Source: Macrostomum lignano (taxonomy: Eukaryota). From it: a DNA stretch of 64,000 nt. The notes beneath the pieces were generated by a model. The model worked only from the letters and a program-made list of their open reading frames with translations. It was not told where the DNA came from and searched no databases. The stretch covers positions 496,001 to 560,000 of the forward strand of contig NIVC01000038.1 of the NCBI GenBank assembly GCA_002269645.1, in the 5' to 3' direction. Numbering within the stretch: the first letter of the stretch is position 1; every line of letters starts with the position of its first letter. Both the position numbers and the translations under genes were made by a program. Shown one piece after another: positions 1-64,000 of the stretch.

Positions 1-490
1 GTCATCGTCCTGCCGGTGACATTGCTACTCTGCCGGGCAGCGCCGTCGGTCATCGTCCTGCCGGTGGCATTGCTACTCTGCCGGGCAGCGCCGTCGGTCA
101 TCGTCCTGCCGGTGGCATTGCTACTCTGCCGGGCAGCGCCGTCGGTCATCGTCCTGCCGGTGACATTGCTACTCTGCCGGGCAGCGCCGTCGGTCATCGT
201 CCTGCCGGTGGCATTGCTACTCTGCCGGGCAGCGCCGTCAGTCATCGTCCTGCCGGTGGCATTGCTACTCTGCCGGGCAGCGCCGTCGGTCATCGTCCTG
301 CCGGTGGCATTGCTACTCTGCCGGGCAGCGCCGTCGGTCATCGTCCTGCCGGTGACATTGCTACTCTGCCAGGCAGCGCCGTCGGTCATCGTCCTGCCGG
401 TGGCATTGCTACTCTGCCGGGCAGCGCCGTCGGTCATCGTCCTGCCGGTGACATTGCTACTCTGCCGGGCAGCGCCGTCGGTCATCGTCC
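1..490. repeat. 48-bp GC-rich tandem minisatellite, about 10 units, continues off the left edge
   Basis: Unit GTCATCGTCCTGCCGGTG(G/A)CATTGCTACTCTGCCGGGCAGCGCCGTCG repeats every 48 nt. One frame is open on each strand. Confidence 0.97.
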
Positions 491-1937
491 AGCCTTTCGA
501 ATTACATATACCGGTCCTCGGCCAGCCGGTGCGGCTGGTCATTCTGCAAACATCAAAGTCGGTAGTACATCACAATCTCAAGTTCTTATTAAAATTTTAA
601 AGTGACCAGGAGAGAAGCGAGAAGTTTCCGAGATGTAATTTGTTTTATGGTTGCAAAAGAATCTGAAAAAATTAAGTGCTTTGAATTCGTACGAGTAGCT
701 CGTATTAAACCACTTGTGAAATATCAAAATAATTGAATTAAATTTATCTCTGCGTAACCATTCGAAAAGGAGCAGGATTTGATTAAATAATATATTGCTA
801 GCAAGCCTATGGCAAAAAATATATATTAGAAGCAAAATCAATTTCTGTCAACGGATGCGCTTATTTTCAAAAGATCAGAGGTGTCCCAGTTTAAATTGCT
901 AGCTTATTTATTCACTGCTTTGAAATTTTACAGTGAAAAAATCAAGGTCTTTTTACCATTTTTACCATCCATTTTCACCATCCATTTTTAATTCAACGGC
1001 ATACGCCTCAAAATAAGCACCCTTTCTTATACTTTCATGTAGCTCGTAATGCTCGATTCAAATTCGTTCTCATGAGCTACAGTGTTCAATTATAATGCAG
1101 GTTTTTTCCTGTACTTTGCTTTTAAAATATATTTACGTGTGCTCTTTGGCGCCTTAAGAATCGGCAGCATTTTAAAAGCGTCGTAAATAAATATTTGTTA
1201 TAGTTGCGTCCAAATCTTTGAAGACGAAGAATGAGCAACATCTAGACATTTTCCAGCTTGTTGGTGATTCGTTAAATGTGAGGTATTGATACTTTTACTT
1301 TCAGTTATTTGAAATATCAGTTATCGTAGATGTTAGTCAGTGCAAATCGAGAGCCAAAAGTTTGCGAGGCGAGACGAAAGTGCCAAGTGCACTGACATAC
1401 GATACGATTTATTATAAGCGAGGTTCCATAGCAGCCCCTCAACCCAAGGGCTAAAACACCAACAGTGTACATTAAAGTCACGATAGAGCAGAGACGTGCA
1501 AAGAGCGTGAGCCCAGACAAAGAGCGCACGCACAGGAATAAAATCACAAACGATACGCGGAGTAAAAGCACACGCCCAACCCCCCACGCAACAGGCCCAA
1601 CATTTGAAAAAGCAACAATAGGCGAAATCCTAGGCCTTTATTATCTGTATAAAGTTTAGCGTGGCTGATGATGCACTATGAGCACTGAAGATTTTGAAGC
1701 TTCCTTGTGTACTTTAAGTAACACCCCGACGGCCAGTAATCCCGCCCGGCTGTCCCCTGTCCTTCCGCCCTCCGCAGGGCCCTACTTCGACTCAACAGTA
1801 GAGACATTAGGGCGGTGCCATGCCCTCTTAGGCTATGGCTGTTTTGCCGCGCATCGTTACCTCCAGGGAAAAAATCCGTAGCGAGAAATTATGCCCATTC
1901 TGCCCCTGCGGTTGAAAATCCGGAGCACTATTACATA

Positions 1938-2180
1938 TACTCAGCAACAGCTAACCCCCCCCCAACTCACGCTGTCACACGGGCACAAAAGTTAAGCAGT
2001 CTTTAATTCCCACCACTGGGTTGAGTTGCGCCACCCCCTCCCCAAATCCCCCATGCCGCATTTTGCGCTCGCGTCTGGCGGCGGCAGCCTTCACACATTT
2101 CTGAATCACCGATGGCATACAAAACTTTTGGGCCGTGTGACAGCGTGAGTTGGGGGGGGGGGTTTAGCTGTTGCTGAGTA
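1938..2180. mobile_element. MITE-like element with about 58-bp terminal inverted repeats
   Basis: 1935-1993 (ATATACTCAGCAACAGCTAA-C9-AACTCACGCTGTCACACGGGCACAAAAGTT) is the near-perfect reverse complement of 2123-2183. TA flanks both ends and there is no coding capacity. Confidence 0.7.
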
Positions 2181-3271
2181 TATATACACACTGCTGAGAA
2201 TTGAAAAGTATATTCCACCTTTAGCTAGTGATCTCAATTTTTCTCTGATCGGAATTGCAAGTAACGCAACTGGCATCACGCGCGGGGAGCGGCATTATTA
2301 TGTATTTAATGTAATACTACTGCATGGTTTCCTTGGTCATAAATGTCTAGGAAACTGTTTTTGGCAAAAATCGGATCTGTCTCACTTCTCTCCTTTCCGC
2401 GGCCCCTTGTTCATCCCCCGGTCGCTTTGTCACCTGTCGCGCTTTGAGGCGCTTATCGAGTTCGAGCCCCGGTTCATTTCTTTTTCCGTTGCCCGACCGC
2501 AGTAGTCTTGCCGCCGTAACATTCGCGGCGACCTCGTTCAGAGTTTGTCAGCAAGCGCGGTTTAGTCAGGAGCGGCCAGGGACTCGCTGAACTGTCAGGC
2601 CGTAAGTGTCCTCTTCATACACTTCATACCGACGTTTAATTGGTATAACTGTCTTGACGTTAATCTTGGTCCATTTCGCGATCGACCGGCCGCTCACCTC
2701 TGTCCAAAGCTTCAATGACCAAACTGTGCATCTTCTTATCTCAAACAGAGTGCAAAATGCTATATCAAACCTGTGTAAATTTCAAGTTAATCGCGAATAC
2801 ACGGGTTAAAGCCTACTATCATTATCAGCCGTTCTATCAGAATAGGATTATCACTCAATCTAGATCTACGAGTATCTGGAATTGTGTTCAACCGTGTTAT
2901 TCATTTACTTGTATACAGTACCTGCGACATTAGAGAAAGCTTGGTAGGACTCGCCGACCGGCCATAGGCAAATAGGACTCAATGGTTTTAAAATCTTCAA
3001 TTGTAGGTTTGTCTAGCCTACAACCTAAACTATCCTCTGTATCGCAATATTTTCAAATAGACCGACGCGAAAGGGGCCATCACAAACTCGAAAAAGAATA
3101 GGGTAAGGGGTCAGGGTTAGAGCCTTACCGGACTGTCGAGGAGGCATACACCTCATTGCATCAGAGCGACTGTTGGTCATGGAGCTGCACAATGCTGGAT
3201 AGCGAACCCTCTCTATCAACCAGGAGCCCGGTGACGATGAAATTGAGTTTAGATTGATGATTTTGTACGTA

Positions 3272-4652
3272 CGAGGGCTGAGTAATAAGTTTCCGGATGT
3301 GCATAGTTGAGAGGCGGCTGACAAAATCTGACACCATATAGGTGTCAAGTACATTTATAAAGTACAATGTTTGTAAAGTTTCAGACAAACTGGTCATATA
3401 TAGCCAGTGCAGCACCCAAACCAAGCTAGAATACCCACCCTTATCTATCGAATTCACAATGGAGCTCAATAGGAGTCATTTTAGAGCAATGATTTATTAC
3501 GATTTTAAAAGTGGTTTGCGGCAGCAAGAAAGTCTTGAGCGATTGCGAGGATTTTTGGGGATGAAGCACCTTCTAGATCCACCGTTTTTGACTAGTTTGC
3601 CGAATTTCGACGTGGCAGGCAGAGTCTGGATGATGAGGAGCGCAGCGGCCAGCCTGTCTCCGCAACGACCGAGGACAGCCTGTCTCCGCAACGACCGAGG
3701 ACAGCCTGTCTCCGCAACGACCGAGGACAGCCTGTCTCCGCAACGACCGAGGATAATGTTGCTGCTGTCCGGGCCATGGTTGAGAATGATGCCGCGAGTG
3801 ACTGTGGCCCAGATAGAGACAGAGGTGGGCATCTCATCAGGATTCATCAGGACGATCCTATATTCACAGCTCAACCTGAGCAAGATTTCTGCACGCTGGG
3901 TGCCTCATCAGCTGGCTCCGGAGCAGGAGGCTCGGGTGACCTGGTGCCGCACCATGCTCGACAGATTCAACGGAGGCAGCTCAAACTTGGTCTGGGATAT
4001 CGTCAGTGGTGACGAGTCCTGGATCTATAGTTTCAACCCGGAGACTAAGCAGCAGTCGGCCCAGCGGACTCCAGTTAGCGGCACCCCACCATCCAAGCTC
4101 GTCGAGATCGCGCAGCGTGGCGAAGCAGATGGTGGCCGTTTTTGTGGCGAAAACCGGTCATCTGGCCACGCGGTTCCACTCGTGCAGCAGCGCACAGTTA
4201 CCAGTGACTGGTACGCCAACGTTTGCCTGCCAGAAGTGCTGAGCGCTCTCTCCAGGCGTCGCCCAAGGACTCGAGCTCGGGGCATCCTTCTCCATCTCAA
4301 CAACGCCCCGGCCCACAAGGCTCGACAGGTGGCGGAGTTCCTAGCCGGAGAGCGCATTCAAGAGCTCGGTCATCCACCCTACAGCCCCGACCTGGCCCCC
4401 TGCGACTTCTTTGTGCTTCCACAAATCAAGTGCAGGCCATGCGTGGAATCCGCTATGGATCACCAAAGCTGCGTGGACTGGAGGCCTTCACCCTGCATGT
4501 GGAGAAGGTGCCTGCTTCAGATTGGTCCAGCTGCTTCAGCAAGTGATTTAGGCGCATGAAAATTTGCATCGAATCTGCTGAAGAGTACTTTGAAAAGATG
4601 TAACTGTTTTTTTCTCTAACTATTTCTGTCTGGGCACATCCGGAAACTTATT
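3272..4652 (+). mobile_element. Mariner (DD34D-type) DNA transposon, non-functional, copy 1
   Basis: Left end TA|CGAGGGCTGAGTAATAAGTTTCCGGATGTGC. The right TIR keeps only its inner 19 bp (4634-4652). Transposase motifs WVPHQL, GDESW and HPPYSPDLAPCDF are present. Confidence 0.93.
3459..4603 (+). pseudogene. Mariner transposase pseudogene (frameshifted)
   Basis: Starts MELNRSHFRAMIYYDF and ends CIESAEEYFEKM*. It has several frameshifts, the second catalytic motif reads LHLNNA (D to N), and a 26-bp unit is amplified 4 times at 3650-3753. Confidence 0.9.
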
Positions 4653-5832
4653 GTTCGGGGGGGGGTTCTAACTTCATTTGCTGAGTGTCCATATCGATTG
4701 ACAAAATGCTGTCAGCGTGGGTGCGTAGCCTGCAGACTTACATGTACACTGCATGTACGCTCCTACATGTATTGCAAGTAAGTCATGTAACATTATCTGC
4801 ATTCAGCCGTATGAAAATTTACACGTACAGCCGATAAGGGTGCGATTAAGGTCCTTGATCATATTGGCAAAAAGGAGCGGACTGTTTCAATGTCGCTTGA
4901 TCAGTACTCGATCGACATGTTACATGTTACTCGGCTCCACTTTATGAGCTTAAATTGACAGACCCTTTCTTTCTCAAAAGTTTGCAAATAAGATGCAAAA
5001 AACCGTGCACTACGCGAAGGCGAAACTTGAAAAATTTCTCTTGATAAAGTAATTCGTATTTATACTCCTAGTAAAACAGCAGAAATTCGTTGCTTAATGT
5101 AATTTAATTAAACATGCATATAGATATTAGTATTTTTTTGTTTAAATTGACACAAAGAAAAACTTACTTGCTCTTTATGTCACGCTTGCTTGTGCGGATC
5201 GTTAAATATTACAAGAACAGATGTGTGGTCTGATCTCATCTTGAAAGTAAAAACTATACAAAAGGAGAACAAGAACAAGTAAAAATATACAAAAATAAAT
5301 TACAGGCATTGAAATGATGCATGAGGCTTTCTCTGCTTTGTCACTTAAAATGAGTAGCACATTACATTGTAGGAAGCGGAAATAAGTCATAATGATGGCA
5401 GAAACTGATATCATTTGTGTACATAGGCCAAGTGTAGCTCGTAAGTAATGCTAAGATGGCTCGCATAAATGCGGGGGCAGATGGTGAAAAAATGCTCAGC
5501 TGATGTGTGGTGAGAGACTGGGACAGTCATTACTATGCATACTTATTTTTTGTACGAAAATGTTTTTAAACCCCGAACCCGGTACCAAAACCCGACGACC
5601 CTGACCCCAATTAATGCAATCAGAACTATCCTTACTTTTCCTGGGGCATCTTAGCATAACTTAGTTAAGTTACTAGACCCACAAATACAATATAAATCGC
5701 AACACTCAGCAAAAAGTTAAGCAATATTGTAGTTCAGTAATTGAACAAACAATTGAATACGACTTTTTTTTACAAATAAGCATGGTTGAAAAGTTATCAA
5801 AATGTACCAAAGTTGCTGATGCACTTTAGTTA

Positions 5833-6462
5833 TCAATCAAGTTCGTCCTCCGATGAAGATGAGCCCGAGCAGTCGGAACTTTTGTTGCTGCAGACCTCTG
5901 TAATGGGCAACCTAAATGAGTTAAATCGAGCTAGAGAATCTCGTTCCGCATTGACCGCTGGACTTCTTCTGTTGAGCGAATAGAAGTGGTGAAAATTTCA
6001 ATAGCCGCAAGCTGCACAGCGAGAGGAAAAGGCCGGATGGTGTGGTTATCAAGACGGGAGTATATCGCGACGAAGCGTTTCAGGCTCCTTCAATGTATAC
6101 TGGCTTCCGCTGGATTCGAGCACTTTCTTCATTTCTGTGGTAGTACATCAACTTTGCGCGTCAGCAGACGACTCTGGTGCGAACCTGGTGGGTAAAATTT
6201 AGCATTTACGCAAATTAATGATACTGATTTGGATAGATGATAAGATGGCAAAAAAGGTTTTTGACACTGAATTTATAAGTACTCGTATATTATTACGCGA
6301 TGTGATTTACCAATGCATCTATTAAGTGCGTTCAAGGCCTGCGCTTCTCGACTGCAAGCCGGCGCATCTTTTGAAGCCAATCGCTGGTTCGCTGAGTAGC
6401 CGCATGTGCATCTTCGCGAAGCCATTGTTCACCTAATTGCAGCAACTGCTGGTAGGTGAAGT
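5833..6462 (-). pseudogene. Partial duplicate of KDZ transposase exons 9-10
   Basis: Matches 10633-11265 with 1-nt deletions. It lies inside duplication copy 1 and is cut by the gap. Confidence 0.8.
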
Positions 6463-6591
6463 CTAAAATTTTGGTAATTAGTAGTAATTTCAGCATCTAC
6501 GCATACGAAATATTGAGTTTATACTCGTTTCATTTATGAAATGAGTACGCGAAGAGATAAACGGTAACATCCAAACGCGCATATGCATCAA

Positions 6592-7378
6592 NNNNNNNNN
6601 NNNNNNNNNNNNNNNNNNNNNNNNNNNNNNNNNNNNNNNNNNNNNNNNNNNNNNNNNNNNNNNNNNNNNNNNNNNNNNNNNNNNNNNNNNNNNNNNNNNN
6701 NNNNNNNNNNNNNNNNNNNNNNNNNNNNNNNNNNNNNNNNNNNNNNNNNNNNNNNNNNNNNNNNNNNNNNNNNNNNNNNNNNNNNNNNNNNNNNNNNNNN
6801 NNNNNNNNNNNNNNNNNNNNNNNNNNNNNNNNNNNNNNNNNNNNNNNNNNNNNNNNNNNNNNNNNNNNNNNNNNNNNNNNNNNNNNNNNNNNNNNNNNNN
6901 NNNNNNNNNNNNNNNNNNNNNNNNNNNNNNNNNNNNNNNNNNNNNNNNNNNNNNNNNNNNNNNNNNNNNNNNNNNNNNNNNNNNNNNNNNNNNNNNNNNN
7001 NNNNNNNNNNNNNNNNNNNNNNNNNNNNNNNNNNNNNNNNNNNNNNNNNNNNNNNNNNNNNNNNNNNNNNNNNNNNNNNNNNNNNNNNNNNNNNNNNNNN
7101 NNNNNNNNNNNNNNNNNNNNNNNNNNNNNNNNNNNNNNNNNNNNNNNNNNNNNNNNNNNNNNNNNNNNNNNNNNNNNNNNNNNNNNNNNNNNNNNNNNNN
7201 NNNNNNNNNNNNNNNNNNNNNNNNNNNNNNNNNNNNNNNNNNNNNNNNNNNNNNNNNNNNNNNNNNNNNNNNNNNNNNNNNNNNNNNNNNNNNNNNNNNN
7301 NNNNNNNNNNNNNNNNNNNNNNNNNNNNNNNNNNNNNNNNNNNNNNNNNNNNNNNNNNNNNNNNNNNNNNNNNNNNNN
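6592..7378. other. Assembly gap (787 N)
   Basis: Run of N. Confidence 1.
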
Positions 7379-10300
7379 AAGCGCGGTTTAGTCAGGAGCG
7401 GCCAGGGACTCGCTGAACTGTCAGGCCGTAAGTGTCCTCTTCATACACTTCATACGACGTTTAATTGGTATAACTGTCTTGACGTTAATCTTGGTCCATT
7501 TCGCGATCGACCGGCCGCTCACCTCTGTCCAAAGCTTCAATGACCAAACTGTGCATCTTCTTATCTCAAACAGAGTGCAAAATGCTATATCAAACCTGTG
7601 TAAATTTCAAGTTAATCGCGAATACACGTTAAAGCCTACTATCATTATCAGCCGTTCTATCAGAATAGGATTATCACTCAATCTAGATCTACGAGTATCT
7701 GGAATTGTGTTCAACCGTGTTATTCATTTACTTGTATACAGTACCTGCGACATTAGAGAAAGCTTGGTAGGACTCGCCGACCGGCCATAGGCAAATAGGA
7801 CTCAATGGTTTTAAAATCTTCAATTGTAGGTTTGTCTAGCCTACAACCTAAACTATCCTCTGTATCGCAATATTTTCAAATAGACCGACGCGAAAGGGGG
7901 CCATCACAAACTCGAAAAAGAATAGGGTAAGGGGTCAGGGTTAGAGCCTTACCGGACTGTCGAGGAGGCATACACCTCATTGCATCAGAGCGACTGTTGG
8001 TCATGGAGCTGCACAATGCTGGATAGCGAACCCTCTCTATCAACCAGGAGCCCGGTGACGATGAAATTGAGTTTAGATTGATGATTTTGTACGTACGAGG
8101 GCTGAGTAATAAGTTTCCGGATGTGCATAGTTGAGAGGCGGCTGACAAAATCTGACACCATATAGGTGTCAAGTACATTTATAAAGTACAATGTTTGTAA
8201 AGTTTCAGACAAACTGGTCATATATAGCCAGTGCAGCACCCAAACCAAGCTAGAATACCCACCCTTATCTATCGAATTCACAATGGAGCTCAATAGGAGT
8301 CATTTTAGAGCAATGATTTATTACGATTTTAAAAGTGGTTTGCGGCAGCAAGAAAGTCTTGAGCGATTGCGAGGATTTTTGGGGATGAAGCACCTTCTAG
8401 ATCCACCGTTTTTGACTAGTTTGCCGAATTTCGACGTGGCAGGCAGAGTCTGGATGATGAGGAGCGCAGCGGCCAGCCTGTCTCCGCAACGACCGAGGAC
8501 AGCCTGTCTCCGCAACGACCGAGGACAGCCTGTCTCCGCAACGACCGAGGATAATGTTGCTGCTGTCCGGGCCATGGTTGAGAATGATGCCCGAGTGACT
8601 GTGGCCCAGATAGAGACAGAGGTGGGCATCTCATCAGGATTCATCAGGACGATCCTATATTCACAGCTCAACCTGAGCAAGATTTCTGCACGCTGGGTGC
8701 CTCATCAGCTGGCTCCGGAGCAGGAGGCTCGGGTGACCTGGTGCCGCACCATGCTCGACAGATTCAACGGAGGCAGCTCAAACTTGGTCTGGGATATCGT
8801 CAGTGGTGACGAGTCCTGGATCTATAGTTTCAACCCGGAGACTAAGCAGCAGTCGGCCCAGCGGACTCCAGTTAGCGGCACCCCACCATCCAAGCTCGTC
8901 GAGATCGCGCAGCGTGGCGAAGCAGATGGTGGCCGTTTTTGTGGCGAAAACCGGTCATCTGGCCACGCGGTTCCACTCGTGCAGCAGCGCACAGTTACCA
9001 GTGACTGGTACGCCAACGTTTGCCTGCCAGAAGTGCTGAGCGCTCTCTCCAGGCGTCGCCCAAGGACTCGAGCTCGGGGCATCCTTCTCCATCTCAACAA
9101 CGCCCCGGCCCACAAGGCTCGACAGGTGGCGGAGTTCCTAGCCGGAGAGCGCATTCAAGAGCTCGGTCATCCACCCTACAGCCCCGACCTGGCCCCTGCG
9201 ACTTCTTTGTGCTTCCACAAATCAAGTGCAGGCCATGCGTGGAATCCGCTATGGATCACCAAAGCTGCGTGGACTGGAGGCCTTCACCCTGCATGTGGAG
9301 AAGGTGCCTGCTTCAGATTGGTCCAGCTGCTTCAGCAAGTGATTTAGGCGCATGAAAATTTGCATCGAATCTGCTGAAGAGTACTTTGAAAAGATGTAAC
9401 TGTTTTTTTCTCTAACTATTTCTGTCTGGGCACATCCGGAAACTTATTGTTCGGGGGGGGGGGTTCTAACTTCATTTGCTGAGTGTCCATATCGATTGAC
9501 AAAATGCTGTCAGCGTGGGTGCGTAGCCTGCAGACTTACATGTACACTGCATGTACGCTCCTACATGTATTGCAAGTAAGTCATGTAACATTATCTGCAT
9601 TCAGCCGTATGAAAATTTACACGTACAGCCGATAAGGGTGCGATTAAGGTCCTTGATCATATTGGCAAAAAGGAGCGGACTGTTTCAATGTCGCTTGATC
9701 AGTACTCGATCGACATGTTACATGTTACTCGGGCTCCACTTTATGAGCTTAAATTGACAGACCCTTTCTTTCTCAAAAGTTTGCAAATAAGATGCAAAAA
9801 ACCGTGCACTACGCGAAGGCGAAACTTGAAATTTTTCTCTTGATAAAGTAATTCGTATTTATACTCCTAGTAAAACAGCAGAAATTCGTTGCTTAATGTA
9901 ATTTAATTAAACATGCATATAGATATTAGTATTTTTTTGTTTAAATTGACACAAAGAAAAACTTACTTGCTCTTTATGTCACGCTTGCTTGTGCGGATCG
10001 TTAAATATTACAAGAACAGATGTGTGGTCTGATCTCATCTTGAAAGTAAAAACTATACAAAAGGAGAACAAGAACAAGTAAAAATATACAAAAATAAATT
10101 ACAGGCATTGAAATGATGCATGAGGCTTTCTCTGCTTTGTCACTTAAAATGAGTAGCACATTACATTGTAGGAAGCGGAAATAAGTCATAATGATGGCAG
10201 AAACTGATATCATTTGTGTACATAGGCCAAGTGTAGCTCGTAAGTAATGCTAAGATGGCTCGCATAAATGCGGGGCAGATGGTGAAAAAATGCTCAGCTG

Positions 10301-11394
10301 ATGTGTGGTGAGAGACTGGGACAGTCATTACTATGCATACTTATTTTTTGTACGAAAATGTTTTTAAACCCCGAACCCGGTACCAAAACCCGACCGACCC
10401 TGACCCCAATTAATGCAATCAGAACTATCCTTACTTTTCCTGGGGCATCTTAGCATAACTTAGTTAAGTTACTAGACCCCACAAATACAATATAAATCGC
10501 AACACTCAGCAAAAAGTTAAGCAATATTGTAGTTCAGTAATTGAACAAACAATTGAATACGACTTTTTTTTACAAATAAGCATGGTTGAAAAGTTATCAA
10601 AATGTACCAAAGTTGCTGATGCACTTTAGTTATCAATCAAGTTCGTCCTCCGATGAAGATGAGCCCGAGCAGTCGGAACTTTTGTTGCTGCAGACCTCTG
10701 TAATGGGCAACCTAAATGAGTTAAATCGAGCTAGAGAATCTCGTTCCGCATTGACCCGCTGGACTTCTTCTGTTGAGCGAATAGAAGTGGTGAAAATTTC
10801 AATAGCCGCAAGCTGCACAGCGAGAGGAAAAGGCCGGATGGTGTGGTTATCAAGACGGGAGTATATCGCCGACGAAGCGTTTTCCAGCTCCTTCAATGTA
10901 TACTGGCTTCCGCTGGATTCGAGCACTTTCTTCATTTCTGTGCGTAGTACATCAACTTTGCGCGTCAGCAGACGACTCTGGTGCGAACCTGGTGGGTAAA
11001 ATTTAGCATTTACGCAAATTAATGATACTGATTTGGATAGATGATAAGATGGCAAAAAAGGTTTTGACACTGAATTTATAAGTACTCGTATATATTACGC
11101 GATGTGATTTACCAATGCATCTATTAAGTGCGTTCAAGGCCTGCCGCTTCTCGACTGCAAGCCGGCGCATCTTTTGAAGCCAATCGCTGGTTCGCTGAGT
11201 AGCCGCATGTGCATCTTCGCGAAGCCATTGTTCACCTAATTGCAGCAACTGCTGGTAGGTGAAGTCTAAAATTTTGGTAATTAGTAGTAATTTCAGCATC
11301 TACGCATACGAAATTTGAGTTTATACTCGTTTCATTTATGAAATGAGTACGCGAAGAGATAAACGGTAACATCCAAACGCTGCATATGCATCAA
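7379..11394. repeat. Copy 2 of the 4-kb direct duplication
   Basis: Starts AAGCGCGGTTTAGTCAGG as at 2553 and ends GCATCAA as at 6591. Confidence 0.95.
8096..9448 (+). mobile_element. Mariner DNA transposon, non-functional, copy 2 (transposase remnant 8283-9399)
   Basis: Same TIRs, TA at 8094-8095 and largely shared frameshifts. The 26-bp unit is present 3 times at 8474-8551. Confidence 0.93.
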
Positions 11395-13961
11395 CTAACC
11401 TGCTTGTGGTACGAGCTGTCGAACTTCACGAACTTTCTGATCAATCAGATACTTTTTCTTTGAAAGAAGCTTATCTCTCGATACCAGCCACGACTCTGTG
11501 GAAAAATTAACATACTCGTCAGAATGAAATAAAAAATTGGACAGCTAGACATTGACACGTCACTTTTGTAAAGCGGCAGACAAAAAATTGTTATTGGCTA
11601 GCTAACCGAAATCCAAACGCAGATGATACATCCCAATGATATGTGCGATGAGTCTGGTGCGCCGGTCGATCCGCATCTCTTTTAATATGCGCCCGTAGGG
11701 ACGTAAAAACGAAAAAATGCGTTCGCAGATCTCGCCGTCGGTGATGCCAGTTCCAGAGGTAACGCGGATTGAGTTGTTCAGCTAAATTGGAAGGAAATTA
11801 TTAAGTAATTATTACTCATTACATTATAGAAATACGACCATACGTTTAACAACTACTTGAGTTTTATGGATTTATTGCGAAATATAAATACTGTACGCAA
11901 TACGCATTAACCTACTATCACCTAGCATCACCTAGCATGAGTGAACCCGTGAGATGATTATTTTAAATAACCAAGAAACACTTCTAGCTGAACTTACACG
12001 GCATTTAGACTCGTGGCCATAAGCGTGAAAAACCGGCACAGCAAGCTTTGATTTCACTTTGCTTCCAATTTTACACGCGACATCATACACAAACGTCACG
12101 GACTCCTCCTGGACGCCAAGACGTTGCACTGCTGCTCGCAGTAGAGTTGTAGGGTAGATGAGACTAAATGTAGAAAAAAAGAAGCTGATTTGCATCAGTA
12201 AAAAGAGCCAAAAATATTCTGTTAGTCATTTCTTACCGTGAAGGCACAATAAATAAAAAAAACACATATAAACACACCGCTCTCCAGGAGTGCGCACATC
12301 AGAGCACGACCAGATAAACCCATGGCGACAGGCAACAATAAAAAAGCCTTTGACGTCCAGCTTTGAGGATGCACGACAAATGTAAGATGTTTCTCCTGCA
12401 GTCCAGTTCGGGCAAGCGCCGCGTGCAGGTGCAATGGCTTGTCCAGACAGATCAACACGCGCAAACGGAAACGGCAGATCTGCGTCCAGAGGGTCCTGGA
12501 AAATCTCCGCTCCTACAGCAGCTCGACGCCTCCACCCCATTAGGGCGTCGCCGTGCAGGATGGGTCCCTAAGTCAAAGACAGTAATATTTCTGATAAATG
12601 AAAAGCTCTTCACATTAAAAATTTCATCACAAAGCATTCATCTTTGTCTCACCAAATCTTTCGATCGGCATAAAGTGCACACAGAAGGAAATTGTGCGAC
12701 TTCAGCTAAAAATTCTCGATACAGGCCGAGGGTGTTGTTTCGTCGAAGGTCATAGTACAGATCCCGCTGCAGTAAATTAATAAAAACATTTTTGAAACAT
12801 CTTACTCTAAACATTTTACTCTAAGAGCCCTTAGAGTAAAAATAAAAGGTTTACGAGTATGTTGGGCTTCAATTATTTTTACTGCACTGTCTCACTCCAC
12901 TGGATTGTAGTAATACATTTGCCATTCGAGGGAGGAATGGTAGAATTGACCTAATGGTTCATCGTGAATTGATAATCTAAAAGTCTAATTTAAAATTGAT
13001 TCCGCTCATTAAAAAGTTAGACTAAAGAAATTACGTTCGGTCGCTGGCCAAAAACGATTCTTCTGTTCTGAAGGATGGTACAAGCCTTCGATAATGATGT
13101 AATTCCGTGTATCATGATGGAATCTAAACTGTTCAACAGTTCGAAAGATGCGAAGACTGAAGTACGGTCGGACAAAGGAAAATAGTTACGAGCAACGAGA
13201 AATTCAGTACAATGACAACTAGCACAAGCATCGATAATGGCCGAATGGTAACCTACAAGGAGAGGTACATTAAGTAGAACAATTAAGGTTAGTAGATTTC
13301 CAAAAGCAAACTTTGCAGGATACAAGATTTGATTAATTAGTTATTTTAGTTCGTGCCACAATAGAAGGTAAAAATAACTTTCCTCCAAAAGCGTCCAAAA
13401 GCGTCACTTTTAATGATGAGCCAGGCGTGCAGCCACACGCAAACTTGATACTTAGGTCAAGAGGCTCTCGATTCTGAAATTTTATGTCTCTTAAAAATGT
13501 GCTCACTCAATCGTAGAGGATTAATGAATTGAATAGAATATTTTTGAATGAATTGAAGATAATTAATTATTTACCTGGTACGCGGAATGTACAAGGCCAA
13601 TATGACGAGTTCGGACACATTCATCACAGAAAAATGCTGAACACTGTGGACAGTATGCAGAGCCAACTTTCAAACATTGGGCACAAACTCCTACCTCTAC
13701 AGCTTTCAAGAAGGCCGAAAGGATCTCAGGCCTGTTTTTAGGACTCACATCTTCCCAGTCACAATGCACTCCGCTAGTACTGGGGCCATCTACATGAGAA
13801 TTTACAACAGTCTCACAATCATCCGGGACACTTGCACCACTACTTTCTAGCACGTGAGCGGTTGTGAGACTTCGTTTTAGGACACTCGTTTTCCCTACAC
13901 CAGACAGCTGCCTTGTGCGCCCGTTGATTCGCACCTTCAGATACTTCTTTGAGCGGCCCAT
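10633..13961 (-). CDS. KDZ (Kyakuja-Dileera-Zisupton) family transposase with B-box-like Cys/His cluster and CxC domain, 10 exons, 681 aa predicted
   Basis: Exons on the minus strand: 13961-13575, 13473-13383, 13252-13035, 12766-12653, 12567-12278, 12163-11998, 11781-11607, 11495-11400, 11265-11113, 10988-10633. Total 2046 nt, phases consistent, no internal stop. Motifs: CAQC-x7-CPQC-x4-CDEC-x4-H-x4-H, CASCHC...NYFP...SFELL, CTLC, HGDALMG, KLDVKGFFIVACRHG, PGERLIYP, VYDVAC, VPVFHAYGH, GTGITDGEICERIFSFL. All splice sites are GT-AG except the exon-2 donor (GA). Confidence 0.88.
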
Positions 13962-14129
13962 GAAAGCAAAATAAATTATATGATAGTTTACCAGCGTAGA
14001 TAAATTAAATCAAATTAGCAAGAAAAAACTATCAGCTAAATACAACTGTTGATAGCAAAGCAGAAATGCTGGAAAAGCTGGATCCAACGACGAATAATAT
14101 TGCAGGCTGGATTCCTAAGACAATTGGGA

Positions 14130-17100
14130 AAGAAGAGTGGCTAGACTCACCAGAGGATTGGGAAAGGAAAGTGGCTGGATTCCCCAGAGGATTAGGAAAG
14201 GGGAGTGGCTGGATTCCCCAGAGGATTAGGAAAGGGGCGTGGCTGGATTCCCCAGAGGATTTGTAAAGGGGAGTGGCTGGATTCCCTAGAGGATTTGGAT
14301 AAGAAAGCAGCTAAATTCCCCAGAGGATTGGGAAAGAGAAGTGGCTAGATTCCCCAGAGGATTAGGAAAGGAGAGTGGCTGGATTCCCTAGAGGATTGGG
14401 AAAGGGGAGTGGCTGGATTCCCCAGAGGATTGGGAAAGGGGAGTGGCTGGATTCCCTAGAGGATTTGGATAAGAAAGCAGCTAAATTCCCCAGAGGATTG
14501 GGAAAGAGAAGTGGCTAGATTCCCCAGAGGATTAGGAAAGGAGAGTGGCTGGATTCCCTAGAGGATTGGGAAAGGGGAGTGGCTGGATTCCCCAGAGGAT
14601 TGGGAAAGGGGAGTGGCTGGATTCCCCAGAGGATTAGGAAAGGGGAGTGGCTAGATTCCCCAGAGGATTAGGAAAGGGGAGTGGCTGGATTCCCCAGAGG
14701 ATTAGGAATGGGGAGTGGCTGGATTCCCCAGAGGATTAGGAAAGGGGAGTGGCTGGATTCCCCAGAGGATTGGGAAAAGAGTGGCTGGATTCCCCAGAGG
14801 ATTGGGAATGGGGAGTGGCTGGATTCCCCAGAGGATTAGGAAAGGGGAGTGGCTGGATTCCCCAAAGGATTAGAAAAGGGAGTGGCTGGATTCCCCAAAG
14901 GATTAGGAAAGGGGAGTGGCTGGATTCCCCAGAGGATTAGGAAAGGGGAGTGGCTGGATTCCCCAGAGGATTAGGAAAGGGGCGTGGCTGGATTCCCCAG
15001 AGGATTTGTAAAGGGGAGTGGCTGGATTCCCTAGAGGATTTGGATAAGAAAGCAGCTAAATTCCCCAGAGGATTGGGAAAGAGAAGTGGCTAGATTCCCC
15101 AGAGGATTAGGAAAGGAGAGTGGCTGGATTCCCTAGAGGATTGGGAAAGGGGAGTGGCTGGATTCCCCAGAGGATTGGGAAAGGGGAGTGGCTGGATTCC
15201 CTAGAGGATTTGGATAAGAAAGCAGCTAAATTCCCCAGAGGATTGGGAAAGAGAAGTGGCTAGATTCCCCAGAGGATTAGGAAAGGAGAGTGGCTGGATT
15301 CCCTAGAGGATTGGGAAAGAGTGGCTGGATTCCCCAGAGGATTGGGAATGGGGAGTGGCTGGATTCCCCAGAGGATTAGGAAAGGGGAGTGGCTGGATTC
15401 CCCAAAGGATTAGAAAAGGGGAGTGGCTGGATTCCCCAAAGGATTAGGAAAGGGGAGTGGCTGGATTCCCCAGAGGATTAGGAAAGGGGAGTGGCTGGAT
15501 TCCCCAGAGGATTGGGAATGGGGAGTGGCTGGATTCCCTAAAAGATTTGTAAAGGGAGTGGCTAGATTCCCTAGAGGATTTGGACAAGAAAGCAGCTAAA
15601 TTCCCTAGAGTATTGGGAAGGGGAGTGGCTAGATTCCCCAAAGGATTAGGAAAGGGGATTGGCTAGATTCCGCAGAGGGTTTGTAAAGAGGAGGGGCTAT
15701 ATTCCCTAGAGGATTAGGAAAGAGGAGTGGCTAGATTCTCTAGAGGATTTGGATAAAAAAGCAGCTAAATTTCCTAGAGGATTGGGAAAATGGAGTGGCT
15801 GGATTTTCTAGAGGATTGGGAAAATGGAGTGGCTGGATTCCCTAAAGGATTAGGAAAGGGGTGGCTGGATTCCCCAGAGGATTAGGAAAGGGGAGTGGCT
15901 GGATTCCCCAGAGGATTAGGAAAGGGGAGTGGCTGGATTCCCCAGAGGATTAGGAAAGGGGAGTCTCTGGATTCCCCAGAGGATTAGGAAAGTTGAGTGG
16001 CTGGATTCCCCAGAGGATTAGGAAAGGGGAGTGGCTGGATTCCCCAGAGGATTGGGAAAAGAGTGGCTGGATTCCCCAGAGGATTGGGAAAGGGTCGTGG
16101 CTTGATTCCCCAGAGGATTGGGAAAGGGTCGTGGCTTGATTCCCCAGAGGATTGGGAAAGGGGAGTGGCTGGATTCCCTAGAGGATTGGGAAAGGGGAGT
16201 GGCTGGATTCCCCAGAGGATTAGGAAAGGTGAGTGGCTGGATTCCCCAGAGGATTAGGAAAGGTGAGTGGCTGGATTCCCCAGAGGATTAGGAAAGGGGA
16301 GTGGCTGGATTCCCTAAAAGATTTGTAAAGGGGAGTGGCTAGATTCTCTTGAGGATTTGGATAAAAAAGCAGCTAAATTTCCTAGAGGATTGGGAAAATG
16401 GAGTGGCTGGATTTTCTAGAGGATTGGGAAAGGGGAGTGGCTGGATTGGATTCCCCAGAGGATTGGGAATGGGGAGTGGCTGGATTGGATTCCCCAGAGG
16501 ATTAGGAAAGGGGAGTGGCTGGATTCCCCAGAGGATTAGGAAAGGGGAGTCTCTGGATTCCCCAGAGGATTAGGAAAGGGGAGTCTCTAGATTCCCCAGA
16601 GGATTAGGAAAGGTGAGTGGCTGGATTCCCCAGAGGATTAGGAAAGGGGAGTGGCTGGATTCCCCAAAGGATTAGGAAAGGTGAGTGGCTAGATTCCCCA
16701 GAGGATTAGGAAAGGGGAGTGGCTGGATTCCCCAGAGGATTAGGAAAGGGGAGTGGCTAGATTCCCCAGAGGATTGGGAATGGGGAGTGGCTGGATTCCC
16801 TAAAAGATTTGTAAAGGGGAGTGGCTAGATTCCCTAGAGGATTTGGATAAGAAAGCAGCTAAATTCCCTAGAGTATTGGGAAGGGGAGTGGCTAGATTCC
16901 CCAAAGGATTAGGAAAGGGGATTGGCTAGATTCCGCAGAGGGTTTGTAAAGAGGAGGGGCTATATTCCCTAGAGGATTAGGAAAGAGGAGTGGCTAGATT
17001 CTCTAGAGGATTTGGATAAAAAAGCAGCTAAATTTCCTAGAGGATTGGGAAAATGGAGTGGCTGGATTTTCTAGAGGATTGGGAAAGAGAAGTGGCTGGA

Positions 17101-17400
17101 TTCCCTAAAGGATTTGGATAAGAAAGCAGCTAGATTATTCAGAGGATTGGGAAAGGGGAGTGCCTGGATTCCTTAGAAGATCTGGATAAGAAAGCAGCTG
17201 GATTCCCTAGAGGATTGAGAAGGGAGGGTGGCTGAATTCCCCAGAAGATTGGGAATTGGGAGTGGCTAGATGCCCTAGAAGATTTAGATAAGAAAGCAGC
17301 TAAATTCCTAGAGGATTGAGATAGGAAAGTGGCTAAATTTCTTAGATGATTAAGATAAGAGAGAGGATAGATTACTTAAAGGATTAGGGTTATAGAGCTA
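14130..17400 (+). repeat. 34-bp satellite array with higher-order blocks, degenerating rightwards
   Basis: Unit GTGGCTGGATTCCCCAGAGGATT(A/G)GGAAAGGGGA. Block about 14200-14560 recurs at about 14960-15320, and about 15510-15830 recurs at about 16770-17090. Confidence 0.96.
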
Positions 17401-18190
17401 CTAGATTCTTTAAAGGATTATGATTAAGATAAGGGAAAGCTATATTGTTAGACAAATTAAGGCTAGGCTTAAGGATAAAGTAGCTTTTAAAGATTAATTT
17501 AAACTAAAAATTCAAATAAGGAATTTAGCTAGAAAAGAAACTAAATTGAAAAAAATATATAAAGGCTAAAAAATTATATCTATTCTAAAAATACTAACTT
17601 ACTAAGCTAAAGAAAAGCTAAATTTCTAAAAAGATCAGGATTAGAAAAATGTTGGATATAAATTTGATATAAATTTGCAAGCTCTAAGTATAACCCTAGC
17701 TAGTATAGGGCCCAACTATTTTATAATGATATATTTTAATAACATATAATTATAGTGGAGGCTTAGCATTGATTAAAAATAAATGAACAAAGATAGGTCT
17801 TTATAAATTAAAAAGATCTATATACAGTATACCCTACATAATAGGCCTGTATAGATGGTTAGGCCTTCTTTTATTAAATGTTTAAAGGTATTATAAATAG
17901 ACAGTTCCCTGATAACAGTTCTCATTCTGATTTAAATACTCTACACTTTGCAATGCAACTAGTAATATTGCAGTATCAATGAAACTTCTTTCCACTGTTT
18001 GAACTAATCCATCGATCTATATTAAAAGCAGCAAAATAACGATTTTAATTATGCGCCGAAATTAGTTCATTGGATTTATACACAAGCCCGCTTTTAATTG
18101 GGTAGAAGACATGTCACCGTGGCATATGACATGGCATTTACCCGATCTTATGCACTCGTTTTTGTACCTTTAGTCCGGGTTTTTATCGAT

Positions 18191-18218
18191 GCCACTCGGG
18201 TGGCGCCACCCGAGTGGC
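18191..18218. other. Perfect 28-bp GC-rich palindrome
   Basis: GCCACTCGGGTGGC-GCCACCCGAGTGGC in AT-rich surroundings. Confidence 0.9.
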
Positions 18219-20924
18219 TTTATACTTTATACTATACTAATACCTATATACTTTTTTATTACCTACGGGTTAAACTTTTTTGCTTTAAATCACCAACTAC
18301 ATACATCAATTGCACACAATACTTGTCTTTTTTAATTCCTTACTTTTTCTTCGTTTGTCGTTAAAGCTCGTTCAAAGTTTCGTAAATAACATTTAGGCGC
18401 TCTTTTAAATAATTATAGTATTACAAATCTCCCGGTTAAAGTCAAAACTGGGGAGTCAGAAAATGTAGAAAAAAATTTGTTGTTTCAATTGGTAATTTTT
18501 TATACAATTTTTTATATTTCTGTTAAGTGGTCTCAAAAAAACATTTTTAAAGCACAAAATACACCTCTTAATAAATTTTCTACCCATTTGTTAATCTTTA
18601 CTTTTACGGAACTGTACGGACGCAGAATCAGAAACTAAATAAAGTATTATAAAAATAAATGTTTTATACAAACCCGTAAAAGTAGTTTTTATCTGAAAAA
18701 AATTAGGTAAATATTGCAATAGATATTTTTAAAATAAATATTAGGCTGGATTTTGTTAAACTGTTTACTTTGTTTACGTCGCGCCTGTTTGTGTTCTGAA
18801 ATACTCTCGTTAATTTAGTTATCAGTTTCATGTTAATAAGTACTTTATTTATTATTGATGTTTGGCCTGGTTCTTTTTACGGATGTGAAATATCAGCAAA
18901 CTTTTTTGGATTGAATTAAATATGAGATTTAGATATTGATTACTGACTTCTGTATTTCAAGCATTGCAAACGTCTAGCATCAATTTTCTGCTTATCTAAT
19001 TCATGAACAATAATCGATCGAGGATTCTAGATATATGCTTTATTTTATAAGCCACGGCTTATGAATAGGCAAATGACTCATGAGACTGAGGTTTAAATAA
19101 TTTTACTGAATAGAATGACAAATAAAGGTGTCTATCAAGTTTTTTTTATAAAATAGCTTTATCCACCCACGCTCTTGTTTAACTATATTTTTGTTCTGAG
19201 GCATAATTTGTAGTCTAGTTCAGATTGCTATTTATATTTAACTGTCCGTGTCTTAGGCCTATTTTATTTTTTGCTAATGACGTAGTAATAAAAAATATAA
19301 TGTAAATATAAATTTTTGTATAGCTTTACAGCTTAGAATTACTTCGAAACTGATATATGCTTTTTTACAAAAGCCATTAGGCCTTAGCTAAGTGATAATC
19401 TACCTTATGATTACTGATAATGATACTGTTTATTGTAGCCATCACTATGCACTTTTAAGTATATATATAATTTAAATTGCTAAATAATTAACAAGTAGCA
19501 AGTAAAACAGGTAATAACTTTTTTTAAACTTTAACTTTATAGTTTCATATAATTTGCAATGTAAAAAGCTATATAAAATGTGACTTGCACTATTCTTTAA
19601 AATGTATAATTGCAATATGTTTTCATTTGCATTATTTGTTTTTTTTATTTCATTTAAAACTCACATTATGAGCTTTAAAAACTTAGAACATGTTAAAAGT
19701 TAAAAATGCAAAACCTGATATATTTGCTTTTTAAAAAATTAGAAAATAGCATTATTTTATTATACATTTTATTGTTTACAAACTGGCTTTAAATGCCTAG
19801 CAGGAGTGTTTCCTTTTATACTATTGTATATTTAATATACCAATAAATTCTTAACTTGCTTTAGTAGAAGTTTTTTAGACTTAAATGTAAGTAAAATATG
19901 TTAAATGTTTTTCACTTTAATTTCAGCCATGCCAGGACTTCTTTGGGAGATCTTCTCAGCTGCATTTTATGATATGCCTTTCATTCTGAGCTCTAAACCT
20001 GAGGCCTTACTTAAACAATGAAACTGGTGGACTTGCTGTATGTTACCTTTACATTTGGTTGAGTGAGTCTAGTGCTTTCTCCATGAACCAACCTGATCTG
20101 TCTGAGCAACCTGTTGCAATGTTGGCGACTCCTGCACCTAGCAGGCCACTTCTGCCCACAACTGGCTCAGGTGCTGCGCTGCTACTTTTGGATTCTGGCA
20201 CCCAAGATTCTGGTGGCTATGTGGCCTACATTTTCTCTCAGACCACAAGACACACCTTTTTAGAACCTTATGTTTTATAGTGTGTTTTATTGTATGGGCC
20301 TAGTGGCTATACCAAAAATCTTGTTTTGCATTTAAGTTAATAAAACTTCTGCTTCAGGAATTTATTACTTGTGCCTAAAAATTCTAAAACCTATTTCTGT
20401 TGCCTGTTCATCTTTTTCACTAAATCAAGAGGCATTAAGAGCTTCATTTAGAGCTCTGTGAGATTCACATTTGTATTGAAACTGTTTGGATAGGATCATA
20501 ACCATGCCCCCCACCCAGATATCTTTTTTACCCTTCTTGAGGTAGCCATATTGATTTTCTGTTCTGGTCTGTGCAGACTGCTCTATACGTCCATGACCAT
20601 AGATTAAAATATTTGAGCTGATGCTGCTTTATTAATAAAACTTTTTATTATCCGATCAATGTGTTTGGGAAGTCGTGTTTTAAATCGTAGGCTCGTTTAC
20701 TCGTATATTTGTTGAAATTAAGCAAGAGCTCGTCAATCGTTTCGCGCTTGTTCCTGCAGTCTATCAATTGTGGGTCTGTAAGCCAAGCATATACCCATAA
20801 ACTAATACGTGGCTGCTGGCAGCCACACATCACAGGTACATAGCTGGTTGAGCTTAAAAAGCACTTATTAGTTATATAAGGAGTATGCTATAGTCAAAAT
20901 AAAAGCATCCTAGCTTTCAAAGCT

Positions 20925-21260
20925 AGAACATTACAACGCTACCACGCTGAAGAGGGCTCGTACTCTCATGCCAGAGCGAACGCAGAAAAGTCGATACAAA
21001 AGAGGCCAAATTGCAACGTAAAAGTGAAAATAAGGAAGCACATACTGCGCGTGTTCTCAAACTCTGCTCGAGCAGCTCAGATTGGCCCTGCTGAAACTGA
21101 AGTGCAGCATACTGCCAGACTGTGCTCAAAATCTGCTTGTGTCGAACAAAGCTGAGTGACAGAGTCCAACTTGCAGCGATGCGCCAGACTGGATTCTGAT
21201 CGACTACCCGCCGAACATAAGAGGTGGGGTTCTCTACAATGGTTGTCAATTATGTTGACA
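20925..21260 (+). pseudogene. Decayed coding fragment with STPR-like E(T/S)xxQRxARL repeats, possibly the N-terminus of a Helitron protein
   Basis: Reads PAETEVQHTARLC...S*VTESNLQRCARLDSDR. The stop and the H/C residues are each one C-to-T or G-to-A change from Arg codons. Confidence 0.4.
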
Positions 21261-22844
21261 CAAGTTGTTGCTGCGTGTAGCGATTTGTAGCGATTTTTAT
21301 TTTCATTCCGTTTCCAAACAGCTGAAAGGTACATCTGTGGAGATGAACATTTTATTATTAGAGAGATAATGAGTGAACACTTTGTCTGTATTTTTTGCTG
21401 TCTTCTTTCTATTCCAATAGGATTCTAGCACCATGCAGATTTCAAGATATTAAATTATGAGTTCCAAGTTATTTAAGCATGATTACATAGTCTGTTACAA
21501 TGCTATAACCTTCATGATGCCCCAAAATTATTGATCCTAGGTAAATCTGATGTCAGTTAGGCAGACCAATGAATTTAAAGTAAATTTAAAGTCAATCAGA
21601 CCTGATTATTTGGTGTTAGTAAGTGAAATCTGATTAATCTGGTGATCTTAGACTAGAATTGCTAGTCATAAAAAAATTTAAGTGATGGTCAATAAAAAGA
21701 TATTTAAAGTAATTTTTACAAAATTTACCTCAACTTATTCAGTATGAAATAAGCAGAATAACTATCATTAAAAATAAATAAAGCCTAATTCATTACAAAA
21801 TATACATTAAATGGCAATAAAATTATATTAGGTTGTCCCTGCTGCAAAGCCAAAAAATGCTTCTTTATAGGGTTCTTTGCAGTGCCTTGAGGAAATATCT
21901 AAGCTTTTCATTGTACATGCTCCACACAGTGGGCTTCCGGAGAAAAAAATCATGACAAAAACTAACATTTATGGCATTTAAGAGCCAACAAAGAGTACCA
22001 TTTAGTAAAGAAAAAAAATGCTTCAAGCTTGATAGGTGTGTAATAACATATTTCAATTCTAAAAGCTGGCAATTATTCATTTTGATGCAACAGACTACTG
22101 GAGAAAATCACTTTGTGCTCTCTAACTATTAAAAAGTATTTCTATATTGTTATAGAATGGTTATACAATAAGTAATATATTAGGCTTTTTCAATAAAAAG
22201 CATCGATTTTATGCTAAATTATTTTCTAAAATGTAAAAGTGAATAATCCAATTGGATACATCAATTTAGATTAGTTTTTAACATATTCTCATATGAGCAT
22301 ATAGGTGGGATGTCATAATCAATGTTTACTACCAAAACGAAGAATATTCGAACTACAGTAAGGTTTATACAAATAAAGCATTACTCATGCATGCATTTAA
22401 TGCAAATTAACTTAAAACTTTCACCAACTACATTAATTCATACATTTTTAGCCCTTATTTGTAAATTATATAGAATTTTTTTCACACGTGTTCAACGTGG
22501 TTGAATTTCCGCCAAAAAAATTATCGCTGAAAAGGACATATTTTGTCTTTTAGAGGAGCGAAAAAGACTAATTTTACTTAGATTATAGTAAAATTATTTA
22601 TAATTCACAGTTTAATGCAAGATTTAACCGGCCATACTCATTAGAAAACAGATACAATTTGGTATTACAAAGTTTGAATGGTGTAAACTCGCGATGCCCT
22701 CGTTTTGACTTTGCCCCCTCCCGTACGATCGTACAAGATTAATGCATAAATATTGCCTTCTACTCTTGAATTTTGAAATATACTCTTGAAATATATTGGC
22801 CAAACAGGCTACTTGCCTGAGCCAAATACTTACTACTACGACAA

Positions 22845-24095
22845 GCTATACTAGCTAGGCTTATAGCTTGCAAATTTATATCAAAATTTATATTTAATAT
22901 ATGCTAACTAACCTATTATTATTTAGCATATCTAAGAATATATTTATCTTTTTTCTAATCCTAATCTTTTCAGAAATCCAGCTTTTCCTTAGCCTTAGTC
23001 TTTTAGAATAGATACAATTTTTGACCTTAATATATTTTTCAATTTAGTTTCTTTTCTAGCTATAATAATCCTTATTTGAATCTTGTTTAGTTTAAATAAT
23101 CCTTCTTAGAAGCTATTTTATCCTCAAGCCTAGCCTTAATTTGTCTAACAATGTAGCTTTCCCTTGTCTAAATCATGGCCACCTAATCCTTTAAGGAATC
23201 TATCTTTTCTCTTATCTTAATCCTCTAAGAAATCCAGCCACTTCTCTATCTCAATCCTCTAGGAAATTTGGTTGACGGTCATTTCGTCTGCCACCTTTTC
23301 GTCTGCCGCCTTTTCGTCTGCCAATATACGATATAGTCGTTTCGTCTGCCAATATATATAATATATAAATCGGAATAACTAATTATGTCATCAAGCTTCG
23401 CATGGAAGTGTAATGTAAATGTCTTATTAATTCTAATTTATTATAATGCTAGGATTTTCTGCAAGTTCCGGAGCTAATATGTTGCATAATATATAAATAC
23501 ACAAAGCCAGAAGCAAATATCTCCAAGTTCCAACCGTTTAGTTTCCTTCCAACTTTCTTTTTTTTCGTGTATGTAAACTCATATGCAATTTATTCACGAA
23601 TAGGGGGCCTACAGGTAGCTTAAATGCACAAAGTGTAAAATGTAAGGAGCAATCGAAATTGTAGGCACAGAAAATGTAAACTCATGCAATTTATTCACGA
23701 ATACAAGTAGCTTAAATGCACAAAGTGTTAAAAAAGGTAAGTTAGGTTTCGTAGAAAATGAAGAAAAACAAAATGTATCAATATAAATAAGAAAACATAC
23801 TTAAAACTTGCTTATACTAATTTATTTTAATTCCCTACATAAAAATTACGAAATAAGTGAACCAAAATAAACATAAATAAAAAAGTCGTTTCGTCTGCTA
23901 AAATTCTTTGGCAGACGAAAAGGCGGCAGATGAAATGACCGCGGACCGGAAATTTAGCTGCTTTCTTATCCAAATCCTTTAGGGTATCTAGCCACTTCCT
24001 ATTCCCAATCCTCTAGAGAATTCAGCCACTCTCCTTTCCCAATCCTCTGGGGAATCTAGCCTTTTCCTTCCCAATCCTTTGGGGAATCTAGCCCA
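22845..24095 (-). repeat. Inverted copy of the 34-bp-satellite element and its unique 3' tail
   Basis: The reverse complement of 22845-23270 aligns with about 17330-17710, ending CTAGCTAGTATAG. 34-bp units resume after the MITE at 23948. Confidence 0.88.
23270..23947. mobile_element. MITE with about 40-bp TIRs and an 8-bp target-site duplication
   Basis: Left TIR GGTTGACGGTCATTTCGTCTGCCACCTTTTCGTCTGCC versus right (reverse complement) GGTCCGCGGTCATTTCATCTGCCGCCTTTTCGTCTGCC. GGAAATTT lies at both 23262-23269 and 23948-23955. Confidence 0.9.
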
Positions 24096-25254
24096 AAGAG
24101 GTATAAAAAATTAAGTAAATAGATACATAAGTATAAATATGTATAAATTTGAAAAAATGGATTATGTTTTAAAGTAGCCTATAGACTTAAATGTAAGATT
24201 TTCCTTTTCTTTTAAACTTAAATTATCTAAAATTTAGCATAGGCCTAAGTGGATCTGAAATATACTATGACAAAAATATATATTTAATTCACCATATGCC
24301 ACGCAAATTTCTTTTAGGCATAGGGGGCCTATGCTCAACCATAGGCTTTTGAGCCGACAACTATGCTAGTCTGGTGGAAAGTAATTCAAATTTCTGCAAT
24401 GGTAAAGAACAAATACCAATACATTATATTAGTCATTACATCTATTGAACTTGAAGGCTTTCTATCTCAAATATGTAATTGTATGTAATTGCATCAAAAC
24501 ATTTGCATAAAAAGAAACATTAGCTTAGGCCTACTTGAAGAACTCTAAGATTGTCATTCAAAATTCCTACAACTTTAGGAAAAGCACACATGCGAATATT
24601 GGAGCCGCTGCGACTCTTCATGATAAGAATAATATGATAATCAGCAAACATCCCATGTGCCTGCAAGTGATTAGGCAAATTTATTCATTTATGCATAGGC
24701 AGTACTACTACATAGTCTGTCAGTCTGGACAAGTACAAAATTTAGAATTAAACTTTGGTGCATAGTATGCAATTCAATATAGTTACTAGATCTTCCAATT
24801 CATGTACTGAGAGACCTGGCAAAATTTTTTCTCTCGTAGCATGTTTGTACATAAGCTTTTTATTCTGCAGTTAAACTTTAAATTTATTGCTCAAAAGGCC
24901 ATGCAATCCTTGGAAAAGTTATCTGAAAAATTATCTGAAATCCTTGTACATCAATACTCCATTTAAAACAAAAAAGTAAAACTTACAAAAATAAATAAAC
25001 ATTGAAGTTTAAAGCAAAAAAGCCAAACAAAATCCTACTTGTTCCTATAGTTTTCAAAAATAGGGACTAGGCATTGGTCTTTCTTGGGCGCAAATGCCAA
25101 GTTCAACAATTCTTTTTCATGCTTAAAATAGCTAAAAATTGAATTAAAGACAAATAAACAATTACAATCATTATAAAACATGATTTCCTTAAATGAATAA
25201 AAAGGAAAGTGGAAATATAGAAGGATAGAGATAAGGAATAAAATTGCTAGACAT

Positions 25255-25755
25255 TTGATTCTCCTAAAGGATTACAATAGGAGAGTGGCTAGATTCCCTA
25301 GAGGATTTGGATAAAAAAGCAAAATTCCCTGAAAGATTGGAAAGGGGAAGTGACTGGATTCCCCAGAGGATTTGGAAAAGAAAGCAGCTAAATTCCCCAG
25401 AGGATTTGGAAAAGTGGAGTGGCTAGATTCCCTAGAGGATTCAGAAAGGGGAGGGGCTGGATTCCCCAGAGAAATTCTTAAGAGGGGTGGCTAGATTCTC
25501 TAAAGGATTGGGAAAGGGAAGTGGCCAAATTTTCCAGAGAATTAGGAAAAGGGAGTGGCTGGATTCCCTAGAGGAATTAGATAAGAAGGTAGCTAGATTG
25601 CCCAAAGGATTAGAAAAGAGAAATGCAGTGGCTGAATTCTCCAGAGGATTAGGAATAGATAGTGGCTAGATTCCCAAGAGCATTGAGAAAGAAGAATGGC
25701 TAGATTTTTCAAAGGATTGGGAAAGGGAAGTGGCTAGATTTCCCAAAGATTTCCA
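25255..25755 (+). repeat. Third, degenerate array of the 34-bp satellite
   Basis: GTGGCTAGATTCCCTAGAGGATT-type units. Confidence 0.85.
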
Positions 25756-26993
25756 ATAGGCCAATATGCAACAGGCCTAGCTGATAGCCTAGGCTGCAGT
25801 CTCGGCTTATGGCTATGCAATACTAGCCTATGGAATGGATACTTTTGCTCTAGATAGATGCTAGATAGGCCATTTAAGGTCATCATTCAGGCAAGCTTCT
25901 AACCAAAACCTTCTAGGCCTAGGGGAATTTAAGATATGCTCTTAATCTAGAGATATGCTCTTAAATATTCTAGTATTTTTAGATAGAGGCAAAAATGACA
26001 CATGGACATGACACATTTAGTTGCTTTGATAAAATTCATTAATTCAATAAAGTGGCCGTAGGTTTATGTAAATCATTTAAGTCCTGTGGCTATGTTATGC
26101 TAGGTATATATTTATAATAGTAGCTTGCCTTAAAACTTTGATATGATTTATATGAATGAATATTCAAGGATAAGCTTTAAAAGTTTATTTGATCTTTAAT
26201 ATTTTCTTGTAACTAGAAACAACTGAAGTGATCTAAGAGCTGACCTAATACATTCATAAACTAAGCCAATATAATTATATGCATGCCAATAGGCAATGAG
26301 AACTCATGAAATTAAAGGAAATTAAACATGTATAAAAGGGATATCGGAGCAGAGACATCAGCTAGGCCTTTGCCATCAAAAAAGATATTAAGTTTTATTT
26401 TCCAGTGAATATTAATTTCTTCTATATTATTAAATATAGTAGGCCCTAGGGCTTACCTTAAGACTCCTATCCCTAGCTCAAACATGGATCACAAGAAGCG
26501 GGATGTCCTTGGGATATACTTATAGGTAGTCTCAGTACATTAATGACCCATTTTTTAACAAAATTGTCTGCTTGAATTAATATTTTTATGGATACTGCCA
26601 CTGGTTAGAATATAGTTTACTTTAAAAAACATTAGTCATTAAATATTAGTCATTAGTCATTAGTCATTAGTTTTAAAAAAGTATATGTTATTGAGACTGA
26701 AAGGTGCCTCTTTAAGTTTAGCTTATATACCCTTGAGAACTTTTAAACCTGATTGCACTTGTCATTTTCCAAGGTCCGGATTGTCTAGTAGTATATGCCA
26801 GAACAAGAATCTTATCTTTCTTAGCTAAATGTATACTAGTATATGCCAAAAACAAAAAATCACTAAAATGTTATGCCAAAAATTTCTAAAAAAGGTCATT
26901 GGCTTTTTACAAGTAGAGTTTTTTAAGAAAGGCTATTATATGAACAGTCCTTTTAAAAATATTATAAATATTTTCATTTTAAACAAACTTAAA

Positions 26994-27680
26994 TCTCTAC
27001 ATATAAAAATCAAAACTCTGTGTGTCTGTGTGTGGACAATTTTGATCGCTATGGACTCCCAAACCGCTCAACCAAATTACACCAAATTTTACACCCACCC
27101 TAAACTCACTACGGAGAATGTCTTAGGCTACCTTTAAATTTCCTAAATTTGAGTCTTCCTACCTAAAAGTGCAAAAAACTGCTCAAAATGCGCGATTTTT
27201 TTACTAAAGCCTCCTTAGCGCCGCTCCACTTCTACCGATCCTCTTCAAATTTGACACAATCAATTTTCAACTATTTTGACACAATCGTGTAAAATTTCGA
27301 GTCTCAAAGTTAATCCTGAACGGCGCTGTGCACTTTTAAAGTTTGGCTGTTTTTTTCAGCGAGACAGCCACCCCAACCTCCGCCCGCCTGCCTCTTTCCC
27401 GATCTGGGCAAAGGGTGTAAATGGGTTTTAAAATGACTAACTTTCGGCTGCCATAAGTTTGCTCCACGTGAAGCGATTGACTTCTAACTTAACACAATTC
27501 TTCTTTGATTCATTCTCTGTCTAAATGTAAAGTTTCAACTCTCTAACTCAATCAGAACAGAAACTGTAAGCATGTGAAGTTTGTCTGCTTTTTCTGTTGT
27601 TTGTGCCACTCACTCACTCATTCCCCAGAGCCAGACAAAGGGTCAGGCGATAGGGCTCAATGTACATAGCGAGTGTACAG
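26994..27680 (+). mobile_element. Non-autonomous Helitron/Helentron-like element (5' end clear, 3' end uncertain)
   Basis: A|TCTCTACATATAAAAATC...TGTGTGTCTGTGTG...CCAAACCGCTCAACCAAATTACACCAAATTTT resembles the start at 57915 and typical short Helitron 5' ends. No clean hairpin-CTAG end was found. Confidence 0.45.
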
Positions 27681-28140
27681 TGTTTTGGAATAACTTTTTA
27701 ATAGCCTTCTCTGCACCCCGAGAGTGGAGAGGCTACGTTTAGCCATAACAGTTTAGTGAGAAATTCTAACCACTGCCCTCCCCTCTGTATTGGCAAACTC
27801 TGCAGCAGTTTAACAGTGGATGGCAATTGGCAAACCGAGGCAATCCAGCATGGTTTGTAAAAGCGAAATATTTATGAAAAGGCGATGCGATGCAATGCAA
27901 TACAACCCTGCTAAATTAGGCACACCATGGAAATTTTAGGTTTCTTTTAAAGGTACTGTGTAAATTTTAAATGGCCTCCTAAGAAATGCGTATTTCCTTG
28001 GTTGTTAGACTGATGCAGACTGCAGTGGAGCTGAAGATACACAAATTCCTTTCAGGACTGCAAATTGGCAAGAAAGATGACATGATCAAAGCATGAGAAT
28101 AACGATAAGAGTAGTACGTCCCACAAACTGGCTTTCGAAG

Positions 28141-28220
28141 CAGGGATCGGCAGACTTTTACTTCAAAAGCCAGATAAAGAATCCAGCTTATGTGCGGGCC
28201 ACGGGCCAGATGAGAGTGGA
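28141..28220 (+). mobile_element. Left end of a Charlie-type hAT MITE
   Basis: CAGGGATCGGCAGACTTTT...CCAGATA...GCGGGCCA resembles Charlie/MER58-like termini. GGGCCAGATGAGA is shared with the element at 42841. Confidence 0.55.
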
Positions 28221-29010
28221 AAGGAGAAGGAATAGACTATTAGAAGAGAGGAGAGGCGAGACGGGGATAAGAGAAAACATGGAAGATAAGAGGAGAGACA
28301 AGTGGTGAGGAGAAAGCAGAGAAGAAGGGAGGAAGAAGCGAGAGGAGGGGAGAAAGGAGGGAGAGGAAAGAGTAAAGGTGAGAAGAGGGGAGAGATGAGA
28401 CAGAGGATCGATGAGAGGAGAGTAAAGAAGAGTGAGAAGAGAGTAGAGATGAGAGAGCAGAAATAAGATGACAGAGGGTCAAGAGGAGAGGAGAGAGTAG
28501 AAAGGATAGAGAAAAGAGGAGATAAGAGGGGGAGAGAGGAGTGAGAAGAGAAGAGATAGAGATAAGAGAGGGGTGTAAGAAGAGGGGAGAAAGGAGAGAT
28601 GAGATTGTAGAGATGAGACAAATGAAAGGAGAGATGAGAGAGTAAAGATGAGAGATGAAAAAGGTGAGAGGAGAGTGCAAAGAGACGAGAGAAGATAATA
28701 GAGGAGAGAGAGTATAGAAGAGGGAAGAGAAAAGAAGAGAGGAGTAAGGAAAGAGAGGAGTCAGAAGAGGTGAAAGAGAAGAGTACAGAGGAGATAAGTG
28801 AGAGAACGTATTAGAGAGTAAAGATGACAGATGAGAGAGCAGAGATGAGGGTGAACAGACGAGAGATGGGAGAGTAGAGAGAACAGAAGAGAGATAAGAG
28901 AGAAGAGATTACAGAGACTAGAGGAGAGAGGAGAGACAGGGAGAGAGAAGAGGAAATAGGAGAATGAAGATGGGAGAGAGTAGAGAGGAGAAGAGAGATG
29001 GGAGAGGAGA

Positions 29011-29078
<68 letters not shown>

Positions 29079-29939
29079 GAGCAGAGAGAAACGAGAAGAG
29101 ATAAGAGAGAAAAGATAAAAGAGAAAGGAGAGATAAAAACGCAGACAAGAGAGAAGAGAGGTGAGGGAAGAGACGAGTGACGAGGGGAGAGAGAAGAGAT
29201 AAAACAAGAAAAGAGATGAGAGGAAAGAGAGAGAGGAAAGAGGTGAGAGAAGAGACGAGAGAAGAGGGGAGAGAGGAGAGAGAGAGGAAAGAGGAGAGAG
29301 GAGAGAGTTAAGAGAAGAAAGAAAAGAACTCTTTCCTCGATGAGAGGAGAGTAAAGAAGAGTGAGAAGAGAGTAGAGATGAGAGAGCAGAAAGAAGATGA
29401 CAGAGGGTCAAGAGGAGAGGAGAGAGTAGAAAGGATAGAGAAAAGAGGAGATAAGAGAGGGAGAGAGGAGTGAGAAGAGAAGAGATAGAGATAAGAGAGG
29501 GGTGTAAGAAGAGGGGAGAAAGGAGAGATGAGATTGTAGAGATGAGACAAATGAAAGGAGAGATGAGAGAGTAAAGATGAGAGATGAAAAAGGTGAGAGG
29601 AGAGTGCAAAGAGACGAGAGAAGATAATAGAGGAGAGAGAGTATAGAAGAGGGAAGAGAAAAGAAGAGAGGAGTAAGGAAAGAGAGGAGTCAGAAGAGGT
29701 GAAAGAGAAGAGTACAGCGGAGATAAGTGAGAGAACGTATTAGAGAGTAAAGATGACAGATGAGAGAGCAGAGATGAGGGTGAACAGACGAGAGATGGGA
29801 GAGTAGAGAGAACAGAAGAGAGATAAGAGAGAAGAGATTACAGAGACTAGAGGAGAGAGGAGAGACAGGGAGAGAGAAGAGGAAATAGGAGAATGAAGAT
29901 GGGAGAGAGTAGAGAGGAGAAGAGAGATGGGAGAGGAGA

Positions 29940-30021
<82 letters not shown>

Positions 30022-30650
30022 CGCACAGAGCAGAGAGAAACGAGAAGAGATAAGAGAGAAAAGATAAAAGAGAAAGGAGAGATAAAAACGCAGACAAGAG
30101 AGAAGAGAGGTGAGGGAAGAGACGAGTGACGAGGGGAGAGAGAAGAGATAAAACAAGAAAAGAGATGAGAGGAAAGAGAGAGAGGAAAGAGGTGAGAGAA
30201 GAGACGAGAGAAGAGGGGAGAGAGGAGAGAGAGAGGAAAGAGGAGAGAGGAGAGAGTTAAGAGAAGAAAGAAAAGAATAGAGAGGAGAAGGAAGAGACGA
30301 GAGAAGAGGGAGAGAGAGGAGAAGAGAGAAAACGAAAAAGTAGAGAGGAGAGAGGAGAGGAGAGAGAAAAGAAAAGGGAAGAGATGAGATAAGTGATATG
30401 AAAGAGAAGAGAGATGAGGGAAGATACGAAAGAAGATAGGAGAGAGGAGAGGAGAGAGAAAACGAAAGAGTAGAGAGGAGAGAGGAGAGGAGAGAGAAAA
30501 CGAAAAGTAGAGAGGAGACAGGAGAGAGGAGAGAAGAGAAAAGAGACAAAAGATAAGAGAGATGAAAGAGAAGAGAGATGAGGGAAGATATGAGAGAAGA
30601 GAGGAGAGAAGAGAGAGGAGAGACAAGGGACGAGAGAGAAGAGAGGAAAC
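28210..30650 (+). repeat. 2.4-kb polypurine (GA-rich) tract containing a 0.93-kb tandem duplication and (GA)n cores
   Basis: 28409-29337 is repeated at 29338-about 30278. Pure (GA)n lies at about 29015-29073 and 29943-30020. Confidence 0.95.
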
Positions 30651-31689
30651 AGAACCTTTGTCCTACCTCTATCCTACTAACTATTAACAAGTTTTTGTTT
30701 GTGTATGACCTTAGATTTCAGAATACATGCAAAAGTAGTTCCGGGGATTGGAATTCCCCGGGTTCAAAATCCGCGGGTTTCAACAGCTTGTTATACCTAT
30801 AAAAATAAATGAAAAATTCATTTTTTTAACAATAGGGCCTACTTTTTACTAAAATTATTTATTGTTGAATTTACAGAAGCGAAAAGGTTATCACTGACTT
30901 TATAGACTATACAAATTTACTTTTATTTAATGTAAAAATGTTAATTTACATTACAGTTGAATAATTTTCATGCATGGCATAACTTCATTCACCAAAATTT
31001 GTACACAAAATGGACAAATTTTTATGACAAAATTTGAATGCCAACTTTAAAAGGGGTCATTTGTATCTCAAAATTTTCTGGTATACATGTACCTTTCCCA
31101 GGTCATTTTGCATTTAGTTCAATTCCCAAATAATTATAACTATCCTGCAGCCTGATGTTAGGTAGTTCTATGTTATAGATTTTAAATTTGATATTCCTAT
31201 TGTTAAGCTATCTATCTTATCCGAAACTATAAAAATTGTTCTACTCTTCAAGATATCTTTAGCCTAGTTGTTTCAAAGGTTTTTTCAAGAGTACTAAGAT
31301 CATACAGGCGCAACCTCCAAAATTCGGTCGGCCATGCGACTTAGTTTTAATTCTTTCTTAGGAACTGCGCTTGAGCAAGTTGTTCTCTTCTCAACTTAGA
31401 TCGCATCTATTTATACTAATTGTATAAGTGAGTTAAAACAAAAATTTAATTTGTCAAAATATTATGGTAAATATATGCATTATAACAAAATGTGTTTCTT
31501 AGTTTTAGCACAAATTTAAAATGCAATGTACATTTATTAAATTCATAAAAAGAACCAAGGGGCCCTGCAAATATAAAGAAAATAAATATATAAGACTTTT
31601 TGAAAAACAATATAGATCAAGTGACATTAAAATATTCATTTTGTTCAATGTCTGACTTGATTCTAATTGCAATTTGCTTTACTTTTTCA

Positions 31690-34560
31690 GATTAATTGTC
31701 AGATTAATCTAAGGTGCCAATCTTTTAAGGCAAATAGCTTAATTGTTTCGTCAATGTCAATATTGAGAGTTTTGTAGATTGACATTAATGCCAATCTAGT
31801 TAGAAGCTCCTTGCCTGTCATTGCCTTGAGGTAGTTCTTTAAATACTTTATCATCAAAAAGGACTGCTCAGCTGTTGCCGTTGAAACTGGCAGTGTAGCA
31901 AAGATTTTAAGGGCTCTGTAGATATTAGGATAGAAGGCTGGCTTGTAGCTGTCCAATGCATCAATAATGCTGTGTGGACAATCGGCAATGTTCTTGTTCA
32001 TCTAGAATTGCTGCCACACTGCAAATTCATGGTGCAAGTCTTCGAGTGAGATGGCCGGCAATAATTGGGAGCTTTGATACCGCTCGAGGGTAGGAGAGAG
32101 GTTGGCAAATTTAATGGCCTCAGCGTTGCATACAAAAAATGGGAGCAAGTTGCTAAGCTGAGCTATAGCTCCATTTTGATGATTAAACCGATCATCAAGT
32201 GTCCAAATGAGGCTGGAAGGGACAAAAAATTGTTGTGTTGAAATTCTCAGCTATGATATGCTGAATTTGTGCTAATTGGTCCCTCTGATGGCATGCACGG
32301 GGAAGCTAATAGACCTCTAGTGATCCGTGCAGGTCGGTAGCCTCGGAGCAGATAACTGCGGCACTGGCTGCTCGGCCCAGTGACTCGGAACTTTTGTCAT
32401 CTGCAATCCAAGCCCGTAGTGTTTTTTTTAGACACTCAATCTGAAGTGGGCGGGTATACTTGTATCAAAAATATTACATAATTATAAGTTAGATATGGTA
32501 TATGGTATCCTCAAAATTGACAGAACAAATCACATATTGCTCACATTGCTCACAATTCCTCACACATACGAGAACTAAAGAAGCAAAATTAATTATTGAA
32601 TTACCTAGATCCAACAGTCGCTCAATGCAATCAAACTTTGCTGCAAACTGCTAGCAACTGGATAAGTAGCACTAAATGCGTGCTTTAGCATGATCATGCA
32701 CACTACAAACTCAGAATAAGAAATTGCAGCTAGGAATGCAAGCGCTTTGGCACGCGTCTCTGCATCATTTTCTGCCGTCAGTTCCTGCAACACGATAGAT
32801 GTTGCAACGTATAATTCAGCAAATCGCTGGCCAGCATCCAGGCGCTCCATCTATCTGGTGTCAATCATCTTTTATAATGTATTGAAATGTTAAAATTTCA
32901 ACTTTTGCAAAAATTGCGAAAAAAGAATAATATTGAAAAATACACATGTACTTTTAATACTTATAAGCAAAGTCTGCTTACAAGATGCAGACAAAACTTC
33001 ATTCACTATGCGCTTATAGTGCTTGTTGCACTTCAAAGTCGCTTTGAAACAGCTTGCAATTGATCCTATCAGGGACAATGCATCCTGCATAGAGGTGCTA
33101 GCCTTGGCAACATGGTTAATAGCCAAGTTAAGGCCATGTGATATGCAGGGAAAGTAGTCAGCAACAGCAAACTGCTGGCCATGCTGCGTTCGAATTAGAG
33201 CCTGCACCACCCCCAATTTACTCCCAATATGTTGGGCTCCATTGTAGGCCTAAGCAACAGCAATTGACTTTATACTTACATTATGCAGGAAAGTAACAAT
33301 GCTTTCTGCGATTGCACTCCATGTCGTTTGGCTTAAGTCAACAAAGCCAAGGAAGCATTCTCTTAGCTGATGCTTTTGGTTAAGTTAAGCATGCACAAAA
33401 CGAACTAAAATGGACAACTGCTAAAGACAAAAGATGTCCATGCTTTTGTCAGCCATAATAGTTACTGCACCTGCTTTATTTGCATTGTTCACAATTGCAT
33501 GTTGGATCTGCTGACCAATACACAAAATGAGCTCATTTTGAACTCCTGGACTCACGTAAGTTGCGCTGTGGTGCTATGGCTTGCAAAGATGTTTGGCCAG
33601 ATTTTTGTTGCCAGAAGCAGCCTTGAATTGAAGCAGAGCTCAGAAATTACCTTCCATACAGTCAATAGCTACATCAGATAATGGGCACTGTAGAGGCTTT
33701 TCTTCTCGGTGTCCCCGAAAAGCAATTCTGAGTCTGCTATAGAGCAGGATGGTTGATATTACTAGCCAAAGACGGAGTCTATTCTAAGTAATTTCGGCAG
33801 CAAGAGCCTTATTTTGACGCTCCTGAACATTAGGCTGCTTTAAGCTTAAAATAGAGACAAAGTTAGCCACCTTTTCTTCGCAAAACTGGTGATGCTGAGT
33901 CTTTGTATGTGCTCCAATCCCTTTTCCAGCTTCCAGCAAATGTTTGTAGTCTCTAAATGGCCAAAAAACAAAGGCTGCGTTGCGTGCAAATGACCCTGGG
34001 CCATCTTGCTGCTCATTAGGATATACATCCCAAATAAAAATGCTATAGCATTGACAAATGAGGCCATCAAGCTTTTCAGAAAATGCCATCATGCGCATTT
34101 CTGGCCGTTGCATTTGTACTTTGGTTAGCTTGAAGACATTTTGGTGGCCTGTCTATTTCTCTTGTGATGCATAGACGGCTCTGTTCGGCTTGTAATACTC
34201 CTGGAGAAAGTGCAACTTATCTTTGTCTAACATTTTGTGGTGGTCTCCAGCTAGACAAGTCTCAACAGCGAATCCAATATCATTTGGATGAAATACCAAC
34301 TGCTGCTCCTCACTATGTTCTGCTGATTCCTGACCCTCTCGGTCTGGCTGTTGTATGCTTTGCTCTAGCTGCTGCTTGTCTTGCTCTGGCTACTGCTTGT
34401 CTTGCTCTGACTGCTGCTCGCGATTGTCTTGCTCTGGCTGTCAACTATTTGTATCTTGCTATTGTCTCAGTCGTTCAAACTGTTCATCGTGTGGCTGAAA
34501 ATTTGTGTGGACGAATCCCAATAGAAATGTCTCGAAGTCAAAGTTACTCCTCTGCCAGGG
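31690..34560 (-). pseudogene. Decayed hAT transposase (ZMYM1/THAP12-like, DUF4371 plus hAT dimerization domain)
   Basis: Fragments: PNDIG, IAFRGHREE, TIMADKSMDI..*QLSILVRFV, LRECFLGFVD, *AYNGA, CISHGLNL, DTR*MER, YPNIYRALKIFATLPVSTATAEQSF. Many stops. Confidence 0.88.
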
Positions 34561-36296
34561 TCCTCAATCCTGGGGGAGGGTAGTTTAGCCGTAGGCGAGC
34601 AGTCTTCAATTGGCGCAAGCATTCAGATGTGGGTCCTCAGAAACTGTAGATTCAGTATACCTTGTATGCTCATTGTGTTACTATCAGTAGAGTAGCGCTG
34701 CCACCACTGTAATTTGCATATTACGGAATGTTGAAGTCTCAGAGCTTGCTTCGAGATGAAATTGGGTTATTTTACACCCCATGGGCAAATGACTCAAGAT
34801 AAGCTATGGCTTTAATCCAGAAAATGAAGATATAAATTGTTTTAACTGTTGCTTGTTTATTAGTCCATAAAACAGAGTTTAGTCGAAGTATTATTAATTG
34901 CACAAGCTGCGACAGTCAATGAATAATTGGGGGTGCTGCAGTGCAGGCTTTCACTTAAAATTGAACTGCAGTTAAGTTTCGGTCAAGCAATAAATTGAGT
35001 TAAATAAACAATATTAAGCTAGAAAGGAAACCCTGAAGGATGAGGAGGGCAAATGGGAGTTAAAAGGGGGCAAAACGGGAAGAACAGCATGGGGCCGGGA
35101 CAGGCGCAAAAGGGGGTGGGATTAAATACCCAAAGGAGGGACACAAAATGGTTGACACAGCCCAGAAAATGGGGAGGGGCAAGAACATGAAAGTCCAGAA
35201 AATTTTAACAAAAGGATGCCACAGAAAATATACAGAAAAACAAATTAAAACATAAATTGGGCATACAGTGCGAGAAAATAGGGTGAGAAGGACAGAAAAA
35301 AGGCTAAAAATGTCACAACTTGCGCCATGAGATGGGCAAATAGGGCCAGAATAGGGGCGGGCAACATTTCAAAGTCTAGATTATGTATTGTCAATAAAAA
35401 TCAATTGCAAATCAAGCCATGGTGGTACCCACTACCACAATATTATTTTCTAAACTATTTTCATAATTGATTTTTTGTTTAAAATAATCAAAAAAATAGA
35501 TTAAGTAGATGGTGCAATTTTAGGGAAAAAACAACTCGAGCTTCAAATCTCTTTAACCTTTAATGGATAGTTAAGAAATAATTCTTACTTGGTAATTTTC
35601 TAAGAGTGAAATAGATATGTATACTACTGATAAGTAGATACCACAAGCAGAAGATAACAAAGTAGATCTTGAAGCATACATTTAGATTGCTAAAGGCCAT
35701 GACCCTCTTCTAATCTTAGAAATAACCAGGACTAGAAGATATATACAATTCATATACTAGTAATAGTAATATGTTTTAATTTTTAGTATATAGAATTTTC
35801 ACTTAGGCCTACTAAGAATACTACCAATGTAGAATAATAATGATACTAGTGAGAAATAAGAAATACCTCAAAATATACTAAAATATATGCTCAGAGCAAT
35901 ACTTAGACCTATGCTAAGACTTATGCTTGCAGAGTTTTGTGACAATATGATTTAGATAAAGATTCCTGCCTCTAGGAATGTCTTTGATTTTGATCTTGGT
36001 TTTAGATTTGATAGCTCTTAAGACTCACAAGAATAGTTTTCAGATTCATGTTATAAACAAACAAGAAATTAAATTAAATTGTTGAACAAAAAACATTTTT
36101 GTGCTTAAATTTCTCTGTAGGCTACTATTCATAAATTGTGACTTATAAGTAAAAAAACCTTATCAACAAAAATACTTTGGTGCCCAAATAATGTAATCAA
36201 GTACAAAATAACAAAACCTTTAAAATTTGTCTTTAATTTAAAACATAGTAATTTGTTAATTCAAGATAGTTAAGGTTTCAAACACATAATAATTTA

Positions 36297-36425
36297 AACA
36301 ACAACAACAACAAGGTACTGCTCCCGCCAGCCATGCAGTAGCCAGAAAGGGGGGAGCAGTCAGAAAGCACGTTTCTGGGCCATGGCCCTCAGGAAGTCGC
36401 ATCCCCCTGCTTGGTCTGGGGCGCC
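36297..36425 (-). mobile_element. Possible retroelement 3' end (stem-loop plus (TTG)n tail)
   Basis: (CAA)5 tract next to a 9-bp stem ACTGCTCCC/GGGAGCAGT. GC-rich island in AT-rich DNA. Confidence 0.3.
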
Positions 36426-36955
36426 ATTTTTAATAATAATTTAAAATTCCATGTAAATTTACTATATGAAAGTATAAGGCTAAATATCAAGCAAAATAGT
36501 AATTTGGCTTTTATGTTAAGGTTGTAGCAAAAAATGACTAAATGATTCATTTGACAAAATAACTAAAGTGCGGAAAGGCATATAAAGGAATTGATGACAT
36601 TGGTGCATATAAACTATTGCCTTGAACAGTCATAGCAGAGCCACCTTGGACTGCACTGCCTTGAACAGTCACAGCATTGCTGCCAGTAGTACCATAGGAC
36701 AGATAGGATCAGATGGTCTTAAAAAGAATCGAATTCTATTGTGCGCTTTCCATATGGAGTTTAGTTTGTGCCTTTTTAATAGTTTAGACGGTCGATCAGC
36801 TAGTAATCCAGCAGGCCTCTTATATCGTATGCAAACATCTCTAAATACACTCTGTGTATGGACCACAAAAGCCCTTTGTCTAGGGAATATTTTGACTTAG
36901 TTTTTTCATTCTATATTGACTGTATCTATATATGATACTAAAAAAACACTACTTG

Positions 36956-39900
36956 ATGATGCTACATGGTCAGCAGTCAAGATGGCCACGCCAGTTATTT
37001 GATGCCGAAGATGCTGCAGATGAGAACAGTCATCATCACTATTGGCAGGGTGGCGCTGCCACTGCCACCGCAAATGCCGCAGATGAAACTGCCACATTTG
37101 GCAATATAATTAGCCAAGACACTATGGCTATTTTCAAAGGCAGAGGTCTGGTTAATAATCCATTGGCCAATAGTAGCCTAGCTAGTATCAGCTTTACTAA
37201 CAACAATAGTGCAGTGCTGCAGCAGCAATCCATGGCTCCGACAGTGACTGCTGCCACTGCCGCAGTGCACGAAATTCAAGACGAAGCTCAACTAGCAGCT
37301 GGGGAGAATCTGTTTGCCGATTTTCATCAAGTTATTGGCGAATATGACGGCTTAGAGCTTTGTAGGCGACTTGCCGATCTGTGCAGCGATCAGGACGCGC
37401 TGCTGCGTAGGCTCGGTTTGAGACTGGGCTCTCAGCAGCGAAGAGCAATCGGTTGGGAGTGTCAGACTTGGCGATTGTTGGCCCTGCTGTATAGAGACCG
37501 CATGACTGCTAATAACAGTGCCGAGGATGCGATGGGCGATAGAGATGCCGAGGTTGATGATGGAATCGACGAGCCAATGGTTGAGGATGCTGTGAGTACT
37601 GTGAGATTTTTATAAATTTGATTTTGCTTGACTCGATATTAAGGAATGACTTTGATGGTAAGGTGACTCTTTAAGACGCCTACACAGGGTGTACAGGGCG
37701 GCTGTAGCAAACAACTCTTTGGGGCGACTCCTGTAACTTTTTAACGACTCAAAGAATCGTTGTGTTGGCGTTAAACTTTTGCTAAAGATGTGATTTAAAT
37801 CACCATTTAAATGGCACGGCTCGGCTCAATGAATCTCTATGAATCTATTTTGTCACTCAGCTGACTGTGTAACAAATATGTGTAACAGCGATGATAAACT
37901 ACTAAAATAAAACCAAAGATTTAAACTCTGCCATGCATTTTTATTGTTTTTAGTTACAGGAAATTGGGCTTGCCTCCTATCGAAAGCAATAAGAATTTTT
38001 GTGCTGAAAAATGAAAACTTCCTATCTCCGTAGCGTATCTCCAAGAAACAAGGAAATGTGCCTCAAATTCATCAAGCAACGCAAAAAATGCGCTTCAAAC
38101 ACAACCCAGTGACTCTAAGAACGCCTAAAATATTACTATATGGCACCAGAATCGTTTCAGAGTCGCAGAAGACAATAAAACGCTTCAAATTGATTTTGGG
38201 GCGACTCTTTGACAACTTTATGGCGATTTGTGTGTATCGTGACATCACGTCGTTTTGAGAGTCGTTGAGAGTCACATTTTTCCTATTTTACACTATTTTA
38301 CCAGCACATTTGCGCGTAAGCTACTTTTAGTTCAGTAGTATAAGTTAAACAGAAGCATTTTAATGTATTTTTAAAGTCAAGGCTCATTTATTGGCTCCTA
38401 ACCCCTCTACCCCCAGCTTAAACCGTCCAACCGCGCCTTTCCACACTACCCCCCGTCCCACCTCAATTTTTATTGCCTTTCTCGGAATTCCAGCCTAAAG
38501 CTGCCATGTACATTTCAGTGCACTGGCTGATGTACATTATTGATGAACCAATTAGAAAGCTGTTTACGCCTGCAAGCTTGGGCTTCTAAACTTATCGAAG
38601 TCATTTCAGCTGCCTTTATTCTTATAAAATAGCTTGTGTATTCTTCATTGCTACTGGACTGAAAGTAGAAAGCTGTTTTACTAAGTATAAATGCCTGAGT
38701 GGCCCATCTAGTTATTCTAGTTATCTGTGGGGGTTCTATTCCCGGTCCCAGTCGGAACAATTTGTGTCCTTAAGCAAGACACTTGATTCTGCATTGCTTC
38801 AGTTCACCCAGCTGAAAAATGGGTGCCAGCATTAGCTGGGGTAATTGAGGGTTGCACATCTGCCCATTGGGACGGTTAAATCAAATATTAATATTATTAA
38901 TCGTCAGGCATGTACACTCAGGCTTGCTAACTAAAACCCCAGGACCAGTCAGACTCAGACGGCGGCTATCACTGGAGCCAGCGCCACCCAGAGAAGCATC
39001 TAGTTGCCCACCTGTACGCCACTGATGCTGAAGTTCGCGAATTTCAATTGCTGATCGACTGGCTGGAAGCGGCAGCTGCCGCTCGACTTGACGAGCTGCC
39101 ATCGCCGCCAGATGCTTGCGAAGCGGCCGCTGCCGGAGGCGTGCCATGGGAGCACACGCTGCACCTGTTGAGACGGTCGGCAGCCTCGGTGCCAGCCGGT
39201 CTGGTTAATCGATTGGATCCTGACGGACCCATTGCTGCCGCGGCGCAGAGGAAACAGTTCAGTTTGCAGCATCAGCAGCAGGAGCAGCAACAGGTGAGAG
39301 GCTAAGGGTTTTTTGCGGTTTACAGGTTTGATAGCACTCTAAATTTGGACCTGCGATACGGAGAACTTATGGGAGTTTAGAGTTTGAGAGAGGCTTAGGG
39401 AGAATTAAGAGCTTGAGAGAGGCTTTGGGAATTTAGAGATTGAGAGAGGCTTAGGGAGAATTTAGAGATTGAGAGAGGCTTAGGGAGAATTTAGAGCTTG
39501 AGAGAGGCTTTGGGAATTTAGAGATTGAGAGAGGCTTAGGAAGAATTTAGAGATTGAGAGAAGCTTGGGGAATTTAGAGCTTGTCAGATGCGTGGGGAAT
39601 TTAGAGCTTGAGAGAGGCTTGTGGGATTTAGAGCTTGAGAGAAGCTTGTGGGATTTAGAGCTTGAGAGTGGTTTAGGGAGAATTTAGAGCTTGAGAGAGG
39701 CTTGTGGGATTTAGAGCTTGAGAGAGGCTTAGGGAGAATTTAGAGATTGAGAGAGGCTTAGGGAGAATTTAGAGATTGAGAGAGGCTTAGGGAGAATTTA
39801 GAGATTGAGAGAGGCTTAGGGAGAATTTAGAGATTGAGAGAGGCTTAGGGAGAATTTAGAGATTGAGAGAGGCTTAGGGAGAATTTAGAGATTGAGAGAG

Positions 39901-41238
39901 GCTTAGGGAGAATTTAGAGATTGAGAGAGGCTTAGGGAGAATTTAGAGATTGAGAGAGGCTTAGGGAGAATTTAGAGATTGAGAGAAGCTTGGGGAATTT
40001 AGAGCTTGTCAGATGCGTGGGGAATTTAGAGCTTGAGAGAGGCTTGTGGGATTTAGAGCTTGAGAGAAGCTTGTGGGATTTAGAGCTTGAGAGTGGTTTA
40101 GGGAGAATTTAGAGCTTGAGAGAGGCTTGTGGGATTTAGAGCTTGAGAGAGGCTTAGGGAGAATTTAGAGATTGAGAGAGGCTTAGAGAGAATTTAGAGC
40201 TTGAGAGGCTTGCGGGATTTAGAGCTTGTCAGATGCGTGGGGAATTTAGACCTTGAGAGAGGCTTGGGAAATTTAAAGCTTTGGAGAAGATTTGAGAACT
40301 TACAGCTTTAACTTTGTAAGGTAAATTGAATCCAGAAAGGTTGCCCTTCAAAATAAAAATTACAATTCCATTCATTCCCTACCCAGCACTCGCTGCAGCT
40401 GGCTGACCTGGACCGGGCAGCCGAGGACCGCCTCCTGGCCGCCGGTTTCCAACTACTTCGTGCCGGTCAGCTTCAACGCGCCGGCCGTTTGTTCTCCTCC
40501 GCTGGGCAGCATTGGCGAGCCGCCTGTCTGTACGGCTGGCAACTGCCTAGCAACGGTAATCCCTACGGTAATCCGCGACGTGATCTGTGGCGAGCGGCTG
40601 CCTGGTCGGCAAGCTCCGACTGCTGTCTGAGCCGATGGGAGCGGGCGATATTCGCTGCCCTGTGCGGCAGTCTGGATCCTCTGCTAGCCGTGTTCCCCCC
40701 GGCTGCCTGGGAGGACCGGCTGTGGGCTCACGCTCGCTGCTTTGTTGAAGCCCGCGTCAGCGACTGTCTTGGCGCCGCGACGACTACCGGATCCACCTGT
40801 CCGGAGCTGACCGGACCGGCTGCCGCGGCCGCTTCGGTTGCTAAGCGACTGACTAGCAGGGAAACTGTGATGGGGCGGTTGGAGTGCCGCGAGCTGTGGC
40901 CGTCTGTGCAGACCGCTTTGATTCTGGACAGGCCTGGCACTTTGCCCGCGATGCTGGCTGGTAGGCTGGCCGATGGAGAGCTGGATAGTCAGGAGCTTCG
41001 CTTTGCTGTACACCTGGCTCTCTGCCTTCAACGCCTCGGCCTGCTGGGTCCAGACGAGCCGAATAGCGTTAAACTGCTGCACAGCTTCATTGATGGGCTT
41101 ATCGAGGAGGGCAGGACGGATCTGGTGGCTTATTACACGGCTAGGCTGCCCAGGTGAGGCGTTTATCTTATCTATCTGTCTATCTATCTGTCTATCCATC
41201 TATCTATCTATCTGTCTATCTATCTATCTATCTATCTG

Positions 41239-41299
<61 letters not shown>

Positions 41300-41335
41300 C
41301 TATCCATCTATCTATCTATCTGTCTATCTGTCTAT

Positions 41336-41372
<37 letters not shown>

Positions 41373-41405
41373 CATCTATCTGTCTATCCATCTATCTATC
41401 CATCC

Positions 41406-41443
<38 letters not shown>

Positions 41444-42774
41444 GTATCTATCTATCATCTATCTATCTGTCTATCTATCTATCTGTTTCCACCCGTCATT
41501 CCCTCCCAGAGACGAGCAGGTGGGCTGGTACGGCAAGCTTCTCCAACGCATCGAAGACACCTCAGCCAGGGTGCACTGCCTGCAGCTGGCTGAGCGGGCC
41601 GGCCTGGACACGGCTGCGATCACAGTCTCGGTGGTTGAATCAGTCCGCCGAGCCGATCTGGACACGGCAGATTGCGGCGCAAATTCTAACGCGGCTTTAG
41701 CCGGCGCCAGCGAACAGCTGACGGAAGCCGACCGGAGGAAAATCAACGCGCTGGACTGGGTGATCCTGGCCGGTGCAACGCCTCGTATTGAAGCTGTTAG
41801 ACAGGCGTGCGCTCTGGCCCGGCTGTTCCTGGCTTTGAACAAAGAGCAAGGCGCCAGGGACGCTCTGGCTAAGGTGCCGGATGACTCGCTGAAACTGGTC
41901 GAAGCTCAGGAAGGCGGCGGTAGTGACGGCGGTGGCGTTCCTGGGTCGTTGCCACCTGTTGCTAGCGACGCTATGCGAGAATTGGCCGGATTGAAAGCTT
42001 ATTTAGCTGCTCAAGAGGCTGTGGCCGATTGGACTGTAAGTGTCCGCAGTGTGTGCTTATTGAATTTAAGAGATTCATCACAAGTGGGAACCCTATGAAG
42101 AATTACTATTTTGTGTCCTTGACTTGAGCAACTTGCTTCAGTTCACACGACTGTAAAATGGGTGCCAGCATTAGCTGGGCCTGGTGTAATTCAGGATGTG
42201 TGTGTGACGAAAGTTAGTGCAGGTGTCATCAATTATTAATATTAATTGCCTCGCCATCCAGGTGCATTTCTACCAAGCCAGACCGGAGCGGCCAGAGCCA
42301 GCCCCTGCGGGCGCGCCCTACACCGAGAAGCTGTTCTACGAGCAGCGCGAACGACGCTACCAAGCCGAGCTGGAGCGCTGGCGCCATCTGTTGTCGTTGC
42401 ACACCAGAGCGGCAATGTCCCGGCTAGAGGATCTGCTGCTGTGGCCGGCGCCAGGCTGGCTAGCGGATCAGTTCACCGATCAGTCTGAAGCAGCTGAGCC
42501 AGGCAGAACTGCCCAGTTGCAGAGTCTGCGCCGTCTGTACCTGCCGCAGCTCTGCTTGTGCGTTGCCCGACTGTTGCTTCAAGCTGAACAGCCGAGCTTT
42601 CTGACTCGCCTAGCTGAGTTGATCGCGGCCGAGTCTCCCGGTCGGGTTGGCGCCCTGTTCCGTCAGGACCAACTGCAACAGCTGTTTATGCTAATTAGGG
42701 ACGCGGCCTGTCGACTGCTTGATGATGGTTTCGACGCGTTTGGATACGACATGTCCACCACTGGGGAGCAGTGA
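36956..42774 (+). CDS. NUP107: Nuclear pore complex protein Nup107 (Nup84 family), 5 exons
   Basis: Exons: about 36956-37591 (start uncertain), 38943-39293, 40387-41153, 41510-42035, 42262-42774. All introns are GT-AG and in phase. Motifs: [33 protein letters not shown]...[42 protein letters not shown]. Confidence 0.93.
38690..38900 (+). mobile_element. tRNA-derived SINE in Nup107 intron 1
   Basis: B-box-like GGTTCTATTCC followed by TGTGTCCTTAAGCAAGACACTT...GCTTCAGTTCACCCAGCTG.AAAATGGGTGCCAGCATTAGCTGGG. A second copy is at 42108. Confidence 0.6.
39370..40290 (+). repeat. 29-bp minisatellite in Nup107 intron 2
   Basis: Unit GAGAGAGGCTTAGGGAGAATTTAGAGATT. Confidence 0.95.
41165..41485 (+). 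repeat. (TATC)n microsatellite filling Nup107 intron 3
   Basis: Direct reading. Confidence 0.97.
42108..42247 (+). mobile_element. 5'-truncated copy of the same SINE in Nup107 intron 4
   Basis: Shares TTGTGTCCTT...TTGCTTCAGTTCAC...AAAATGGGTGCCAGCATTAGCTGGG with 38760-38840. Confidence 0.6.
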
Positions 42775-42840
42775 CCTGTGGATTGTTGCAATAGACTAGT
42801 TTGATTTCTGTTCTTTTTGTAAGCTTATTATTGTCAAGTA

Positions 42841-43104
42841 TAGGGGGTTAGACAAATAATCCTACAGCTAATGGCTACGGGCCAGATGAGAATGGAGAAT
42901 AGAGAGAATAAAGCATGATAGATAAGAGAGAAGAGAGGCAAGAGATGGGATGAGAGAAAAGACGTCCCATGATTAGAGCAGAAAAGAAGGGAGAGAAGAG
43001 GGGAGAGGTGGTTAAGAGAGGAGATAGGAGAGAGAGGATCCGAGGCCTAGATAAAAGGCTTCGCGGATCGCATGTGCCTTCGGGCTGAAGTTTGCCAACC
43101 GCTG
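42841..43104. mobile_element. Degenerate Charlie-type hAT MITE with a GA-rich interior
   Basis: Left TAGGGGGTTAGACAAA, right TTTGCCAACCGCTG, internal GGGCCAGATGAGAATGGA followed by a GA-rich tract. No clear TSD. Confidence 0.5.
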
Positions 43105-44139
43105 ACACTAGAGATACCCATATTAAAAAAGGTTACCGTGACAAAAATCGCAGTACAAGAGTCATCGCAAACAACTCACTAATGCTTCTAGCAACTTATG
43201 GGGGCAACTCAAACAACGATGCAAAATGTGATTCTAAATTATTAAATGATGCTTTAGACTCTAGCACATGTAATAGAATATTAGGCGTCTCTTTTTTGGC
43301 GACTTGTAAATTATCAAATAGGTCATCCAATGGGTTGGACCATAGACAACGCGCAACGTCAATTAAGAGATAAATCATCATTCTACTTACCATATATGGC
43401 CAAACACTGAAAGCGAGTCCAAGCTACACACAACTGAAGCTTTTCTGATCTTACACAGAATATTCGGCTTTATAGAGCTTTATAGCCAATAGTCTATGGC
43501 CGAGGCTTAGTCTCATTTCCTCCCGCTGGCTGCGGCAATTAAATATTATAACCCCCACTTGATTTCGTTGTCTATGGCCTAGAACGAAATCAAGTGGGGA
43601 TTATCTTATACTTAAGATAATTTGCAAAATGATGTAACTGTAAACCTTAAGATATATGTAAAGTAAATATAATTCATAGTTTTTATTCATCACTATATGT
43701 AATTAGGAAAGAATTTTCCGTGTCTAACTAATGATTTGTCGGTTGCAGTTAGCTCGGAATGATTTTCATTTTGAATGCTGTGTTTCTAGTGGTTTAACTA
43801 AAATTAAGTACTAGTTCTTAGACTGACTCCATCTATGCTTTACTTCTATTTTAATATCCAATTCAAATTAGTTTATAATTTATTTATTCGTTTAGATGTT
43901 TGTGTCACAGTTCACTTATCGTTTTAATTGAAGCATTTGTTGGTAATTATGTAATTGGCTACTTGCTATCATAAACTAATTATCTTACTAATGGTGTTAT
44001 TTTTGTGCCATCTGATTTGCACGTGCGTTACATTTTTTATTATTAAATATAAAAGTGAAATAAATTTAAGTTCGCTCGTTTGTAATAGCGTTTGCCAATG
44101 TCAATGTAAACTGTTTATTTACTTTAGGCTATTCCTGAA

Positions 44140-45180
44140 CCTTCTGTGGTCCGTTGCTGGGCCTGAACCTGAACCTTCAGTCCTTCAGTGGTCTATTGCT
44201 ACTCCCCCTTGGGCCTGAACCTTCAGTCCTTCAGTGGTCCATTGCTATCCCCTCTTGGGCCTGAACCTTCAGTCCTTCAGTGGTCCATTGCTATCCCCTC
44301 TTGGGCCTGAACCTTCAGTCCTTCAGTGGTCCATTGCTATCCCCTCTTGGGCCTGAACCTTCAGTGCTTCAGTGGTCCATTGCTACCCCTCTTGGGCCTG
44401 AACCTTCAGTCCTTTAGTGTCCATTGCTACTCCCCTTGGGCCTGAACCTTCAGTCCTTTAGTGTCCATTGCTACTCCCCTTGGGCCTGAACCTTCAGTCC
44501 TTTAGTGTCCATTGCTACTCCCCTTGGGCCTGAACCTTCAGTCCTTTAGTGGTCCATTGCTACTCCCCTTGGGCCTGAACCTTCAGTCCTATTAAGAAAG
44601 CCTTATTAAATTATAATGAATCGGCGTTTATTGAGTTTTGAGAAAGATAGCAAAAGAAAGGATTAACATGGAATTTAGCACTGGCGTAGCTCAAACAAAA
44701 CTTAGTGGTACGGGTAAGGTAGTCGAAAACCATAGATATAATTAAGAAGTCTGTTGTAGAAAATTCTAGAAGGAAAACTTGGATTCACTTACTATAAATA
44801 TAAAGTTGACTATTTTAAGATAAACGATTACTTATAACATCTTTAACAAGTCCTTCAGTGGTCCATTGCTACTCCCCCTCTTGGGCCTGAACATTCAGTC
44901 CTTCAGATGGTCCATTGCTACTCCCTCTGGACCTGAACCTGCAGTCCTTCAGTGGTCTATTGCTACCCCTGGTCCTGAACCTTCAGTGGTCTATTGCTAC
45001 CCCTGGTCCTGAACCTTCAGTCCTTCAGTGATCTATTGCTACCCCTGGCCCTGAACCTTTAGTCCTTCAGTGGTCAATTGCTACTGCCCCTTGGGCCTGA
45101 ATCTTCAGTCCTTCAGTAGTCCATGGCTATCCCTGGTCCTGAACCTTCAGTCATTCAGTAGTCCATTGCTGTCCCTGAAC
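44140..45180 (+). repeat. About 46-bp minisatellite upstream of MOGS, split by a 258-bp insertion
   Basis: Unit GGGCCTGAACCTTCAGTCCTTCAGTGGTCCATTGCTATCCCCTCTT. Interrupted at 44591-44848. Confidence 0.93.
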
Positions 45181-45310
45181 CCTCGGTGCAAAAAATGCTG
45201 AAATACCTGAACCCGCGTAATCAAATGAATATTTAATCATTGCTTATTAATGCCATTCAACTCAGGAACTCAGAAACCCATCCGATCCCGGTGAATACAA
45301 GCAAGATAAA

Positions 45311-47715
45311 ATGCCAAAAGGCGCCAGCCAAAACCAGATACGCAACCGGTTGAAGCAGAACGCCAACGCTGACGGTCCTCGCCCGCCGCCGCAAAGATTC
45401 CGCAGAGGAGGCGGCGGTTCAGGCAATCGCTGGTGGAATGCCTACCACTTGGCCGACCGACTGACACCGTCCAGTGCCACCCTCACTAAACTGTTTGCTG
45501 GCCTATTCGCTGTCATCGCCCTGATCTTTCTAGTTCGATTTGTTACTTTAAAAGCTCGAACTGCCAGACTGTGGACTCCGGTGCCGCTGCCGACTTTGGT
45601 GCCGCAGAATGGCACCTCGGCTGAGTTGAGCCCGGACCTGTTCTGGGGCACCTACAGGCCCCAGCTGTACTTCGGATTGAAGCATCGAAGTCCGCATTCC
45701 TTGCTGGCTGGTCTCATGTGGTTTCGTCAGGTATAAATTTGTTACGGATGACTCTGTCACAAGATTGTCACTTATCACACTGTCACAAGACTGTCACTTA
45801 TCACACTGTGACAGGATTGTAACTTATCACTATGTCTCAGGATTGTCACTTATCACACTGTCACAGGATTGTCACTTGTCACTTTGTCACAGGATTGTCA
45901 CTTGTCACACTGTCACAGGATTGTAACTTGTCACACTGTCACAGGATTGTCACTTATCAATCTGTCACAGGATTGTCACTTATCACTCTGTCACAGGATT
46001 GTCACTTATCACTGTGTCACAAGATTGTCACTTATCACTCTGTCACAGGATTGTCATTTATCACTCTGTCACAGGATTGTCACTTATCACTGTCACAAGA
46101 TTGTCACTTATCATACTGTCTCAGAATTGTCTTTTGTCATACTGTGTGAGGATTGTCACAGGATTGTCACTTATCATTCTGTCACTTATTAGTTATCACA
46201 AACAGGTTGTCACTTACCGCAGTGTCACAGGCTGTCACCTATCAAACACAGGTTGTCACTTACCATTCATTCTATCCTATCACACTGTCACACGCTGTCA
46301 CTTACGACGCTCACGTGTTGTCACTTATCACACATTCATGGAGTTATCAGTCACAGATCAGTAAGTCACTTATCACACTATCACAGCCTCATAAAATTAA
46401 GGCAACGCAGTCACAGTGTTTCAATTAAAAAATCACTGTCAGAAAGCTATTTCTAAGAAAATTCGGTTATTTAAACCATTTCAGGACGGCCTTGAGCCCC
46501 AGATTCGTCACTGGTGCGAACAGTCGGACCGGCTTCGCTACTCCTGGGACGCGCACGATGGCCGCAATTTCGGGTCGCAATCGATCCGAGATGAAGAGTT
46601 CGCCATCACCACGGAGTTTGTTAAGCGGCCTAAGATGGGCGGCAAAGGTGGAGACTGGACCGCTAGGATTTCGACTAAACTTGTCGGCGTGAACGCTAGC
46701 GACGCTAAACAGAGACAGCGATCTCCTATACTGTCTGTGATGTTCTATTTCCTATTGCCCGACTCTACACTTGGTCATTTGCGCGGTCAAACTGTTGATG
46801 AACAGTTTCGATTGGAACGGATTCAAGGTCACACTAAAGAATTGGGGGAGTTTCAGGTGCGCTTTATATGCTTCCATGTTGTATCCATTAACACCGTGAA
46901 TGATTTTCATTTATCAAATAAGCCAAGATTTACAAAAGTCGCAAAAATTGATTATGTGAACGTTCTGCGTAACCAATTGACTACTTGGAATAATTGAGAA
47001 TCAGAACTAGACTACTACCAGTAGAAATTGAAATGGGCTACTAGATTGTACTTTTTGTCTAACGCCAGCTTTTCTCTTTTGAATATTTCTCAGGTGAATT
47101 TCCGTCCTCGTACTAGCGGCCCAGTTCGCTATACTCACCTGAGCACCTATGCTCCGCGCGAAGACCTCATCAAGGAGACCGTCATGCACCGAATGACGGG
47201 TTCGCCTGATGGCACTATTGGTCTGACTGGTCGTAGCAATATGAAAATCGAAAATCTATTCGTATTTCAAATGACATCTATGCCGGAGTTTCAACTGGAA
47301 GTGTCATTCGAATCCGTGTCCGGCCTGTCCGACCGACAAGCTGCCGGCGGCTCGCTTCAAGGCGAAACTTTCAGTCGCGAGTTCAGCCGACACGAGGCCG
47401 CTTTTAATCGCAGTTTGGCGCAAAAATTTGGCGCCACTGTGGCTAACGAAAAATCTTCCGGGTTTGTTCGATCGGCGCTCAGCAATATGCTTGGCGGTAT
47501 TGGCTACTTCTATGGCTCGTCTATTGTCAACTCGCCGGAGACTGAAACCACCGCCGCTTATTGGCCAGCTGCTCTCTTCTCTGCTACACCATCAAGGTAG
47601 ATTTTTCAGCATAAATTTATACCATGTGTATTAACAGTAGGAATACCAATCCATTTTCCGCCTGTCGAACAGAGTTTTAAAGAGTTCGCTTTAGCACACT
47701 AGAGAGACAGAGAGG

Positions 47716-47790
<75 letters not shown>

Positions 47791-49990
47791 AGGTCTAGTG
47801 TCTAAACGCTCGAACTCCCACTTCCAGACACTTAAGCCCAGGAACAAAATTTTATAATAACGCGAGGTTCTCCAAAAGGGCGTCTTCTTCTAGAACTAAC
47901 GGAATCGGAGTTGTGCGCTCCTATCGGTTAATCTAGGATAACCAAAATCAATTAAATCGATAATCCTCTAAGAGTATCGGAATCGGTCCGCAGATCCTAT
48001 CCAATCCCACTATTCGCACCAGGAAGTTCATAGTCACCTGGTGCCATCTGCCAAAGGTATAGAAGCTTCTCCTAAATAAAGGCCAGTTGTTGACGTGCTG
48101 ATGAAATTTTGAGGTGCAGTGCTGATTGGCGCACAGAGGTGTATTGAGTACAGTATCCCTTATGGGAAGGAAACGTTAAGCATTGTGAAAATCTAACAAT
48201 TAATTTCTGTATATTCGCAATCAAATTTTTCTTAGGTCATTTTTCCCTCGCGGCTTCCTATGGGACGAAGGCTTTCACAATTTGTTAATTGGCCAGTTCG
48301 ATCCGGAGATTAGTCGCGATATTCTCGCGCATTGGCTCGACCTAATGAATGTCAATGGTTGGATTCCACGGGAACAAATACTCGGATTTGAGGCCAAGGC
48401 TAAGGTTTGTCTATATTTGTCTACTTTGCACGTCTCAGCTCATGTGGAAAGTTATTGCGGTCATTTCTGTGACTTTGATTGTTCACAACTTTGGCTGTGT
48501 TTGACATTATCTTTTGGAATTTCAGTGGTCTTTTGAATGCATTACATTACATTACATTGTATAGATAAACTTTTCCCATCTAATCGCAGGTGCCAGACGA
48601 ATTTGTAGTTCAACCGGACACGAATGCGAATCCGCCTACGCTTTTTCTGGCAGTGGAACAGCTACTCCCCTATCTGACCAGGGACGGCGCAGGCAAAGCC
48701 GATAAAGAGTTTCTACGCCGGCTCTATCCCCGATTGGCGACTTGGTATGCATTTTTCAACACCACACAGGCTGGCCTTTTGCCCGGCACGTACAGGTGGC
48801 GCGGTCGCGATTCTAACAAAGTGCATCAACTGAATCCGCTGACACTTTCGTCGGGGCTGGATGATTATCCCAGAGCGTCGCATCCTACTGATGAGGTTCG
48901 TTTAGATTTTCTTTTGCAGCAGTATTTTGATAACTTTTTCTTTGAATCATTTTTTCTCATTCAGTGTATATCAATGCAAGGTCTCTTGTAGAATCAGGGC
49001 ATGACCTTTACACTATGTATAAACGTTGGCAAAGGAAAGTTGGCAAATGTCTCGTCATCTAAGCATTGCATTTCAGAGCGCGTTCAAGCCAAACTGCTGC
49101 GTGAAATATTTTTGATACTATGAGCCTAGCAACCCAAAAAGAGCTTCGTTTGTTTTTTAATCGAAAACGAATTATTTACTCATGTTTAAAAAGCCTTAAA
49201 ATTTGATCAAGATAGGCCATTACAATTGCAGGAGCGTCATCTTGATCTGCTGTGCTGGATGGCCATGGCGTCACGTGTAATGGCTCAAATCGGTTTTGCT
49301 GTTGACGCGCCAGACTGGCGCAAATTTAGCGCCACCTGGGAATCATTGCGCGCCGAGTCGCATTTAGATAAATATCATTGGAGCGAACAGCTAGCATCCT
49401 ATTACGACTATGGCCTGCACAGTGAGCGGGTCAGATTAGAGCGACCCCAGCCGCCGAAACTCAAGCCTGGTCAGCCGCCGCCGCAGACTCCGCCAAAGAA
49501 AATTCGCCGAGTAGACGTTGAGCCACGTCTTGGCCACGTGCCAGGCTTCGGCTACGTTAGTTTATTTCCGATGCTGATGCGACTTTTGCAACCGGGTAGC
49601 CCGAGGTTGGGCAAAATCTTGACCGACCTGGCCGATCCTAAACTACTGTGGACTGCTTACGGCTTGCGCTCATTGTCGCCACAGTCGTCCATGTATAATC
49701 GACACAATACGGAGGACGATCCGCCCTATTGGCGCGGTGCTATCTGGATTAACGCGAATTATCTAGCCGTTACAGCCCTGCGTCATTACGCCAGCCAGCC
49801 GGGGCCGCATCGGGAAACGGCCGCACAGCTGGCTGAGCGGCTTCGAACTGCCGTGTTTAACAATGTGATGAAAGAATGGGACAGCACCGGCTTCCTGTGG
49901 GAACAGTACGAGGATCGAACCGGCCGGGGCCAGCGGACGCATCCGTTCTGCGGTTGGACTGCTCTGGCCGCTCTTCTGGCTGCTGCTTGA
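45311..49990 (+). CDS. MOGS: Mannosyl-oligosaccharide glucosidase (ER glucosidase I, GH63), 6 exons
   Basis: Exons: 45311-45730, 46485-46856, 47094-47596, 48236-48404, 48590-48895, 49232-49990. All GT-AG and in phase. Basic N-terminus plus one TM helix. Motifs: [87 protein letters not shown]. Confidence 0.96.
45750..46390 (+). repeat. 26-bp minisatellite in MOGS intron 1
   Basis: Unit CTGTCACAGGATTGTCACTTATCACA, degenerating rightwards. Confidence 0.93.
47720..47787 (+). repeat. (GA)n microsatellite in MOGS intron 3
   Basis: Direct reading. Confidence 0.97.
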
Positions 49991-51701
49991 TTTAGTTTTT
50001 GAATATTAATTCTTCTCTGAGTTATAATTTAAACTTAACTATCCTACCCCTGTTGGGTAGCAGCTGATTTCTTTCTCTAAACGAGTGTCGGGCCTAGAGA
50101 AAGGGCGATTCTAACGAGCGTCTTAATTTCGAAGCGTCTCCAAAGTCAGCATTGCAAACAGTGGCAATGTAGAAAAAATTCTAGCCCTTTGCAGCATTGA
50201 ATACTGGCGAAAGAGTTACATTGAAACTACAAAACAAAATCTACATTCAAGTGCCGAATTCGCTTAGAAGCTAGTCTTTGTTTAACAAATTGCTTAAATT
50301 AACTTCTCTAGTTTGCTGTTTTTATGCGTGCTTTTTTAATCATTACACTCGTATTTGCATTGCTCGTCTGGTGATTTAGTTTCACACATACCGTTCAATC
50401 TGTCTCTTAAACTGTTTCTTATTGTTCCATCAAGTTGCAGTTTAATATTTATAGTTATTATTTTATACTGAAAGCTATTGTATTTAAACATATGGATTTT
50501 AGCAATTCTGAGCAGTACTGTATTACCAGTTAAGTTTTAGCTAAGCAAATCATTTCTTAATTTGAATCTAGCGTATTTGAATAATGGTGTCAAACAATGT
50601 TAGTGTGTCATAATTGTTTAAAACGTCGTAAACTGTTGTGTTTGTTGCTTTAGTTTCTGGTCTGTCATTCTGACTGTGTTCCTGTACTTTGTCGACATTC
50701 ACTTGTTGTATGTTTCCAAAAATCGGAAGTGAAGTTTAAACTGCCTAAACTGTTCATTCCTTCTGTAATTATTTATCCATCTTTTGGTAAACTTCTCTAG
50801 CTGATCATTGTTTTGTTTTGCCTTATGCTTAGCGTTAAGATAAACATTTTCTGTCTCTCTTGGTTGTTTGAGCATTATTTCTTTCTGCAGTTTTCTAATT
50901 CACTCATGTTTTACGATGCATTGAACTATCAGTGTGTTTTGGTATAGTTGGAGTGTAATACTAGCTTCACAAAAGCAATACTTAACTGCTACAGTTCAGA
51001 ATAGTCATTGGTTTTTTGTAGCGACACTTGAAATGATAGTAAACAAACCGGTACTATGTACTGAGACTTATCACAGGGTCGCATCTCTTATTACAATCCG
51101 AAAATTATAAGCTTAGAACTCCAGCCTTCAATCGCTTTATTTCATCAGCCATTTGAGTTGAATAAAATTTGATGTGTTAAAAATATATGCGTGTTTTAAT
51201 CCTCCTCATGCCTTTTCGTTTATCTTTCAACGATGTAATTTTTGTGATTCTTTTTATCAAGCAATTAGAAACTTTCTTGAATTCTGTAATGACTTAAACA
51301 ATGCCGCAAAAGTTAGCCCAAAGTTGTAGATCTCAAGGTCATATAACTATATTAGCTGCCGTGGCATACTACGAGTAGTACACTTTCTTGCTATCCATTA
51401 AGAGAATAATGATGAGTACAGTGCTCAACTGTACCCTTTATAACCTTGCGATGATTACATCACTTCCCAGGCCATCGAGCTCTTTCTTTAGCATTGACTA
51501 GCAATCAGCGCCCCCCGTTGGGGAGCCAAAAAAATGCAGTACAAGTTTTTTTTAATAAACTACATGTAAGCGTCTCTTTGCATTATACCTTGTAAGCCTT
51601 GACATGTCAGAAAATCCCCCCACAAGCCTTAGCATATCAACCCCCTTGACATCTTAGCAATGCCCCATAAGCCTTGCAATCTTAAAAAATCTGTCAACCT
51701 T

Positions 51702-51764
51702 CTAACCCTAGCCCTAGCCTAACCCTAGCCCTAACCCTAACCCTAACCCTAACCCTAACCCTAA
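51702..51764 (-). repeat. Interstitial telomere-like (CCCTAA)n tract
   Basis: CCCTAA/CCCTAG units. A more degenerate copy is at about 52133-52175. Confidence 0.9.
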
Positions 51765-52637
51765 AGCATTGACATTTCAGTAATTCTCTTTAACAGTCAT
51801 TATAGCACTACAGCATTAAAGCGATTCCCTGCAAGCCTCGACATCGTAGGGATTCCCAAATGAATCTCTTAACTTCGACATGAAGCTTCTTTTATTTTTT
51901 ACATTACGCTTTTTCTATCAGCGATCCCTCCAGTGAGGAGCCAACAAATAAAGAAAAAAAGTTTTCAATAGACTACATGTAGCTTCTGACTTTAGCCTTG
52001 AAATCTCATTTATTCCCCCATGAGCCTTGACATCTCAGCTATTCCCCCGTAAGCCTTGACATGTCAGCAATGCCCCCCATAAACCTTGATATCTGAAAAA
52101 TCCCCTGTTAACCTTGAAACCCGCTAAAATCTAACCCTCAACCCAAACCTGACCTAAACCTAACTTTAACCCAACCTAAAGCCTTGAAATCTCAGCAATT
52201 CTTCTCCCCTAAGCCTTGAAAATTTAGTGATTCTTTCTTCAAGAAACACAGCACTATAGCGATTCCCTCCAAGCCTTGACATCGTAGCAATTTCCCAAAT
52301 GAATCTTTTAACTTCGACATGACTCTTCTTTTATGTATACATAGTGCTTCTTTTCTTTTTTACATGACTCTTCTTCTATAAGCGCCTCCCCCCCGTGACG
52401 AGCCAACAAAGAATGTAATAAAAAAATTGAATAAAGTACATGTACTTTGAAGTAGCTTCTGACTTTTGCTTTGACATCTCAGAAACCCCCCCCCGCGTAA
52501 TCTCAGTTATTCTCCGTGAGCCTTGACATCTAGCACAGTAAGTCTCCCCAGCACAGCACAATAGCTTCATTTAATTTTTACATGACACTTCTTTCATGTC
52601 TGACATTTTTTTTTGTCACTTGATTTTTGATGTCAGT

Positions 52638-55756
<3,119 letters not shown>

Positions 55757-56214
55757 AGTTTTCTTGGCGTTAAAAAGCTTTAATTAAAAAAACTCCACTC
55801 TTTAAAAATTCGAACCATCGTCCCTGCATTTAGCAGTTCAGTCTGTTTACCTCTAGGCTAGCTCTCATCGTTTTGATAACATGAATTCAGCACTTATAAT
55901 TATAAGTTTCAAAACTCCAAGCATAGAGTAAATCACACGAGGCAGTTATTACATAATCAATTTCTCAGTCAGTCAGTATCAGTTAACAATATGGTTGCGC
56001 AATCTAAATCAAGTCTGGTGCTACGCTTCCACACTGCATTTTCAATACTGTGACGCAATTCAAGTCGGAGTTACAATTCAGTTATGATGTAATCCATTTC
56101 AGAATCAGAATTCAACCAGTCAGTTTTTTCTCTAGCATTCTTACAATGCATTTCAAGTCGAAAAGTTTGCTTGACCTTTGCAAAAAAGCATGTTTTTCGA
56201 ATATTTAATCGCTT

Positions 56215-57697
56215 CATGTAAACAATCATAGAAGCGTCATTTAAAAAATCATAGAAGCCTCATGTAAACAATCATAGAAGCGTCATGTAAACAATCATAG
56301 AAGTGTCATGTAAACAATCATAGAAGCGTCATTAAAAAAATCATAGAAGCGTCATGTAAACAATCATGGAAGCGTCATGTAAACAATCATAGAAGCGTCA
56401 TGTAAAAAACCATAGAAGCGTCATGTAAACAATCAAAGAAGCGTCATGTAAACAATCATAGAAGCGTCATGAAAAAATCATAGAAGCGACATCAAAAAAT
56501 CATAGAAGAGTCATATAAAAACTAATGGAAGTGTCATGTAAAAGTCAAAAGAAGTGTCATGTCAGATATGAAAGAAGTGCCATGTAAAAATTAAATGAAG
56601 CTATAGTTCTGTGCTGGGGAGAAGTACTGAGATGTCAAGGCTCAAGGAGAAAACTGAGATTAGGGGGGGGGAGTTCTGAGATGTCAAAGCAAAAGTCAGA
56701 AGCTACTTCAAAGTACATGTAGTTTACTCAATTTTTTATTACATTCTTTGTTGGCTCGCCACGGGGGGGGGCGCTGATAGAAGAAGAGTCATGTAAAAAA
56801 GAAAAGCACTATGTATACATAAAAGAAGAGTCATGTCGAAGTTAAAGGATTCATTTAGGAATTGCTACGATGTCAAGGCTTGGAGGTAATCGTTATAGTG
56901 CTGTAATTCTTAAAGAAGGAATCACTAAAATGTCAAGGCTTAGGGGAGAAGAATTGCTGAGATTTCAAGGCTTTAGGTTGGGTTAAAGTTAGGTTTAGGT
57001 CAGGATTGGTTTGAGGGTTAGATTTTAGCGGGTTTCAAGGTTAACGGGGGATGTTTTAGATTTCAAGGTTTATGGTGGCCATCGCTGACATGTCAAGGCT
57101 TACGGGGGGAATAGCTTAGATGTCAAGGCTAAAGTCAGAAGCTGCATGTAGTTTATTGAAAATTTTTTATTACATTATTTGATGCCTCCTCAGGGGAGGG
57201 ATCGCTGATAGAAAAAGCGTAATGTAAAAAATAAAAGAAGCTTCATGTCAAAGTTATGAGATTCATTTGGGAATCCCTACGATGTCGAGGCTTGCAGGGA
57301 ATCGCTATAATGCTGTAGTAGTGCTATAATGACTCTTAGAGAGAACTACTGAAATTTCAATGCTTTAGGGTTAGGTTAGGTTAGGGTTAGGGTTAGGCTA
57401 GAGTTAGGGTTAGGCTAGGGTTAGGGTTAGGCTAGGGTTAGGCTAGGGTTAGGGTTAGGCTAGGGTTAGGGTTAGAAGGTTGACAGATATTTTTAGATTT
57501 CCAAGGCTTATTGGGACATTGCTGAGATGTCAAGGGGGGAAGTTGATATGTTAAAGCTTGTGGGGGGGAATTACTGACATGTCAAGGCTTACAAGGTTTG
57601 ACAGGAGATTTTTTAAGATTTCAAGGATACATGTAGCTTATTAAAAAAACGTGTATTGCATTTCTTTGGCTCCCCAACGGGGGGCGTAGATTGCTAG
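56215..57697 (+). mobile_element. Inverted, 5'-truncated copy of the same Helitron-like element nested inside it
   Basis: Inverted 23-bp array, the same modules, (TTAGGG)n at 57365-57475, hairpin at 57669-57685 and CTAG|T at 57694-57698. Flanked by a 63-bp direct duplication (56152-56214 and 57698-57760). Confidence 0.8.
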
Positions 57698-58199
57698 TTC
57701 AAGTCGAAAAGTTTGCTTGACCTTTGCAAAAAAGCATGTTTTTCGAATATTTAATCGCTTTAACATGGAGCAATTTCTTAGCCAAGATGCATGTACCGTC
57801 CCAGGAAAATTTCTGATCGAACAGTGCAAGTTCGAAGAAAATCGGTCCAGCCATTTTTTCTCTAATCGATTGCGTACAAACAAGCAAACAAGATTTTCAT
57901 TTTTAGTATATAGGACTTCAGAGGCTCAGCTATCCTTCGCGGTGCTGTCACGGACTGCATTGTTTGAAAGTTTGGTTTGGAAAATCAAATGTTGTGTTCG
58001 CGACATGTCTCACCTTACTCGCGCGAATCACCACTGGAATGTCCTTTTAGCACAAAGAATATGCGTTCAGTTGTTAGGCCGTTCGGTGTAAACTTTCAGC
58101 GTGGTCCAACCGTCACATCAAAGTGTTTGTCGATCAAGACTCTTGGCGTCGAAGATGATGTCACTACTTTGCTGGTAACAACACCTAAAGTCTGCAGCA

Positions 58200-58790
58200 G
58201 TGGCTCTTGACACTGACTTTGATGCATTTGGCGTACGAGTACAAGCATGTGATTTCTCTACGTGTTGAGGCAAATATCGAGTGCATGTTGCATTTTTTGG
58301 GTGGATCTTCCCATGGCGATATGGAACTGTCAGCAGTGTCTTCTTTTACGACACTTCGTGCATATCTTTCCCATGCTGGACATTTATCCCTGCGAAGTTC
58401 ATGTTCCTTGCTACAAAACTTGTATATCCGACCTCATGATGATGAGATTGCACGGATGCTTGACTGGGGGTGCTTATGAACAAAACGAGCTTACTACTTT
58501 CTTCCATTATTTGCAGCTCGCGGCTTCAATGCAGATATCAGTGCGTCCTCTCTCCATGACAGCGCACAGTTCTTTCGTGAGCTCTCAATAGATTCGCCAG
58601 ATGGTCTTTGCTTTCCTCAATGTTAGCTCACTATACCCTCTAGCATTTTCCATGGTTCCAGGATCCCAAAGTCCCATGAGTATCCGGTCTTTATTCTACG
58701 TTAACAAACGTCAATGCTACACGTAGCTACCTTCAGTACAAATTAGGCGAAGCGTATTATGAGTACATGGTATGCGTGTCTACATCAGTC
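58200..58790 (-). pseudogene. Gypsy-type LTR retrotransposon gag remnant
   Basis: Reads LTLRKAKTI, then YKFCSKEHELRRDKCPAW/GKICTKCRKRRH (zinc knuckles) across a frameshift. Confidence 0.55.
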
Positions 58791-59865
58791 CTTTTCCCTT
58801 TCGTTTTTCGTTCGAAATCGATTTCTAAGAAGCTTTTTGATAATAATTTGCCAAGTAATTAGGCCAAGTATACATACCAGTACTTACCTGTTGGTTGCCG
58901 CATGCCAAAAGAAACCGATAAAAACAGTTTGAATCTTAGAAAAAATTGATTAAATTGTTTTCGTATATTTAAAAAATAATTAAACAGCTCTATCTATAAA
59001 GTTTCAAGCTGCTGCAAAAACTATTTTATATTTTTAGAAAGATCAACAAAAACTAAAACTACAGATCAGTACCAGCTGCTTTTTAGAAAATTATAAGTAA
59101 TGGAGTTTACAATTCTCAAGTTTCGAAACTAAGATATGTTGAAAATATTTTTTCAATTCTTAAGGCTAATCACTCCGCCGTAGATACGATCGTATGAGGC
59201 CAAACTTCATGTGATGACAGAAAAAATATATATCAACTTTTATTCTTTTGTAAATCGGGCGTGTGAATTGGTGGCAGTGTGAATCAGCCTTTACTAATGC
59301 TGGCAAATAGATATACATGTAATTATTTAAAAAAAGTATTTACCGTGAACCTAGACCCTACCGTGTCTGGTTCTGTAGTATGGCAGATATTCATAAAAGC
59401 CTCACATAATACCGCAATCAAAAATATAGTGTAAGAAAATTTAGAAACCACAGCAAAATGAGATTTAAAGCGTCTTCGTGTCGAAAAAGACTAAGCCCAA
59501 TAAGTGTACATATATCGTTTTAAAAATAAGTAACACTGCTAAAGCTGCTACGATAGAAAGATAAAACTAAATTTTTGTTATAAGGCAGAAATAATATGGT
59601 ATAGTTTAGGGCTTTTGATTCTAAATAAACTTTGCCGTAGCATTTAAATCTTGAAATCACTCGCAACCTTTTTAAATGATTTTGCTAGTTTCTAGTTATA
59701 ATGTATTCGCTCTGAAATTAGAACCAAAAATATTTTACTGTACTACTCTTGTACTGCTATGCTAATTAATGCAGTAACTGTCTTTAAAATATTTCGGAGG
59801 TGTGATAAACGTTTTAAAAATCCATATAGTTACTGATGTTTTTGTCATAGACGAATCGAATGTCT

Positions 59866-62800
59866 TCAATTTAATGTCGATGTTTTTTGCTGTTTTTGCT
59901 GCTGCGGCTGCAAAATTTTCAGAACCTCGTCCAGCTTGGATTCAATGCTTTCAATTCGCTGCTCCTGTCGATCTATTATATCTTCATTTTTTTGGTTTCC
60001 TTGAACCTTTGCAGGGTCCAGCACCTCTTGCATCTCTTGCAAATCCGTTTTCAGTTCTGACAGTTCTTTGCCCGTGCGCGCCTTCACCACGTCAAAATCG
60101 TTTCTGTTCCACTCGGTGTCGAGCAGCAGGCGGGACCGGCATCGGCGGAACTGAATCGCCTGGAACTTCAGATATTTGTTGTAATCATCAGGATAGTCCT
60201 TCTTGTTCTTCTGCCACCAAGGGATGGCTTTCTAAAATATAAAAGAGAATTTTCGAAATTGCATAGATTTGATTCAACAGATCACGTGTACCCCAATAAA
60301 AAATCGTAAATATTGACGGCTAAAATCTAACTAGCAATTTAAAATCAGTATTCAGTTTTGATCCGATTATGAAAAATTCCTCAAAACAAAATAAATTGAC
60401 TTGAAAATGTCAAATGTTACATACATCATCGTCATCAGCAATTGCGATATTTTTGTCAGCGACTGCATTTTTCGTGCAGCATTTTTTTAAGCATAGTCTA
60501 ACTGAGAACAAAACAAATTTGACGATGTACTCCAGAAAACTGAATGGCGGCGGAAGTAGAGTCAACTGCCGATACTCCTGCAACATCTGGACGAACCGCT
60601 TTCTCCAGACCCCGATCGCCACGCCATAAATCTGTGTGACTCGCAAATTGAACAGTGCAATCAGCAAGTTCATCATCACAACATTCACCAGGCCCATGAA
60701 TAAGAATATTACGAAGTAGTTAAACCATTCATATCCTTGCTTGATGGCGACCTTTCCTAGCTCTGTGCTGTCTGGAGAGTAGCTAAACTCGATCTGATCA
60801 AAGTTGCCGAACAGCAAGTTGAAAGGTATAGTGGCAGCTTGAATAAACGTTTCCCATCCGTTGCTTAGAGTAGCGAGTTTTTCTGTAGGAGTCCAGGCGT
60901 CCGAAAACAGCAAGCATACAAAGAATACTCCAAAACAGCAGAAAATTACGAACAAGACCGCCAGGAAAGGCAACAAGTCGTAAACAATTAGATTCCAAAG
61001 CATGTTAATCATTGGCCCAATGGTTTCGAAGTACGTCAGAAACGTGACGGATCGAAAGCAGAACAGTGAGTACGACAGGCACAGGACAACTTGACTGGGA
61101 TAAGCATCCTGCAGCTGAAAGCCCATATCATAATATAACCATCTTGCAATAAGGCCGGCCAGCAGAAAAAGAATTGCCAGAACATCGAAAATGTTTTGCC
61201 CATCAGCAATGTAGGCGGGAACATATCGCACACGAGAACCGATCTTGCAGTTCTCTCTAGCTTTTCGTTGTCTCCAGATTTCACTCAGTTCTTGCAAGCC
61301 AAAGGAAAGAAGATAGGCGACAAGGAGAATGTCCCGCTTTGGCTCTAAGAAACTGTCCTTGAAATTTATAACGTACCACCAACCAAAGAATGCGAGGAAC
61401 CATACGAATGCGACAAAGTGGATCAAAAACCTTGCTAGTGGAGTATTCAGTCTTAAAAAAATTGACCCGCAGCTGCAAGCGCAGGGGCAGCCGCTCGGAA
61501 GACAGCAGTTTCGGGATAAACATCCCTTTGGCTGCCTCCACTCCGTTTTGGTAACAAAATAGATGCAGTCGGTGGCAAACAGATCCGTGTTGTCAGCTAT
61601 TTTCACCAGATCAAGTATGCTTCCGTATTGAATTTTCTCTGGATTCCCGTCTTTGAAGACTCGGTACGGAAATTTCGGTCCCAAACAGTTGCGATTTTCC
61701 TTCGTTGCTGCTGCTTCGCTATTTAAAGGCAAATGCTTTATTTCACCTTTAATGTACTTAGACAGCTGCTCGAACTGGACGATGCTCTTAACATTAACAA
61801 ACAGCTCATTGAGTGCGTTCACTGCAATGTTCGTGATCTTGCTTTTCAGTTGAAGCAGCTGCTCATGCTTGCCCATTGCATTGGCTCTCATCTTGATGAT
61901 CTCGGGGTCCAGCTGGATGAGCAAGCTGAGGCAGCACGGAATCAGCTCGAACTGTCGAGTCAGAATCAGGTCAGGCAGGATCTCATCAAGCTGATAAATT
62001 GCGGCCAAGTCTAAAAGCGCCAACTCAAAAGTGGGATCCATATGAGTTGGGCGCTTAAATAGCATGTTCTGTTCTTCGTCTATCGTTAGTGTGTCGGTAT
62101 AATGCTTGATAAATAGTTTCTCAGTTTTTCTCGTGATGATGTTTAGGCTGAGTGCCGCGCGAAACAGCTTTTTGGAATTCATTTTTAGTGCTCTGATAAG
62201 AACTGTTATGTCTTTATTTTTACTGTTTGTATTACAGCCCTTTAGTATGGACACCAAAGTCATTTTCGCCGCTGACCTGTTGGGAAGTTTAAGCGCCCTT
62301 TTCGGCCGATCTAGAAGGCACAATATGTCCGTCATGTCGATTTCTTTTTGAGCATTCTGAACTACATCTAAGACTTGACTTGACTTCTGTTTTTTTTTGT
62401 ATTCCTGGACAGCTTGAAGGAGGACGTATAAGTTTCCTCTTTCACTGGCATAGTCAAAGCATGTTTGCCCTGAATGCGATTCGCTCCAGAGACTCAATCC
62501 TTTTTCAAGCAGGCAAATTATATTTTCCTGGTGTCCGTAGGCGCAAGCAAAGTGCAAGCAGGTCTCTCCGTGCTGCGAATCGTTGCAAGATTGTAGCTTT
62601 ACTTTTTTGTTAAGCAGGGTCACTGGAGAACTTTTCGATAACTTTTCAATACTATCCAACAATGGCTGCTCTAGCATGTACCGACCTGAAAATGTGTGAA
62701 TTATGTGAGCGCCAGTCGTTGAATTGACCAAAAGTTTATCGAAGTGACTCCTGGCAGTTTCGTCCACAGCAACTTTATCCAGCAGCTTGCGGAGCACCAG

Positions 62801-64000
62801 AGCATCCAGCTTTGTTGCGTGCAGGCAGTTCAGACTGAGATTGTTGGTGGCTTCCACATCTACTCCCTTGCTGACGAGCAGCTTGAATCGATTCAAAAGG
62901 TGCTGCTCCAAACCAGCATATGTTAATTTGCTCTGCATCAGCGAATGTAGCAAAGTGTTTCCTCCTGCGTCGGTGCGACGGAGCTCATCAGTTGTCATCT
63001 CTTGGATGATTTTGGTAAAGTTCTGTGTCTCGACAGAAGTTTTTTTTGCTGACTCTCCGCCCGAACCAAAATTGTCCATCACGTCGATTGCCAGCTGAAG
63101 CACTGATTGACTTTTGTTATTTCGTCTGCTTAAAGTTCTCTTCATTTCATTTTTATTTTCTGGAAGCATAAACTCTAACAGTTCGCTTTTATCTTTTCTT
63201 TTTGCAGCAATGTGGAAGATTGTGTTGCCCACTTTGTCGGCAGTCTGAAGGTTTTCGACTTTTGTTATCCTCTTAAGCAGCTCTCGAACTGTTTCCAAGC
63301 TGCAATTTTCAACAGCGTAATGAAGAACGGTAGATTGGTGCTTGTTTTTTTCCATGAGACAGTCGGGAAGGTCATTCGACCGACTTTCTGTTTGAGATTG
63401 GTCAGCAGTTTGGTCTTTGTCGCGCTGATTTTGTTCTATGGCGGCTTTTGTGGCGCTTTCTGGGCCCTGAGCCACCGCTGGGTCAGAAGTCTGGTCTTTG
63501 TCGCGCTGACTTTTTTCTACATTTATGGCGGCTTGAACTACTTTCAGAAGCGCAGAATTTTTTTGACCGCTTTCTGGGCGCTGAGCCACTGCTGGGTTAG
63601 CAGTCAGGTCTTTGTCGCTCTTACTTTGTTCTATGGCTTTGACAGCTTCCAGAAGCACTGCATCTCTTCCTGGGCGCTGAGCCAGCGCATGCAGACATGT
63701 GTTGCCCTGCTTGTCCTTTAATTTGTACCAATTCGGCAGCAAATCATCTAAGCGTTTAATAAGTTCGGTTGCTACTTTCTCGTTGTTGTGCTGGAGGGCC
63801 AAGTGTAGAACTGTTTCTCCCAGCTCGTTTGTCTTTTTCAACCAATCTTTTTCGCTCCGTGAAGTCACCTGCAGCAAAAGCTTAATGGCATTTATTTCGT
63901 TTTTAGCTGCGAAATGAGCAATGGTATTGCGATCGATATCTTTTTTGTCAAGTATGTCCTTTGCCTTACCAATTCCGTTAATGATCTCTTTAATAACTTG
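59866..64000 (-). CDS. Ankyrin-repeat TRP-family cation channel with TRPM-like pore, TRP helix and coiled-coil tail (5' end outside the window)
   Basis: Open frame from 64000 to the donor at 60425, then last exon 60231-59866 (GT-AG, phase 0). Many ankyrin motifs (GETVLHLAL, GNTCLHALA, QSTVLHYAV, GNTIFHIAA, GNTLLHSL, GETCLHFAC). Six TM segments, S4-S5 linker IGPMINML..D, S6 NVVMMNLLIALFN, WRKRFVQMLQEY..LPPPF, and a C-terminal heptad region. Confidence 0.9.

Follow-up and report, generated by a model that had tools for sequence, protein, structure and literature searches.

The window, i.e., the whole analysed stretch of 64,000 nt of Macrostomum lignano DNA, contains on its reverse strand a ten-exon gene for a protein with the KDZ (Kyakuja-Dileera-Zisupton) transposase domain. 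The gene is situated in the in-window portion of a transposon with one terminus, a subterminal satellite array, a nested mariner-like element, and the end of a second gene (Table 1). Joining the ten exons yields a CDS of 2046 nt that encodes 681 aa with zero internal stops, which reproduces the phase-consistent gene model of the earlier note on this DNA. Independent support comes from GenBank entry PAA86676.1 (678 aa, 5'-partial), which equals residues 4-681 with 100% identity. This entry (BOX15_Mlig009249g1) is a transcript-derived model of another M. lignano locus and lacks the start codon (MGR). RNA-seq data and transcripts assembled de novo underlie the GenBank models of this assembly (PMC5730564).

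Table 1. Features of the transposon and its transposase gene in the window. A slash marks the exon-intron boundary.
Feature	Position	Strand	Remark
KDZ transposon (subfamily A), in-window portion	1..18202	-	5' terminus (gene orientation) at 18202; far end beyond the window, to the left of position 1
ORF2 (second element-borne gene), 3' end, 48-bp tandem-repeat exon	1..605	+	remainder outside the window
Duplicate block beside N gap	2553..7378	.	2553-6591 is a 98.7% copy of 7379-11394; N gap 6592-7378
Nested mariner-like element	8108..9448	+	19-nt perfect inverted ends; frameshifted transposase ORF 8166-9347
KDZ transposase gene	10633..13961	-	10 exons, 681 aa, stop codon 10633-10635
Transposase exons 1-5	13961-13575, 13473-13383, 13252-13035, 12766-12653, 12567-12278	-
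Transposase exons 6-10	12163-11998, 11781-11607, 11495-11400, 11265-11113, 10988-10633	-
N-terminal Cys/His cluster, B-box- or ZZ-like, aa 90-125	13587..13694	-	C93, C104, C107, C112, H120, H125
Non-canonical GA 5' splice site of intron 2 (GGAG/GAAAGT)	13381..13382	-
CxC-type cysteine cluster, aa 144-172	13215..13431	-	C144, C169, C172; spans intron 2
KDZ catalytic core, aa 262-480	11608..12679	-	Pfam match, alignment, and AlphaFold core model
CTLC zinc ribbon	12679-12668	-
D277	12549-12547	-
CRH motif	12330-12322	-
D394	12084-12082	-
H413/H417/C421	12027-12001	-
E439	11733-11731	-
E442	11724-11722	-
34-bp satellite array, subterminal, unit GGCTGGATTCCCCAGAGGATTAGGAAAGGGGAGT	14105..17429	.	~94 copies; stops 143 bp upstream of ATG
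TIR arm, ~3.28 kb, inner boundary approximate	14921..18202	.	773-bp unique end and 34-bp satellite
Unique terminal segment of TIR, 773 bp	17430-18202
18-nt terminus CACCCGAGTGGCATCGAT	18185..18202	-	common to both subfamilies
Expected TSD of window copy, GCGCCAC (7 bp)	18203..18209	.	inferred from TSDs of complete copies

The window locus is annotated only with a 476-aa product that starts at an internal Met (equal to residues 206-681) and is devoid of the zinc modules; this product is represented by PAA87933.1/PAA92829.1 (Mlig007828g1/g2) for the window locus and its twin at locus L001. These two entries, PAA86676.1, and the paralogues Mlig010793/Mlig028888 are all labelled just "hypothetical protein", without transposon structure, ends, or target-site duplications (TSDs), and relatives in UniProt bear the names "B box-type" or "CxC2 domain-containing". 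The gene itself is neither new nor hidden in public data, as the protein is already in GenBank. The exact 681-aa product, a 658-aa splice alternative (see below), and intron-retention products were absent from a collection of 15 billion proteins; when the family alignment was used in a further word-indexed search of proteins, the same five proteins came back and no others. An orthologue above ~30% identity was not found outside M. lignano, and among the papers searched none ties Macrostomum to Kyakuja or Zisupton elements.

The Pfam KDZ model (PF18758) matched the protein at aa 320-471 with 103.6 bits (cut-off 26.6; E=1.6e-29), in agreement with the family assignment made earlier from the letters. 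It was also matched by all 17 relatives of the family alignment, whose members originate from flatworm, priapulid, echinoderms, and amphioxus. All 31 invariant columns of this alignment are preserved in the window protein. The motifs cited in the earlier note, CTLC (C262, C265), HGDAL (D277), CRHG (C350, H352), YDVAC (D394), FHAYGH (H413, H417), and DGEICER (D437, E439, E442), are all located at family-invariant columns; further invariant core residues are E366, C397, C421, and R443.

The protein is composed of an N-terminal finger, a CxC-type cluster, a CxxC ribbon, the core, and a long helical tail. In case of the N-terminal cluster, previously read as a B-box pattern, the Cys/His pattern is conserved, with C104, C107, H120, and H125 invariant in the family alignment, but zf-B_box reached only 18.1 bits, which is under the gathering cut-off of 24.1. 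Compared to the PDB, the family profile gave a weak match to MID1 B-box1 (2ffw, E=0.0016) and to the dystrobrevin ZZ domain, covering the zinc finger only. The cluster is best called a cross-brace finger similar to B-box or ZZ domains. Similarly, the proposed CxC-type domain has invariant cysteines (C144, C169, and C172), and CxC1 and CxC2 match 13 and 10 of the 17 alignment members, respectively, but the window protein itself gave no match to the CxC Pfam families (CxC1-6) at E<=1. Its aa 138-215 align with a region of the Priapulus relative that scores 49 bits with CxC1 and 46 bits with CxC2. Both assignments, B-box and CxC, are presumptive and rest on the relatives and the invariant Cys/His columns, without a significant HMM match of the protein itself. 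In line with the earlier note, which saw no SWIM, SAP, or Ulp1 module, none of these Pfam domains was matched in the 681-aa protein at E<=1.

The AF2 model of the core (pLDDT 85.8, pTM 0.88) has the order b1-b2-b3-a1-b4-a2-b5-a, with D277 on b1, D394 following b4, and E439/E442 where a helix begins. This predicted order of strands and helices fits an RNase-H-like fold. Foldseek searches of the full-length and core models against the PDB gave no significant match (best E=0.078). The list of non-significant hits includes the RNase-H-like folds of ASKHA ATPases, HIV RT, Hermes, Tn5, and Argonaute.

The ends of the element were found solely by comparison of copies. A complete copy, L004 (5748-21316), has a length of 15,569 bp and terminates with 5'-CACCCGAGTGGCATCGAT... 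and ...ATCGATGCCACTCGGGTG-3', ends of the CAC..GTG class, i.e., 5'-CA..TG-3' (CACCCGAG...CTCGGGTG). Even at 3 mismatches the 18-nt terminus occurs once in the window (0.01 expected by chance). The TIRs, whose examination had been suggested in the earlier note, have a size of ~3.3 kb: in L004, left arm 1-3282 and the reverse complement of right arm 1-3252 are 93.6% identical. In L001 and L004, an inverted copy of the 34-bp satellite is located at the opposite element end, and the TIRs of a sister subfamily (B) comprise ~2.1-2.2 kb. Two complete copies are flanked by TSDs of 7 bp, CAATAAA in L004 and GAGAGGC in L005; the duplication of the third, L006 (AATAATCG), measures 8 bp and can also be read as 7 bp with one additional base. 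A search for inverted repeats near the gene (9300-18500) did not reveal a TIR pair, due to the location of the second arm outside the window. For L007, a distant multi-copy family locus, a search of +-10 kb detected no TIRs.

Near-identical copies occur at at least three different sites in the M. lignano genome. The window copy, L001, and L004 are ~99.7% identical up to one sharp shared terminus, beyond which their flanks are unrelated. These three subfamily A copies differ by 2 substitutions in 6.7 kb, none of them in the gene; the 3329-bp gene span including introns is 100% identical, and the 773-bp terminal segment shows 0 differences. That copies at unrelated sites are nearly identical shows that transposition was very recent. 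Sister subfamily B, with ~58% protein identity overall and 74% in the catalytic core, has a matching intron layout and carries the identical 18-nt terminus at three further sites. The comparison of selection between the subfamilies gave pN of 0.17-0.37 and pS of ~0.7, and since dS is saturated it can only be said that dN is far below dS, which holds across all protein parts. Among the subfamily A copies zero differences leave no dN/dS to be calculated.

Apart from the transposase gene, the element carries a second gene, ORF2, on the opposite strand, two exons of which are conserved between the subfamilies with 40-51% aa identity. The nested mariner-like element, whose ORF matches DDE_3 with 25 bits, is carried as a passenger by all three subfamily A copies inside the 99.7% shared block and is dead. 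Within the duplicate block beside the N gap, exons 9-10 appear once more at about 5836-6463, in a version full of errors; the differences of the block from the original are nearly all 1-bp indels, and L001 and L004 are single-copy there. This block is probably an assembly artefact that does not belong to the biological element.

Considering the domain architecture, the ends, and the copies, the region very probably encodes the transposase of a KDZ DNA transposon in M. lignano that is autonomous and moved very recently. The element is a new, very young member of the KDZ transposons. Following translation of the 681-aa protein from an mRNA in which intron 2 is spliced via a GA donor, the zinc modules would bind the element ends, possibly at the subterminal repeats, and the DDE centre would cleave both ends and integrate the element with a 7-bp stagger in a cut-and-paste manner. 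It is tempting to go one step further, to an element that is active and autonomous at present, with satellite TIRs that may be transposase-binding arrays and a GA-AG intron that could throttle full-length transposase; we offer this extended version as a tentative possibility.

The GA donor deserves a closer look. Eight of the nine transposase introns are of the GT..AG type, whereas intron 2 is GA..AG, a feature unmentioned in the earlier note. The gene was called "essentially intact" there, which is correct with regard to the stop-free frame and the preserved invariant residues but has to be qualified for this splice site. The GA is the same in all three copies compared (window, L001, and L004), whereas subfamily B has GGAG/GTGAGA, i.e., GT, at the same position. 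Thus it might be presumed that the family moved recently but that the GA donor blocks full-length transposase in subfamily A, whose copies would be crippled and mobilised by another source, e.g., the sister subfamily. The annotation of only the truncated 476-aa product at the window locus would be in line with this, and the termini shared by both subfamilies make cross-mobilisation conceivable. However, the transcript-derived CDS of PAA86676.1 links exon 2 to exon 3 precisely at the GA, as in the 681-aa model, the donor otherwise matches the consensus (AG/GAAAGT), and GA-AG introns with AG before and A after the donor are spliced in animals (PMC7072748). Furthermore, the N-terminal part retains every invariant residue, and homologues align without break across the exon 2/3 junction. 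We therefore regard crippled copies as unlikely. An alternative GT donor that lies in exon 2, 69 nt further upstream (Model B), and would result in the 658-aa product, was rejected due to the fact that the homologues and PAA86676.1 read through the GA junction. The GA donor may nevertheless reduce the yield of full-length transposase.

Far less probable is the explanation that no transposition took place and that the three copies reflect redundancy of the Mlig_3_7 assembly or a segmental duplication that arose recently in the neopolyploid line DV1. The assembly indeed has 180 Mb of non-repetitive blocks with at least 95% identity (PMC5730564), L003 and L006 are one site seen twice, and the window itself holds an assembly duplicate beside a gap. 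Against this, homology ends in every copy at the same base, which is the end of the inverted repeat; over 4 kb, the flanks of the different sites bear no relation to each other, apart from L003/L006, and the complete copies are bordered by perfect direct duplications of 7-8 bp. Least plausible of all is a domesticated host gene, i.e., a KDZ transposase co-opted for a cellular function and kept by host-level selection, as is said of vertebrate HMGXB3: an intact ORF, dN far below dS versus the paralogue, and a transcribed, spliced, multi-exon gene-like structure would agree with it, but the gene is situated inside intact 3.3-kb TIRs with TSDs, and occurs in virtually identical copies at several unrelated sites, no orthologue above ~30% identity was found outside M. 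lignano, and purifying selection would be no less expected of an active transposase lineage.

Hence, a recently mobile transposon remains the preferred reading. Of the two options in the earlier note, "young and possibly active" or domesticated, the first is favoured by TIRs, TSDs, and near-identical copies at three unrelated sites, and domestication is unsupported. The CpG content, which had been used there as an argument, is uninformative: the gene has an o/e of 1.07, compared to 0.76 for the mariner ORF next to it and 0.96-1.0 for the 4-kb bins around. The neighbour with very low CpG is a satellite, and its repeat unit contains no CG.

Few groups of DNA transposons are as poorly characterised as the KDZ elements, and in animals their genes mostly show up as unexplained "hypothetical" multi-exon genes. 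Only Zisupton had well-defined ends before the fungal Kyakuja and Dileera were resolved in 2025 (PMC12730594). The locus supplies a complete animal KDZ element whose exact termini are known, as are its TIRs, TSD length, and cargo, and which has several virtually identical copies. It allows a set of M. lignano "hypothetical proteins" to be annotated as a transposon family that is probably live, and it accounts for some of the 34-bp satellite, which forms part of the TIRs. Provided that it is active and autonomous, the element would join fish Zisupton as one of few animal KDZ elements whose ends and TSDs are fully defined, in a host that permits transgenesis; satellite-built kilobase TIRs, a conserved second gene, and a GA-AG intron would make it unusual. 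The locus offers a native cut-and-paste system testable in a model flatworm, in which a Minos transposon-based attempt gave no transposase-mediated integration (PMC5730564). The general picture of transposon biology is unchanged by it.

In its working parts, not in its membership, the element resembles CACTA/EnSpm, with CAC..GTG ends, inverted subterminal repeat arrays at both ends, a multi-exon transposase gene, and a second gene. CACTA elements have 3-bp TSDs and a different transposase family. The CACTA/EnSpm Pfam families (Transposase_21/23/24) matched neither the window protein nor the 17 aligned relatives, and TSDs of 2-5 bp are given for the EnSpm-related CMCT clade as a whole (PMC12730594).

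The KDZ domain family, multi-exon gene-like metazoan transposase genes, and recent bursts are shared with fish Zisupton and the Zisupton-like elements of Pristionchus pacificus. The extra modules of Zisupton include SWIM and an Ulp1-type protease. The earlier classification as "non-Zisupton" agrees with the protein of 681 aa in which no SWIM or Ulp1 was found, the 7-bp TSDs, and the CA..TG ends, whereas Zisupton proteins reach up to ~1400 aa (PMC9297572) and Zisupton TSDs are 8 bp (PMC12730594). The Zisupton-like elements of P. pacificus are multi-exon as well, but their TSDs could not be found (PMC9297572), unlike the clear TSDs in M. lignano. Dileera (Zisupton-1_PGr) also has an 8-bp TSD (PMC12730594); two of the three complete copies in M. 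lignano have 7 bp.

Kyakuja of Agaricomycotina fungi differs in that its fungal families (Kyakuja-1_LB / -2_LB) are described as lacking TIRs (PMC12730594) and often carry a TET/JBP dioxygenase, whereas the M. lignano element has 3.3-kb satellite-bearing TIRs and no TET/JBP gene. An extra N-terminal B-box/ZZ-like finger, a ten-exon gene, and the animal host are additional differences. Common to both are a PF18758 transposase following a CxC-type cluster (presumptive in M. lignano), the 7-bp TSD, and the 5'-CA..TG-3' ends (for Kyakuja see PMC12730594). Judged by ends and TSDs, the M. lignano element looks closest to Kyakuja.

The gene encoding the KDZ (Kyakuja-Dileera-Zisupton) transposase belongs to a complete transposon. 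The window (L002) and the near-identical copies on two other contigs (L001 and L004; together subfamily A) share ~99.7% identity across >10 kb, and in all three homology ends at one shared base, window position 18202, where each copy starts in gene orientation with CACCCGAGTGGCATCGATAAAAACCCGG. Outside this terminus no similarity was found among the three loci, the adjoining sequences being wholly different and the 4-kb flanks sharing nothing. L004 retains both ends. Its arms are inverted repeats of 3282 and 3252 bp (93.6% identity), built of a 773-bp unique end and then the 34-bp satellite, and a perfect direct repeat, CAATAAA, represents its target-site duplication (TSD). L004 is an internal-deletion derivative without ORF2, the element's second gene. 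No prior description of this structure was found in the literature searched and it appears undescribed; with it, a known superfamily gains a new and well-delimited member.

Features of the window (eukaryotic DNA, Macrostomum lignano GCA_002269645.1, contig NIVC01000038.1) and of related loci
Feature	Locus	Position	Remarks
Transposase gene	window	10633-13961	minus strand; 10 exons joined; 2046-nt CDS; 681 aa
Finger resembling B-box or ZZ domain	protein	W69, C104, C107, H120, H125	invariant in 17-sequence alignment
CxC cluster	protein	C144, C169, C172	invariant in 17-sequence alignment
CTLC ribbon	protein	C262, C265	invariant in 17-sequence alignment
Other invariant residues, among others	protein	D277, C350, H352, G365, E366, Y393, D394, C397, H413, G416, H417, C421, R428, D437, G438, E439, E442, R443, K456	17 sequences
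34-bp satellite	window	14105-17429	inner part of TIR arm
Complete element	L004	5748-21316	both ends present; 15,569 bp
ORF2	window; L001; L005	1-605 (repeat-bearing 3' end only); 17713-20282; 17543-20366	strand opposite transposase
Mariner-like element	window	8108-9448	nested in KDZ element; 19-nt perfect inverted ends
Duplicate block	window	2553-6591	98.7% copy of 7379-11394, 4 kb; adjoins 787-bp N run 6592-7378
Sister-subfamily sites	L005 (TSD GAGAGGC); L006/L003 (AATAATCG); L008		3 further sites
Second terminus	window	18203-18218	CACCCGAGTGGC
Subterminal-like fragments	window	22846-25750	78-85% similar to subterminal region; with degenerate 34-bp arrays
GA-rich low-complexity repeat	window	28163-30690	about 2.5 kb; long spurious minus-strand ORFs
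Host genes right of element	window	36932-42774; 45311-49990; 60410-63877	as listed: Nup84/Nup107-type nucleoporin; GH63 mannosyl-oligosaccharide glucosidase; ankyrin-repeat protein
Telomere-like short arrays	window	51702-51763; 57365-57475	(CTAACC)n left; (TTAGGG)n right
23-bp satellite (52637-56601)	window	52637-55755; 56214-56601	both orientations
SET-domain gene (PF00856)	L007	14863-16865	486 aa

Joining the exons by hand reproduced the 681-aa protein that the earlier note had proposed, with agreeing phases and 0 internal stops. Eight introns are of the GT..AG type, with good polypyrimidine/AG acceptors, and the donor of intron 2 is GA (GGAG|GAAAGT). The only candidate for a canonical in-frame donor, a GT 69 nt upstream, would cost 23 residues including an invariant cysteine. 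Over its span of 3329 bp the gene is the same base for base at the window, L001, and L004, GA donor included, and animals splice GA-AG introns having AG upstream and A downstream (PMC7072748). The exon 2/3 junction is crossed without gaps in the 17-sequence alignment.

PAA87933.1 and PAA92829.1 (BOX15_Mlig007828g1/g2, 476 aa), annotated at the window locus and its twin, start at an internal exon-3 Met of the hand-built protein and match it at 100% identity through to the C-terminus. PAA86676.1 of the third locus (BOX15_Mlig009249g1, 678 aa, 5'-partial) is identical to residues 4-681 and contains the same exon 2/3 join, GG|YH. Due to the fact that the GenBank models of this assembly derive from transcripts (StringTie/TACO assemblies and BLAT-mapped de novo transcripts, ORFs by TransDecoder; PMC5730564), all junctions including GA-AG have indirect transcript support. 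The gene is hidden, as formerly stated, from a bacterial-style ORF track only; it is already in GenBank, labelled hypothetical protein. A reduced yield of full-length transposase is conceivable, given its GA donor and the 476-aa model at the window locus.

The assignment to the KDZ transposases was confirmed by a match to Pfam KDZ (PF18758, 103.6 bits, E=1.6e-29) and by the conservation of 31/31 invariant columns. The zf-B_box match was under threshold (18.1 vs 24.1 bits), and for CxC, SWIM, SAP, and Ulp1 the protein gave no Pfam match. Since CxC1 and CxC2 are matched by 13 and 10 of the 17 aligned members, respectively, with the Priapulus protein exceeding the cut-off, the CxC label is given by homology and not by the protein's own HMM score. 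Against the PDB, the family profile weakly matched MID1 B-box1 (E=0.0016) and ZZ domains. When 1.84 billion cluster representatives were searched exhaustively with HMMER, 633 relatives were found at E<=0.001 (84 at E<=1e-10). The nearest full-length ones are exclusively M. lignano paralogue families, labelled 'B box-type' or 'CxC2 domain-containing' in UniProt and in some cases with gene indices up to g29, followed by Priapulus, sea urchins, sea cucumber, starfish, amphioxus, and one fish, and then by basidiomycete fungi. AlphaFold models reached pLDDT 73 and pTM 0.68 for the full length and 85.8 and 0.88 for the core, in which secondary-structure order is as in RNase H, with D277 on strand 1, D394 just past strand 4, and E439/E442 at the start of a helix. 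As Foldseek returned no significant match for these models, the predicted core is consistent with an RNase H fold rather than a demonstration of it.

ORF2 lies between the transposase gene and the far terminal inverted repeat (TIR). Two of its exons are conserved between subfamily A and a sister subfamily, B (40-51% aa identity), and one exon begins MGAK.... ORF2 has no Pfam match; its internal tandem repeat is a 48-bp unit in A and of PNPPTV-type in B. The mariner-like element, with a frameshifted transposase ORF, is present in all 3 subfamily-A copies and was carried along to three insertion sites. The duplicate block, which differs nearly exclusively by 1-base indels and is single in the other two copies, seems to be a contig overlap left unpolished beside a scaffold gap. 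It gives rise to a second mariner ORF (3342-4559) and, at about 5836-6463, to a spurious, incomplete repeat of transposase exons 9-10.

Subfamily-A copies show 0 differences in the terminal 773 bp and in the gene, and 2 substitutions plus indels of long-read-error type in the 6.7 kb from gene to mariner, which points to very recent transposition. Near-identical copies with a common terminus and unrelated flanks favour the option 'young and possibly active' over 'domesticated'; present-day activity is possible, recent transposition being no proof of it. Between A and B, dS has reached saturation (pS about 0.73). Since pN is well below this in all parts (0.17 in the core, 0.35-0.37 elsewhere including exon 1), purifying selection has acted on the whole protein. 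The argument from retained CpG fails. The gene has a CpG o/e of 1.07, compared with about 1.0 for adjacent 4-kb bins and 0.76 for the mariner ORF; the 0.04 of the satellite is explained by a 34-bp unit without CG.

The second terminus is situated 4 bases beyond the element end, head-to-head with it, and it seems that the young copy landed within an older relative, 3 bp in from that relative's end. Farther right, the ankyrin-repeat protein (1155 aa, membrane-spanning C-terminal part) is encoded by an intron-less gene. The 23-bp satellite with surrounding telomere-like arrays may represent a further repeat-ended element or else an interstitial telomeric site.

The sister subfamily (Mlig010793/Mlig028888) shares ~58% protein identity over full length, as derived from regional values (core, 74%; remaining parts, 48-49%); the 65% of the first search refers to a C-terminal 473-aa model. 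Exon layout and 18-nt terminus are the same as in A, and TIRs measure ~2.1-2.2 kb. L003, which shares its insertion site with L006, carries a 10-bp deletion (ATCGATCATT) at ~9915 which shifts the frame in exon 3; its GenBank model therefore begins at an internal Met. In L005/L006 (~9990-10001) the annotated CDS opens without genomic ATG right behind a splice acceptor, ttgttccag|GGTCGT; in subfamily A the matching position (window 13959-13961) holds a genomic ATG. Since ATG forms the end of the M. lignano spliced leader (PMC8629364), trans-splicing probably supplies the start codon of B.

L007 (NIVC01001944.1) carries a member of Mlig004599, a distant KDZ family present in many copies in M. lignano (gene indices to g29). 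Here the SET-domain gene follows the transposase gene at a distance of 2 kb downstream, and a search of +-10 kb revealed no TIRs. This pairing probably recurs at the family's 3 other places, since most of the neighbouring genes there encode the same proteins. By analogy to TET/JBP of fungal KDZ elements, the SET gene may be chromatin-modifier cargo.

Of the complete copies, two have a TSD of 7 bp and one has a TSD of 8 bp. A 7-bp TSD with CA..TG ends, as in this element, is the signature of fungal Kyakuja, whereas Zisupton and Dileera have 8 bp (PMC12730594). Because fungal Kyakuja are said to be without TIRs (PMC12730594), which the M. lignano element has, its sequence features suggest a Kyakuja-like element rather than a proven member.
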